A stretch of 64,000 bases of DNA from Mizuhopecten yessoensis. Its lineage: Eukaryota. Of the stretch, positions 1 through 64,000 are shown in pieces. The translations under genes were made by a program, and so were the position numbers. The stretch's first letter is position 1, and each line of letters starts with the position of its first letter. The notes under the pieces were generated by a model, which saw nothing but the letters and a program-made list of their open reading frames with translations, did not search any database and had not been told where the DNA came from. Where the stretch lies: the NCBI RefSeq assembly GCF_002113885.1, contig NW_018405139.1, positions 1,573,797 to 1,637,796 of the forward strand, in the 5' to 3' direction.

Positions 1-227
1 TAGAAATTGATTTCACAAAGGAAACCTTAATTCTATTTCAAAATACGTTACCACAGTCATTATAATGCGAATTCGACTTACCGCAGTGGTGTCTCCGTGG
101 AGCGATGAAGGGTTCCAACAATAGAACCCATACCTCCGGAGGAAAAACTCAAAATACCTTTTCTTTTGTGACACAGAGCCTGATTACGACCAGCGTTCCG
201 GATTACGCGGAGAAGATATAATGAGGG

Positions 228-1320
228 TTATGCAAAAGAAGAGGGAGGATAGACAACGGACTGGGCAGCCACAAGAGGGCCAAAAGAATACAACCCGTCA
301 GACTGTCCCGACAAAGATCGGAGATAGAACTCCGTAAACGTAGAATGACCCCTCCAAACAGCAGCTGTCATGACCTCAGCGTAAGAAGAACCATTAAATA
401 AGGCCCACGAAGTAGCTAAAGCGCAAACCTCATGAGCCCTTATAACCCCTGACACCCGCAAGGACTGATCCCCTGCCGACTCATACGCAGCTCGAACAGT
501 CTGAACAATCCAGCGTGAGATGGTCGCTGCAGAGATATCAGAGCGACCGGGCTGGAGAGACTGGAACAGCCGAGACGAGTGTCCCGCCCCCCCCTCTGTT
601 CTGGCCAAGTAGTAACGCAAGGCCCGAACTGGGCAGAGCAGGCGATCAGGACAATCCCCATCCAGAGTTGAAGCCAAAGAAGGGATAACCACAAGCCCTG
701 GGGTGAAACCGGGAACCTGGTTCTTAGCTAAAAAGGAGGGATCAGTGGTCACCGAGACCGAAGAATGGCCAGCCGAAAAACGAAGGCAAGAAGAAGATCT
801 GCTGAAAGCATGAATCTCGCTTCTGCGGCGACCGGAAGCAAAGGCTATCAAGAACACAGTCTTGAAAGTAAGAAACTTCCGATCTGTCGACTGGAGGGGC
901 TCGAATGGCGCCCTTAACAAGGAATCTAGCACAAGTGCTAAATTCCACCTAGGGACCAATTGCCGTGAACGAGGCTTCTCAATGTAGAAGCCCCTAATGA
1001 GAGCCGACAATGAAGCGTCCGAGCCCACTGACTTGCTACCATAGAAAGCCAGCACACTAGCAATGGCTGAACGATAGCCTGCAATAGTTCCCGGAGACAG
1101 ACCTTTGTCCCTGAACAGAGACAAAAGAAAGTCAGCTACAACGGGAACAGAGGCAGAGACTGGATCAATCGACCGTCCGACATACCAATCACCGAAGGCG
1201 GACCATCGAGATTGGTAGACGGCGGAAGACGAAGGTCTAAGTGATCCTGCGATGCGAGTTGCAACTTCTCGAGAAAAGCCCGTCTGAGTGAGCCTTCCCG
1301 AGATAGCATCCAACCCTGAA
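228..1320 (-). pseudogene. DIRS tyrosine recombinase (C-terminal ~360 aa of the 786-aa ORF), catalytic HxxR Arg mutated
   Basis: Motifs GRRRSEI, LLCPVRAL..YL, RAHEVCALATSWA (canonical HxxR; TGC at 423-425 replaces CGC), AVWRGHSTFTEFYLR. Stop at 228-230. Confidence 0.88.
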
Positions 1321-2360
1321 GGTGGAGCCGTTCTGGTTCCGAGTAGAACTGCCGGGACCTCGGTTGAGACAGCAGATCCCACAGGGGTGGGATGCTGCGC
1401 GGGAAGTCCACCGGAAGCCGAAGCAACAGAAGAAACCAAGGTTGTCGAGGCCAGAGCGGTGCAACCAGAAACACAGTACAAGGGTGTAGAAGAATATTCT
1501 CCAACACCCTGCCCACCAGATTGAAGGGAGGAAACGCATACGCGTACATTCCCGATCAGTCCTGGGATAGAGTATCCACCACCATGGCCATAGGATCTGG
1601 AACCGGAGACACAAACGTAGGAAGTCGAATGTTCAGGGCCGTGGCGAACAGATCCACATGGCGTCTGTTCCAAACCAGGCAAAGAGACCGGAACACCGAA
1701 CGCTTGAGGGTCCATTCGGTGAGAACCGGGCTCCGAGACCCAGACAGAGTGTCGGCCAGAACATTCAGACGACCTGGAAGGTGCCTCACCGTGAGATCGA
1801 GACTGATCTCCTGACACAGCAACAGGACCTGGGTGGATAAAGCACAAAGAGCCGGGGAACGGGTGTCCCCCCTGGCGCTGCAGATAAGCCACCACAGTGG
1901 AGTTGTCTGTCGCCAGACAAATGACCTTGCCCTGCAGGGAGGGCCGAAGACCCCAAGGTCTGAAAGCTGTTCCCCCGGACACACCCCCGCCGACGTCTGA
2001 CCGGAAAGGTATGCACCCCAACCGGTCATGGACGCGTCGGTGTAAAGGGTCATAGCAGGAGATGCCCGAACCAGAGGAACTCCTGCCAAGACATTGCTGT
2101 CGAGAGTCCACCAACGAGCTGATGCCTTCACCGACTCCGGCAGAGGAATGTACACATCCCACTGCCGAGACACAGGAGACCAAACTGACAGAAGGAACAG
2201 CTGGAGCGGACGGATGTGAAGCCGACCCAAGGGAACCACATCCCACTGAATTCAGGTAACCGAGGAACCGACCAGAACGGAGACCAACAGAGAGGCCTTC
2301 TCGAACATGAAAGCTGGTGGAAGGACAAACCCTAGATCGGTTCTGAACCGAGAACCTAGG
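1320..2360 (-). pseudogene. DIRS pol remnant: RT C-terminus, RNase H and N6-adenine-methyltransferase-like domain, with frameshifts and a stop
   Basis: GSRFRTDLGFVLPP, LYTDASMTGWGA, TDNSTVVAYLQRQGG, RHLPGRLNVLADTLS, VDLFAT, YAFPPF, APLWPRQPWF. Frame switches near 1975 and 1870. TGA at 1556-1558 where Trp is expected. No YxDD RT core found. Confidence 0.85.
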
Positions 2361-5261
2361 GCCACCTACACACCCGCCGCCATAAGCCACACCTGGCTGA
2401 CCTGACCAACTCCACCCAAACTGACCTACAGCAGGGCCTAAACCTGTAGGGCCAGTAAAACAAGCCCCACCAGAGGAGCAGCGTGCACCGTCAAACCAAA
2501 CGCAGCCGCGCTGGCACCTACCATAGGAAAACCTGGGGATGAGGCACAAGGGATAGAGCTGGTAGCATAGGTTTTTTTCACTTACCACCGGTGGACAGTG
2601 GTGGACGGCGTGCTAGACGCTATCACCACGCCAGGGGCTACATCAGGGATGCAAGGAACCCCGGGAGCAGACAAAACTGCCGGGGGCCGGTCTCCGACAC
2701 CAACACCCTCAGGAGTGGAGCGGACCGGCAGGAGGCTACCAACAGAAGCATCCGCGGACACAACANNNNNNNNNNNNNNNNNNNNNNNNNNNNNNNNAAG
2801 GGGGGGGGGGGGGGGGGGGGGGTGTGTTGAGAGAAAGGTCCGGGTCCAATGAAACAAATTATTTTACAACGGCCCCGGTACGGGTCGCAACCGCCGAACG
2901 AACCCCAGGGAAGATTCAACAGAGGTCGAAATTCCGCGGGTGTTCTCCTACCCCTCCTACCCGACTTACCTGAACGACCTCGCGGGCGGGGAGAACCACC
3001 GGCAGGAGTCGGCTGCCAGGCACGGCAAATGTCACACGGCTGCTCCAGAGAGCAAGACCGACAACTAAAACAGTAAGGGTGGGGGTCTCCATCTCAAAGT
3101 AAACAAACCGTCAAACGCGAACACGTGGCCGGAGCCTGGTCGCAAAAAGGCGCAAAATAAAGCAAAACGCTAAATTAAAACAAAATAAAGTAATATAGCA
3201 TTAAAGGATACAATATATATCGGTACAAACAACGCCAGTAGCAGTTGGAACCCGGTAGAAGAAACCAAAACACGTCCGTAAACACGGAAGCCTGAAGGAA
3301 TTTTGAAGTGGGAAGCATGGCTTCGTGTCTGATCACGTGCGTGAATACTGCCGTCTGATTGGTGGGTTTTCCAGGGGTTCCCCATGGGGGGAAATTCTTT
3401 ATTTACGTATGTAAAGAGCCAAGTAAGGTTGGAATATGCATTATAATGACTGGTAACGTATTTTGAAATAGAAAGGAAAACAAGATTTCATTCTTTCTGC
3501 ATGAAGGGCTATTTGTTTTTCATCAAGGTATGTTTTCTTCATTGTTTTCTATATGCCTTCAATTGTTAACAAAATAATAATTGAACAATAAATACATTAA
3601 AACGCCTTAATGAATAAGACACTTTGTTATATATTTGCCGATCTTACGCTCTTACTCCAGTAATGTGAATTTAAGATCCTGCTTGCGAGCAAATATGGTT
3701 TTCAATTGTTCAAATGCATAATTGTTAACTTTCCCTTCTTTATTAAAAAATATATCATTGGATTTGACATTTTTTTCAAAAGTTATATTCATTTTTATGT
3801 TTCTGACCAACGAACTCCATACCAGTACCAAAAAACCCGCCAATGAAACTATGCATGTTCTGATCAAATGCACAACCTGGTCAACGAATTCAGAATCATT
3901 GAGATGGAGGTTACCGTATGTAGAAAAGTCGTTGAAATTCTCTAGTGTTTTGCCTGCATTGTGTCAAGATCCTTTAAAGACCTATTATTTGGGTATTAGA
4001 GTGTTAATAAGCAGACTACTTGATTGGATTTGACGACTGCCACATGATGCACAAAAACACATGTCTTCCTAAACCCTTCATTTTGCCTGCGGTGGAGCTC
4101 CTATTTCATCTTTCGACCTCGCGTATAGATATATGTAGCTTGTTTTAAAGCAGTTTTTGTCACTGAATAGTTAATGCAGAATTTCAAATGATATTTGAAA
4201 ATATTTGAAATACATGTATTTTATGCCATATATAAATACGACAATACCCATCTATATAAACACCCTCCAAAACAGTTGTAATACCGTACATGACCTTTGC
4301 ACACCACAATGAATGACGCATACAAATAGATTATGCAATTCACTGGTGTACGTTCAGTTGCTAACCGGAAATGTATTACATCTAGTTTAGAAGTCGGGCT
4401 ATATATTATTTATTCATTTAGGAAGTCCTTATATATAGCTAAATTATAATTCTACTTACACAGTATTTGTTTAGTTTTGATCTATATGCTACAGTGTAGA
4501 ACAATGTAAGTTGCATGTAGTGAAAGACGATTTACGGGTCATCTGATCCCCTTTGATCCACCATTTAAGTTCAGTTACACATGACTACATAGTACAGCAC
4601 TGTATTACATTACAAGGGATGCAACTCTTACGTGATGATCACCATCAAAGTATTTGTCATCGTGTGCCTCAACTCAAAATTCATCTAATGTTAAAGATAC
4701 ATTTTTTATTATTAGACTAAGGCATAGAGACATCAAAGAATCCACAAGTTAATAAATCAATTGATATACCTCATTTATAAGCCATAAAAACGTAAATATT
4801 GAAGTTATTTTATTCCCACCTGAAAACATTAACACTATTTTAAAGTAAATCTTACTCCTTTGGGAAGCAAAAAAAAAAAAAGAAAAGAGGCTGAAAAACA
4901 TAAAACTCTTTCCTCTCGAAAGGCTGTTTTAAAATATAAATCCCTAAGAAATCCAAGTTTGTGCCATTTACGACAACATGCTTATATAATGTTATATCCA
5001 TCTTTTCGGTGCTTTGAAATCGATACAAATTATATCAAAATAAACAAATCAGATCTCAGCCAATTAGATTATAGGAATGTTTCAAGTCATTCAATAACAT
5101 TTGTATGCTTTAAGAAAAGCGTCTTTGATAGATTCTCGGAAAGGGAAATATTTTAGGCGAAGTGCCAAAACGAAGAAGATTGAATAAAATACGTTCTATA
5201 CATGCACATATACTGTCAATACAAGTATGTTAAAATCCTTCTCAATATAAAGTAGAAAATG

Positions 5262-6030
5262 ATATACCACAGGCATAGCGTCAAGACAAAAATCAAATTT
5301 ATATATACCATTGGCATAGCGTTTAGACACAGTTAAATTGTATATACCATTGTCATAGCGTCAAGACAAAGTAGAAACTTATTTACCATTGGCATAGCGT
5401 CAAGACAAAGTAGAAACTTATTTACCATTGGCATAGCGTAAAGACAAAGTAGAAACTTATTTACTATTGGCATAGCGGCACAAAGTTAAAACGCCGTAAA
5501 TACCATTGGCATAGCGTCAATACAGTGGAAAATTATAATCCATTGGCATAGCGCCAAGACAAAATAAAAACTTATATGCCGTAGGTATAGTGTCAATGCA
5601 GTGGAAACTTATATACCATTGGCATAGCGTCAATACAGTGGAAACTTATAAACTGTTGGTATAGCGTCAAATCAAAGATAAACATATCTACCATTGGCAT
5701 AGCGCCAAGACAAAGTAAAAACATTATAAATTTGGCATAGCGTCCAGACAAAATAGAAACGTATATATCGTAGGTATAGCGTCAATGCAGTGGAAACTTC
5801 TATTCCATTGGCATAGCGTCAGGACAAAGTAGAAACTTCTATTCCTTTGGCATAGCGTCAAGATAAAGTTTAAACTTATTTACCATTAGCATAGCGCCAA
5901 GACAAAATAGAAACTTATTTACAACAGGCATAGCGTCAAAACAAAGTAAAAAACTTATATACCATTGGCATAGCGTCAGTACAACGTAAAAACATAAAAC
6001 CTATACACATAGCGTCAGGATAAGATAGAA
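5262..6030. repeat. Minisatellite, 39-bp unit, ~19 diverged copies
   Basis: CCATTGGCATAGCGTCAAGACAAAGTAGAAACTTATTTA recurs at 5308, 5347, 5386, 5425 and onward. Confidence 0.95.
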
Positions 6031-7042
6031 CACTATAGAATATAAACATAATGTGAAGACAAAATATAAAATGATATAATATAAGAACGCTAGTAATAAT
6101 ACGAAAGTCAAAGTTGATACTAATACACATCAGTAGGAACCTAAGAAAAAGCAAATGAAAGAAAAACAATGTCAAAATAATCTGGGTAATTTCAGCCACG
6201 CATTTATCCACTACGTACATTTTCAAATGATTTCTGCGGGAAAATATCTTTAAAATGAATAGTATGTATGTTGAATATTTGCAACCATATTAGCTGTCGG
6301 TGTCTTTCCTAATATCATATGGGATAGGAATAAGATTAAATCACATAAATCAATAAATGACAAAAAAGTACACATAACAGAAACAAAATACAGGATCTTA
6401 CATGAGTTTCGATGTCATATTTAATTAATTGAACTCGTTCAAAAACCTGATTAAGTGCCATATCAATTATTGTACGAGTTTAATAAATTCAATATGACAT
6501 GAAATATCCTTTCCAGTAGGAAATAAGGATTCGGCGAGTGTATCAAAATGAGGTTAACGTACGTACTTCTGTTAAGCAATCAAGAAGTAATACTCTGTAC
6601 TACGAAAATGGTGGAATAGCAAGTTTGATTGTGTACAACGTATATGCCGAGAGGTTTCGTAAACACTAATACATTCTGTTGGCTATAAAATGGTTGCTAG
6701 TAAGACTCGCCTGATTGGATCATATGATGACGTGCCGGGTCGTTAACTAGAGCCTGAACAACGTCCAGTCGTGGTCTATCTGTCATTTATAGTTCTGACT
6801 GGTTTTGTCTGAAATGGACAAGGGCGATGTTTACGTTAAATACTCGGGATGACAAGAAGGATTCCCACGGAAACAAGGTAAGTCTGATCTAGTTCTAGTG
6901 TACAGGATAATGTGTTGTTAATTATCCAGTACCAGGTTTTTACCAAAATTATTAGAATCATTTTTGACAATAGTTTTCTGCCATGATATGGAACAAAATC
7001 ATTGAAGCTATTCTGATACGTTTTGTTTCTAAATAGATAAGA

Positions 7043-10000
7043 ATGATGTCACCAAGACTGCTACTGTACAGCATTTTAAGTGTGCTGTCACTGCCGGGAA
7101 ATGTGTACTCCTTAACACCTTTACAGTGAGTATAACTAGTAATTAACCTCCTAAAAAAAGCTAAAGTAGCAAGGTTAATTTTGGAGATATGACCATAAAG
7201 AAAATAGTCATCATCGATACTCAAGGGGTTGCGATTCATTTCGCTCTCTGCAACCCTGGAATATGTCATAGCAAAATCGAAAGCTCAGTACCAGTGTGCA
7301 CACATTGTTGATTAGATGAAAAGACTAGTTTGATCCTTTGATGAACATCAAAAGAATCTGACGGTCGCGTAACGGTACCATTGACTGGCTTTGAAATCGG
7401 GTGTGCTCCTCTGTAATCTTCAAAGTTCAGGTACATGTATCAACCTTAGCGATTGGTTAGTTTCATTTTACCTGAGACCAATCAAATAGCTCGCCGCATT
7501 CCTTCAATTTTGCTTTGACATATTCCAGGGGTGCAGAGAGCGAAAGTGAGAGTAACCTCAAGAGTATCGAGGATGGGAAATAATAGGTAGGTATAGAAAA
7601 GTAACGACAGGAGATCCCAGCCGCCCAGAGACCAGCATTTACATTTTGTTTTCTTCAATGAACCTTAGTAGAAGACATAGGCTTAACTCCAAATTCTGCA
7701 CGGCACCTTCATTAGTCGCCTATTACGTATATGCAGTGGGATACAGCAGGTTAATGTTTTCCCGAACTTAAATAGTTTACATTCAGAGTTTGTACAAATA
7801 TTAACTTACACATTCATAGTAATTACAATGATTGATTAACGTCTTCATAATAAGTTTAATAACGCAGTATAGAGGATTGACAACGCAATACATATTTGTA
7901 TATTTGCAAATATAAACAAAAACATTTGTTCATTAGGTACTTCGTCCAACTATCTACCTTGTATTACTTTTTCAGGAGGGATGAAGTCGAAAACATGCTC
8001 CAGAAAGACCATTCGACGCCTCCATTTTACCATACAGGTAATAACCCGTTTTGCTTTAGGGTGACGGTTCGCACATTCCTTCAATATTGGATATGCCTTC
8101 CTGTATTGTACCGATGTTCAACAATTCTTTAATACAATGAAGCATGTATGCCAAACAAAATTAAACAACATCAATATTCTGAGTTAATAGTATTTGCACG
8201 AAAATATTCACCTTTATGCTTTCTGCTTCCTAAGGAACACCTGCAGAAATATATATAGTCATATTCGTGTCTCGCGATATGTCGGCTATAAACCTTTATG
8301 CTGTCATCAATCACACTATTATATCTATTATATGGTTGTTATAGTTTCCTGATGATCTGCGTTTCCCAGTTCGGTCTGGTTATATCGATAATGCTAGTTT
8401 ACATATTCAGACATACCACACATTTTAAGGACTCTATTTTTTCTGAAGATTGTGTAATAGTGAACAATTACTGTATGTAGTTAGATATTTATTTACAGTT
8501 TTCAACTCTCATTTTACTGCTTTTGCTGTTGAGGTGTTAGATGCGACGAAAAACATCACGATGGCACACCTGTATCAAAGGGTGATCACTGCCGATTTGT
8601 TTTATGAATAACTGGACACTTCTCGTATGATCCCGCAAATAAGTTAAGTTTTATCAAAACAGTGTATCTGTTACTCTAGTAGTGGTACATATCGGATTAC
8701 CCTAAATTCTATAAAAAAGTTGTAAAAACGAAAAAAAGCAATACGCTATCCTCAGTATACTTTATTGTTTGTTAGCATTTGTCAGTTTAGACAGATACAA
8801 ATTTAATTGATACACTTAATCTATAACCATAACGTTATTTATGTTTACTTTTCATCCAGGTAATCGGACTGTGATACGAATCAGCATCTATATGACAGAA
8901 ATGAGATTTTTGAAGCGAGTGAGTATATTAAGTTGTGTTACAATCTAAACTCAATAGTGCAGTTTTATAAATCGAAATTAGCTTATGATACGTGACAAAT
9001 GATTTAAGAATAATAAAAATTAAAAAACACGGAATTTTGTGTATGTTTATTACCGGAACTTGATCGCTTGCAATCCTATTACATATCTTACTCAATTTTT
9101 TAATTAAGATGTTACGTCCTCGTATACAGCTAAGGTCATACGAATGCAGTCTCAACCAAAGTTTAGCCTTCTCATAAGTCATTATAAGTGTCACTGCAAT
9201 GAAATGTCATAATCTGGACACGGTAACATGACACTCCACCGGTAACATTATACTGATAACAGGCCAACCAGTCCTAGATGCAACACATTGTAGGCTGAAC
9301 ATAAAGAAAAAGGCAACAAGTACGATTTGCTACCAATTTGGTTTGTCTCACCCAGAGGACATTATCCATAAAGTTCCTCGCTTTCGCAGGTGTTCCAACA
9401 CCAGGACCAAAAGCGAAGTTTCACCAAGAAAAGACATTTGTCGAAACAGAGAGATAACAAAATGATCTAGATGTTGAAATTGATGCAGTAGACATATAGT
9501 GATCGCTGTTGTGTTCCCAGTGGATGGAACCAAACAATTTTCAAGTATTTCCCGTACTAATTGCCTCTGACAACATGTAACGTGTTACGTGAGGTAAAAC
9601 ACATCTATGCAGAGGACACAGAAGAAACCTTCACCGCTTCTATAGGGAAAGGAAATGGTCACTGTTTCTAAAACACTACATCTAAAATAAAATATGACAT
9701 GTTATTCACTTCATAAATTAAAATCGTCGAAACAATTTATTCTTAGACTTTTATTACTTCATATAAATCACACAAAACAATGAAAGGTTACACTGTATTA
9801 ATAACGACTTACGGTTTCACGAAAGCGTTTCCTTTTTATAATAATTACCATAACATTGAGACAGTTTCTATTTTATCGGAATATATATTTCTCAATTAAA
9901 CAAACCTTCACGATAATATATCTAGCTAAAATCATACGTGATTTATAGGAATTTAAACAATATTTGTAGATTTTCTTTTAATCAATACGTCGAGTAAGGT

Positions 10001-13000
10001 CTGTCTAAGCATCACCTTACACATTGACTATATTGCATACCGTTGGTCAATGTGCGGAAGGCAACGGGTTCTGTCCCAGGCAGAGCATATCTTAGTTTTT
10101 AATAGTGATAGTTGTTCCGGTTGGAACACTCTGATGGGTGCCTTTGGCATTGCATTAAAATGGACATCGGATCTTCGCTATCGCAATGAGGCAAATGCAT
10201 CAACATACATCATCCAGTAATCACGCTTACATTATACAAATGAAGTCATGTCTTTGAATGACTTAGCTGTTGATACATTTGCTTTATGATAAACCCTTTC
10301 AATCAAACCAAATAAGAAAAAAATCATTGTTTTTATTGCAGACTGAAGCTGATTTTACGTTTTACTATTATCAAATATGGGACGATCCTCGCCTCAAGTA
10401 CCCTTTTGCAAATACTACTGATTTTGGTTTGAAAGACTACCACGTGGTTCGAAGAAAATACTTTGATAACATATGGCTTGCTGAGAGTTACATCGAAAAT
10501 GAGTTACACTCACGTGTGCATGATTCGTCCATGTCCAATCGTTTTGTCTGGCTTCTCTCCAATGGAACACTTGTGTACAGTATGAGGTAGGTTAATAAAT
10601 TGTCATACAAGAAATGTATCCATGGATGAATATATTTCGATTTTAGTGAGGTTATGAGGTGAAAACTTCATTTGAGCACGAGTAATTTATATTATTTTCA
10701 TAGATGACGAATACCTGACCAAAAAAAAAAAAAAAATCCTTATGAGTACATTTATTTTCTGTGAATGGTTCATTTCTATATTTATCATTAGTCTGATCAG
10801 AGGGCACATATTTTGTTTCAATAAACTTAGCAACGTGTAATCGGTTCATTAGGAGTAACCGAGTAAGAGGGAACAACTTGCATAAGCCATAGTTATATCC
10901 GGCCACATCTACTGTTCATGACGTTCAACATTTGTGCATCGTTTGCAGAAAATTTACACAGCTCCGCCCACAAGTATTGTTGTCGACGTCATGGAAATTT
11001 TCAACTTCTATGACCAGGTTTTGAGATGATTACTCCAGTTTGTGGAAATAATGGAAAAAATGCTTCGTCTGATTTGTACAGGTTTTTCAATCACAAATAT
11101 TCATTGTGCCTAGTATAATGTGATAAAAAAAGATTCCAATAACCATGTACTTCAGGGGTCGGTATTGACAGATAACACTGCTGAGCATTAATGAATGTTT
11201 GAATATTTCAGAATGACTGCTGGACTTGTTTGTAATTTGCGAGGAGTTCTATTTCCAAATGCTTTATTTGTTTGCAGACTCAAGTTTCGGATTCGTAAGT
11301 TCACACAATCTTTGTTTACAATATAGTATAAACGTTAGGAACCCCTTCTGTTGTTTTGTTTGAGGGCCCATGATGGCTCAGTGGTAAAGGTATCTGACCA
11401 TCTCTGATCAGTTTCCCTCCACCACGGCTTGCGGGTTCGAAACCACCGCGAGCAGTTGCAAGGTACCCATCCGCAGGTCGGTGATTTTCTCCGGGTACTC
11501 CGGTTTTCCTGCAATCTGTGTTGGAGTAAACGTTATATGCTACCTGACACAATATACCTATGATTTTTAATAATTAGAGGTTGTAGGCTATCGTACACAT
11601 TATGTCTGTGTTAAATACGCCATCATTTAATACAGAAACAAATGATTTAAAGAATTTAATATACGTATGTCATGTAAACCTTTAGGAAAGACATTCTATG
11701 TCGCAGTAAAGTGGCATACAGCCTTAACACACAATATTTGTATCCATCATATAATAATGTTAAATTGGACAACGTTTTAGTTATCACCAAATACGTATAC
11801 ATTATTAATATTATGGATATTAAGGGAGGAACACAACAGATTTTGATCGAAAAAATAAAATATGACCATTCTTATTTCGTATTTTTATTTCATTTATTTT
11901 AAGATTCGTACACGAAAGAAAAAGTATCGTTGGAATGGGATACCCTGCAGAAGCCTATTATTCCTATGGACTTCGACAATGAGGATGTTTCGATGGATAA
12001 ATGGGAATTACTGCATTGTACCTTAGACGATAGCGCAGGTATACAGAACTTCAATATCAAAATAAAAGTGTAGATATACATCCATACAGTGTATAAAATA
12101 ATCAATTAATTCAAAGCATTAATTATCAAATATCCAATCAAATAATATAACAAAGGAGTGACGAATGGCGAAAATATACAACCAACTGCGAAAGAGACAA
12201 TTCGTCCGCTAAATCCTCTCCCTTGTGCGGCGTCTCGATTCACCACACTAGGGAAAGGTATTGGATCGGCAACCAACAGACCTTCTACTCTCGTGTTATG
12301 AACGAACAATAACCGCTTGTTCTCTGTCTGTGTCCCTTTCCGGCGGTTATTTGACAAGCTGGTTCATTGATATGCGTCCGCTCACTCTCCAGCTTAGTGC
12401 TGCATGTCGGTGTATGAGACTAATTACAGACGCTGTCATATTTAATAGACGAATTGTCTGTTTCTCAATGTGTTCGAAACTCCTTTGTAATACTTATTTC
12501 TTCTAAACTCACTAATTCTGATAGCATATCTTTCACAAGAATAGATATTCACCATATATTTACCAATTAAAATTGTATTTTGAGGGATTCTGTTCCATAT
12601 CTCAATTAATGTCATTTGACGAATCTACGTTGCATATACTTATAAAGATTGATTTCCCAGCTTCAGAATCTTTCTCCATGCTCACTTTTCCCGGGATTAT
12701 CGAATCTCTTTGTTGTTGATCGCGCACACAGTATCATTTGTCAACGATGCGGTCAGTGTAAATTCTACCTTATTTTGTCTACTCTTTTGAATTGCGTCTT
12801 ATACTCACTCATTTAAAATACATTTATTTGACATAACCAATACGTTTTTTGTGATTTGCAAATATTTTTGCTATAAATACATTGCATTTTTGATAATGAT
12901 TTTTAAGGCAATATTTCCCGTAAATTTCAGTTGTAGATAGTTCCTGCTTGGAGCTCAAACTCGGCGTCAAGGTCGGTTTTGCGAGTAATGCTGTACGTAT

Positions 13001-13957
13001 TTTCATGCCAAGTATTTTCATCGTATTAGTCGGATGGTTAAGTTTCTGGATCGAGCGATCAGAAGTGTCAGCAAGAATTAAACTTGGTACACTCTCAATG
13101 ATAGCAATGATCACGGAACAGGTAGGGGCGAAATTCTTCCTACCTGTGGATTTCAAAGTAACAGCATTCGAAGTTTGGTATATTATGTCTTTAGTTTTTG
13201 TCGTTGCTGCAATGTTTGAGTATACATTCGTACATGCTGTGGATGTGTTCCAACTGAAAGTGAAACGACAGGAGGATCAAAGAAAAGAAATACGTGAAGT
13301 GTCAGGCAGCGATGTGGATACGAATGGAGACAGTAGGGTTGGTTCTACGGACCAGATCGAAATGGACAAGATTGATTCGGTAGATATTTATTATATTACT
13401 TCAGTATTTGTGAAGCCCAAAGCCATATAAAAGGTGCAGTATATCATATTAAGTTAACAATCAGTTACTGAAGAAAATATCAATAATTGAATTTCGTTAT
13501 TATTAAAATAGTTTATGGTTTAAAAACCCCGAAAATATATCATTTTGCAACTAGTTGGTAGTAACACAAACTGGCACACTTTTAAATTGATCTCATGAGA
13601 ATTATAATAGTAATTCAAACTGAACCCACATGTTGTAAGGTCAGTGCAAAATTAAATGAACCAGTAAACGAAGTAATCGGATAATTAAGACGACTTATTT
13701 AACCATTCGTGTATTTTTCTAGTGAATAATATTATTTTGTTTCATGCTCTGTGTTCCAGGTGGGTCCCATCAATGATCAAAGTATCAGTACAGAAGATAA
13801 CAACGACTTGATGAACACCTGTTGTGCCAGGTACATCATGATGATTTCAACGGGTCGCGTGGAGAAATACTTCCGCATTTTGTATGCTATCGCCTACCTT
13901 GTTTTCCAGTTTTTCTTCTGGACTATTTCACTGAACTATGAAGAAACCAATATTTGA
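7043..13957 (+). CDS. Cys-loop ligand-gated ion channel subunit, GlyR/GluCl-like orphan, paralogue A (~437 aa). Exons 7043-7125, 7976-8037, 8860-8918, 10342-10586, 11212-11294, 11904-12038, 12931-13379, 13760-13957
   Basis: All introns GT-AG with consistent phases. Signal peptide MMSPRLLLYSILSVLSLPGNVYS. Cys-loop CNLRGVLFPNALFVC (C-x13-C). Second loop-C disulfide. M1 PSIFIVLVGWLSFWI, M2 SARIKLGTLSMIAMITEQ, M3, M4. Probable 5'UTR exon ending at donor 6877/6878 and acceptor 7035-7036. Confidence 0.92.
7209..7575. mobile_element. MITE-like element with ~70-bp imperfect TIRs (first coding intron of paralogue A)
   Basis: CATCATCGATACTC...GAGTATCGAGGATG inverted arms. Internal and terminal similarity to 59589-59897, with a fragment near 14200-14270. 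Confidence 0.75.
11362..11517 (+). mobile_element. tRNA-derived SINE with V-type domain, 3' truncated
   Basis: A box TGGCTCAGTGG, B box GGTTCGAAACC, V-domain motif TTCTCCGGGTACTCCGGTTTTCCT. Confidence 0.75.
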
Positions 13958-16900
13958 TAGAAGGACGATATTTACCGTTGGACTTTGTTAGCAAGAAAGA
14001 AAGCTTTTCACTAAGAAATATTTCAATATAAGCACGGTTTTCGACATGTACGAAAGTGTTATGTCGAAAACGTATCTTACGTTAATCAAATAAAGAAACA
14101 GTATCAAATCCTGCGTTCCCAACAAAAGCGATCGGATTATGAAAGGGTTGATATACTGGAAATTTGTTTCTATCAAAAATTGTCAAACTCTCCTCTGAAC
14201 ATCCTCGGAATTCCAGGGGTAACGCTCACTCGCATTCTTTGCATCACTGTCATGGTATAATCAAAGACACGCGTTAACCTATTTTTAAACCCTAGGTTTA
14301 TGCCTGTCCTTTGAATGTTGCAGACGAGCGACATCCAACTTCGAAACCGTCACAATGATGTTAAAAGCTTACATTACATATTACATACTATTAAAAGATA
14401 CATACTGTATATTGAATCTGTTTATTTATTGATTCTGTTTTGACTGCGTTATAATTATTAGTACAAAGCAGATATTCAGTAACAGCTGCAGGCACAGTAT
14501 GAAATAATTACTAATTGTAATAATTAATATCGAGTGTATTAACGCACCCCAACAGTTCCGGGTTTATCACCATACAACAGACACAGAATAAATATTAGGT
14601 TGAGGCTATCAACCAACTTCAAAAAACAAAAGATAAGCCGAGTATTTAATCTTACAATGCAAAATATCTTTTGGAAAAAATAATCATCGTCCCAGACAAA
14701 GAAGGTCTAGCCTCTCATTGCCTTACACGTAACACGCGTTTGACTGAATCTATCAGCACACTACACGAAACAGATGTCAGTTCGATCCTATCATATCACT
14801 ATAAAGAACAAAGGATGAACATCTCACTTGAACCTTGATTGTGTTATTTAGTTTTTGTCTCCATATCAAACTGTGTGATTTTCAATATAGAAGTTGCTGT
14901 AACGAACAAACGGCTTAAATTGTTTGACGTGGTCATCATATTCAAGAACTCGATACGTTAGTTTAGTAAGTAGCAATACAAAAGGGCGCAATCAGAACAA
15001 ACATCTGATCAATATTAGGTCTGCACATACATATATCTACAGCTTCATTAAGCTGATGTAGTTTCTTATGACTCGTTAGACGAAAAGAAAAAAAAGGAAA
15101 AGGTTTGTGTTACTTCGACATGCTCTGTATTTAAATATCTATCTGCTTTTCAGCTGATAGGTTGATGAGAGACAGGCTTACGTAATTCGAGCACATTAAT
15201 TGAACACACTGCTAGATGAAGAATGGGAAAAATTAGTCGACAGAAAATGGAAGGGAGAAAAATGAAACAGAGGAACAAGAAAATTATAAAGACTAATTTT
15301 AATTACATTTCAAAACCTTGGAGCAAACGAAGTCTGTTCGGAAACCTCATTTTTTCCCCACAAACAAAGGATTAGAAAAATGGGAGATAGGAATCATTTA
15401 CTAAAGCGGAGGAAAGAGCAGGAACAAGAACTCTCCTCAAGAGGCATTTTGGGTAGGTTACTCAACGAGGTTATATGGCTCGCTGCTATTATCCGTAAAA
15501 TGTTGTAACGGAAATGTTATAAAATGTGTAAGTCAAGTAAAATCCTTAGTTTATGTTGCAAAGATGTACCAAAACCAACCAATTTACATCGCTTCATCTG
15601 CAACTGAACTGTACATTTGTAGCTTTGAATTATGTGAATAGAAAGCATCGTTTTGATAGTTCAATACTACACATGATATGTTCACGTGTCAAAATATAAT
15701 ATTCTATTCTGTATATCTTTACTGACGTGTTTGCCTTTGATATTAATAATATTTTACTAGTTAGGAAATAAAGGCCTTTACAGTAAGAGGATACAGACTG
15801 TATAAAACCACAGAAGGATGCTACCAACACATCTGTCCACAGAAGTTATTACTAAACTCATTGAATTCTTCCCTAAGAGCATTGGTGGACACTTGAATCC
15901 GTCTGTCTGCTAGTCACAGCTCTCTGCTTTAACCAAACAGTAATTAATAAAAAAAAAACTGTACTTCGGCTTCAAATTACATCGATTAGCATTTTTGCAC
16001 GCTTACTGATGTGCATATTTTTTCAATCAAAATATGTTATTAGCTTTCCACATGATGCTCGATACGCAGGTGGATAATCAGTGCATTTAATGAAGTTCAT
16101 ATAACTGAAAGCTGGTTTGCCTAACAGCATTATTAAATGCGAAACTATAGGTTACGTTATAAGATGACGCATAACAAGTTATTGAACTTTGCATGCGCAT
16201 ATCTAAGTAAGGTCACACCAAGGGAAATAACTTTTTTTTTAAAATGCGTAGCAAAGATTTGATATCGTTGATTAGAAATCTGAAAACGGTTGTGTTTTTG
16301 TGAAACAAATAATTTTATGACATGTTTCTGCTCATTTTCTATGAACAAATAAAAGTTGCAAGAGTCAATAGATTATTTTGATAGTGGTCAGATAGAGCAA
16401 CATATCAAGTTGAGATATTTTGTCAGCATAAACAGGCCTGTTGTTGTTTAACACTGCTGCATTTACTTTTTTATATTTTAAAATACACCACGAACTTTGC
16501 TGAACTGCATGTGCATTAAATGAAGTATCCGCTGCCGCATCTCAAAAGCGAGGAAGTTTTTGATTTCCGTCCCCTTACCATGACAAACCAAAGTTCTTAA
16601 CATTGTTACTTGCTGCGCTCTGCTTGACGTTGAGCTAAAAAATGGTTAGCGGGAAATGTATCCGTTGCTTGTATAATGTGAACTGGTAGAGTGCTCTGCT
16701 GCTTTTGGCTTGGCATTGCAGTGAAATCGTGTGTGTAGCACTTTAAAGTTTGCATCATATCCGTGCTATCGCAAGGAGGCAAATACACCAACAAACCGCC
16801 TTCAGCACACACGAATACATTACACGCACTATGTTATTGCCGCCAAAGTTATTAGATTGTTATGACGATTCTTACAATGGTTATATGTATTTAGAGGAAA

Positions 16901-17039
16901 AGTCGAGACAATGTGGTTATTTCATTTCACATTAATTTGTTTGGATTATTATATATGTATTGCCATTGATAAAAAATTACAATCAATTCATTATCATCAA
17001 GAACTCAAAATGCATTACCCTTGGGATCTTGAAATTCAT

Positions 17040-17200
17040 TATCCTCCTGTAGAATTTGAAATTCATTATCATTGATTACTTAAAATGAAGGACGCCACAA
17101 ATTCGTTTTCGTCAATTTCATGTCTTGACATTTTCTTGGAGAATGACAATAATATCCGCCTCACCACCAAATTCAATGACAAACAATTTTCACGTTGAAA
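17040..17200 (+). mobile_element. Penelope-like element RT remnant
   Basis: Degenerate YPPxLEI..KDATNS..S.SCLDIFLENDNNIRLTTK..DK, typical of the Penelope RT C-terminus. Confidence 0.55.
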
Positions 17201-18469
17201 ACTTTTTCTCGGCAGATCAGTAATATTCGCCAAATGCATCCTACTATAAATTGTAGAATAATTTGTTTTTGTCCTTTTGTTTTCTTTTAGTTCATATCAT
17301 TGTTTGGTTCTATCAACTTTGAGCTCCCAAATGATTCTCTTGTTCTATGTACATTATCTATTTAATTGTCTACGTCTAGACCTACTGCGGGGATACATGT
17401 ACGTTACCGTTACACTAAGTCTACTTGTCTTGACCTGGCAGTCAAACTACTCTGATAAACATTATACATTGTGTGGTGATGATTATGTGTCTCATAAAAT
17501 ACTTGTGATGGATGTCACTAATATACCTTACTGATCATTAATGGCCAGGTGTTTTGGAAGTATTAGGGTTTAGTTAGTGTTCACAACCTATCTCCAGTTA
17601 CATCTACACACCAGCTACATACGGTAAGTAAAAGTAGTGTCTTTAATGTTTTACATGATTCATTGTGATAGAATACAAGATATTGTATTTAAATGGTCTA
17701 CTGCTTATAAAAATCATAATTCCTATTTATGCTTTCTTTTTCTTCCTTTCTTTTTTTAACGATTCGTTATTTGTATTTCCATTGTGGTCTTTTGCCATTT
17801 TATCATTTATTTCTATGCTTATTTAACTATTCATTTGCGATTTAAACTGCGAGGGTAAATTAGGTGCCACAGTTCGTTGTTTTTGATAATATATATTTTA
17901 CAATCTTCCGCTGATTGACGTCAGCTTGCAAATGTTTGTCATAGTTTTGATGAGAAACGATTAATGCACTTACATTATAACATTTTAACTCTCACATAAA
18001 ATAACACATTCATTTTTTCCTAAAATAATTTTACGCGTGTAGTGTCATGTTCACTATCTTTTGTGTGTATTTTTTAAATCAGTTTTAAGATGATAATTTT
18101 CAAGATTTAAGCTAACTGATTAAAAATATAAGTTTATTTATGTATCCAGTATTAATTAGAAAACAGATATATATTTTATAAACGTTTCCGTTTCTATGAG
18201 ATCTTAATTTAAAAAATGTATTAAAATACTGCAACATAAGTACAAATTATGTACTGACATAGAAATCAATTATTTAAGCGATGTATCGAGTTATATATTA
18301 TTGTCTATCTTTTATTTGAAATATTTGCTTACTAAGAGTTAGTTTACTCAATCAATGGTATAACTGAGAGTTTTTAACTAATACTGACTGCGATAGTTTT
18401 AATAATTACATTATAATTCTATGCGAATCCTTTCCATTTGTTCGAACCGTTTGTAGGCAAAAAGATATC

Positions 18470-21400
18470 ATGGCGGCCATAATATTGAGACCATTTTGCA
18501 TTTTGTTTGCAATATCCTGTGGAGGTGCTACAGCTGAATTATCCCCATCACAGTAAGTGTATAATATACTTATATCTTCACGTATTAACCAGACGCACCT
18601 GCTGACTTATTTGGTAACAAAATTGAAGAGTTACTTTTGATTATTGTCTTACTATTTCTGGTGTCAATTTAACTTTTATTCCTATGTTTCAGGCGATATC
18701 AGCTAGAAGCCATGCTACAGAAAGACAATTCGAAGCCTCCTTTTTATCACACAGGTAAACGTTACCTTTCTGAAACTCATCAGAAGCCATCCTCAAAGGG
18801 TTACGCCTTCTTAGATTCTCTGCATCTGGAATATGTCTTGGCGAAATCTAATTATCTTTAGTCGAAACCTTGTGGATGTTTTAAGCAGATTGTTTTTATC
18901 CTTTGGTGTACATAAAAAACTGGAATTTCGAGGATGTTCGGACGCATGAAGTAATTATCGCCACCTCGGTAACAGAAACACTTGCGTTTTAGCATAGCTT
19001 CATCGGGAGAATTTTGCACAAATTTTACACATGTGCTGAGAACAAAAATAGACTACATGAAACGCTAGCTTTTGTTGTATAGACACATATTTGGGAATGG
19101 TCGAAAATGTACTCTCAAAACAAAATGCAGCATTTTTTCTTGAAAAATGATGAAACCCATATACATAATTAGTCCACATCATCATGTACATGCCAACTGT
19201 AGTGCTGATTCTGTTTTCAAATTTAGATACATGTTATTTTACAGGGGTTATTAATTGTACAAAAATATCCCCCATGACCATCGTATGCTACTCTATACTA
19301 TATAGCTACTACCTTTACCTAAACTAGTGTTTATGTAAATCGTGTCAGAATGCATTTCAGCTACTACAAGGCTACAACTAACAAATAACTGATAGTAGCA
19401 GAGTTCCGTCGTTCGTACACTCGTTGGAAAGATATTTTTCTGTTTATCCTGATGCATAATGAAGTAACATTGATACATAACACATCAATGGAGGCACGGT
19501 AGTCTAGTGGCAGGACGCCGGGCTTGTGACCGAAGGGATGCGGGTTCGAGTAACGGCACGCCACTGCGTTGTACCATTGAGCAAGATACTTTACTCTGCT
19601 TGTTCCAGTCTACTCAGCTGTAAACCAGTACGTGGTTGGGCAGTTCTAGAATTTTGAATGCTAGCTGTTAGCGCCGAAATGGCAGCTCCGGCTGTATGCT
19701 CCCCAGGTAGTTGAGAAAGATATTGGCTGGTTACAAAGGCCCTATCACCACAGATAATAATTTATGAACCGCTTTGAGACGACCTACGATTTAGGTTGTG
19801 ATAAAGCGGTAATAAGAACCACGCATTATTATTATTATTATTATTAATGGACGAGGGAAGGAGTGGGGTAGGTGTAGGGGTATATTTGTCCTACTCCCGT
19901 TCCTTTGCTAATGCCTTATTGTTTTCTATTTAAGGTTACCAAACAAAGATCACCATCACTGCACATATGACCCAAATGAGGTTGATTGATACGGTATGTT
20001 TTTAAGAAAATATTTTTTAATAAAGTAAGAACTTAATCAGATAACATACCTTTAAGATATTGTATTGATTCGCTCTACATCTGGCCAAATAATTTGACCG
20101 AAAACCAATACACGTATATATCGTTTCATTTTCTCTTTTACATATATGGTTAAACTCATGCAGTAGAAAATTTCAGTTAATCACAAGAGCAGATCCATTA
20201 ACCTTTCACCACATTTGTTAATATCATAGGTAATCAAAGCTGAAAAATAAACATTTATAAACATCAACTCCATATTAATTGTGTATATTTGTGGACAAAA
20301 TATAATTATACAAGCAAGACAATTGAAATGATTGGCTAATAATATTTGGCTTCAGGTCCATTGAGTGGCATTGAGTGTAAAATGATTCTTTCACCCGTTT
20401 TCATATATTTCGACTTTCTGATATTTATGAAATACGTATGATTAATTTGTTATAGCTTATGTAACAAATTCGAAATGTTGTCCTTTTCATTTATTTTGAA
20501 CGAAGAAGGCAATGATTTGAAACGTTTTCTTCTCTTTTTTAGTCGGAAAGCGATTTCACATTTTATTACTACCAAATTTGGAACGATCCTAGACTCAAAT
20601 TTCCCTTCGGAAACAACTCGGACATCGACAGGAATACTTACCACGTGGTCCGACGTAAATACTTCGGAAACATATGGCTGGCAGAGAGCTACATCGAAAA
20701 TGAGTTACGCTCACATATCCACGATTCGTCAATGTCCAATCGTTTTGTATGGCTTCTTTCGAACGGAACTGTCGTATACAGCATGAGGTATGTTTTGAAT
20801 GGGTTTTTTCATAGAAATAAATATATGACGATATTTTACATTTATCTTGGCTATTATTTTTACTTTTACTACGTCGTACAAACTATTCTAGTAAATGAAT
20901 GATTCAATTGGCACATGAGGTATATTTTGATGTTTGTGTTTATTGTTTTTTTATAGTTTATTGGTTCTTTTTTCATAGATTCTATTATAAATTATCATGA
21001 CAAGTAATAAGAGAAATACTTTTTATGTAGAGGCATTTTATTTTATATTTCAATATTTGTGTGCATTTTGGTTTAGCGTTTTGTTTCTTTGATAATAGAT
21101 CCTATTAAAATTTCCATGGAAAGTAAATCTCAACGTTCTATATATAGAGGCATTGGATTTGGTACGAATTCAAGTTTACTTTATAAAACTATTTAAAAAA
21201 AGTAATGAAAGTTATTTTTTTATAAATTCAAAGTTTTGATTAAGGACGGTTGTTTCAAACTTTCCAATTGTTTTAGAATGACTGTGGGGCTATCGTGTGA
21301 TCTGAGAGGCGTTCTATTCCCCAACGGTCTATATGATTGTTTGATGAAGTTCCGGATCCGTGAGTAATGATTTTAATGTTATTAAGAAGAAGTATTTGGG

Positions 21401-24213
21401 GATGTCTTTCCTGGAATGTCCAACAGGACGACAATTGAACTTTGTTGGGGATTTCATAATATGTTTAATTCAGAAAATTCATTGGAGTATCAATTTAAGC
21501 AGAATATTTATATATATACTGAAAATCAGTTTATATAGAATATCAATACAATTGGAAGATAAAATTGATATAGGCTATCAGTATAATTGCTTTTGAATAT
21601 CCTTTTAAGTAAATCCTTGGTCAGATAACAAGGGTTCGTTACAAATGTCTAATACTATGTTTAGGTGTAGTGTTACCTATATAAGTATATAATATGTGTA
21701 TTAGACATCTGTAACGAACTCTTGTGATCAGATAATGGAAAAATACTCTTAAGGTGAAGGATTTCGAACATGATTAATTGCATTTTTCAATAGATAAAGG
21801 CGTTTCTGTGTTCTGACAAAATGTGTAATACATGCATGAATGCTAAATTTATTGCTAGTATGCCAGGTCATACATACATTATTTCATATTTCATTTGAGA
21901 TTCGTACACAACGGACCAGGTATCAATGGAGTGGGATTCCGTCAACAAACCGCAGATAAATGTAGATTTTGACAACTCAGAAGTGGCGGTTCATGCATGG
22001 CAGTTCTCTAAGTGCTCCTCAGATACAAGTGCAGGTACGTTGTACTGTACCAAATGTTAGGTAGTGTAAGTTGTTCTTGGTTGTATTAATTTGTTCCATT
22101 TAAACAAGACTGGACCACTTGTCTCATACTATTTTCACAGAAACAAAATGTGTAAAATGAAATTTCAGAGAAAAAAACTGAGAAAAAAAGACAAAACTAT
22201 GCAAGCACGGATGTAAAACAAAATGGAGCACCTGAAGTAATTATTAATTAAGCATAAAGATAGGAATTATAAGACATCTGTATCAGACATTATATACGCT
22301 TACAGTTTTACATACCAGTATACAATGCATCTCAATCATTAACTTGAAGGAAGATTAATTTAAAATCCTGAAGCATATAGAAGTTCAATACATATTTTCA
22401 CAAGCGAACACTTAAAATTACAATACATATTTCCATAATACACGTATGGCTTGAAATGTGCCAAATGAAAATTGCTGAAATAAAACTGACTGGCTAAAAC
22501 GAAAGTGCATTTTTGTTGATAGAGTGATGGTGAGTTGATAATATATGCAAATCTTGGTTCATTTATGGTAATGGATGAATTTGGGTACTCTATTGTGTCG
22601 GATGCCAACCTCAAAAATGTTTAATACACTAAAGGACAAACAAACAACATCAAATTTACATAAAATATATTCCTAGTTAGACATATGCTGTGCACCCTTA
22701 CCTAAGGCCTGGTTTTATTTGTATTTCAGTTGTTGATAGCTCCTGCTTACAGCTGTTGGTAAACATTCACTTCAGCTTTGCCAGTAACGCTGCACGATTG
22801 TTTTTGCCGAGTATTTTTATCGTCCTTGTGGGATGGCTGAGTTTTTGGATAGAGCGGTCGGAGGTATCCTCAAGGGTAAAGCTCGGAACGTTGTGTCTGT
22901 TAGCCATGATCACCGAACAAGTGGGGACAAAGTTGTTACTGCCAGTCGAATTCAATATATCATCGGTAGAGGTGTGGTTTGTGATGTCTCTAACTTTCGT
23001 TGTGGTGGCCATGTTTGAATATACGTTTGTACATGCTGTAGATATCTTCCAAGAAAAGGTAAAACGACAAGAGGAAATGAAAAAGAAAATCCGTACACAG
23101 ACAGGTGGAATCGGGGATACCCAGGACATCAAGCAGAGAAGCAATGTAGATCTTATCGACATGAACACACTCTCATCGGTAAGCAAATTTGAATGAAAAA
23201 ATATATACTTACAACAATTATGAAACAAGTTATTTTCAACTTATATTGGTTAAAGGTTTTTTTATGTGGGAGAAACTGGAGTCCCTGGAGTAGACCCACT
23301 TGATCGGACAGGTGACCCAATACCTTTTCACGTCTGATCGGGGAATAGAACCCCGGTCGTTTTAAACAGTTGATTATCCTTTACGTCTTAGCTACCAAAG
23401 TTCCGATCTGATTTGTTCAGTAGTAATAATTAATTTTCGACTTAAATAACGATTTTGCAATTTTTTGATATATTATTTCATGTTTTTGTGGGTAAAAATT
23501 GTTTTCGAAATTACTTTTGATCTAATAGTGACAATTTTCGTTGGGGATTTAATTTCGCGCCATCTTTGGTGACCGCGAATATATCGAAATTAAATCCCCA
23601 CGAAAATTGCCAACTATACCGTACATGTCTGTAGAAGACAAAAAGTTATTCCAAAAACAATTTCAAATATATTATAATACACTTATATACCTTTGAGATT
23701 ATATTTTTGCGTGTTTTAATCTTTATTATTTTCTTGGTCAAAACGGTGTTTTTTTTCGAAAAACAAGTCCAGAAAAAATATTAATCGTATCATAGAATGA
23801 CTTCAAGTTAAAGATCTGGTCATAACAATGGAAAACAATCCTATGTATTCAGATTTGTGTGAATTCACAAAATATTGAACCGACGAAAAAGAAAAGCTGT
23901 ACAGTAATTTGGGATTAAAATCATACTCCACTCACCGTCAATATTGCCAATGAAAAGTAAGATATTTTCTATTTCACAATTTCGTCACATATCTAAAATG
24001 ACTGTTATTTAATTGTAGGATGGTTCTGCAAGTGGAGAAACAACCGGAAATAGAAATGATGACCTGATGAACACCTTCGGTGCCAAATATATCATGATGG
24101 TGCCGACAGGTGTCGTTGAGAAGTACTTCCGGATCCTGTACCCGGTTGCCTATCTCTTCTTCCAGTTCCTGTTTTGGACAATCTACCTTAATTACGAAGA
24201 AGTATATGAATAA
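18470..24213 (+). CDS. Cys-loop ligand-gated ion channel subunit, GlyR/GluCl-like orphan, paralogue B (~436 aa). Exons 18470-18552, 18693-18754, 19935-19993, 20543-20787, 21277-21359, 21900-22034, 22730-23178, 24019-24213
   Basis: First seven coding exons match paralogue A in size (83/62/59/245/83/135/449) and phase. Signal peptide MAAIILRPFCILFAISCGGATA. Cys-loop CDLRGVLFPNGLYDC. M2 SSRVKLGTLCLLAMITEQ. Stop TAA 24211-24213. Confidence 0.92.
19490..19846 (+). mobile_element. Full-length tRNA-derived CORE-type SINE with (ATT)n tail
   Basis: A box TAGTCTAGTGG, B box GGTTCGAGT, CORE-like TTGAGCAAGATACTTTAC...CAGCTGTAAA, L2-like 3' end CGCTTTGAG...AAAGCG, (TTA)n tail. Confidence 0.8.
23265..23360 (-). 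mobile_element. V-SINE fragment
   Basis: Plus strand GTGGGAGAAACTGGAGTCCCTGGAGTAGACCCAC is the reverse complement of the V-domain motif. B-box complement GGGAATAGAACCC. Confidence 0.6.
23533..23623. mobile_element. Short inverted-repeat MITE fragment
   Basis: AATTTTCGTTGGGGATTTAATTTCG ... CGAAATTAAATCCCCACGAAAATT, ending TATACCGTA. Confidence 0.6.
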
Positions 24214-24783
24214 AATCGAACTCTAAAGTGTAACAGATAGGTATTACCGAAGACCTGGAAACCGTTGTGGGAAAACAGTGTTAAAGTTGATTTATAAATA
24301 AAACTACACGCGTGTCTTGGAAAACTTATCAAAATGTCCATGACGTAGCAGTCAATACCTGCTCACAAAAGAAGAGAACTCTGCAATACGCAAGGACGGA
24401 ATATCGTATAACCTAAAGAAAATGAGGCAGATTGAGAAAGTGATGACGTCGTTAACCGCTATGTTTGGCGCTGTATTCGTCAATCTAAAACTTCTTGTAT
24501 GATTGCAGTTGCTCGACGACGAAATTTCAGTGTAGTATTGTGTTTTGGGAAAAACACTCTTGTTTTATCAAAATTGAATAAATGATCATGACCTATCAAC
24601 TTAAAGGTGTTGTCTATATTTTTGAATTGAATTGTAAGGAATAACCATGATAATATTTGACGAGTCACACAGTATATAAACATAACAAAACATTAACAAA
24701 GAATTATGTGTGCATTTTAGCACATATACCTCTTCTTCGGTGTTTTCGGTATATGACGTATATCCCCACATAAAGAAGTACTG

Positions 24784-24819
<36 letters not shown>

Positions 24820-24820
<1 letters not shown>

Positions 24821-25040
24821 AACTGATGAGACCAGGATTGCGATCTTAAAACCGGTCCATAGTCTTCACCAACCTGCGTCTTTGGAAACTTTGTGAACGT
24901 AAGTTTGTCTGTCTGCAGTCGACATGTATCACAGAAGTCATGATATTTGGAGCAAGTTTTAGAATACATAATCAACTGTGACATGTAATCACCATAGGTT
25001 GGGAAGCATTTTGGAGAGAGAAAAAAATGCATTATTCAAA
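24820..25040 (-). mobile_element. Penelope-like element RT remnant
   Basis: Translation FFLSPKCFPTYGDYMSQLIMYSKTCSKYHDF resembles the Penelope motif PFLSSNIP..AYGVY.SQLIRYARACS.Y.DF. Confidence 0.6.
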
Positions 25041-25669
25041 TGTTGAAGAGAGTAATTGGTCCAATAATTATAAATATCATATAGCAATAATGTTACTCTG
25101 TAATGTTAAAAATATTTACGCACACATGAAATAATTTATGCATATCACTATGATAAAAGTATTGAAATCCATTTTGAATTTGGATATATCATTTGTTATT
25201 GACAATCCATTAACTTCACTATATGATTTTGAGAAAATTACATTATGATGTTCCTTCGGAATGAAATTTATCTGTTTGTGATATATGATAAATGTGTAGT
25301 TTGTTTCGAACACAAACTGTAATTAAAACTTGTTTTGCAAGCTTTCGAAAACGTCTTTGTCGAGCAAAGAATCCCAATGACCGATGTCTCAGGACCAAAC
25401 TACTGAGAACAATTCACTAAGCTACCATGTGTCGAGTTAGTAAAGTCAGCTGTCAGAATACATCGAGACATTTCGTTGAAATGTAAACTCATACTGCAGG
25501 TAACAGAGTGGTGGGTAATATGTTTGCCCATTTCGCCCCTTAATATATGTTAAAATAGGTCATAAATGCGACTCAGCTGGTGTTCCCCCTCGTCTCTGTT
25601 TATCGATTCACCTTCATTTTTTTTCTTTGAACCTTCAAGTACTTTGGAGTTGTTCCAGAGTCTATGATA

Positions 25670-25862
25670 TGTTGACTGGCTCGCCCGTTGTCAGTATAAT
25701 GTGACCGGATGGGGTGTTCTGCTGGGTGTCTTCGGCAGTATGTTTCGGTGAGGTAGCACTATAAAGTCGGCATCAGTACATCTTGCACACAGGGGAGGCT
25801 GTCCTTAAATGGCCATAGCTGTTGATAGGACGTTAAACAGTACTAAACCAAACCAAACCAAA
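25670..25862 (+). mobile_element. Meta-type SINE, 5' truncated
   Basis: TGTCAGTATAATGTGACCGG...TAGCACTATAAAGTCGGCATCAG...GGACGTTAAAC, then (AAACC)n tail. Same family as 47400-47817. Other fragments at ~9225-9320 (-), ~10040-10160 and ~16600-16800. Confidence 0.8.
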
Positions 25863-26199
25863 CTATAACGTGTGTGTATGTTCTGGTAAGTGTGATGTGA
25901 AGGTCGATGCTTTTGAAAATGCTCATTTATATGTGCTTTGTGGTTTGTTATCAATTCCTCGTTTCTCGCCATGAGGTCGTGACACATTTTAGTTTAGATA
26001 TAGATTACCATAGCGGTTATCGTCGATGAAGATCCTTACCCTTCTGGAACACTTGATCCTGTTCTCCTTACTTTTTCAAGTGGCGATTTTGAGTTCGTTA
26101 TGGTTTTTTTTTTACACTTCAAGTATTCACTCTTTATTATTTATTTACTTATGCATTAATTTATTATCAACTACCGTTGACAAACCAAGAGTTCATGAT

Positions 26200-27545
26200 A
26201 AAAAAATGATGTTTTAATATGTGACATCCTGTAAATTATATAATTATGCAGACGACAACACTGTCAGAGTCAAATAAAGACCCAGATGTTTTAAAACATA
26301 ACATTGAAAATGACAGTCAAAAGTTAATAGACTGGTTTAAATTAAACCAGATGAAAGCAAACCCTGATAAAGTCCAGGCCATTTGTATAGGGAAACGTTA
26401 GGTAGATGCTATACAGTCTATTTAGTATTGGCGAAATAGATATTGTTCCAGACATTGTTGTCAAACTTTTAGGTGTGAACTTTGATTCATTTCTAAACTT
26501 TGAAGCTTATATCTTTGAAGTTTGTAGGAAAGTCTCCAGGCAATTGTCCATTTTAAAGCGAATTGTTTTTTTTTAACCAAACAAGGCAGACTTTTGTAAT
26601 TTTTTAAAATTATAAACAAAATTTCTCCTGAATATATTCACAATCTTGTAAATATTAAGATGTCTAATTATGTCTCCAGGAAAGAAAATACTGCAGAGGT
26701 GTCCAGGGTCAACACTGTGAAGTATGGACATAAATCGTTTGCTTTTGAGGCCGTCCGGGTGCGGAACAGTCGCCAAAATGACTTCCGAAAAGTTAAAAAC
26801 TTCAAAGAATTCAGGAGGCTGGTCCATTCCTAGGATGGCCCCATCTGCCTTTGCAATATCTGCAAAGAGTGATACTTCATACTGTGCCCTGGTTACCTCT
26901 GTCACCTGATTGGATTGTGTGATACTTTTATTGTCTTGTTTCATTTCTTATATGTTTTATTATATTCTATAATTTTGCAGCATCTTATTTCTATTTCATT
27001 TCTATGTATTCTAAAATATCAATTTTTACAAAACTTCATACATTTTGTTAATTGATTATGGTATCATTTTTAATTCACACTATAATAGTGTATATTCTTT
27101 CAATTTTTATTCTTTGCTATATAAGCATTGTATGTATATTCCACTTCATAGTATTTTGATCCTAAGTCCTAAGTAATTCTTGTGTGAAATTTACTTATTC
27201 TACCAGTTTATCTTTGATCACATTCAATGCTTTTCATATATTAACACTATTTTTATATATTTATTGTTCCAAAAGGGTCATATCCCCTAGGGGGCCTTTG
27301 TAGGTAGGGGACTCCCAATCACTTAGAAACATGAGATATGGATACTTTCTGTGTCTGTGATGATTATTACTGGTGTTTTTTTTTTTTATTAATATATGTG
27401 ATTATCTCCCTTTACTTGTGATATAATATGTTATTGTTATAATTTAACATATGTTTGTCGCAATAATAGCTCTCAAGAGCTAATGTTCCTTGTTTACCTG
27501 TATGCGCCGTTAAATAAAGGTTCTAGTATCTTGTATCTTGTATTA
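26200..27545 (+). mobile_element. 5'-truncated CR1/L2-type LINE (RT remnant plus 3'UTR)
   Basis: LYNYADDNT, DWFKLNQMKANPDK.QAI, VKLLGVNFDSFLNF with stops. 3' end AATAAA followed by (GTATCTT)n. Confidence 0.8.
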
Positions 27546-28159
27546 GTAGCCATATTACACCTGATATCTAAAAATAAAATAGTGGAGGGTATAAAGGCAT
27601 ATCCTTAAATAAATGTAGATACGGTTGCCATTAATGTGAGTTGCTTAGTCCTAAGCAGAGGATTTAAAGGGATGTATGCAACTTCTAGTATATCTCGACA
27701 TATGATTGAGACTAGAGGTTTGGGAAATCAATCGCTTGATATAAGGGCGTTTGCTTATTTGAATTTATTATCATATCCTAGATATTTAATATAAAGAAAC
27801 TCAGCATGGACCTATCACTGACGCCTTCTCTTTTTTAGATTCTATATTCACAACTTGGCTTAGCCCCAACCCCAATATAACATATTCAGTTTAGAAGGGG
27901 GCGAGTTTACTGCATTTGTAAATGTTCATGTCATTTACGTTCTTGCTTAATTATATAAATTATACAAATATATTCATAATATCAAAACTGGATTCAAAAA
28001 TAAATGGCAGCATTTTTGAAGGAGTTATTTTTTCTACAATTTCCGTAAGAGTTGAGAAAAAAATCGCTGATTTTTGTTGATTTTTTTTTTTTTTTACATT
28101 CGATGGTTTATCTTGAAATTATCCGGAAAATTGCACGGGTCCATTTTTATTACATCTTT

Positions 28160-28300
28160 GACAACTTCCGGGTCGGTGCTTTTGAAAGGTTGCTAGGGTT
28201 GACAATTCAGCATTTTGTCATTTTCATGGCATTTAGGCTGTTTCGTGATATATGAATCAATACAAACGTAGGTGTTTGCAATGACTTTAATCCAGGGTAG
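28160..28300 (+). promoter_or_regulatory. Candidate promoter/first non-coding exon of the MATCAP gene
   Basis: ETS-type ACTTCCGG motif at ~28163 in locally CpG-richer sequence. Donor-like CAGG|GTAGGT at ~28296. Acceptor TTTTAG 29777-29782 upstream of the ATG. Confidence 0.35.
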
Positions 28301-29958
28301 GTTCTGTGTTTAGTCATGTTATTCTCGTTAATTCATCTCAGTTAACTTTACCAATGCCATTCGTCAGGTCATGGTCATTGGATGAACGAATCAACATAAT
28401 TTAGACTACTGGACATCGGCTCCTGATCCAGGGTTACCTTGTACCTACGACTATGAATTCATTTGTTTCATGTCAATCTTGATGAAATATATGTTTGAAT
28501 TTTAAAGTTCTAGTGAATGCTTAGAATATAAATTCATGTTAACAAAACGTGTTTTGTTCCGACAAGAGTTGTGCATGCCAGCTGTTTTACATTAGTATGT
28601 ATATGTACCTGTATGTGTGCAGACCGCATATCCGTATTCTAATCTGATACATTTGAATATTTTTCCATTTTGTTATGTTTGTAAACACCAATTTTAATTT
28701 ACCAAAATTATAACCCTACTACCAATCTTACCGTTGCAACACTTGATACCTGGTTCCGGGTTGTTTCGCCCGAAATCCCGTTCGCCCTAGGCTGATTCGC
28801 GCTAGGTTGTTTCGCCCTAAAACAAAAATATTAGGGCGAAACATTGTTTGGTATTTTCTTTTAATTTCGGTAGTTTTAAGTCACAAATTAAGTGTTCTTG
28901 GTCTTCTATATAATTTTTATTAATTTCATACACAAAATGTGTCACTAAGCACTTCATGTGATTTTGTCATTATTATGTTACTTCGTCCAAATTAAAGGAT
29001 ATTAGTGAGATATTGATAGTATATGGGTCCCCAGTAAATCTTGTATGCCATTCGAATTCCCAGTCCTGGACTAAAAACCCAATCTAAGAATAAAAAAATA
29101 TATTTTAATATCTCAACAATTTGATTGTTTATAATTTTTTTGGTAAAATCTACAATAATTTCAAAAGGCATTTTCTAAATATGACATTTGGAATGAAATA
29201 TTTGAATCATCTGATAATTTAGAAATTAACGATAATTGATCATATTTCAAGGAGGTAAAAGATGTAAGCTGCAGTCAACTGTGAAAAATACTGATTTTTA
29301 CATATGTTTGGCAATATAGTGTCTAATAAAATGTGCATTGAAAAAATAAATATATATATAAATCTGTATGAAGAAAGAAGGGGCCAGGTGCCAATACAAT
29401 TTTTTATCACATAATGTACTCTGTTATCCAGTGAATATAACCATGGTGGGGTTTTTTGCGTATTAACCCATGTAATATGACCTATCAGCCCTGTGATTGG
29501 TTGTAAGTTTCAATTGTTTCAATACAGGATTCCATATATAAAGTGATGACTACATATTTGTCTACCACAATGTGTTTATTAATGTAAGGAAAGGTATGCA
29601 ATTTATGTGTGCATAGACCAAAATATCCCTAAAACTGAACATACATGAGTTATTTAGTGCAACAAGTTCAAATTCAATTTTCGAATAATTATTGACGTCT
29701 TTAAATAGACATCTCGGCGAATTTTATACATTTGGAAAGGAAACAACTTTCATTTTTTTTCTTATGGAATTTTATATTTTAGATCTCTTAATGGAGCCAT
29801 TTATAGCTTTGTGATGAGAATTGATCGTTGAACAAGATGTATACATTCAACATGGGGAACCTGTTGCAGAAGGTGTTGAACCACCAGCTTTCATCTCTAT
29901 TTCTTCTGCTGCCCTAACAATATGACTGTAATGAATGATTTGTCACACGTATTGAGTC

Positions 29959-32900
29959 ATGGCTGTTGCTATGCACAATGTTACAAAAGTAACTAAAGCT
30001 TCAACCATGAAGGACAAAGTGGGGAATCCCCTAGATTTTAACCTACCACCTCCTGGCACTGCTGCTGCTGCAAAGCTTCCTCGAAAAAAGAAAAGAAAAA
30101 ACAAAAAATGTCCTAAAGTCATGAAACCTTTAAGTCGACAAAAGATCCGATCATCATCTGCTGTGGAGTCAAAGTCGGAAATTGGCACTAGTTGTACTCC
30201 TCACCGAGGCTTGACATCTTCTTCGTCATTCCGTTTCTGTGATCGTCCTAGCACAGCAGGGAGTCTACGTCTACCCTCTATACACACTCCCATGTCCACA
30301 AGTAGTACAGCCCTCGCCTCCTCCGTAGACCGATTAGCCACACCTCCTGGGAGACAAAGAACTTCTATACTACCTGAATCATCCCAACCAACATCCAGTG
30401 AACGCAGGAAAAAAGTTTCACTTCTTGCAGCAATCAAACCAGCAAATGAAAAGGCAGAAAAGGAAAGATTTCTGCGAGCAAAATGTCAGTACAATCCTTA
30501 TTTCATTTACAAATTCCCAGCTGATGCTGAAGTTTTAGAAAGAGTCAGCATGGCATCTGACAAGCTTCTGCCACAGGTATGTAGAGTTTGATTAACCAGG
30601 CATAATTCAAAACATAATTTTACCAATATTTCTCTGTCTGAAAAAAGACAAATATATTGTTAATTAACCTGTTACTGCTTTTTGGAAAGATAAAAAGCAC
30701 CTTTACATTTAATAACAACTGGGGGGTGGAGACCCAAAGTCCCTGCAAGGAAGTCAGTTCCATAGTGGCGGTAGGGATCCTGGGGTGGATACCTAAATGG
30801 TATTCAACAGTGCTCATCAGGGAAAGCAGAGAAAATGAAACTATAAATGATGAGCAACAACACCACTGAATCTGGTACAAAATGTAATGTTTGATTTACA
30901 TCCTACGTGCTGACATTTTTCGGCCCCTTGGTACATAGTTGCAAACATCATGTAACTGTGCTCTGAAGACAGCCTCCCTTCGGCCGAAACATGTCAGCAC
31001 GTAGGATGTAAACCAAACATTACATTTTGTACCGGATTCAGTGTTGTTGTTGCTCATCATTTCTTTTTTCATTTTCATTTTCTATTTTCATTTACCTTTA
31101 CATTTAGGTAGATCTATATATACATCATCACCGGTTATTAGTCTTTGTATTTTATGGAAGTAAAATCATAAAGCATATCCTCACTGGTATTTATACATGT
31201 ACATGTATTATGAGTACCAGTTATAGTGTAAGATTTTTCAGTGGTACAATTTATATTAGTTACAGCCTGATCACTAGTACATAAATACTTCCTCCACTTT
31301 AAAATGTTCAATATCCCATGGCTGTTAGAAGCAGTGTTTAACAGAATAAACATGTTTATGCTGCAGTAAGACCAGATTTAAGTCAACACATAATCTGTGA
31401 CTCATGATTGAGGAGAATTGGCTAAGTATAATTAACAGGACAATGAAATAGTGTTTGTTTGCATTTCTACTGAACTGCAAATAGTTTATTACAGGTCAAT
31501 GATGACGTTCAGGTTGCAGACACAAAAAGGCTACTGAATGTATGCATCATGCGTGTCAAAAAAAAAAAAAAAAAAGGATGCAATTAACACACTTATCTGT
31601 TCTATTTTCAGGCAATCCTTATAATGGAGCGAGCTATTGACCAATACGGATGTTATGAGAACTTTGAAGCTGAGACTGGTGGTCAGATAATATCGCGGGG
31701 ACAAATAAACAACTTAGTGCAGCGTTACCTCAAAAAAGAAGATATAGAAAGAGAAATAGTTGTCAATCTGACCGAGGAACTCCTATCCCGTGGATCAATG
31801 ACAAGGCATAAAGGCAAACCTCAGCTTAATGTTCGTGTCAGTAATCTCAGGGAGTATTGGGTGGATGGACTCCTTCGACATGAACTTGGTTTGTATATAT
31901 ATTTTATTGTTCACACATTTTGTTTCTTGGTCAGAGGGAAACACAAATATTTGTTTCCTGGAGATTCATTATGTTCCATGAGGGTGAAGCACAAGGCGAA
32001 CAAAAAGAGGTGAAAGCATACAAATTCAAACAAGAATATTGCATGCAATTTATGATTAATTTATCTGTGATTATAAGTTTAAAATACAGGAGAGAAAACC
32101 TGATCAACGTGAGAGAAGAATTTTGATACCATGCGATGCATCCAATGTAGTCAAATATGCTGCTACATTGTATATGATGAATGAGATAATGTCCATTACC
32201 TGCTAAACTAACTAACAAAAAATATCAATCATAATATACTTTTAAAGTGTTCATTTCATAAGTTGTACGTCAAACTTGTTTATAATATTACATGAACATG
32301 TAAAACATGTAGCTATGAATATCTCGATACATGTCTTCATATGAATCTATCAGCCAATATTTGTATTGCAGGCACTCACTATGTCCGCAGTTATAACACT
32401 AAGTTCCAACCGTGGTATAATTGGAAGGTTCGTAAGGAGCTAGACATGCTACCTATGAACCCAACAGAGGAGGGGCTGGCCTCTCTACATAGTGTGTTGT
32501 TCCGTAAGAACCCCTGTTTATGGAGGTCAGCATTGTTGTATTACACAGTGTATATGGCCTCCAAGCTGTCTCTCAAGGACCTGTTTAAGGATCTGGGCCG
32601 CTTCGTCAGTGACCCACATGTACGATGGGACTATTGCATCCGGGCAAAACGTGGTCAGATAGACACCTCAACACCAGGTTATTTCTGTAGATTCATAATG
32701 ATAATAATAAACTTTATTTATTGAGGATAAAAACCTGTTTAGCAAAGCTAATCTTCCACATGGTCCTCTGTTAGTAAAAGGGTTAGTTAAAAACATGATC
32801 TTATTGAAAACAAATGAGCATTCAAATTATTATCACAGTAAGCATACGTACAAAAGTAGCTTATTAAATTACTATAATTTGACTAAATATATATACAACT

Positions 32901-33444
32901 AAAGGGTCATTCATACTTTTCATTAAAATTATCACAGAAGCAAAGATACACTATTCTAAGCTGAACCAATATGGTATTCAGTAAAAGACCAAATGTCTAA
33001 ATTACATATATATAAGATTTATATTGCATAGAAATAGAAAATATATTTGGAATCTACTAGATCATTTTGCTTCAATTTTATATGGATACAGGGTTTAAGT
33101 ATATACTGTGAAATCTGTAGGATATATGAGTAATTTAATATTTAAAAGACCTGATCACTTTTGGAAATAAAAACTCTATATATTTTACAGGTGCATTTTC
33201 CAAGGATCAGGTGTATTTATCAGGAGCACTCCAAATATTGAAATACCGTCGTCAGATTGACTTTCACATGATGATGAGACTTGGCAAAGTGGCGTTCCAG
33301 GATATTGAACGTCTGAGAGGGTATGCTGATCTGGAGGGGACACGGGTGCCAACCTTCATGGAGGACAGAACGTCGTACATCAAACATTTGGACCGCATTG
33401 CAGAGGCCAATGGCCTTACTGACCTTGTTCTCAAGTCGGCCTGA
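29959..33444 (+). CDS. MATCAP: Microtubule-associated tyrosine carboxypeptidase (MATCAP/KIAA0895 family), ~484 aa. Exons 29959-30576, 31612-31888, 32372-32677, 33191-33444
   Basis: Spliced frame is open. Motifs GLLRHELGTHY (HExxxH), NPTEEGLASLHS, RWDYCIRAKRGQ.DTS.PG.FSKDQVYL. Low-complexity basic/Ser-rich N-terminus. In-frame stop just upstream of ATG 29959. Confidence 0.93.
30845..31062. repeat. Fold-back element with ~83-bp near-perfect arms (MITE-like) in MATCAP intron
   Basis: AAATGATGAGCAACAACACCACTGAATC...CGGCC versus GGCCG...GATTCAGTGTTGTTGTTGCTCATCATTT. Confidence 0.85.
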
Positions 33445-36400
33445 GGATGTGTGATCCTAGCTTGTAGGATGAACAGACACTATATTGTTACAGCGATGTT
33501 TTTGTGTAGTTCCCTTGTGATAAGTACAAAGTGTCTGTGACTTGATATCCCAATTTCTCAAAAAAAGTGCTAAGAGATATATAAGCTTCCTTACCTAGAA
33601 ATGTGTTTCCTTTCCATAAGAGATTTTCAAACTCTACACAGAAATTCAAAAAATATGAAATTAGAATTGTAATTTTGACTCAACAATGAGTATAAGTTGA
33701 AAACCTATTTGAAATGTATGCATAAGGAATGCATTGATTACACTCTAGTTATTCTTCAGTATTGGACATAAGATCTCATAATTATATGGCATTAAGCCCA
33801 TGCCTAGAAATAATTGCAGTGTTTTTTTCCTACTTAAATTTTACAACAGTATGTTGTTCCTTCATGAATTGGTAAAATATAGTATTATCTTTATTGAAAT
33901 AAGGGAGGTTGTTCTTCATTTTTCCTTCATTTTAGGAAAATGTAGCATTTTGTTTTGCTGGGGAAACCAGCCTCTGTATTCAGCTGTAAAACTAGACAAA
34001 AGAAAATCACTTCTTTTATTGTCCTGTAGTAAGCCCACCCCCTAACTTGAGTCAGAGAATATTTATTGGCCCCTTGGTTTTATTGCAGGATACATATGGT
34101 ACATGTATATACGTATATGTTAATCAAAAGTGAATTTGGAGAAATAAGTCTTAAGACACATCACAGTTATAATTTGGAAGGTAACATAAATGTAATCTTA
34201 AGGTCATCATGATTCTAACTTTTCCAGACGTTTGTTTTGTCAATGTAATTAATAATTACAATTTTCATGCAAAACAATTGTAAATAAGTTTTGCTCTGAC
34301 TGACATAAATTGGATTTTTTTTTTATATTGAAATGAAATTTTGTAAATCCACTTTTTTACAAAAAAAGATTTTTATAGCAAAAAGAACTTTTAGAAAAGC
34401 AGGTTGAAAATATAGATTTTTTCCCAAAGGAATATGGACTACCGTATTCTTTGATGATTAAAAATTTGAAACTGATCCAATATGAAATATATATTTTGTC
34501 AGGAAAAAAACCAAGAGAAAAATAAGAGCTAAAAGTTTTTTTTAGAGAAATTGGGACCTTGTCGTTGCAACTGTTTTTGTCAAATTACATGTTGTAAAAC
34601 AATGGTGTATTTGTACATTTGAATATGTCTTAGTAAATACCTTTCTATATATTTTTTTGCTCTGTTTTTAAGTAACAACTACTGAAATAATGACAAGATA
34701 TTTTTTTCATCATCATTCACTTAAATGATGGTCTTTATCCAACTTTTTCACCGGCTTGTCTCTTTAGGAAAGAGGTAAATTAAAAACAAAAATGACTGTT
34801 GTACTTGCCTACATATTGGAGATAAGTAACTTTGTAGAATAGTTATTTACTTCAGAACATTGGAAGCATGATCTGTTTTATTTGGTCTTAATCCAAGGTA
34901 TGTTTACATTATTTAAGTTTAACAATGAGGTATACAAATAATGCATTAGTTGTTGTCACAGGGCCAAGACAAGAAAAATAATGCTGTTTCGTTGACACAT
35001 ATTTTAATTATTGGGTATAACTGTATTGAATGGAGTAAAGATATGGTATGTGTTTTTTGTTTTTTTAATAATTCTAGCTTCAGTACCACCCATAATATGT
35101 GTCTTGCCCCTGTCATCTGTTCTCTGCTATAAATGTAATAAATTTTAATATTTTCCCTGTTATAATACATGTAAACTGTGCCAAAAAATTAAGGTTGTTT
35201 TCTGTTTGTGCTCTTTGGGAAATGGTGCTATTGAGAAATGAAGAGCTGTTGAGGGAAACGAGAAGATTTATATTACCACTGGATGGTAAATCAAACAGTG
35301 CCATTGTGACTCGGTGTTGACCTGATCAGTCTCTGAGTAAGGGGTGTACCAGTCATTAGTGGACTCGTTTGGGTTCCCAATCCTTTTTGTAGGGGCTGTA
35401 AGAAAGCTATCAGCTACTGATTGAGGAATTGGAGAGTCTTCACAATGACAGATTGGGAATGTAATGTTTATTTGAGTGATATGTTTCTAGGCAGAGGAAG
35501 ACGATTGCTACTCATAGAAGTTATTGTATTGGACTGCTGTGAAAATAATTGAATTTCTCACTGCTCAATTCCAAGTTTGTTTGATACAATTTTTTTTTTA
35601 GATAAGATGAATGGTACAGATAGATTTGTAAAATATGATTTTTTTTCCGTATGCCATAACATATTTTCAAAAAATCATTCCACTTAATTGAAGTAGCATT
35701 CCATTGAATGTACAAATTTAGTGATCTGTAGACCCAATTTACTCTCTTTTTTTTTCCGATGCTGATAAATTGCACCCTGTAGTCTTATAAAATATTTTTT
35801 ACAAAGTTGATCATTTCCAGCATTGATGTTTCATGTTATTTTCTATCTAAAGCAATCATTTCTGATAATTTCATTTCAAAAAAATGATTATTGAATTAAA
35901 AATGATTTTTGAATTGTAAGTTTTTATTTATTTATCTTATTGACAAAATCTCCCAGTTTTGGAGGGAGGCTTAATTTATCATTTCACTTTTATTTTTTAC
36001 ATTTGAAATTAGAATTCATAACATGCTGTTTTTTTGTTCAAGTTGAATTATTTCATTTGATAGAACAGCTTAAGCTATGGTATTTTTCACTACTTAATGT
36101 TTTAGGGTTTTTGTACATGCTTTTTGTCACATAGTTTCATTCCAGTTAAAACTGGAAAGGTTAGCAAGTATGAAATATGATAGTGTGTACTTTTGACATG
36201 AGGTTCCTTTCCTAGGAAACTTGTAAACAATTATTTTCGGGATAGCAATAGTTCAAAATAACTTTTATAATGTCCATTTTCAACGAAACAGAAGTATCCA
36301 TTTAAAAAAAAATATGCAAATTGAAGATTTTTGAAGTTATCATATATACAATAAAGAAACTGAACAACACTTGCTATATATTGCCATAATAATATACCTG

Positions 36401-36924
36401 GTGTGTATAAATGATTCAGTTGAGTAACAAAACACAATCAAAGGAGGTCAAAGTTATAACAAAATTGAGCTTTACTGGTTTTCAACATTAATCAGGTTAC
36501 CTTGTTCTCAAGAATTGCATTTTATAATATTTTTGCAAGAGAAATGAAATTTAAAAACCTGACTTGTATCAGTAATTTGAATTAGTAAGCTTGAATTCTA
36601 ATTGATATTTTTTTTTTTGACAAATATGAAAGGATTTTCTGTTATCATTGTCATTACCAACATTCGCATAGTTAATTAGACTGACCACCGTCTCTAGAAT
36701 ATTGAATTATTAAAAAAAAGTTAAACTCAAAAAATGTTGATCACTTGCATTTTGGATGTCTGATTCTTCTAAACTAGGGGGAGATAAGCTAGTAGTAAAA
36801 TGCAGCTGAGAAATTCTTCCTTAAATCTTAGGGGCTGGTAGCCAGTCTAATAGTTAATATGCATCGGTATTTTCGTATATTTTTTCAATTCTTCAACATG
36901 TCAAATGACTGTCCCCTGTCTAAA

Positions 36925-37200
36925 GTGTGTACAATTCCACTAGGCTAATATCCTGTATTCCAGGGGTGTACAATTCCACTATCCCGACATCCTATTTCCA
37001 AGGTTGAACAATTCCACTACCCAACACATGCCCTATATCCAAGGGGTGTACAATTCGTCTAGCCCACACTCTGTATATCCAAGAGTTGTACAATTCCACT
37101 ACCGGACACATGTCCTATATCCATGGGATGTGCAATCCCACTACCCGACACATACCCTATGTCCAAGGGGAGTACAATTCAACTAGCCAGGGCCAGCACC
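36925..37200. repeat. Minisatellite, ~38-42-bp unit, ~7 copies
   Basis: CAAGGGGTGTACAATTCCACTACCCGACAC..CCTATATC recurs (ACAATT at 36931, 36970, 37008, 37050 and onward). Confidence 0.85.
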
Positions 37201-37825
37201 CTATATTTTGCATAAGTACTTCTGCAGGCAAGTCTTGAAAAATCCTATTAGCCTAATCAAATTTTTCAAAGTTTGCCTGTGGGAACGTACACTAAATTTT
37301 GTGATTTTTTACATACCTACAGTGTACTATCTTTAAGATGTTCAAGATATAAATTATTATGCATATGTTGAATGATTTTTCAAATTTTTACTGTTGAATT
37401 TGTAGTCATTTTGTTTAAATATGTTTATACATTGCTGACATTGCCTTTGTTTTCCTTAATTGTTCCAACAACTGTGATATTTTTTGTTGGAACCTATAAG
37501 TTATTAAACTTTGATACTGTGATAGACATTTTGTTTGCAAGCAAATAGTTGTGTTGTTATATGATCCGTGTTTTTGCATATCAAATTTAGTGGTTATTAA
37601 AATATATCCTCTTAATCACACAGTGCATGCTGTAACTGTCACAAATCCAAAATACCCCTTCGGGTTAATCTAAATTTACCTCTTGAATATATACTCAGGA
37701 CCCTCATACTATATATATAGCTTCATGTTTCAAAACTGTTCAACAGAAAGCTATCTAAAAACATGAAAACTTGAAAGGTGTACAAAATGTGTACATTGAT
37801 AGCGCTTATATACATATCTCACTAT

Positions 37826-37916
37826 TTAACTAATTCACCCCTAAAATTTCATAATGAACTATTCAAACCTTTGAATTGGAAGAATTCAAATGTGTTTTCA
37901 GGGGTGAATGAGTTAA
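37826..37916. mobile_element. Tiny TTAA-flanked TIR element
   Basis: TTAA-CTAATTCACCCCTAAAA ... TTTTCAGGGGTGAATGAG-TTAA. Confidence 0.6.
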
Positions 37917-38688
37917 GAAATATTATGTGTTCTGGTTATTTTCCCTGTATTTAAGAAACTCTGAACTTTCTTTACCAGTGCAAGAAAGTTCTGAGCTTAA
38001 CTATAAGTAAATGTTCTAGGATGATAAAGTTAGTTTTAGACATAATACACGTAATTAGTGCTTTAAGTTAAAAAGCTGATCACATTTCATGCTGTTTATT
38101 TCGCTTATTCAATTAACAGAAGAGAAAAAGGTTTGGATGATGGTGTATAGTCAGGTATATTGACCTTATATATAAAGATAGGCAATGTTATTATTTTCTT
38201 ATCGATAATGTGTCAAATGAATTTCGCTTTTTTAACTGACAATACTTTCAACAACAAAATTAACCCATCATCCCAAGGAGATGAAGTTCTGCATGAAAAA
38301 TCCATGCTGCTTTCAAAATGAACAACTGTTTTTTACATGGTTTACATTTACAGTTTTCACAAATTTCAAAAATCAGTTTAGATAATTAATAAGGTATATC
38401 CTACATGTCCATCATGTGATAAAAATCTCCTCATTCTAAAAGAGGTTCATGATAGGTATTTTTTTTCATAAATCGTTTAATAAATCAATTGATCAAACAT
38501 TTGGACAGTATACAAAAATGAATATGCATTGAATTGATTTTAAACCCGTTATTATGAATAATTACAAATGGCACTTATACATAAGGGAGGTAAATCTGCA
38601 TAAATGACTTGTATGGTAACATATAACCATATTTTGCAAAATTTTATTTATCTATAGTGTTAATCATTTGCATTCGATTATGGTTCAT

Positions 38689-38879
38689 TATATTCCGTCT
38701 TTGCATATTGCAGAGTTATCTTCTCTTGGGAGCAGGTATTGATTGTTACATCACTTGTTTGTGAGAGTAATGTCATCAATTTTTGAGAAAACAACGTAAT
38801 TTTCTCACAAACCAATGACGTAACAATCAATACCTGCCCCAAGAGAGGATAACTCTGCAATACACAAAGACGGAATATA
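38689..38879. mobile_element. Palindromic MITE, ~85-bp arms
   Basis: TATATTCCGTCTTTGCATATTGCAGAGTTATC ... GATAACTCTGCAATACACAAAGACGGAATATA. One arm also at ~24340-24405. Confidence 0.8.
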
Positions 38880-40671
38880 CACTGTATTATCATCTCACCA
38901 GAGCGTTAGCAGATATAGCCTCAGTTTCCTAAGCTGGTCCTGACACAAGACTTCAGAAATTTTGACAAATAGATGAGATGTATAAAAGTCTTGTGTCAGG
39001 GTCAGAGGAAACTTGGGCTTTACCAGATTGTAAGCATCTGCTTACTTTTGTAGGACTTTCTGTTTCTTTCCACATTTCTACTTCTCTAAAAGTGCATATA
39101 ACTGACAAAAAAATTTGATACCCTGTATAATTAAGGGGAATTCAGGGGACCAAAATTTAAAAAAGAAATAGATAAGAAACATACACTGTATATATATATA
39201 TAGGTAGAAGTCAAGATCCAACTCCGCAAATATTAAAATTTTAAGTTTTAGTCAAGCCTCACTTTATCAAAATATGTGATACAATGTACAAGACCACCAT
39301 GACTAGGTCTCGATCCACCAATTTTCCAGGCCATTTAGAAATACATTTTTTATATACATATCTGGTATGGGTTTTATTGTTGTTTACCAGTTTCCTCAGA
39401 TGGTTCATCTAGATTGTTATAAGAGGATTTTTCTATGTTCATTGCTTTCAGTCCAGTAAGTTGATCTAAATCACTTAGATTTTTTTTGGTTCCCAGATGA
39501 TTCCTGAGTTTGGTTCCAGGTTTTACATTTACATTATAATATCCCTCCATCCTGCCAAAGTTGTATCAAAAATTGGTGCTGTGACCAGGAACATGCAACA
39601 TGCATGCACACGTACTGATAGTCTTTGTGGAGTTTGTCACAAAGTTGTTATACAAGATGAAGTAAAATGGCAATGGCAGTGTTTATAGATCAGTATGTGT
39701 TATTACAAGCTCGTTAACTGTTGATTAAATCAACAATTTAGTACATGTACCTATAAGTTGGGTTTTAATTTGTAATCATCTTTATTCTTTGTATTGTCTT
39801 AGTGACCCAGTGTCTCTGCATTGTGCAATTGCTTTCTGTGATTAAAGTTTACAAGATCTATTGCATATAAAGTCGTTTTCTTTTAAATATTGGAAATGAG
39901 TTCACATGACAGCTAATCCAAAGAGCTGCCTCCTTTCCCTCTAATATTAATATTGCTTATTGAACTAGACCTTTTAACATTTGGCAGGCCAAATATAACT
40001 ACCATAGGCTTCACAGTTATTCAAGACGCCTAGAAAGGCTGTAATCTAGAGAGTGTCAAAGTCACTTATTTGAAATGTCATGATCCCAGGCTTCTTGGTT
40101 ATTTGGCAAATATTCAAGAGTTTTTAAAGAAAAAGTGTATGTGGACGGACGGACGGACAATAGATGATAATTATATAATGGTTGAAATGATAAATTTTCT
40201 ACATGTACCACTCTTGTTTTTTCTAGCTAAGCTAGACAGCAAGGTTCAAACAATAACAACAACATTTCAACAAATACTTTATATGTGTATGTTTACATAT
40301 TTATTTTCATGAAATAGCGGAGATAGACGTGAATAAATAATCCCCCTTTTGTTGAAAATCCCAAAGTGTGTTGTTGAGTTATTTGGCTGGTCCAAAAAAT
40401 GAAAACTCAATCTTTGTATTGATTTTTATGTACCATGACTGACTTACTATAATGCTACACACATAGTTACGTACATTACAGTTATTATTTCCTACTACAT
40501 TGACTTTGTAATAGGTTTATAAATAAGATCTATATACATTTAGTTGAACATTGTATGTAGCATCATATGTCAGTCTGTATACATGTCAAAGTCTGATGTT
40601 TCCATGGAGGGGAACCCTAAACATGATGATGATGAAGATCACAGTATGATTTTGTCCAGTCTTGGGAACTC

Positions 40672-40718
40672 TCAGAGAACTTTAGGAGACTGGATTACTA
40701 TCATCAGATAATCCTTCT
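40672..40718 (-). CDS. DYNLRB: Alternative (distal) last coding exon of the roadblock gene, giving a 97-aa isoform ending EKDYLMIVIQSPKVL*
   Basis: Pyrimidine-rich acceptor GTTTTTGTGTTTTCAG, same phase as 42538-42587, homologous peptide, TGA at 40672-40674, downstream AATAAA (plus-strand TTTATT ~40300). Confidence 0.82.
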
Positions 40719-42537
40719 CTGAAAACACAAAAACAAAAAACAACACATCAGTAAGATTTCAGAAAGATGACAATACATGTAGATTGTACCACTACTGTGC
40801 TAAGGATATATGCTACATTTACATTGTATACAAGTGATTTGTTATCTTACCTTACAATGGGGTTTTTATATCTGATTATTCACAACAGCTTGAGTATTTA
40901 ATACTCCATTCAAACATGTCACCAATTAAATTAAACACGTAACATTTCTATTAATGTAACACAAGATATATCACTTTTTTTTATAATGGAACTCTTTATA
41001 AAGGAGGTAATTTGTCAGTTAGGTAGCTTATATCCTTAAACAAATTATAATTTTGGTTGACATCACACCGCATTTTCATCAGCATATCACTGATTTACTT
41101 TCTTCATTTTCATTAATAATATGCCACAAATTGATGCGCAAATAAAAATCTTATCAGTTTCAGTAATTTCTTTTTTTCTTATACAGTGAACTATCAAAAT
41201 CTTATCTTTCTTAGTATCGTTACAAGATTTAATCAATTTCAGAACCATAATTTTATACATGCACATTTTTTTTGAAACTGGGCTTAAATGTATTAAACAA
41301 TATTCAAACTCATCTTGTAATGATATTCTATATATATTTATGTACATTTCACCTAGATTTTCAAATATGATATTTTTTTTACTAAAGCAAACAATTTTTT
41401 ACATCAATCAATATACAAGGTTAGATTATGAAATTAAATAAGATGCAATTCTGATAATTGATTGCTGAGATGTTGATGAAAGGGTCCAATTTTGTTTTAT
41501 AACCAGCTAACTGATTATCATTTTTTCATTCCATTTTCAACTAAACAGGAATTGAAAACTTATTTTGCAAGCTTTGAGTCCTTTGTCAAGCATGGAGTGT
41601 AACTGACCAGTGTCTCAACTCTCAACCGCTGAAAATTACTCTTTTTGTTTATTAATTTGTAGCCGTTGTTTTCAGCGGTTTAAATCGAGAAACCGGTCAA
41701 TTGCACTTTTTTGCTTGACAAAGGAAACAGATGTTTCTGTTAGCTCGCAAATCAAGTTTTCGAATTATGTTTGTGTTCAAAACAAACTTAGTCTTTCCTT
41801 TCACTACTAGTCCGGACAAACTAGCCACAACCAACATTTATTCAAGCAATATTAGTACAATCAGTCACTCAATGTTTAGCCATTATATAGCCATTCAAAC
41901 TTGGTACACGAACGAAGTATAACATTTTCACTACATTAGCCAATCAAAACCAAATAAATGCCCTTTAGAACACTCAGCCACATTATATTAAGTTGCCAAT
42001 CAAAATTTAATCTAATGCCTTAATATTCAACCAAAGTTATTTAGTGCTAGATTTTTAAAAGTTTGGTCCAAAGCAGACAAAATACATAATATGTATTTTT
42101 GTAACATTTGGAATCCGGTGTAATTTTTCTTCTGAATCGATGAAGCACCGTCATAAGTATCTGATCAATGCTGAATTAAGCAAGTTAAATTTAATTCAGG
42201 GGTGTATAATTCAATGCTGAGAATACTAGCCCACAGCTGGTTGATTTTGAAAACTTCAACATAAAATTTACTAGCTCCCTAGCATCAGGCTAGTGGAATT
42301 TTACACCCCAATATGCACATGTTAACCAATTACAAAATGTATTAACATATATAATTATCATAACAAAGCAACATAATTTAATAGATATAAGTCAGTCATA
42401 ATCTAACTAAATAAAATGTCTTAATCAAATCTTGTACTCTAGAATGTTTTAGCCAAATTATTTGATCACACATTAATGCATTTCATTTTAATAGAAAGCA
42501 GACACGTGTTTAGCAGCCAGACATAAATCACTCTAAC

Positions 42538-45500
42538 CTATACTGCTTCGTTCGGATTCTGGATGACTATCAATAAGTACTCCTGGTCTGTGAGACAGAA
42601 TGGAGAGAAAACAAATCAATAATGAAGGAACTTTTTACAACCATAATTTACACATCATTACACTTAAGTAAAAGTATGTTACATTGTCACTAATTGTCTA
42701 TAGTGAATCTTTGACGATATGTCATCAAGACATTGTTATTTTACTTATTTGTTAAAAACATAAAAACAATGATAAATGATCAAATGTACGACATGATCAT
42801 AAATCTCACACATCTTGTTTACCTGTATGATTTATATTACGAAACAATTGTCAAGATTGTGTAACTTTGCTTTGTCTTGATCACCTTACAATGTCTTTCT
42901 ATCGTTCTAACTAAACTTTATATTAAGATGGGCAATATACTTTAAACTGTATCTGGAAGCTGCAAACCAATCAATGATCATATATTATCAGTTCATAATT
43001 GTATTGGACTGAATGGGACATCACTATTGCACCATGGTAATATCAATAGACAGAGTTGTTTAAATTTTACACAGATTTTATTGTTTTTAACATTATTTAT
43101 ATAAAAAAAAAAAAGGAATGGGGAAACCAATTGTTTTTTCCATTATAACTGATCATCACTACCAATGAATTTAAAATATCAAATGAAAAATTTACATTTG
43201 ATAAATAGTTTTCTCACAAATATAAGGATGCTAATTTGACCTGTTGATTGATAAGATGTTTTCTTTGTATATCTTGAACCTTTACATTAAAAATGTTCAA
43301 TTCATTGAAATGTCTAGAAAATTTTGAAGCAAGAGAACCGCAGGGCAGTTCTAACAATACCGGGTAGTATCAGTTTTTATATAAGTACATACATATGTAC
43401 TTATAAATTTTCATCAAAATCAAAAGATATTTAAGCAAAGTTATCTTATAAAAAACAAAGTGTGGACGGATATGCAGATGGACAGCCATCATAACTGATG
43501 CCTACCATACCATTATATGTCCCATCAATTTTTTTCAACAGGCGTTTAAAAATCAAACAATATTACGTCCCTACTCTTGCTGTGATTGAAATGGAACAAA
43601 ATTCTAGCAAAGTCAATTAAGTGGAAAAAATTAGGCCACGTACAGTGACCAACATTGAATATAATACATGCACTGGTATTTGTATAGTGTTTTTTTCTAC
43701 AAATTTAAAAATAAATTGGGTGGCATCGGTAGTTTGACACAGGCAGAATATAGAAATTTGGGGGGTGGGGGGAATTCACAATCCCTTCTTCTGGAGAAAA
43801 TAATACTGTATATAGCACTCTTCAAGATAGATGAATTTGAGAAACTCCAACCAAGAAATCATACAAAATTAATGGAAACACTAAGCATACTAATTAAGAA
43901 AACTCTTTAGTTGGAATTTCAGCTTTTTATCATTTTACAATAACCTAAGGTTATATAATTTGGTAATGATTTTCAGGTTTCCTGAAATTGAATCCATGGA
44001 CTGAAAATAATAAGATTTATAAGACACAAATTATTGTAAGACTTTCTTACCTGGTGCTACCATTATCTCATGTTTTTTTGACCGAATTCTGAGAAACGTA
44101 AGATCATTCTGTGGGTCTATGTCTCGTACAGTACTCCGCGCCTTCTGTGTGAGCTGATGAAATAGACCAGCATACTGTATGGTAACGGAATTATCAAGTG
44201 TCGATCTGATGGGAATGCCTGTAAAAACAAACATTACAAACATTTTATAAAAAATATATTTAAATATGTATACTCCAAAATATTGACTTGAAAATCAATA
44301 TGCTTGTCCCCTTAGCCTCAGACAATCAATTACTTTTTATGGTTGACAATTTCAGGTCATCTACAATAAAACAGATACCAACCGGAGTTTAAAGATATAT
44401 GATATGCAGAAGACATGACTGAAAGTAAATGTGAACAAGTTACCTTCATGATTGACAACGACAATCCCAATTACACCTTTATGTGCAGATATTCTCTTGA
44501 AGGTTTCTTCGATTTCAGTCTGGAAATAAAACATACACCTCATTTTACACATGACCTGTTACACAAGGTGAACTGCTGTAAAGTCTATGAAAATTACTTA
44601 CATGACTGAAACTGCATAATATTGATGAAGATTAACTATCTACATCTACAAAACACTGACCACCTTCATCAAGCTGATGATTGTGTCAAGGTGTGAGTGA
44701 GAGGGGGTTAACACTAAGAAGAGAAGGAATGAGAGAGAGGGACAGATAGAAAAATAATGGCATATAGTGGAAAGAGCGTATTGCAGATTTGAAAGCCAAA
44801 GTCGAGGGGATTGATGCGATGTCAGGTTGCAAGGAGTTCCAGTCAATGATTTTTCCAGGAGAGAAGAAGTATTTACGTGCCTGTGTTCTACATGAGAGAG
44901 TTTGATAGGTATTCTGGTGGGCTTGGTGTTATCTTGTAACTTTGTAAGGTGGATTAGATGGACAAGGAGATCTCTTCTGATGTTATTTTTATTGTATGTT
45001 ATTTTGTGTAGTGTGGTTTAAGCCGCATATCTTTCCTTCTGTGTTCAAGGGAATGCCAGTATAGGGTTGATTTCATGTCACCAACACTGGAGGTGTTTCT
45101 GTGATTGTTGGTGATAAACCTGGCTGCTCTTCTTTGTACCATTTTTATATTGTTTTATTTGTTTATGTCAGTCTGGTTGTAAGGGTCCAAAACTGAGCAG
45201 GCATTTTCTAGAGATGGTCTTACTAGGGTTTTATATATATGCCTGCTCCTTGGCAGAACTTAAACCGATCTTAAAAGTTCATATGGAAAAAGCCCAGAGT
45301 GGAATTGGCTTTCCACACTGTGACAGATGTTTGATATGTGGGATTCCCATTTCAGGTACGACTGTATAGTGTTGCCTAGGTATTTGGCATTGTCTACATG
45401 TTGTAAGTAAGTAAATGTGATGTTGGACCTGTTCATTGTTTGTAATGGAGAGGATGCTACAATTGTCTGGGTGGAATGACATTTCCAATTACTTTTCAGA

Positions 45501-46331
45501 TCATGTTAGCTTATATATCCAGGTCTTCTTGAAGGCAAAGAGCATTGGAAGGACATGTAATAGTTAGATATGCAATGATGTCATCTGGTAAAAAGCATGC
45601 AGTGGAATTCACACCGACAGAATAGGAAGAGAGATGGACCTAACACTCTGGTTCTTTAGTGTTATGATGATTCATCATTGAATCAGTGATTCGTGGGGGG
45701 TTGGTTAATAAAGATTCTGATGATTTATTAAAATTTAATTTCTTACAGCGAAATGTGCTACAAAATTCACACATATATGTTGCCAACGTTTTCAGTTGAC
45801 ACTTGGTAAAAAGCAATTTTAGAAGTAAAAAAAAATAAAAAAATTGGAGAGTCAAAACACATGTCCAATACTGAATCACAGGGTCACGTTACAAATGTCT
45901 GAAATACACATATGCTATACTGATTTGGGTCACAACACACATAAACATACACATGTTTATGCGTGTTGTAACCCATATGTGTATTTCAGACATTTGTAAG
46001 TTGACCCTGTGACTGAATAGAGTCGAATTACCTCTCAAGGGTTCATTTTTGAAAGCCCAGATGAGCATATTCTTAGCGTTAGAGTGTTTAAAACACAATA
46101 TTCACTTACAGAAGTATAATCGGGGTTGTTTTTGTGACATCAAATGTTCAATATTAAATTTTGCATCGTGAATGTTGATCATAATCACATGCCAAACAAG
46201 TCCGCGTTTCAATAATGAACAGAATGTGTTAAGTATGCTGTCCATTTTATGACCAGTTATTATTAAAATAAACGAATCGCATAATGTTGAAACTATGGCT
46301 TAAGGTCGTATATATAAGGTTTACTTACCAT
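42538..46331 (-). CDS. DYNLRB: Dynein light chain roadblock-type, isoform with proximal last exon (98 aa). Exons 46329-46331, 44444-44519, 44051-44218, 42538-42587
   Basis: M|[25 protein letters not shown]|[56 protein letters not shown]|[19 protein letters not shown]-only first coding exon (CACCATG|GTAAGT), then 76- and 168-nt exons with GT-AG ends. Confidence 0.95.
44630..45640 (-). mobile_element. Decayed LINE (RTE-like) RT/3' fragment in roadblock intron 1
   Basis: Degenerate [49 protein letters not shown]. (GTAGAT)n-like tail near 44640. Confidence 0.75.
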
Positions 46332-46399
46332 GGTGAATGTCTCTTAAGTTTACGTTTTGGTAAAATCTTGCTTTCGTTGCTACGACTTTTTTGACATGC

Positions 46400-46455
46400 G
46401 CATTGGAAGTTTCCGGTATTCTAAACTCCTTTTCCGGGAAACCGTATCCGGCATT
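46400..46455 (-). promoter_or_regulatory. Candidate roadblock proximal promoter with ETS-like CCGGAA motifs
   Basis: Plus-strand TTCCGG occurs twice (~46411, ~46432) within ~100 bp upstream of the ATG exon. Confidence 0.4.
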
Positions 46456-46596
46456 AAAATTCCGATTTCACCACACATGACGTGTTTTACTTACTAATGT
46501 TAAACTGCACACTAATATTAGCGAACGCGAAAGCATGTTAAACGTTTAAATATTTTAATCAGCTTTAGATACAACGAACATGCTGTTGTCCAGTAA

Positions 46597-46656
46597 TACT
46601 TCCCTTCATTCACAGCGTGACTGGATATCCAGTCACGCTGTGAATGAAGGGAAGTA
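46597..46656. repeat. Perfect 60-bp palindrome with no spacer
   Basis: TACTTCCCTTCATTCACAGCGTGACTGGAT|ATCCAGTCACGCTGTGAATGAAGGGAAGTA. Confidence 0.95.
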
Positions 46657-47399
46657 ACTCGGAAAACGTTAGATGGTTGGATCTAGATCTAAGTCCGTGG
46701 TAATGAGACTATTCGTTTGAATGTTACATTCCAGATATGAAAACAATGTGTTTCGGTAAATAATAACCCCGATAATGTCCTAATGAGTTGAGTACACGAG
46801 TATAGAACTTGTGTCAGCAAAAATGATAAGATTCTGACTTGAATGGCAGAACGAACATTTCTAGAGTAGAAATGGCTACTATCAAACTCTCCAACCAAGG
46901 CAGAATGGAAATCGGTGCTACGGAAAGCCACAACAGAAAATATAGAGCCGAAATTAACATATATTCAATTAATTGTACCAATCAAATAATTGAAGATGTG
47001 TTCAATTTAATTGAAGATACATGTATATGTTCTTCAATTAAATGATTGGAGATAGGTACAATTCAATTGGATATAGGTACAAATAATTGTACCTATCTTA
47101 ATTAATTATATAAAGCCGGAAAGGTACAATTGAATTGAACCTATCTTCAATTGAATTGTCACCTCTGCAGGTGAAAAGATCGGGAAAAGATATAATACCT
47201 GTTACCCACTGCATGTATCGTAGGAGGTGACTAATGTGCGAACCCTCCACAGAATTGGGGATTTGCTTTGGTGTCCTCTATTTGGGGACACAAAAGCGAC
47301 CAAAATAAATCTGCTACGCCCATTGCAGTATTTGAGATCTTTATCTTTCTTTCTACTTCTAACTACCTTTTATTTCCTAGCGACTTGCTTGGCACTGAA

Positions 47400-47817
47400 C
47401 ACCCCACTTTTGGCCTTAATGTTGAGCGTTCGCCCAGATGAGGAAGGCAATGGGTTCTGTTCCCAGGTCGGGACATTTCAAAGTCCTTAATAATGGTAGT
47501 TGTTATTCCCTGCCTAACATTCAGCATTAAGGGGAATGGCAACAACTGGTTCACCTGTTGTCAGTATAATGTGACCGGGCGGAATGCTGTGCTGGGTGCC
47601 TTCGGCATGGTATTTACGTGAGATAGCACTATAAAGTCGGCATCAGTTCACCGCTATCACAAGGAGACAAGCACACCAACATACCCTTTCTCCTGCATAC
47701 ACACACAAAAGCATACATACACTACAGTACATACATAGAGGCACGTCCTTAAATTACCTTAGCTGTTTATAATGGGACGTTAAACAACATAAAACCAAAC
47801 GAAACCAAACCAAACCA
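47400..47817 (+). mobile_element. Near full-length Meta-type SINE inserted in an AATTGTACC-repeat element
   Basis: Degenerate tRNA head, TGTCAGTATAATGTGACCGGG core, (CA)-rich region, GGACGTTAAAC, (AAACC)n tail. Host repeat motif continues on both sides (46960-47160, 47818-47850). Confidence 0.78.
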
Positions 47818-48159
47818 ATTGAGTTGTACCTTTCTTCAATTATTTGTATGTGCAATTATTTGAGTAATGTTAGGACAACTTCCCTTTGAGAGCATCACTT
47901 AGGACTCTATCAAGCTAGGAAAACCACACCATACCTATAACCACTGTGGGATTAAACCAAACGGATGTATGCCGAGCCGACTGACATGATTTTAACGGGG
48001 AGATAGCGAATGATACAGTCAATTTAAGCTGACTAGGCCCGCTATGAATGCCCTAGGCTTTTTGATGATGACGATTGTCTCCTGGAGTTGGTTCCACTCA
48101 GGTAAAGTCCTCACGAATATGCTTGTATTAACTCCAGTAATAGTGACTGTGAGTGGTTT

Positions 48160-49265
48160 CTTTGAAGTTTCTGTACCGGGTTCTAACTTTGAGATATTAG
48201 GATGACGGCAGTGCTGACACTAACCCCTCAATCACTTTAAAATAGGAAATATCAGGCGCAACTTCTTTCTCCTGTTTTATAGTGATTGAAGGTCCAGATC
48301 CGACAGCACGCACTGGGTGGTCCCTGGATCTACTGAGCGATATATAGTCTCCGTTTCTTAATCTTTCCAACTTACATGTAAGCCTTCGCATAGGAATACC
48401 AAATAATGACCCCGTACTCCAAAGTAGATCTTACTAATGATATGTAGGCAACTGGCTGGCACCGATTACATTGACCAGTTTGCCTACTTTCTTAAAGACA
48501 GGAGCAACATTTGCATTCAGCCAGTCACACATGCAGTATCTTGTTGGGGATGTTGTCAGGTTCAAATTTTTTCGAAACTTTTATGTCTGTAAACAGTTTC
48601 TTATTCCCATTCTCAGGTATGATGATGTCAGAGATTGGGGTCCTTCACATGACTCTGTGTAATGGGTGGAGGTGATGATGGTTGACATCGAGTGAACACT
48701 GAACTGAATTATTCGAGAAGAACCCCAGCCTTTGCTTGGTTGTCACTGTGAGGTTGATTATAGAATTTCAGCGGAGTCAGATTCTTTAGTCACACCGATA
48801 TTGTCTTGCTTCTTTGATTAAATATATTTCCAGAAGGGCTTGCTGTTGTTGTTAGCAAAGCCTTCATTAATAGTTTTGTTTCGATAAGCCCACTCCACAT
48901 GCCTGAAACCACGCTCACATTCCTTCTGAGTATTGCGATCACTTTTATAACCGGCGCTTCTTCTGTAGAAGCCTCTTACGTCTGTTGTTAACCCAAGGTA
49001 AGGTATTTCTTTGTTCGTATGGTTTGAAAGGGATAATGGACTCGACCGCTTTAATTGTGTTCCAGAGGCTGTCAAGGCTGTCTCCAATATCGTACATTCC
49101 CTTGATGTTCTGCGCAAGATTACAAGTTGTGAGGTAGGTTGGTTTCCTGACAACGTTTTTTTGGTTTGGTATACGAGTTTGTAATGGCAATGTCATGGTC
49201 TAAGATGCCTGGGAAAATTTGCCGTGCTCTTGATAAATGATGGATTAGTTGTGAGACTGCTGAAC
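48160..49265 (-). mobile_element. Decayed LINE ORF2 fragment (end of endonuclease to pre-RT), continuing at 51666-51770
   Basis: LTTNPSFIKS..FPGI.DHDIA, LPWVN, NNNSKPFWKYI. Beyond the composite element, VILCG*FSFPNID* resembles the APE GDFN..IDW motif. Confidence 0.7.
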
Positions 49266-51665
49266 AGGTAGCGCAGAGTACAGTAGCGTACGGTGGCCAT
49301 GGGTGATATTTTTATACAATGAATAACCCCTGTAATATAACATGTATCAAAATTTAAAAAAAAATCAGCACTAAAATTGGCATATACATGATGAAGTGGA
49401 CTATGTTGGCTTCATAATTTAAAAAAAAGAAAAGTCGAATTTGGTTTGAGACTACAATTTTGGGCATTTACGAATCTGTGTCTACACAACAAAAGCTAGC
49501 TTTTCATGTAGTCTATTTTTGTACTCAGCACATGTGTAAATATTGTGAAAAATCCACCGGAATGACCTATGCTAAAACGTGAGTATTTCTGTTACCGAGT
49601 AGGCGATATTTAATTTCAGACAGGTTTTAAGAAAAACAATTCTACTTGCGGGGGTCAAATTCTGGGTTAAAAATCATGATTTTTTGCATATTTTGGTGTT
49701 TTTTGATGTGGTAACCATGGTTTTCAGAAGTCCCAAATCTGGGGAAATCACTTTTTGAAAAAAAAAATGTTCTTCTAAAAAACACCTATTAAAAATGTAG
49801 TTTATAAATATATATATATATGTAGGTGTGTTGTGCAGGATGAATCCGCTATCCATGTTTATCCGAGACATGCCCTTTATTTTTAGGGTCAAGCCATTTC
49901 TACTGTACTCTGCCACCTTATACACACAGACATTGATTTTTTCTGAAAAAAAGCCTTTTTATGCTTTATTCAGCTTCACTTTCATTCATTATTGCTTAAA
50001 ACTACTCAAAACGTTTAAAAAGTTACATATAAAGGTCAATATATAGGTCACTAGCCTATTACCTGTGAATGTATAAAGAGGGGTTAACTCGCCCTTTTCA
50101 CAGGCACTTCACACTTCATCACATATGTGTCAATTGTGTAATTGGTAAAGTTGATACCAAACAACAAATAATTAACAGGCTATCTCCTGATGCATTCAGA
50201 CCAGATTTCAGTCTGTTTCACTTAGTTCAGCACCCGGTATCCATGGTAACTAACACATAAAGTTGTATTTATTGAAAATGGGTAAAATATCTGTTTTCAT
50301 TCTAATTACACTATTTTATATGTTTTTTTCCACTTGATTCAGCTTACAGATTAAATTAACAAAGTCAATAATGTCAATAAATTTTATTTCCATAATTACA
50401 GCTGAAGAAAACTTTTTTTTCTAGTGAAATATGTAAAATGACCAATGTCTGGGGTCACTGTCAATTCTAGGCGAGGAAAGTAAACAACGGTTGCTATGGT
50501 GTCATTTGTCTGATGTTTCAGAATATCTGACAGTTTTGTGCTGTTCATCGGTTACGGGAAGTGTGTCTGTTTCTAGTTTGTTGTTGTGATGGGTTTCCTG
50601 GTATTCATTTTGATATCAGTGAGCCTTGATGATGTCACATATGCCCATTGATGACGTCATAGTTATGATGACATCACAGTAACTATGACGTCATCACACA
50701 AGACAGAAACATCCTTGTATCACTGTTCTGTTTTGTTTTTCACATGCACATGATCTTAAAGCATCATATTTTACCCCAAAAAAAAAATTATTCCTGAAAA
50801 CTACAAAGTTATTCAAGTTTTAATTTTTCAGATTACCTCCCTTTGTTGGTAGTTTGAGAGCAGAATTGGTAAAAAATCACCTAGCAGGAGAATTCATATT
50901 ACTCGGTCACTTTTAAAGTGAGAAAGGAAACGGATACATCTTTTTGTTCATTGTGTCATTTTCCAGACATTTAAAAGGTTTTGATTGAATTTTGGGGGAA
51001 AAAAAGGGATGTATAAGGTAGCAGAGTACAGTAGCGTACGGTGGCCATGGGTGATATTTTTATACAATGAATAACCCCTGTAATATAACATGTATCAAAA
51101 TTTAAAAAAAAAATCAGCACTAAAATTGGCATATACATGATGAAGTGGACTATGTGGGCTTCATAATTTAAAAAAAAGAAAAGTCGAATTTGGTTTGAGA
51201 CTACAATTTTGGGCATTTACGAATCTGTGTCTACACAACAAAAGCTAGCTTTTCAGGTAGTCTATTTTTGTACTCAGCACATGTGTAAATATTGTGAAAA
51301 ATCCACCGGAATGACCAATGCTAAAACGTGAGTATTTCTGTTACCGAGTAGGCGATACTTAATTTCAGACAGGTTTTAAGAAAAACAATTCTACTCGCGG
51401 GGGTCAAATTCTGGGTAAAAAATAATGATTTTTTGCATATTTTGGTGTTTTTTGATGTGGTAACCATGGTTTTCAGAAGTCCCAAATCTGGGGAAATCAC
51501 TTTTTGAAAAAAAAATGTTCTTCTAAAAAACACCTATTCAAAATGTAGTTTATAAATATATATATATATGTAGGTGTGTTGTGCAGGATGAATCCGCTTT
51601 CCATGTTCATCCGAGACATGCCCTTTATTTTTAGGGTCAAGCCATTTCTACTGTACTCTGCCACC
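49266..51665. mobile_element. Non-autonomous composite DNA transposon with two ~650-bp long direct repeats, each TIR-capped (KolobokP-like)
   Basis: 49266-49918 and 51016-51665 are near-identical direct repeats. Each begins AGGTAGC(GC)AGAGTACAGTAG and ends CTACTGTACTCTGCCACC(T). The 1097-bp internal segment is bounded by TATACA...TGTATA and has no long ORF. Confidence 0.8.
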
Positions 51666-52188
51666 ACGAGATGGTCTTGACTGGCACCGAGTAGTTGATC
51701 AGTCAATATTGGGGAAGCTAAACTAGCCGCACAAGATGACAGGCATGTTCCCATTTCCCGTCAAGCGATCTAGCAACCTACATAATTTGGGGCATCTAAA
51801 GTTTTATTTGAAAATACGGTGTGGAATGCAACCATAGGGCACTTGTTGAATTCCAAAAGTAAAAAAGAGCAATATTGAAATAACCAAGATTTGACTAGAT
51901 CTATTTTTAACAAGGTAAATTGTACTCTGAAACACACAAAATGAATCTGTGTATGTGTGTATGCGGGGGTTGAAGGGTGGATTTCGGGGAGCATGGTCCC
52001 TTCCCAACCATTTTAAACTCTCTTGATTTGCTGTATCTGATCCTGTAGAATACATTAAATCCAAAGAATGAATCAAAGGTCATGTGCTGATGAGAGAGCT
52101 TCTTGCCAATTAGACATGAGGGTAATTTGTAGAATAAAATAAATATATAAATAAAATAGTATACTTTAAGGTCTCACGGCCAACCACA

Positions 52189-52292
52189 ATCTGATTAAAA
52201 CCATATCTTGACCTGCGTCTCGTTCCCTAAACTACATAGCAGAGTGTAGTTTACAGAACGGAGCGTAGATCAAGATATGGTTTTAATAAGAT
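52189..52292. repeat. Hairpin/MITE remnant
   Basis: ATCTGATTAAAACCATATCTTGACC ... GATCAAGATATGGTTTTAATAAGAT. Confidence 0.65.
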
Positions 52293-53049
52293 AGATTAGC
52301 CAGGCTCCGTCTGCTTGTCATGACAGCGACATCCAAATAATTCTGGTACCATGGTTATTTCATTAGACTATTTCTTATACATTATACTTACTTACGTATA
52401 TGATACAGTTTAACTCCTTGCTTGCTCCACTACTTCTCTTTTCAAAAGAACCTTAATTTTTGCTCTACCGCTTTAAAAAAAAAAAAAAATGCTTTTAAAG
52501 GTGATTTTTAGTCTACGGATTCATCGAAACAGCGGTAAAATCACTAAAACACGTTTTTTTTCGGGAAAAATAATAGAAATATTGTAAAATATATATATTG
52601 TTTTTTAAATTGAAATGTCTTGACCCCTTTTTTCATGTAACGTGTTACCAAAGTATGATCACAGATCACATTGGGTTCAATGTCTGTCACATTTTTACAC
52701 TTAAATACATCAGCTGGAGGTAAATAGGTTTTCATTCCCTCTGGTATTAATTGAAAGGAGCTACTAGGTCTATTATACTATTGCTGACTGCCAATAACAG
52801 GGCGCGGAATCTCTATTTAGTATTACTTATACCAAGTGTTAGTTTAACCTTGGAAATCTTTCTTGTACAGTATGTTAAAAATTGAATTCTGTGACTCTTA
52901 CCAGTACCGTATGACGAGTATGCCATGACAGTAAAATTTTGTATCTTTTTATAACACTTTGGAGTTGATTTAATGGTATAAAAGTTGTAATAATAGTTCA
53001 TCAGAGTTATAACATGTCAATAGCACCATAGAGTTTGGTAGACGGGCTT

Positions 53050-53440
53050 CTTTGCTCACCTGGGCCGAAGGGCATAGCGAGCTTATGCCATGGCGCGACG
53101 TCCGTCTTCCGACCATCCAGGGCGTCAATATTTTTTTTACTTTAAACGATTTCCACTTTATGGCCAGAAATATGCTTGGATAAATGTCTATGGAAATTTA
53201 CCGGTAAAAAGGGTGAATTTTTGACAAGGCAAACATTTTCCCTGTTTACAGTATTTGTTCTCCCAGTAGTAGTAGTAGTTATATCTGGTGGTTTGAATGA
53301 AAAATGATATTTGCATTTATTTTGCGTTCATGACTAATGTCGCTTACATATATATAAAAACCGATCATCCTTCAGAGGTCGCCAGCAGGGACGATTTTGA
53401 GCAAAGACCAATTAATGCTAAATGTCTCCAAACTCTTATG
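53050..53440. mobile_element. Helentron/HINE-like non-autonomous element fragment
   Basis: TTTGCTCACCTGGGCCGAAGGGCATAGCGAGCTTATG followed by CGTC repeats. Related GACG-repeat fragments at ~40040-40170 and ~43330-43550. Confidence 0.5.
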
Positions 53441-56110
53441 ATTTTTTTTTTACCGAATAGGAGAAGGCAAAGTCAACGAATTTTGACGAAAAAATTGAAT
53501 ATTTATTTCTTGCCTTTTTGAGGAAATAGGGAATGTTAATTTTGGTATATCTGTCCGTCCGACAGTCACGTTTTAGTTTGTGTTGAATAACTGCCCTAAA
53601 ATTGGTAAGTATGCAACGGGATTCAAAACATATTCATATATATACGTATAATTGTTTATGTTACTTCTCTCTGATTGAATCATGGATTTTCATACCGTAA
53701 CTGCTATTCAAATGAACTGATTTCAAACATATTAGTTATGAATAATTATATCCATTTTTAGTATGGCAACCCACAATGACTGCAGTCAGCCCTTCTCTGT
53801 GCTTATAGAGACATACAATGTAGATATTTTACCTGCATAACTATAAAGGTAAACATACCTGATAGACTCTCCCATCTATATATATAAAGTGAAAAATCGT
53901 GAAGCGTCTGGCCTTGTCCGTCTTAGTAATTAACAATATTCATACGACATGCACTTGTGCAAACATTGACATGTAACCTAAACATTTATTAGAGCAAGAA
54001 AACATATTGTTTAACACCTTTGGGCACGCCTTGATAAGGAAATTCCCAACCAAGGGATGAGATCTGTAAATCATCAAAGCCCATCTAGATCCGAACGTCA
54101 TTTGCTAGTGTTCATTCACTTTTATAGAGAAACGTTATCCATAAGAGGCTTTCATGTAAAACGCATAGTGCATCTCTATGAGTTAACATTCATGAACGCA
54201 CTGACCTCCTGTCAGAGAACATCGTGACTAGGGAGTGTATAAAATATCTGACTGAGTTAAAAATGTGCAGTATCTTGTTGACTGGTGTTCTAAAACAACG
54301 TCATTTCAATGTGACAGGTGCCATTATTAATTGTTATAGTGGTCTGTGAAAGATTATCTAAACTTAAAAACACAGTTAATTTTTTTAAATTCTTCTTTGT
54401 TGCAAGTATAAATCTGATTATAACTGTCACTCTATTGGTTTGTAGGTTCAATTTTATTATATTTAGGAAATGCCTTAAGTAAAGAAAACATGACTCGTGA
54501 CAGGAACGCTCTTTTTAACCTATTTAAACCGCTTACGAGAGATCTCTAATGTTGATATACATTTGTTCACTTTCGAGGGTCGTCATGTGTAAATAGGTAA
54601 ATGATGTTTTTAAAATGGATACTCTGATAATGGTAGCATGAGGTAGGAACACATTTCACAAGCTTTAAAGTGCTATCAGATTGGTGTTTATATGAAAAAA
54701 TGTACGTGTTTCTGAAATTATTATATCTGTTTTATTGCCTGGTGAGTATTTAAGACGCTACATGTAAATTAGAATTAAAGCCACAAACTTTTACAGCTGA
54801 GCAGGCAGCGCTGTAATTACTGAACCTATCCCACGTAAATGTTTGTTTCTGACTGTTGGTGTTTTAACTGTTGATGTTTTCATTTATCAATGGCATATAT
54901 CATCAAGTTTAACATGGAGCATGAACGGCGACCCTATCCCACACACTGGTAATAACACCTATAAAATATTAGTAACAGATACAGCATGTCTAAAATGAAT
55001 TAAGCTTCGTCATACAGCTTTCAAATTTATAGCTTTTACACGTTCGTTTTACATAATAAAAACCAAATGTGAAACACGCTCTTAGCAGGTGTGTCGACAG
55101 TAGGAAACTCGTCATAATAAGATGTTTGTTCGTTGTACCTAAACAATTAATGAGTTTGTTCTCGTTTTCTTACTACCATGGACAGTCCCATTGTGTTTCA
55201 TACATGCAGTAGATATCTGATTTGGTTCCTTCATAAATTAACTCAAGTGATCTATGTCTTTTGTTATACCTATATAGATTCCTTTCATTTGACAATGTAA
55301 GACAATATACGAATGTAAACCGTACACGAATCAAAAATGAATTATAAGAGAGCAACACAAACTAAGATTTTATATTTTAATAGATTTTTTCCTGCAATAA
55401 TTTTAAAATGATTAAAAACAACACACACAAAAAAACAATATCGTGTAAACGTGTATTGACAAGAATACAACATTAATTTTCAGACAAATGTGTTTGTGTG
55501 GACCATATGACTTCTATACAAGCATATGAAATTTGAAAATATTTAAAATTATACGTATTAAATATAGTGTTTCTTAGTCACACGTACAAGTAAACAACAT
55601 TAACGTTACTGAACAATAGGCCTTACTTGCAAAAAGTATGCTAGGTAACTAGTATCAATTTAGGACTTTTTGTTGAGGTTAATATGCGGTTAAATGGACT
55701 GGATAAAGCGAGTCCAGTTAAATATCATTTTTATGTCCATTTAACACATATTCACCGAAATAGAATTCCCCAATTGCTATATTAGACATGAAACAATAAA
55801 CAATATTGAACATATGCAAGGTACTGCATTTGACCGAGAGCATTGTGACGTGGCAACATAAATTACGTCATAAAGTGAATATGTATTATATTGACCTGAT
55901 GTTTCTAAATGATTCAACCAATGTGATGATAGGCAATAACTATCATCAAACATATCACATTTATATACCTGAATTTTATATTTAAATATTACTTTATGGT
56001 TGACCATACAATCTCCGAGTACAACACCTTAGGAAGGAGCCAACAAAGTAGTAGTATGCATACAGAATACAAGCAATGTCACAAAAGGAGGTAATGAAAT
56101 CGTTATCTAG

Positions 56111-57529
56111 TTAGAATTCACTTTTCAAGTAAATAATCAGATCAACAATTTCAAAAAGTATAATACAGAAGTTGAGAATAATGAAAACTATTAAACAAAT
56201 CTTATCATACCATTTACCAACATCGTCCCAGGTTAACTGACGACCTGTGTTTTCTTTGTCTTGTCCATCTGATATGTCATCCTGACCAGTTCGCGAAACA
56301 GAGCGAACTAACGAATTTTCACTGATTTGTTGAGTCGCAGTATTATTCTTAAACATGACATTCCGGTTATCTCTGGATATTCCACTGATACCAGTATATA
56401 TAAAATATCCAGCTTCTGTCTTTCTGCAAAATTGTTCACTACTACCAACACTACTATCTTCACCATGAGGTAAAGAATTCCTTTTCATTTCTCCGATTTT
56501 ATTCTGTCGGGTACAACTGGTTATCAATCGTTGAATCCAGTGAGGTATTGGTCGATCCGCTGCTATTCTATAAATCCGAAGTCCAAATATGGCCATCACT
56601 ACTGTAATGCTACTGCACAGGAGCTGAATAAGAAGGTAAATTGTGAGGCGAGGTACATGAGGCTGGGAAGAACTTGGCAGTTTATCTGATACTATTGATA
56701 AAAATACGGTCAAAGACAAAAGTATCGTGGTACCAAACGCAGACCTTTCCCCTGGCTCAGGGGGCAAAATGAAAATGAATACATTTAGGAAACATATTAC
56801 TGATATAGGTAGAAGTAAATTCAGAATGATGAAAAGTGGTCTTCGCTCAAACTTTAGCACCATTTTGATTACTTCACTACCATCAGCTATATTTTCTATA
56901 CTCATTTGTGATGAATGGATTTTCCAGCTCCCGTTTTCGGTGAAGTTCGTTTTAGATATTGAACCTTCAGGAAGACGCAACGAAAAGAAACCTGGAATAT
57001 ATCCTGTCGGTATGAAGAAAATTTCGCATATTTGCCGATCTGTAGGATAATACGCAACATTGGCCATGCAGGAAATCTCAAACAAATTAGGAACCTCCCA
57101 ATAGGCATCTCCATTATACCCGTATATCACCCTGACAAAGTCCACCCCGATTCGTTTTAATTCACTGTATGGCTTTCCAACCACAGCGAAAGGAAACCAG
57201 ACCTTGGCCTCGGCTAGAGGTAAAACGGTAATGTTCCCGTGCTGTTGTGGGTTCCAGACAATTCTGTCGTCATTCCAGTTAAGGCCGAAAGATCCAAGAA
57301 TGGACAATTTCCCGTTAAGAGCGTCAAATTCTTGCAGTGAGAACAAGTTGAATGTTACATACAGTGCGACGGGGTCCGTCTGGGCACTGTTCGGACTTAA
57401 ATCCTTGTTATAGTTGGTTAACAGCTGGGTATGGAGATTTTGTACATCTTGTCGTGTTGCGGCATTGTCTATTCCATTAAACAACGAAAGAAAACAACAG
57501 AAGTACATGGCAAATTGAAGGAAGCCCAT
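56111..57529 (-). CDS. Intronless, atypical (non-alpha) nicotinic acetylcholine receptor-like subunit, 472 aa
   Basis: Single uninterrupted ORF from ATG 57529. Signal peptide, LLTNYNKDLSP, WNDDRIVWNP, Cys-loop CMANVAYYPTDRQIC, FERRPLF..LNLLLP, M2 GERSAFGTTILLSLTVFL, M3, M4 WDDVGKWYDKICL. No vicinal Cys pair. Confidence 0.95.
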   Translation of the reverse strand: MGFLQFAMYFCCFLSLFNGIDNAATRQDVQNLHTQLLTNYNKDLSPNSAQTDPVALYVTFNLFSLQEFDALNGKLSILGSFGLNWNDDRIVWNPQQHGNITVLPLAEAKVWFPFAVVGKPYSELKRIGVDFVRVIYGYNGDAYWEVPNLFEISCMANVAYYPTDRQICEIFFIPTGYIPGFFSLRLPEGSISKTNFTENGSWKIHSSQMSIENIADGSEVIKMVLKFERRPLFIILNLLLPISVICFLNVFIFILPPEPGERSAFGTTILLSLTVFLSIVSDKLPSSSQPHVPRLTIYLLIQLLCSSITVVMAIFGLRIYRIAADRPIPHWIQRLITSCTRQNKIGEMKRNSLPHGEDSSVGSSEQFCRKTEAGYFIYTGISGISRDNRNVMFKNNTATQQISENSLVRSVSRTGQDDISDGQDKENTGRQLTWDDVGKWYDKICLIVFIILNFCIILFEIVDLIIYLKSEF

Positions 57530-59588
57530 ATTAACACAGAACACAATGTTCTGAACACCTATGCACTTACTTCTGATTTAGACACATTTATAAGTTGATA
57601 CAAAAAATGTAACTATAGACAACATCACACGTCAACCTATTCGACTGTGACTTTAAGTGGGTGGACGTCATTTGATGTGGTTCGATAAACGCAAAACTGC
57701 GTGTTTAACATCATGACTCATTCTCACCTTTCCTACACAGAAAACGAGGTTTTAGTTTATACATATGTTATGATGGATCCTGTAATGTTAGTAAGATGTT
57801 CCGCTTGGGTTTGCACAGTGTATCGTTATTTGAAACAGTTACTACTTTAAGGATTGACAATTTCGTATACATCCATTAAGTGAACAGGAAGATACATTTA
57901 TTTAACAGTTGTAAGTAAACATTTTTCTTTCGAGAAATTATCAATAACAACAAAGAAACATTAAATTTTAATAATTTTGATGAAAGATAAATATGTTTAC
58001 AGTACTTAAAAAGTCTATATCAACAAGTCACATTCTGCCTTTTTTAATTCTGTATCTTCGTCAGCATTACATTTGCTCTTTTCGTGGTATTGCGAACATC
58101 ATATTCACAGCACTTAACATACATTTTTATGCAATGAGACCATCACGCTGGTGCAATAATCAAGAATAAATCACTACTCCTGAATTCTGCAATAAAAATT
58201 GAAGACGCACAAGCTAAAATGTCTCGCTATCAATTTACACATGTAAACAAAACATTTGTTGTTTTATATATGTATGGTTTAATGATGTTTTGATTAAATT
58301 ATAGTAATGGAAGTTATATATTTCTGGGTTTTTTTTCACATACTACTTTGTATATCAAAGAAAACGCACTAACTATTGCTAAGGCTAACCTCAGAAGTCA
58401 TTCCGGCTGTTGAATGTACAGCTGGACATTTGAATTTCAAATTATGGTAAATACGTAATATTACATCGAAAACCCGTGTATAAGTGTAAAGTAAGGCGGG
58501 ATATATTGCCTTGTCTTAAATCCTGATTATTATAGGATCTTAATGGCAGAAATATTTAAAGATCAAAGCATTTTTTTTGTTAAGATAATCTCAAAACAAA
58601 AATAACTCAGTGCCACTATGTGTAGTAAGTGCTATATACAAACATACAGTTGTCTTCAATGTCAAATTTGCAGCAGTTGTGTGTCTTATTTAATTTGACA
58701 TTTAAGCTATGATAGTTGTAAAATGACTTCCTGAATTTTCCTAACGTCGAAAATGCGCACCACATATGGCAAAAACAAAATCCGCTTTCAACTTCCTTTA
58801 TTTAATGCTTCATTTTATTTAATTTCGCTCTAATGTTTCAGTTATTTATATTTTTCATGTTTGGTTATAATTTACTTGTTCGGTTTTCACGCTGGTATTT
58901 TTTTTTTAGCTGTAAAATAATAGTGTTGTAAATATAGAATGACATCATTCATAGAAATTGCAATTCCTTGTGGATCCTGAATCCCAGGGAAGACCTAGTG
59001 GAGGATGATGGCCTTTGTATGATGAGGTAAAGATCCTGCACAGTGTCTGTCCTAGGTACTTCTGCTGAGCTCGTTGTGAAAATGATTAACTCGATGTTTT
59101 TTCTAAGGCGTAATATTTTCGCAACAATATTCAAGTGTTGTTTAATCCAAATATGGCTCATTTGTGGTTTTATATGCAGTGGACGTTGGGCTCATATGCA
59201 CTAATTTTAATACGAAAAATATATTAATCCAAATATGTATGGACATTAAGTATATGATTCAGAGAAAACATCAGAATACATCTTTGTAAGAAAACCCCTT
59301 ATTAAAACTCTAAAACATGAAGAAAGGAAAATTTAAACGGAAATACAATTTAATAGGAAATACATTTCGTACATGGTAATATAGCTTTATTTTCTTATTT
59401 CCGAAATTAATGCATACACGTGTAAACGTTGAAGTTATGAAATTAATGTTAAGAGGTTTCGAGATGAAATCGTACAATAGATCCCACCATTACATCAGCG
59501 TCCTACTCATAGAAGTTGACATAGACGTGACTGATTACGTTAAATACAGTGTTCAACCCATATGTTGATGGTCAATTTTATCTCTACA

Positions 59589-59897
59589 CCATCCATGAAT
59601 TTCCAGGGTTCACACCCTCTCACGTTCTCTGCACTCCCGGGATATCTCAAGACAAAATCGAAAGCTCTCTACGACTTCCTCGAATAGTAAGAATCACGCG
59701 GCAGCGTAACACTTTGAAGCTTGTTGTCGCTCCTCTGTAATCTTCAAAAGACAGGAATCAGCCAAACGATTGGTCAGTTTTTTTTTACCTGAAACCAATC
59801 CAATACCGTAGCTTATCGAGCGCCTTCGATTTTGTCATGGTGTATTCCAAAAATGCAGAGAACGAAAGTGATCGTTATCTCTTAAATTTCGAGTACG
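59589..59897. mobile_element. MITE, same family as 7209-7575
   Basis: Shared CTCTGCA..CAAAATCGAAAGCTC, CTCCTCTGTAATCTTCAAA, GATTGG..TTTTACCTGA.ACCAATC and TGCAGAGA.CGAAAGTGA. Confidence 0.7.
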
Positions 59898-61129
59898 TGT
59901 CTACACAAACAGCACAAATGTCGTGCATTTGCCCTTTGGTGTTGATCTGATCTCCAGTCATGCGTGTGCACACTTTTATATACACAACCCATTCTTTTTT
60001 TATGTTTCCACCACATCAAACCGGGGTGTTCTCTGAGTGCCATCATATTTAACAACAATAGGCAAGTGTTGTTTTATGAAAAAATGTATGAAACAATGGC
60101 AAGTCAATTAATACTGTTTCACCTGAATATTTACACGATATTCACCTTGATTCCTCTACACGCCTTCTTAGATAACGTTTGCTTCGATATATCTGGTCAA
60201 AATCTTAAAATGTTTTATCTTCTAAACACTGAAGAGGGTCTCCTTATGTTTTGAAGGAAACAAAATAAAAATAACAGAAAACGTCTGATTGTGCGTTCAG
60301 GTTATTAAAAATAATGTTATGAGGGAACATATATATATATATACATGTATGACGAAGGCTGTAATGTGTTAGCACTTGTTAAGCACACATGAACGATTTT
60401 TTTCTTCAAGTGAATAGGACTAAGAAAAATCTCAAATGAAGGGAAAATATGAGAAAAATCTTTAATTTAAGACAGAGAAAAGCTACTGGTTCCATGAATA
60501 TATTCTGATCTCATTCAAGACAAAGAAGGCTGAAGCAGCATCTGCACATACATATACATCTGTTGACCTAAATGAGAGTTGAATAAATAAGTCCCTAGTC
60601 CAAATACATACATACGATTTTTTTAATCCCTTTTATTTAAGTAAGTGTGGCGTTGTTTGCATTGCCTTTTTTAAATTTAACTTTAATATTTTTCTTAATT
60701 TCGACAAGTTATGTATCCATTATAGTGTATTTAAAGCCCCAAGTCTGTCCCGAATGTTCGACATTGACTAGCTTGGATGATACATTGTAGGTGCTTTTTT
60801 AAAATCTGCCAATATACTTTTTTTTTTGCCATCGATATTAGACAATGTAGCTGTTTGTATGAATTGTCTTGTTTCTGAATCCTTGGTCTCGATGCAAATT
60901 TTCCTTGAAAATATCTTCAATTTTAGTTTAATCTTATATAAAAATAAAATTTAAATTAAATAAACAACACTGTAAATTGCGGGGCTTCAAGGCCTAGGTG
61001 TCAGTCCCTGCGACACAATAGACATAAGCATTAGGTATGTAAATAAGCAGAAAAATAAAATATTCACCACTACCCAATACAGTAGATTGAGCATGTACAT
61101 AACAAATACAATACAGAAGGGAGTGAAGA

Positions 61130-63655
61130 GTACTTCATACTTTTCACATATTTACAAACCAAATGCAGTATAGCAGGGTAGAATAGAATACTTCACATAT
61201 TTACAAACCAAATGCAGTATAACAGGGAAGAATAGAATACTTCACATATTTACATACCAAATGCGGTATAGCAAGGTAGAATAGAATATTTCAAATATTT
61301 ACAAACCAAATGCAGTATAGCAGGGTAGAAAAAAAAACTTCACATATTTACAAACCAAATGCAGTATAGCAGGGTAGAAAAGAATACTTCACATATTTAC
61401 ATAACAAATGCGGTATAGCAGGGTAGAAAAGAATACTTTTTATATTTACATATAAAATGCAGTATAGCAGGGCAGAAAAGAATACTTCACATATTTACAT
61501 AACAAATGCAGTATAGCAAGGTAGAAAAGAATACTTCACATATTTACATACCGAATGCAGTATAGCAAGGTAGAAAAGAATGCTTCACATATTCACATAA
61601 CAAAAGCGGTATAGCAGGATAAAAAAGAATACTTCACATATTTACATACCAAATACAGTTTAGCAGGGTAGAATAGAATACTTCACATATTTACATACCA
61701 AATGCAGCATAGCAGGGTAGAATAGAATATTTCACATATTTACATACTAAATGCAGTATAGCAAGGTAGAAAAGAATACTTCACATATTTACATACCGAA
61801 TGTAGTATAGCAGGGTAGAAAAGAATACTTCACATATTTACAAACCAAATACAGTTTAGCAGGGTAGAATAGAATACTTCACATATTTACATACCAAATG
61901 CAGTATAGCAGGGTAGAATAGAATATTTCACATATTTACATACTAAATGCAGTATAACAAGGTAGAAAAGAATACTTCACATATTTACATACCAAATGCA
62001 GTAAAGCAGGGTATAATAGAATACTTCACATATTTACATACCAAATAATGCAGTGTAGCAGGGTAGAAAAGAATACTTCACATATTTACATATTTACATA
62101 ACAAATGCAGTATAGCAGGGTAGAAAAGAATACTTCACATATTTACAAACCAAATGCAGTATAGCAGGGTAGATAAAGAATACTTCACATATTTACATAC
62201 CAAATGCAGTGTAGCAGGGTAGAATAGAATACTTCACATATTTACATAACAAATGCAGAATAGCAGGGTAGAATAGAATACTTCACATATTTACATACCG
62301 AATGCAGTATAGAAGGTTTGAATAGAATACTTCACATATTTACATAACAAATGCAGTATAGCAGGTTAGAATAGAATACTTCACATATTTACATACCAAA
62401 TGCAGTATAGAAGGTTTGAATAGAATACTTCACATATTTACATAACAACTGCAGTATAGCAGGTTAGAATAGAATAATTCACATATTTACATACCAAATG
62501 CAGTATAGCAGGGGAGATAAAGAATACTTCACATATTTACATACCAAATGCAGTATAGCAGGGTATAATAGAATACTTCACATATTTACATACCAAATAA
62601 TGCAGCGTAGCAGGGTAGAAAAGAATACTTCACATATTTACATATTTACAAAACAAATGCAGTATAGCAGGGTAGAAAAGAATACTTCACATATTTAGCT
62701 ACCAAATGCAGTGTAGCAGGGTAGAATAGAATACTTCACATATTCACATCCCAAATGCAGTATAGCAGGGTAGATAAAGAATACTTCACATATTTACATA
62801 CCAAATGCAGTATAGCAGGGTAGAAAAAGAAAAACTTCACATATTTACATACCGAATGCAGTATAGCAGGGTAGAAAAGAATACTTCACATATTTACATA
62901 CCAAATACAGTATAGCAGGGTAGATAAAGAATACTTCACATGTTTACATACCAAATGCAGTATAGCAGGGTAGAAAAGAATACTTCACATATTTACATAC
63001 CAAATGCAGTGTAGCAGGGTAGAATAGAATACTTCACATATTTACATAACAAATGCAGTAAAGCAGGGTAGAAAGGAATACTTCACATATTTACATACCA
63101 AATGCAGTATAGCAGGTTAGAAAATAATACTTCACATATTTACATACCAAATGCAGTATAGCAGGGTAGAAAACAATACTTAACATATTTACATACCAAA
63201 TGCAGTAAAGCAAGGTAGAAAAGAATACTTCACATATTTACATAAGAAATGCAGTATAGCAGGGTAGAATAGAATACTTCACATATTTACATACCAAATG
63301 CAGTATAGCAGGTTAGAAAATAATACTTCACATATTTACATACCAAATGCAGTAAAGCAGGGTAGAAACGAATACCTAACATATTTACATACCAAATGCA
63401 GTAAAGCAGGGTAGAAAAGAATACTTCACATATTTACATAACAAATGCAGTATAGCAGGGTAGAATAGAATACTTCACATATTTACATACCAAATGCAGT
63501 ATAGCAGGGTAGAAAAGAACACTTCACATATTCACATACCAAATGCAGTAAAGCAGGGTAGAAACGAATACCTAACATATTTACATACCAAATGCAGTAT
63601 AGCAAGGTAGAAAAGAATACTACACATATTTACATATTTACATACCAAATGCAGA
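61130..63655. repeat. Tandem satellite, 49-bp unit, ~50 copies
   Basis: ATACTTCACATATTTACATACCAAATGCAGTATAGCAGGGTAGAAAAGA, period 49 (e.g. 61191, 61240). Confidence 0.97.
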
Positions 63656-64000
63656 TGTCTGTGGTGATACGTTACACCACGCAGGATCTTTGAAATAATT
63701 TAGTTTTATGCATTTAATGCAAAAATTAGTAGGTATTCCTTTCCATCGTTATACCTCGTAGAAAAGCGTTGTAACTAAGAGGTTGTGCCATACTAACGTT
63801 AGGAACACACCACATCGCTTCATATTTAGACTTTGGAATTAAACTAATATGTTTTAACTAAAGATGGACTATCTGCATTGTTCGGGGTTAAGGTGCGATC
63901 TACCTGCTCGGTCTGTCTAAGTCCAAGTTATATCAAAATCGGATTCACTTGAAATGTGTTATACGGCAATACTTAAAAGGATTAACTAAAATATCAATAA

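What the first reader, a model, noticed from the sequence alone, without database searches (positions are those of the whole stretch)
7043..24213. Tandem pair of orphan GlyR-like Cys-loop channels with a rebuilt ligand pocket: candidate novel sensory receptor family
Seen: two intact paralogues with matching exon architecture and a loop-C disulfide, placing them with GlyR/GluCl-type subunits. Manual alignment to GlyR alpha1 shows the agonist site is remodelled in both. Loop A WKPDLFF becomes WLAESYI, losing the WxPD motif. Loop B ESFGY becomes RIHSY. Loop C has no aromatic residue (CTLDDSAVVDSSC / CSSDTSAVVDSSC). The carboxylate-binding loop D Arg65 becomes Tyr (TFYYYQIW), and loop E gains Phe/Trp (NRFVWLL). 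Known: cephalopod chemotactile receptors arose by similar pocket remodelling, but from the nAChR branch. Inference: these are not glycine/GABA/glutamate receptors. They may be an anion-branch-derived receptor family for a different, possibly hydrophobic or environmental, ligand or for pH.
Basis: partly seen in the sequence, partly recalled or inferred. Interest (0 to 1): 0.8.

Follow-up and report, generated by a model that had tools for sequence, protein, structure and literature searches.

The report
Orphan scallop chloride-channel receptor gene pair
Two neighbouring scallop genes encode unusual members of the glycine/glutamate-receptor type of chloride channel whose transmitter pocket has been rebuilt and then kept almost unchanged across scallops, so they probably sense something other than the usual amino-acid transmitters; nothing yet shows that they are sensory receptors.

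Summary
The window is Mizuhopecten yessoensis. Two intact + strand genes (7043-13957 and 18470-24213) match the RefSeq proteins P0152 and P0153 at 100%. They share eight exons of almost identical length and are 62% identical.

Only two of six residues of the published amino-acid-agonist motif survive.

The genes are not scallop oddities of one species. Each has one-to-one orthologues in Pecten, Argopecten and Ylistrum, with the same tandem order in Pecten. Groups C and D are further paralogues, Pinctada has a fragment, and Mya and Mercenaria form a sister group.

This bivalve clade (support 100/99, very long stem) sits among molluscan GlyR-like subunits. It lies apart from the few vertebrate GlyR, ecdysozoan GluCl and GABA-A sequences sampled.

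The rebuilt pocket is under strong constraint (orthologue dN/dS about 0.13; pocket loops evolve as slowly as M1-M3). Gene 1 is transcribed and correctly spliced. Gene 2 expression was not shown.

The reading "not a Gly/GABA/Glu receptor, uncharacterised subfamily" is supported by inference. The reading "sensory receptor family" is not: the family is small and stable, and no tissue data were obtained. The ligand remains unknown.

The parts
7043..7125 (+). Gene 1 (group A) exon 1. It runs from ATG 7043 and encodes the signal-peptide-like MMSPRLLLYSILSVLSLPG. The RefSeq model P0152 starts further upstream (exon 6827-6877 joined to 7037).
7976..8037 (+). Gene 1 exon 2 (N-terminal helix, RDEVENMLQKDHSTPPFYHT).
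8860..8918 (+). Gene 1 exon 3 (beta1-beta2, GNRTVIRISIYMTEMRFLKR).
10342..10586 (+). Gene 1 exon 4, holding loops D (FYYYQIW), A (WLAESYI) and E (NRFVWLL...VYSMR).
11212..11294 (+). Gene 1 exon 5, holding the Cys-loop CNLRGVLFPNALFVC (the FPxD Asp is replaced) and the start of loop B.
11904..12038 (+). Gene 1 exon 6, holding the rest of loop B (H)SY, loop F and the first half of loop C (CTLDDSA).
   Evidence: The RNA junction 12038^12931 is supported.
12931..13379 (+). Gene 1 exon 7, holding the second loop-C Cys (VVDSSC), pre-M1, M1-M3 and the start of the short M3-M4 loop. M2 reads SAR-I-K2'-L-G-T-L6'.
   Evidence: A spliced RNA contig covers it.
13760..13957 (+). Gene 1 exon 8 (rest of the M3-M4 loop, M4, stop codon). 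The 3' UTR reaches at least 14283.
18470..18552 (+). Gene 2 (group B) most likely exon 1 (MAAIILRPFCILFAISCGGATAELSPSQ). It has the same length and phase as gene 1 exon 1 and is used by the GenBank model P0160. RefSeq P0153 uses 15380-15504 instead. Neither exon was covered by RNA here.
18693..18754 (+). Gene 2 exon 2.
19935..19993 (+). Gene 2 exon 3.
20543..20787 (+). Gene 2 exon 4 (loops D, A and E, with the same motifs as gene 1).
21277..21359 (+). Gene 2 exon 5 (Cys-loop CDLRGVLFPNGLYDC).
21900..22034 (+). Gene 2 exon 6 (loop B end, loop F, CSSDTSA).
22730..23178 (+). Gene 2 exon 7 (VVDSSC, M1-M3; M2 reads SSR-V-K2'-L-G-T-L6').
24019..24213 (+). Gene 2 exon 8 (M4, stop codon).

Best explanation
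What it is. [quoted passage not shown]

Shown here:
- Both reading frames are intact.
- Exon structure is conserved.
- Each gene has one-to-one orthologues, and the tandem order is kept in Pecten.
- Purifying selection is strong and bears hardest on the pocket loops and M1-M3.
- Gene 1 produces spliced transcripts.
- The predicted fold is a canonical pLGIC fold.

Inferred:
- The subunits assemble, alone or as A/B(/C) heteromers, into chloride-permeable pentamers. The M2 start has Ala or Ser at -1', Arg at 0' and Lys at 2', and lacks the -1' Glu of cation channels.
- The orthosteric pocket was repurposed once, before Pectinida and Pteriida split, and has since been conserved.
- It no longer binds an alpha-amino-acid carboxylate. 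The loop D Arg is Tyr, the loop B Phe is His, and the loop C Thr and Phe are lost.

My committed guess for the agonist: a small cationic, amine- or choline-like endogenous ligand, roughly 35%. It would be held between an acidic and His-bearing principal face (Glu in loop A, His in loop B, Asp/Glu in loop C) and an aromatic complementary face (three Tyr in loop D, Phe and Trp in loop E).

Second choice, roughly 25%: proton or metal gating through the same titratable cluster, as in the mite channel SsCl.
For: Identity and gene structure.

Family, fold and alignment: Pfam; PDB sequence search with GlyR alpha best at E 2.9e-34 and a residue-level alignment; AF2 plus Foldseek.

Isolation of the subfamily: an exhaustive phmmer of the M1-M3 exon against 1.84 billion representatives found only 4 hits at E <= 1e-30. 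Identity then drops steeply to about 30%. Named members are only Pectinidae and Pinctada.

Tree: the bivalve clade has support 100/99 on a stem of 1.44 substitutions per site. Groups A and B are each supported (99/98 and 96/99) with 3-4 genera each. The clade sits in a molluscan GlyR-like assemblage with support 90/92.

Pocket conservation: Tyr at the Arg65 position, Trp in loop E, Tyr in loop A and Arg-x-(His)-Ser-Tyr in loop B are invariant or nearly so across 12 sequences.

Selection:
- Gene 1 against gene 2: pN 0.23, pS 0.78.
- Gene 1 against its Pecten orthologue: omega about 0.13. dN is 0.051 in pocket loops, 0.116 in the rest of the ECD, 0.058 in M1-M3 and 0.31 in the ICD.

Tandem order is conserved in Pecten.

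Transcription: a 1006-nt contig is spliced at 13379^13760, and the 12038^12931 junction is seen in two runs from different studies.

Precedents: the amino-acid-agonist motif (PMC4338433) and a pH-gated anionic pLGIC using His/Glu in its binding-like region (PMC13065796).
Against: - No functional data exist, so the agonist class is inferred from residue chemistry only.
- The monomer model cannot show the inter-subunit pocket.
- Lys at 2' and Leu at 6' in M2, together with loss of the Cys-loop Asp and of a clear pre-M1 Arg, are unusual. They could mean altered or absent agonist-driven gating.
- Gene 2 transcripts were not seen, but only its 5' exons were tested, in four runs chosen for gene 1.
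- Gene 1 depth is low.
- The tree lacks HisCl, pHCl, RDL, LCCH3/GRD, Aplysia GluCl and annelid GlyRs. The nesting among molluscan GlyR-like genes is only moderately supported and involves a very long branch.
Confidence: 0.65

Rival explanations
1. They are accessory or modulatory subunits. They would have no agonist site of their own and would function only when co-assembled with canonical GlyR-like or GluCl-like subunits, tuning conductance or gating in the way GlyR beta or GABA-A gamma/delta subunits do.
For: - Four of the six agonist-motif residues are lost.
- The coupling elements are unusual: the Cys-loop Asp and the pre-M1 Arg are replaced.
- The pore has an odd Lys at 2'.
- Heteromeric assembly is common in this branch (general knowledge).
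Against: - Both faces of the pocket are among the slowest-evolving parts of the protein. dN is 0.051 in pocket loops against 0.116 in the rest of the ECD.
- Loop C keeps 7 of 13 positions across groups A-C. A site that binds nothing would be expected to drift.
- All four paralogue groups share the rebuilt residues, so A/B interfaces would also be 'rebuilt' on both sides.
Confidence: 0.15
2. They would be an anion-branch analogue of the cephalopod chemotactile receptors: an environmental chemosensory receptor expressed in mantle edge, tentacles or gill, perhaps for hydrophobic cues.
For: - The pocket is remodelled in a lophotrochozoan pLGIC, as in chemotactile receptors and the orphan Alpo4 (PMC10338036).
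- The complementary face gained aromatic and hydrophobic residues.
- No bivalve chemoreceptor repertoire of this kind has been described (PMC11682238).
Against: - The family is small and stable, with about one gene per group per species and one-to-one orthologues across four genera.
- Purifying selection is strong.
- The principal face is acidic and polar rather than greasy.
- No tissue information could be obtained because sample names are coded.
- Depth is low in the RNA runs laid.
Confidence: 0.12
3. They are decaying or functionless duplicates that merely retain open frames.
For: The defining agonist and coupling residues are lost. Gene 2 transcripts were not detected in the four runs laid.
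Against: - Both frames are intact and all splice sites are canonical.
- Synonymous sites are saturated while amino-acid identity is 62%.
- Omega is about 0.13 against the Pecten orthologue.
- Orthologues are intact in four genera.
- Gene 1 mRNA is spliced.
Confidence: 0.02

Closest known systems
Vertebrate glycine receptor alpha subunits (GlyR alpha1-4) and lophotrochozoan glycine-gated channels such as Alpo5/6
   Same: - They are the best sequence and fold matches.
- They share the Cys-loop, the loop-C disulfide and four TM helices.
- They share an anion-type -1'/0' (Ala/Ser-Arg).
- On my own recollection the 83-nt Cys-loop exon and the general exon plan resemble GlyR/GABA-A genes. This was not tested here.
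   Different: - Identity is only about 19-20% over the Foldseek structure alignments. Alpo5/6 are reported at 45-50% to GlyRs (PMC10338036).
- Loop D Arg65 is Tyr, loop B Phe159 is His, and loop C Thr204 and Phe207 are lost.
- WxPD in loop A is lost.
- M2 reads SAR/SSR instead of PAR, with Lys at 2' and Leu at 6'.
- The Cys-loop Asp and the pre-M1 Arg are not conserved.
Glutamate-gated chloride channels (ecdysozoan GluCl; molluscan Aplysia-type GluCl)
   Same: They share the loop-C-disulfide branch. The scallop clade groups with molluscan 'GlyR-like' sequences and lies near the GluCl and GlyR clades.
   Different: The scallop proteins lack the loop D Arg that is required for the agonist carboxylate. 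They also lack the additional Arg (loop G in ecdysozoans, loop A in lophotrochozoans) that defines glutamate recognition (PMC4338433). Here the loop A position holds Leu-Ala-Glu.
pH-gated anionic pLGICs (mite SsCl, insect pHCl)
   Same: They are anionic pLGICs without a classical small-molecule agonist motif. In SsCl, titratable His and Glu in the binding-like region (beta7, beta9, beta10) set the pH sensitivity. The scallop proteins carry an invariant loop B His, a loop A Glu and acidic residues in loop C.
   Different: No positional equivalence of the titratable residues was shown, and no phylogenetic link was tested. SsCl keeps uncharged polar pore residues, whereas the scallop proteins have Lys at 2'.
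Cephalopod chemotactile receptors and the orphan Alpo4
   Same: They are lophotrochozoan pLGICs that lost the signature agonist residues and are thought to bind non-transmitter ligands.
   Different: Those derive from the cationic nAChR branch and have Glu at -1'. Chemotactile receptors also form lineage-specific expansions with demonstrated sensory expression. The scallop genes are anion-type, few in number, stable in copy number, and of unknown tissue.

Membership tests
[quoted passage not shown] | Neur_chan_LBD plus Neur_chan_memb domains; extracellular beta-sandwich plus four TM helices | tested here: met
   Both Pfam domains score above their cut-offs in P0152 and P0153. The AF2 model shows the beta-rich ECD and helices M1-M4. 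Foldseek matches GlyR with TM-score 0.85.
[quoted passage not shown] | Cys-loop: two Cys separated by 13 residues | tested here: met
   The loops read CNLRGVLFPNALFVC and CDLRGVLFPNGLYDC.
GlyR/GluCl-type (loop-C-disulfide) anion-channel branch | Second disulfide bracketing loop C | tested here: met
   C-x11-C aligns with GlyR C198-C209. The pair is present in all GlyR, GluCl and molluscan rows and absent in GABA-A delta.
GlyR/GluCl-type (loop-C-disulfide) anion-channel branch | Anion-type selectivity filter (Pro-Ala-Arg at -2' to 0'; no Glu at -1') | tested here: inconclusive
   The filter reads SAR (gene 1) and SSR (gene 2). There is no Glu at -1' and Arg at 0' is kept, but Pro at -2' is lost and Lys sits at 2'. 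Selectivity was not measured.
GlyR/GluCl-type (loop-C-disulfide) anion-channel branch | Phylogenetic placement with GlyR/GluCl rather than GABA-A | tested here: met
   In the careful IQ-TREE the clade sits inside a molluscan GlyR-like assemblage (90/92), apart from GABA-A delta and pi. Sampling of reference families was limited.
Amino-acid-gated anion channels (GlyR, GABA-A, GluCl): the 'amino acid agonist motif' of Lynagh et al. 2015 | Loop D arginine that binds the agonist carboxylate | tested here: not met
   It is Tyr in all 12 family sequences. The motif is defined in PMC4338433.
Amino-acid-gated anion channels (GlyR, GABA-A, GluCl): the 'amino acid agonist motif' of Lynagh et al. 2015 | Loop B aromatic residue, and loop C Thr plus aromatic residue | tested here: not met
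   Loop B Phe159 is His. Loop C has no aromatic residue and no Thr at the aligned position.
Amino-acid-gated anion channels (GlyR, GABA-A, GluCl): the 'amino acid agonist motif' of Lynagh et al. 2015 | Loop A aromatic residue and loop E serine | tested here: met
   Loop A has Tyr (WLAESY). Loop E has Ser in VYSMR, aligned to GlyR LYSIR.
Cephalopod chemotactile receptors | Origin in the nAChR (cationic) branch; lineage-specific expansion; expression in sensory epithelium | tested here: not met
   The fold, tree position and M2 are anion-branch. There is about one gene per group per species. Expression site could not be tested because samples are coded.
pH-gated chloride channels (pHCl/SsCl) | Titratable His/Glu cluster in the binding-like region that controls gating | tested here: inconclusive
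   A conserved loop B His, a loop A Glu and loop C Asp/Glu are present. Their equivalence to SsCl H206/E146 was not established, and no SsCl sequence was available to align.

The most novel reading that the evidence does not exclude
The subfamily could be a new functional class of anion-branch pLGIC. It would be either an environmental or internal chemosensor for a ligand class not yet known to gate Cys-loop channels, or an ion/pH sensor. Its ECD-to-pore coupling would be rewired to work without the near-universal Cys-loop Asp / pre-M1 Arg pair and with a Lys ring at 2'. That would make it an anion-branch counterpart to the cephalopod chemotactile receptors.
Probability: 0.15. Interest if true: 0.8.

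Novelty: new variant of a known kind. Interest (0 to 1): 0.45.

Why it matters
Bivalves carry very large pLGIC repertoires, and almost none of these channels has a known ligand.

This small subfamily is a clean target for finding its ligand, for four reasons:
- It is old, predating the scallop radiation and shared with pearl oysters.
- It is under strong constraint.
- It has a sharply defined pocket motif that differs from the amino-acid-agonist motif.
- It departs from two features usually treated as near-invariant for gating and permeation.

Finding its agonist would widen the known chemistry of anion-selective Cys-loop receptors. It would also test how far the coupling interface can change while the channel still works.

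There is a practical point as well. The RefSeq names (GABA-A alpha-6-like, rho-1-like, GlyR alpha-3-like, GluCl-like) are mutually inconsistent and should not be used to infer transmitter systems in scallops.

Tried and rejected
- Exon 3 candidate. I first guessed exon 3 of gene 1 at about 9970-10037 (KVCLSITLHIDYIA). It has no usable donor site and was replaced by 8860-8918 once the Pecten protein served as guide.
- Gene 2 first exon. RefSeq's first exon (15380-15504) has no signal peptide, no counterpart in gene 1 and no RNA cover in four runs. I prefer 18470-18552, but neither exon is proven.
- Word-index profile searches. Two searches with the alignments A1 and A2 added no new relatives and no named reference sequences. 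In the first two searches I also set E-value cut-offs too strict to list distant named relatives. As a result the tree lacks HisCl, pHCl, RDL, Aplysia GluCl and annelid GlyRs.
- Unidentified contig L003. Regular-expression and tblastn searches for the LBD pocket motifs found only the M1-M3 and M4 exons of two tandem members.
- Literature. Five searches found no paper on these genes or on an anion-branch bivalve orphan clade.
- Earlier scan notes. Word searches returned nothing relevant.
- 5' ORFs. Pfam found nothing on the GC-rich long ORFs at the start of the window.
- Spliced models. Exons were searched by reference. The public proteins P0152 and P0153, which map 100% to the window, stood in for the joined products. 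My alternative gene 2 model (exon 1 at 18470) was joined only inside scripts, for translation and dN/dS. It was never searched or folded.
- The run of N at 2766-2797 was left untouched.

Full report
**What is there**

The window is eukaryotic, at about 34% GC. Open frames between 7 and 24 kb hold pieces of two Cys-loop receptor genes. Exon translations given by reference match Pfam Neur_chan_LBD and Neur_chan_memb. They also match GABA-A and glycine receptor chains in the PDB.

An exhaustive phmmer search of the M1-M3 exon against 1.84 billion representative proteins gave 2367 hits at E <= 1e-3, but only 4 at E <= 1e-30. The best is a full-length Pecten maximus protein, P0001, at 79% identity. 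After a handful of 41-59% hits, identity falls to about 30%.

A word-index search with P0001 returned only scallop proteins, from Pecten, Argopecten, Mizuhopecten and Ylistrum. Their automatic names contradict each other: GlyR alpha-3-like, GABA-A beta-like, alpha-6-like, rho-1-like, GluCl-like.

Two of these proteins, P0152 and P0153 from Mizuhopecten yessoensis, map onto the window at 100% identity through GT-AG introns. The window is therefore Yesso scallop, and both genes are already in RefSeq.

**Gene models**

Gene 1 runs 7043-13957. RefSeq adds a further 5' exon at 6827-6877.

Gene 2 ends at 24213. RefSeq starts it at 15380-15504. An older GenBank model (P0160) uses 18470-18552 instead. 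That exon encodes a signal-peptide-like start, has the same length and phase as gene 1 exon 1, and is homologous at its end (ELSPSQ against SLTPLQ). With it, gene 2 encodes 436 aa.

Exon lengths are 83/62/59/245/83/135/449 in both genes, and every intron is GT-AG. The Pecten orthologue has the same internal exon lengths. The two proteins are 62% identical.

I sent only exon references or the public protein ids to search and fold tools. The alternative gene 2 model was never searched or folded.

**Check of the pocket claims**

- Loop D IFLRQQW becomes FYYYQIW, so Arg65 is Tyr.
- Loop A WKPDLFF becomes WLAESYI.
- Loop E NKLLRI becomes NRFVWL.
- Loop B ESFGY becomes RIHSY.
- Loop C CTKHYNTGKFTC becomes CTLDDSAVVDSSC.
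- The Cys-loop FPMD becomes FPNA (FPNG in gene 2).
- M2 PAR-V-G/A becomes SAR-I-K.

Lynagh et al. define an 'amino acid agonist motif' shared by agonist-binding GluCl, GlyR and GABA-A subunits. It comprises aromatic residues in loops A, B and C, a Thr in loop C, an Arg in loop D and a Ser in loop E (PMC4338433). Here only the loop A aromatic residue and the loop E Ser survive.

The AF2 model is confident outside the N-terminus and the M3-M4 loop (pLDDT 80). It best matches GlyR alpha structures, with TM-score 0.85 and about 19-20% identity.

**Relatives and history**

A 41-sequence alignment and its motif table show how the rebuilt features are distributed.

- Scallop groups A, B and C and a Pinctada imbricata fragment share the rebuilt pocket: Tyr at the Arg65 position, W-L-x-E-S/T-Y, F-V-W, R-I/V-H-S-Y, and an aromatic-free loop C.
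- A fourth scallop group (D) and the Mya and Mercenaria relatives keep W-x-P-D.
- All of these share the unusual M2 start (SAR or AAR in place of PAR) and Leu at 6'; Lys at 2' is shared by all but group D, which has Ser there.

A careful IQ-TREE analysis used LG+C20 PMSF on 36 rows and was rooted with the window's own nAChR-like ORF.

- All bivalve rows unite with support 100/99 on a stem of 1.44 substitutions per site.
- Groups A (99/98) and B (96/99) are each resolved, with three or four genera in each.
- The bivalve clade sits among molluscan 'GlyR-like' sequences (90/92). It lies apart from vertebrate GlyR alpha, mite and tardigrade GluCl, and GABA-A delta and pi.

Reference sampling is thin. 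HisCl, pHCl, RDL, Aplysia GluCl and annelid GlyRs are all missing. The long stem also makes the exact attachment uncertain.

In Pecten the A gene is followed on the same strand, about 6 kb downstream, by a second pLGIC gene. Its first exons match group B. The tandem pair is therefore older than the split between these scallop genera.

An unidentified eukaryotic contig in a metagenome also holds two tandem members.

**Constraint**

Between the two window genes, synonymous sites are saturated (pS 0.78) while pN is 0.23.

Against the Pecten orthologue, gene 1 has omega of about 0.13. By region, dN is:

| Region | dN |
|---|---|
| Six pocket loops | 0.051 |
| Rest of the extracellular domain | 0.116 |
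| M1-M3 | 0.058 |
| Intracellular loop | 0.31 |

The rebuilt pocket is thus one of the most constrained parts of the protein. That argues for a working site rather than a decayed one.

**Transcription**

A k-mer search with gene 1 exons 4-8 (10342-13957) found 14 small, probably transcriptomic runs from six studies. They hold 8-23% of the sampled words, where exons make up 31% of the stretch.

Four runs were laid on 12900-18800 (5901 letters), with these results:

- One 1006-nt contig is spliced exactly at 13379^13760 and extends into the 3' UTR.
- The unaligned ends of contigs in two runs from different studies equal the last 30 or more bases of exon 6. This supports the junction 12038^12931.
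- Two raw-read RNA runs showed almost no cover.
- No run covered gene 2's 5' exons or RefSeq's 15380 exon.

Gene 1 is therefore transcribed and correctly spliced at low level. Gene 2 expression is not shown. Sample names are coded, so the tissue is unknown.

**Interpretation**

The identity of the genes is secure. They are two old tandem paralogues of a bivalve-restricted, highly diverged subfamily of the GlyR/GluCl-type anion-channel branch.

Several observations together make canonical glycine, GABA or glutamate gating unlikely:

- The carboxylate-binding Arg and the loop B and loop C aromatic residues are lost.
- An acidic, His-bearing principal face and a Tyr/Phe/Trp-rich complementary face are gained.
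- These residues are strongly conserved.

The pocket chemistry points to a cationic small agonist, or to protons or metal ions. The mite channel SsCl is a precedent for an anionic pLGIC gated through His/Glu in the binding-like region (PMC13065796).

Other first-stage notes on this stretch pointed out the missing Cys-loop Asp / pre-M1 Arg pair and the odd M2. One search confirms both. However, a basic residue often sits one position before the usual Arg in groups A and B, so 'loss' of the pre-M1 charge is less certain than loss of the Asp.

The sensory-receptor idea has no support so far. The family is small, its copy number is stable, and it evolves slowly.

No paper on these genes was found. 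Orphan lophotrochozoan pLGICs such as Alpo4 are a known phenomenon. The finding is therefore a well-defined new variant of a known kind, not a new kind.

Noticed in passing
window 56111-57544 (- strand): An intronless 477-aa ORF encodes a complete nAChR-type Cys-loop receptor. It has a Cys-loop CMANVAYYPTDRQIC and a cation-type PGER at the start of M2. Pfam LBD scores 3.4e-28 and TM 1.5e-16. It fits the retroposed, intronless nAChR expansion described for bivalves (PMC6896357). I used it only as the tree outgroup.
   Followed up: partly
window 1-4000, especially 228-2588 (- strand): This stretch is GC-rich (47-53% against about 34% elsewhere) with strong A-over-T skew. It holds a 786-aa ORF and overlapping long ORFs. 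There are no Pfam hits and no tandem repeats. It may be a mobile element, but this is unexplained. The N run at 2766-2797 was left alone.
   Followed up: partly
window 15380-15504: RefSeq's first exon for gene 2 (MGDRNHLLKRRKEQEQ...) lies 3.2 kb upstream of the next exon. It lacks a signal peptide and had no RNA cover in the four runs laid. The exon at 18470-18552 looks like the true start.
   Followed up: partly
window 10177-10237 and 16765-16825: A short repeat is shared at 77% identity between intron 3 of gene 1 and the intergenic region. Contigs of 31-32 nt at high word depth (11-42) from two RNA runs lie on 16764-16793, suggesting a dispersed, expressed repeat.
   Followed up: no
window 14424-14441 and 17890-17908: The same contigs and reads of three runs touch these two 18-19-nt sites in opposite orientation and then run on into unrelated sequence. 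This is probably a transcript from elsewhere that shares a short inverted motif.
   Followed up: no
L001 17885-18133 (Pecten maximus, between the A and B genes): A stretch translates to a 39%-identical copy of the M2-M3 region of the A protein. It may be a relic exon of a further duplicate.
   Followed up: no
L003 9923-11295 and 15395-17292 (metagenome contig of an unidentified eukaryote): Two tandem members of the same subfamily are present, as M1-M3 and M4 exons at 43-55% identity to scallop and Pinctada. Their ligand-binding exons were not found by motif or tblastn search.
   Followed up: partly
window 40672-42587: Another first-stage note reports a roadblock dynein light-chain gene with duplicated terminal exons here. 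I did not examine it.
   Followed up: no

Follow-up and report, generated by a model that had tools for sequence, protein, structure and literature searches.

A tandem pair of scallop Cys-loop receptor paralogues lacking both partners of the Asp/Arg coupling salt bridge

Two neighbouring genes of the scallop Mizuhopecten yessoensis, called A and B in the following, encode anion-type Cys-loop subunits in which both the Cys-loop Asp and the pre-M1 Arg are missing. The salt bridge between these two residues is regarded as the core of allostery in the pLGICs (pentameric ligand-gated ion channels), and its engineered removal kills gating. In A and B, nature has removed the bridge and most of the surrounding interface, in genes that are under purifying selection. 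Our best reading of these data is a tentative one, to which we assign a probability of about 0.4, namely that A and B would be chloride channels in which the classical binding site has lost most of its hold on the pore, and which are either tonically open or gated locally by pH or ions, in the manner of Drosophila secCl/pHCl or human ZAC. The pair may also point to a chloride pathway of bivalves, pH-sensing or epithelial, that has gone unrecognised.

All positions below refer to the window, that is, the whole 64,000-nucleotide stretch of DNA that was analysed (Table 1). The two genes together cover 7043-24213, which exceeds on both sides the interval 11212..22800 considered in an earlier note on this DNA. 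Gene models built from the window give 8 exons for each gene, with exons 1-7 of the same size in both, all 7 introns of the GT-AG type and no internal stops. Both proteins reach at least the Pfam cut-off for PF02931 and PF02932, the ligand-binding and the membrane domain, respectively. Gene B is spliced, as joints 1-2, 2-3, 3-4, 6-7 and 7-8 are present in transcript contigs; joints 4-5 and 5-6, on either side of the Cys-loop exon, were not seen in these contigs. The 8 RNA runs were chosen by their match to a gene B exon, and their near-zero cover of gene A is uninformative on A. The dN/dS ratio between A and B is ca 0.11 (0.19/1.69, with dS near saturation), and orthologues from three other scallop genera, making four genera in all, carry the same residues at the lost sites.

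Table 1. Positions in the window of genes A and B and of the residues discussed in the text.
Feature	Position	Strand	Remark
Gene A	7043..13957	+	anion-type Cys-loop subunit, 437 aa; GT-AG introns, open frame; match to annotated protein P0006
Gene A exons	7043-7125, 7976-8037, 8860-8918, 10342-10586, 11212-11294, 11904-12038, 12931-13379, 13760-13957	+	
Gene B	18470..24213	+	tandem paralogue of A, 436 aa; P0001 from exon 2 onward
Gene B exons	18470-18552, 18693-18754, 19935-19993, 20543-20787, 21277-21359, 21900-22034, 22730-23178, 24019-24213	+	
A: short beta1-beta2 turn, interrupted by intron 3; GlyR E53 site occupied by Arg (3/3 A orthologues)	8910..10344	+	putative E53 match, from alignment
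B: short beta1-beta2 turn, interrupted by intron 3; E53 position occupied by Thr (4/4 B orthologues)	19985..20545	+	alignment and model
A: Ala at Cys-loop Asp site (GlyR D148), motif FPNA	11261..11263	+	alignment
B: Gly at Cys-loop Asp site (GlyR D148), motif FPNG	21326..21328	+	alignment
A: Val at pre-M1 Arg site (GlyR R218)	12972..12974	+	alignment and AlphaFold model
B: Phe at pre-M1 Arg site (GlyR R218)	22771..22773	+	alignment and AlphaFold model
A: M1 Arg at GlyR Q226 position	12996..12998	+	9/9 A/B/C proteins
B: M1 Arg at GlyR Q226 position	22795..22797	+	9/9 A/B/C proteins
A: M2 2' Lys, pore-facing position in GlyR	13080..13082	+	alignment
B: M2 2' Lys	22879..22881	+	alignment
A: M2 14' Glu	13116..13118	+	alignment
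B: M2 14' Glu	22915..22917	+	alignment
A: M2-M3 loop without canonical K276 and Y279	13134..13169	+	alignment
B: M2-M3 loop, 51% identity among B orthologues; Pro275 absent in 2/4	22933..22968	+	alignment

The pre-M1 Arg site is the ninth residue after the loop-C Cys. Three aligners, namely an HMM alignment to solved GlyR chains, a profile-profile alignment (probability 100) and MAFFT L-INS-i, all give a register relative to GlyR that has no gap from this Cys across M1, M2 and M3. In the AlphaFold monomer models (mean pLDDT of 85.3 and 86.7), beta10 runs without a break up to the Val of A and the Phe of B, directly before M1, and hydrophobic alternation would put these two residues on the face that the Arg otherwise occupies. 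A register shift that moves a neighbouring Lys or His onto the Arg site was also considered, and it is ruled out by the three ungapped aligners together with the unbroken strand in both models. The absence of both bridge partners from intact and conserved genes, which the earlier note had proposed, is thus confirmed by the gene models, the register and the orthologues, and comparison with GlyR and the AlphaFold models places no Lys or Arg in the position of the missing Arg. Its second structural claim, that the beta1-beta2 loop is some two residues shorter, holds as well: the distance from beta1 to the conserved beta2 Trp is two residues shorter in A and B, with the gap falling where beta2 begins in the sequence alignments, and the turn has 4 residues in both models.

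Such substitutions are rare. Among the 149 other hits in the best 150 of 5588 from an HMM scan, 134 of the 139 scorable sequences have the Cys-loop Asp, and 140 of 147 have an Arg before M1, three of the seven Arg exceptions being misaligned or mis-predicted rows. D148 and R218 are each present in 84/84 canonical alignment rows. In a survey of 561 pLGICs, Asp was reported in 93% and Arg in 94% (Jaiteh 2016, PMC4795631), so the bridge is typical and not universal. Judged from the sequences, the absence of the two residues in A and B is not a chance feature. The replacements are also paired, with Ala and Val together in 3/3 A orthologues and Gly and Phe together in 4/4 B orthologues. Both proteins keep the Cys-loop Phe-Pro, followed by a polar Asn, and both disulfides, with the invariant beta6-beta7 Pro inside the C-x13-C disulfide loop.

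The loss is wider than two residues. In GlyR numbering, A and B lack not only D148 and R218 but also the loop-2 acid, K276 and Y279; among the canonical rows, P275 is found in 83/84 and Y279 in 79/84. Relative to the protein mean, the parsimony rate of the M2-M3 loop is 1.59 in 12 Arg-less proteins vs 0.67 in the 84 canonical ones (30 sets of 12 drawn at random from the latter range from 0.55 to 0.84), and that of M2 is 0.40 vs 0.64-0.93 in the canonical subsets; at a matched overall identity of 50-60%, the M2-M3 identity is 27% (14 pairs) vs 72% (184 pairs) and the M2 identity 81% vs 69%, where it should be noted that pairs and branches are non-independent and that the canonical subsets diverged more deeply, which inflates the M2 contrast. 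Among orthologues, M2 is 94-100% identical. The earlier proposal that binding-to-gating coupling of the classical kind is altered is probably right. The change is not confined to the bridge. The suggestion of a hydrophobic coupling interface is weakened, since its partner, the M2-M3 loop, is among the fastest-changing parts of the protein.

We now turn to the pore. The 9' residue is Leu, except for Ile in A of M. yessoensis, and 6' is Leu, which means that a hydrophobic gate is present. Positions -1' and 0' are Ala/Ser and Arg, and a -1' Glu is absent; together with the 2' Lys, this suggests that A and B are anion-selective. All top solved relatives in the sequence search and the HMM alignment are of the anion type. 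Position -2' is Ser in 9/9 A/B/C proteins (C being a further paralogue in the same genome), so that the PAR motif is incomplete, but Pro is found there in only 66/84 canonical rows and is not universal either. A basic residue at 2' (Lys or Arg) occurs in 6 of the 149 other hits among the best 150 of 5588, all within the bivalve clade of A and B. Basic residues at 2' and 6' have reportedly been connected with gating in insect pHCl. The 2' Lys, the 14' Glu and the M1 Arg are candidates for a cause of tonic opening that the earlier note had missed.

In the mechanism that we favour, where the classical coupling residues are missing from the extracellular as well as the membrane face of the interface, the gate would be set within the membrane domain and not by a neurotransmitter. 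Rings of 2' Lys would hold the inner mouth open against collapse and could titrate with pH, while the M1 Arg and 14' Glu would make a new ion pair in the upper membrane, tuning the 6'/9' hydrophobic gate. The extracellular domain would now serve mainly in assembly and in vestibule roles. Several points count against this reading. The hydrophobic gate is present, its opening at rest being conjectural, and the Cys-loop Phe-Pro and disulfide are retained. A leak channel is not what loss of the bridge alone would predict: mutations of the Asp or Arg in ELIC and GLIC abolish activation or expression and give no basal activity, so tonic opening would need another cause. Protein A moreover retains putative substitutes, namely the Arg at the loop-2 tip, a Lys just before the Arg site and a Lys at 279 (each in 3/3 orthologues), together with an acid at position 186 of loop F (7/7 A/B proteins).

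The conservation of the ligand pocket is a further point against this reading, and the loss of its classical residues a point for it. At the GlyR pocket sites, A and B have Tyr at R65, Arg at E157, His at F159 and Ser at F207. The amine-binding aromatic box is absent, and loop C is without both of its aromatics. With neither the loop-D Arg, which takes the agonist carboxylate, nor the loop-B Glu and the loop-B/C aromatics, which take the amine, the database names (GABA rho, GlyR alpha and GluCl '-like') are unsupported. Loops A-E are 73% conserved between A/B and C, loop B also being well conserved, and the loop-B Arg and His and the aromatics of loops D and E are invariant across A, B and C, as a working site would need.

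These pocket data fit another scenario, in which A and B are orphan ligand-gated, probably chemosensory, chloride channels that bind a new, maybe anionic or hydrophobic, ligand in the altered pocket and pass the signal on via hydrophobic packing of the Phe-Pro tip and beta10. The replacements at the two lost sites are size-complementary (Ala+Val, Gly+Phe), which amounts to effectively one change, and the Phe-Pro and both disulfides are kept. ZAC signals without a pre-M1 Arg, but it retains the Asp and depends on its Cys-loop acids. Since the membrane-side partner of such a pathway, the M2-M3 loop, evolves fast, has lost K276 and Y279 and has P275 in only 2/4 B orthologues, and the residue next to Phe-Pro is polar, we regard this scenario as somewhat less likely than the favoured one.

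Relaxed coupling alongside a conserved pore and subunit interface would also be expected of accessory subunits that co-assemble with canonical Asp/Arg subunits without driving gating, and that tune conductance, rectification or desensitisation via the 2' Lys. A pentamer would accommodate one or two 2' Lys more easily than five, and potential partners exist, as the genome has 18 matches to the transmembrane exon and many canonical anion-type subunits. However, the rows of known accessory types, those that read as GlyR-beta-like and GABA-A-delta-like, keep Asp and Arg, as do all 84 canonical rows. The 2' Lys is moreover common to A, B and C, as is an interface segment specific to the clade, a hint that the three assemble with one another; we consider an accessory role improbable. 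Decaying duplicates, or an artefact of alignment or assembly, would be in line with the divergence of the sequences (18-24% identity to GlyR), but this explanation is largely refuted, and we give it next to no weight, in view of the open frames, the matching exon sizes, the conservation over four scallop genera, the low dN/dS, the spliced B transcripts, the ungapped register and the confident pLGIC fold.

Compared with known systems, A and B have the fold of GlyR, GABA-A and GluCl (Foldseek E of about 1e-25; VIA Z of about 28, with an rmsd of 2.3-3.1 Å over about 330-350 residues) and share with them the Cys-loop and loop-C disulfides, the 0' Arg, the 9' Leu/Ile and the M1 Pro. They differ in the missing coupling residues and the shorter beta1-beta2 hairpin, in having Ser for Pro at -2', in the 2' Lys, 14' Glu and M1 Arg, and in lacking the loop-D Arg. 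An Atlas search with A/B returned generic pLGIC clusters only. According to two reports on human ZAC, this channel has neither the pre-M1 Arg nor the loop-2 acid, and Zn2+ and protons open it via a short local path (PMC11707272, PMC11359809). ZAC is a natural pLGIC gated without a neurotransmitter, as proposed for A and B, but it is a cation channel that has the Cys-loop Asp, whereas A and B are anion-branch members from which the Asp and the M2-M3 signature are gone as well; ZAC is absent from the top 60 solved relatives of A/B in the HMM alignment. The arthropod channels secCl, pHCl-2, CG6927, SsCl and Alka are, like A and B, divergent, lineage-restricted anion pLGICs; they have no neurotransmitter agonist and open constitutively or with pH, as A and B would in the favoured reading. 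They form arthropod-specific clades, however, and their published pH sensors lie in the extracellular domain or an 'activation domain'. In the sequence search, SsCl is not nearer to A/B than GlyR or GluCl are, and the tree held no identified pHCl or secCl row.

Finally, we consider how the bridge was lost. In the tree, A and B fall on one branch with Asp-less relatives from bivalves, namely Solemya P0071, oyster P0018 and P0022, Argopecten P0032, Mercenaria P0154, Pinctada P0012 and the scallop paralogues C and D, and the Cys-loop Asp is missing in all 20 rows; membership is drawn from the best 150 of 5588 HMM-scan hits. Word-index searches gave relatives in pectinids and oysters only, the wider clade coming from the full HMM scan. 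In the tree of the membrane domain alone, one outgroup row (P0031) was wrongly trimmed. The literature searched describes no function for these bivalve relatives. The Asp site holds Glu in Solemya, and it holds Gly or Lys in paralogues of oyster and scallop that still have the Arg. Basal members retain the pre-M1 Arg, others having Lys, Ile, Met, Thr or Gln there, and the closest sister of A and B, the fragment P0015, has the Arg. A simultaneous loss of both partners, as the term co-loss in the earlier note implied, is ruled out by the Asp-less relatives that still bear the Arg. The losses were instead staged, and the tree suggests that the Asp went first and freed the Arg site, which was labile afterwards.

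Extending the favoured reading to the whole clade, one can speculate that the gate was released stepwise from the extracellular domain (Asp to Glu to Gly, followed by loss of the Arg and the M2-M3 signature) and that gating moved into the pore, to a titratable 2' Lys ring and the M1 Arg-14' Glu pair. We hold this to be doubtful at present; if true, the clade would contain natural intermediates between an allosteric receptor and a pore-gated pH or background channel. The living combinations at the Asp and Arg sites are Glu+Arg, Gly+Arg, Gly+Gln, Ala+Val and Gly+Phe, a series with which one can test whether a pLGIC pore can do without coupling of the classical kind, and what takes the place of the latter.

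Both A and B, the two tandem genes for anion-type Cys-loop subunits (NCBI proteins P0006 and P0001, respectively), lack the salt bridge that couples the Cys loop to the pre-M1 segment. The Asp of the Cys-loop FPxD motif is missing (FPNA in A, FPNG in B), the site of the pre-M1 Arg (GlyR R218) is occupied by Val in A and Phe in B, and the β1-β2 hairpin is shorter by two residues, all as the earlier note had read. The ungapped register relative to GlyR that it had used holds from the loop-C Cys to M3, where HMM alignment to solved GlyR chains, profile-profile alignment and L-INS-i concur. In the AlphaFold models (pLDDT 85.3 for A and 86.7 for B), β10 is likewise predicted to stop at or just past the Arg-site residue, and the model of A superposes on GlyR, GABA-A and GluCl chains with Z about 28.

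Among the 149 other proteins in the best 150 of 5588 full-HMM-scan hits, the Asp was found in 134 of 139 scorable Cys loops and the Arg in 140 of 147. Jaiteh et al. report the Asp in 93% and the Arg in 94% of 561 pLGICs, and note a handful of motif-less sequences; their supplements may include oyster members (PMC4795631). The nicotinic-type gene of the same window carries both residues. The absence of Asp and Arg in A and B is a real, conserved feature. The two proteins are variants of a known channel type, with a function that is predicted from sequence.

In the gene models built from the window, A and B have open frames, every intron is GT-AG, and exons 1-7 are equal-sized in the two genes (83, 62, 59, 245, 83, 135 and 449 nt). 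The matching NCBI proteins, from the scallop Mizuhopecten yessoensis, are annotated as 'GABA receptor alpha-6-like' and 'rho-1-like'. In its RefSeq model, B starts with a different N-terminus that shows no obvious signal peptide. Further splice joints of B (2-3, 3-4, 6-7 and 7-8) appear in contigs of sequencing runs that we take to be RNA, with which their GT-AG skips are consistent; joint 6-7 establishes in which frame the pre-M1 exon is read. No run-contig differences are listed in β10, M1, M2 or M3 of B where contigs cover them.

Positions of the genes and other elements in the window
Feature	Position	Strand	Description
Overlapping ORFs	228-3100	-	GC-rich; by eye resemble a tyrosine-recombinase (DIRS-type) retroelement; N gap inside; no Pfam match for these ORFs
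Tandem repeat	5242-5993		39-bp unit, 19.5 copies, 74% matches; ~1 kb upstream of A
Gene A	7043-13957	+	437 aa, 8 exons; in tandem with B
Gene B	18470-24213	+	436 aa, 8 exons; in tandem with A
Leader exon of B	18470-18552		hydrophobic, signal-peptide-like; a run-X2 contig shows it joined to exon 2
Run-contig differences	23069-23132		five within the B M3-M4 loop, of which four are non-synonymous
Gene exons	29956-33444	+	final ORF hits PF08014 (MATCAP, microtubule tyrosine carboxypeptidase) at E 2e-6
Nicotinic-type Cys-loop gene	56111-57577	-	intronless; Pfam LBD and membrane domains; vicinal loop-C cysteines absent; consistent with the known expansion of intronless nAChR genes in bivalves

At both sites, the A orthologues of Pecten and Argopecten have residues identical to A, and the B orthologues of Pecten, Argopecten and Ylistrum residues identical to B. 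Between A and B, dN is 0.19 and dS 1.69 (262 codons, LWL85), the latter being near saturation since NG86 gave no dS estimate. A and B are non-decaying genes. Two further scallop paralogues from the same Asp-less clade, C (L019, G000:C76726) and D (L020, G000:C76566), have Gly/Gln and Gly/Thr at the Asp/Arg sites, with Lys and Ser at M2 position 2', respectively.

The pore is strongly conserved, with M2 identities of 94-100% among orthologues. M2 of A and B has Lys 2', Leu 6', Leu/Ile 9', Glu 14' and Lys 19'; Lys or Arg at 2' occurs elsewhere in 6 of the 149 proteins from the best 150 of 5588 HMM hits, all inside this clade. The M1 site of GlyR Q226 is Arg in both. In GlyR, Q226 is described as touching 19' of the adjacent subunit, and Q226E as giving ligand-free opening (PMC3895786); the resting open probability can thus depend on this corner. 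Since the M1 Arg would face the 19' Lys, 14' Glu would be its likelier partner. In the binding pocket, Tyr replaces the loop-D Arg, loop B has Arg and His, and the loop-C aromatics are absent, so that recognition of glycine, GABA or glutamate is unsupported. Even so, A, B and C share conserved pocket residues and conserved loops A-E.

The coupling interface has changed well beyond the salt bridge. The loop-2 acid (E53) is replaced by Arg in A and Thr in B, K276, Y279 and K281 are also absent, the loop-A Pro is missing from most A/B proteins, and P275 is gone from two of the four B orthologues. In the 84 canonical proteins, which bear both Asp and Arg, Y279 is present in 79 and P275 in 83. Relative to the protein mean, the parsimony rate of the M2-M3 loop is 1.59 in the 12 Arg-less clade proteins and 0.67 in the canonical ones (0.55-0.84 across 30 subsets of 12 drawn at random from them), while that of M2 is 0.40 in the Arg-less proteins vs 0.64-0.93; the deeper canonical divergence inflates the M2 contrast and should work against the M2-M3 one. 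Binned pairwise identities agree, the pairs being non-independent. In A, the loop-2 Arg, the Lys preceding the Arg site and a loop-F acid may form a substitute ion pair; the corresponding place in B has His, Gln, Arg or Gly, with no conserved basic residue.

We now turn to how such a channel might open. The suggestion in the earlier note of a leak arising from bridge loss by itself is not borne out by ELIC and GLIC, where removal of Asp or Arg is reported to stop activation or expression without basal current (PMC4778918); loss of the pair alone thus predicts a shut channel. Opening that is independent of the classical path best accounts for a constrained pore beside a relaxed coupling loop. 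A and B would then bypass the binding-to-gate route, and we favor, at a probability of roughly 0.4, a chloride channel whose gating lies inside the membrane domain and which is either tonic or dependent on pH or ions. A rewired receptor for an orphan ligand, which ranks second and is less likely, draws support from the conserved pocket, the retained Cys-loop Phe-Pro and the size swap at the two sites (Ala+Val in A, Gly+Phe in B). An accessory subunit ranks third and is less probable still.

By analogy, A and B may work like ZAC, secCl, SsCl or Alka, although they probably belong to none of these, nor to the schistosome Cys-less channels, which are described as retaining FPxD (PMC9874803). As reported, ZAC lacks the pre-M1 Arg and the loop-2 acid, keeps the Asp, and opens in response to Zn2+ and protons by way of a short route from the Cys-loop tip (PMC11707272, PMC11359809); the Drosophila secCl heteromer is constitutively open and pH-sensitive (PMC6522505); and SsCl and Alka are alkaline-gated (PMC13065796; bioRxiv 2025.10.29.685377). 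In the literature searched, with most subscription journals outside its coverage, we found no description of a molluscan clade of this kind or of such motif loss; two molluscan surveys deal with nicotinic receptors (PMC6896357, PMC13174522).

Finally, the history of the losses was considered with a tree of 104 proteins, each selected from the retrieved sequences because it carries a single, nearly complete set of domains. The 20 Asp-less rows all lie on one side of one branch (SH-aLRT 99, subject to long-branch warnings), and every named member is a bivalve. Several relatives keep the Arg, with Glu at the Asp site in Solemya, Gly in oyster P0018 and Argopecten P0032, and Lys in the oyster P0022 group. 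The 'co-loss' of the earlier note therefore fits as an end state and fails as an event. In proteins nested inside the clade, Ile/Met, Lys, Gln, Val or Phe stands at the Arg site; in Mercenaria P0154 it is Lys, at a position left unresolved. In a membrane-only tree, the sister of A+B (support 94/86) is P0015, a fragment without the Cys-loop stretch in which the Arg is present. From this sister and the Arg-bearing Asp-less relatives, we infer that the Asp was lost first and that the Arg site was labile later, with several losses or a regain. L011, also Arg-bearing, looks like a fifth scallop member of the clade. The Cys-loop Phe-Pro, said by Jaiteh 2016 to hold the only absolutely conserved motif residue (PMC4795631), is apparently gone too from Mercenaria P0154, which has Trp at 9' and of which near-identical copies exist.
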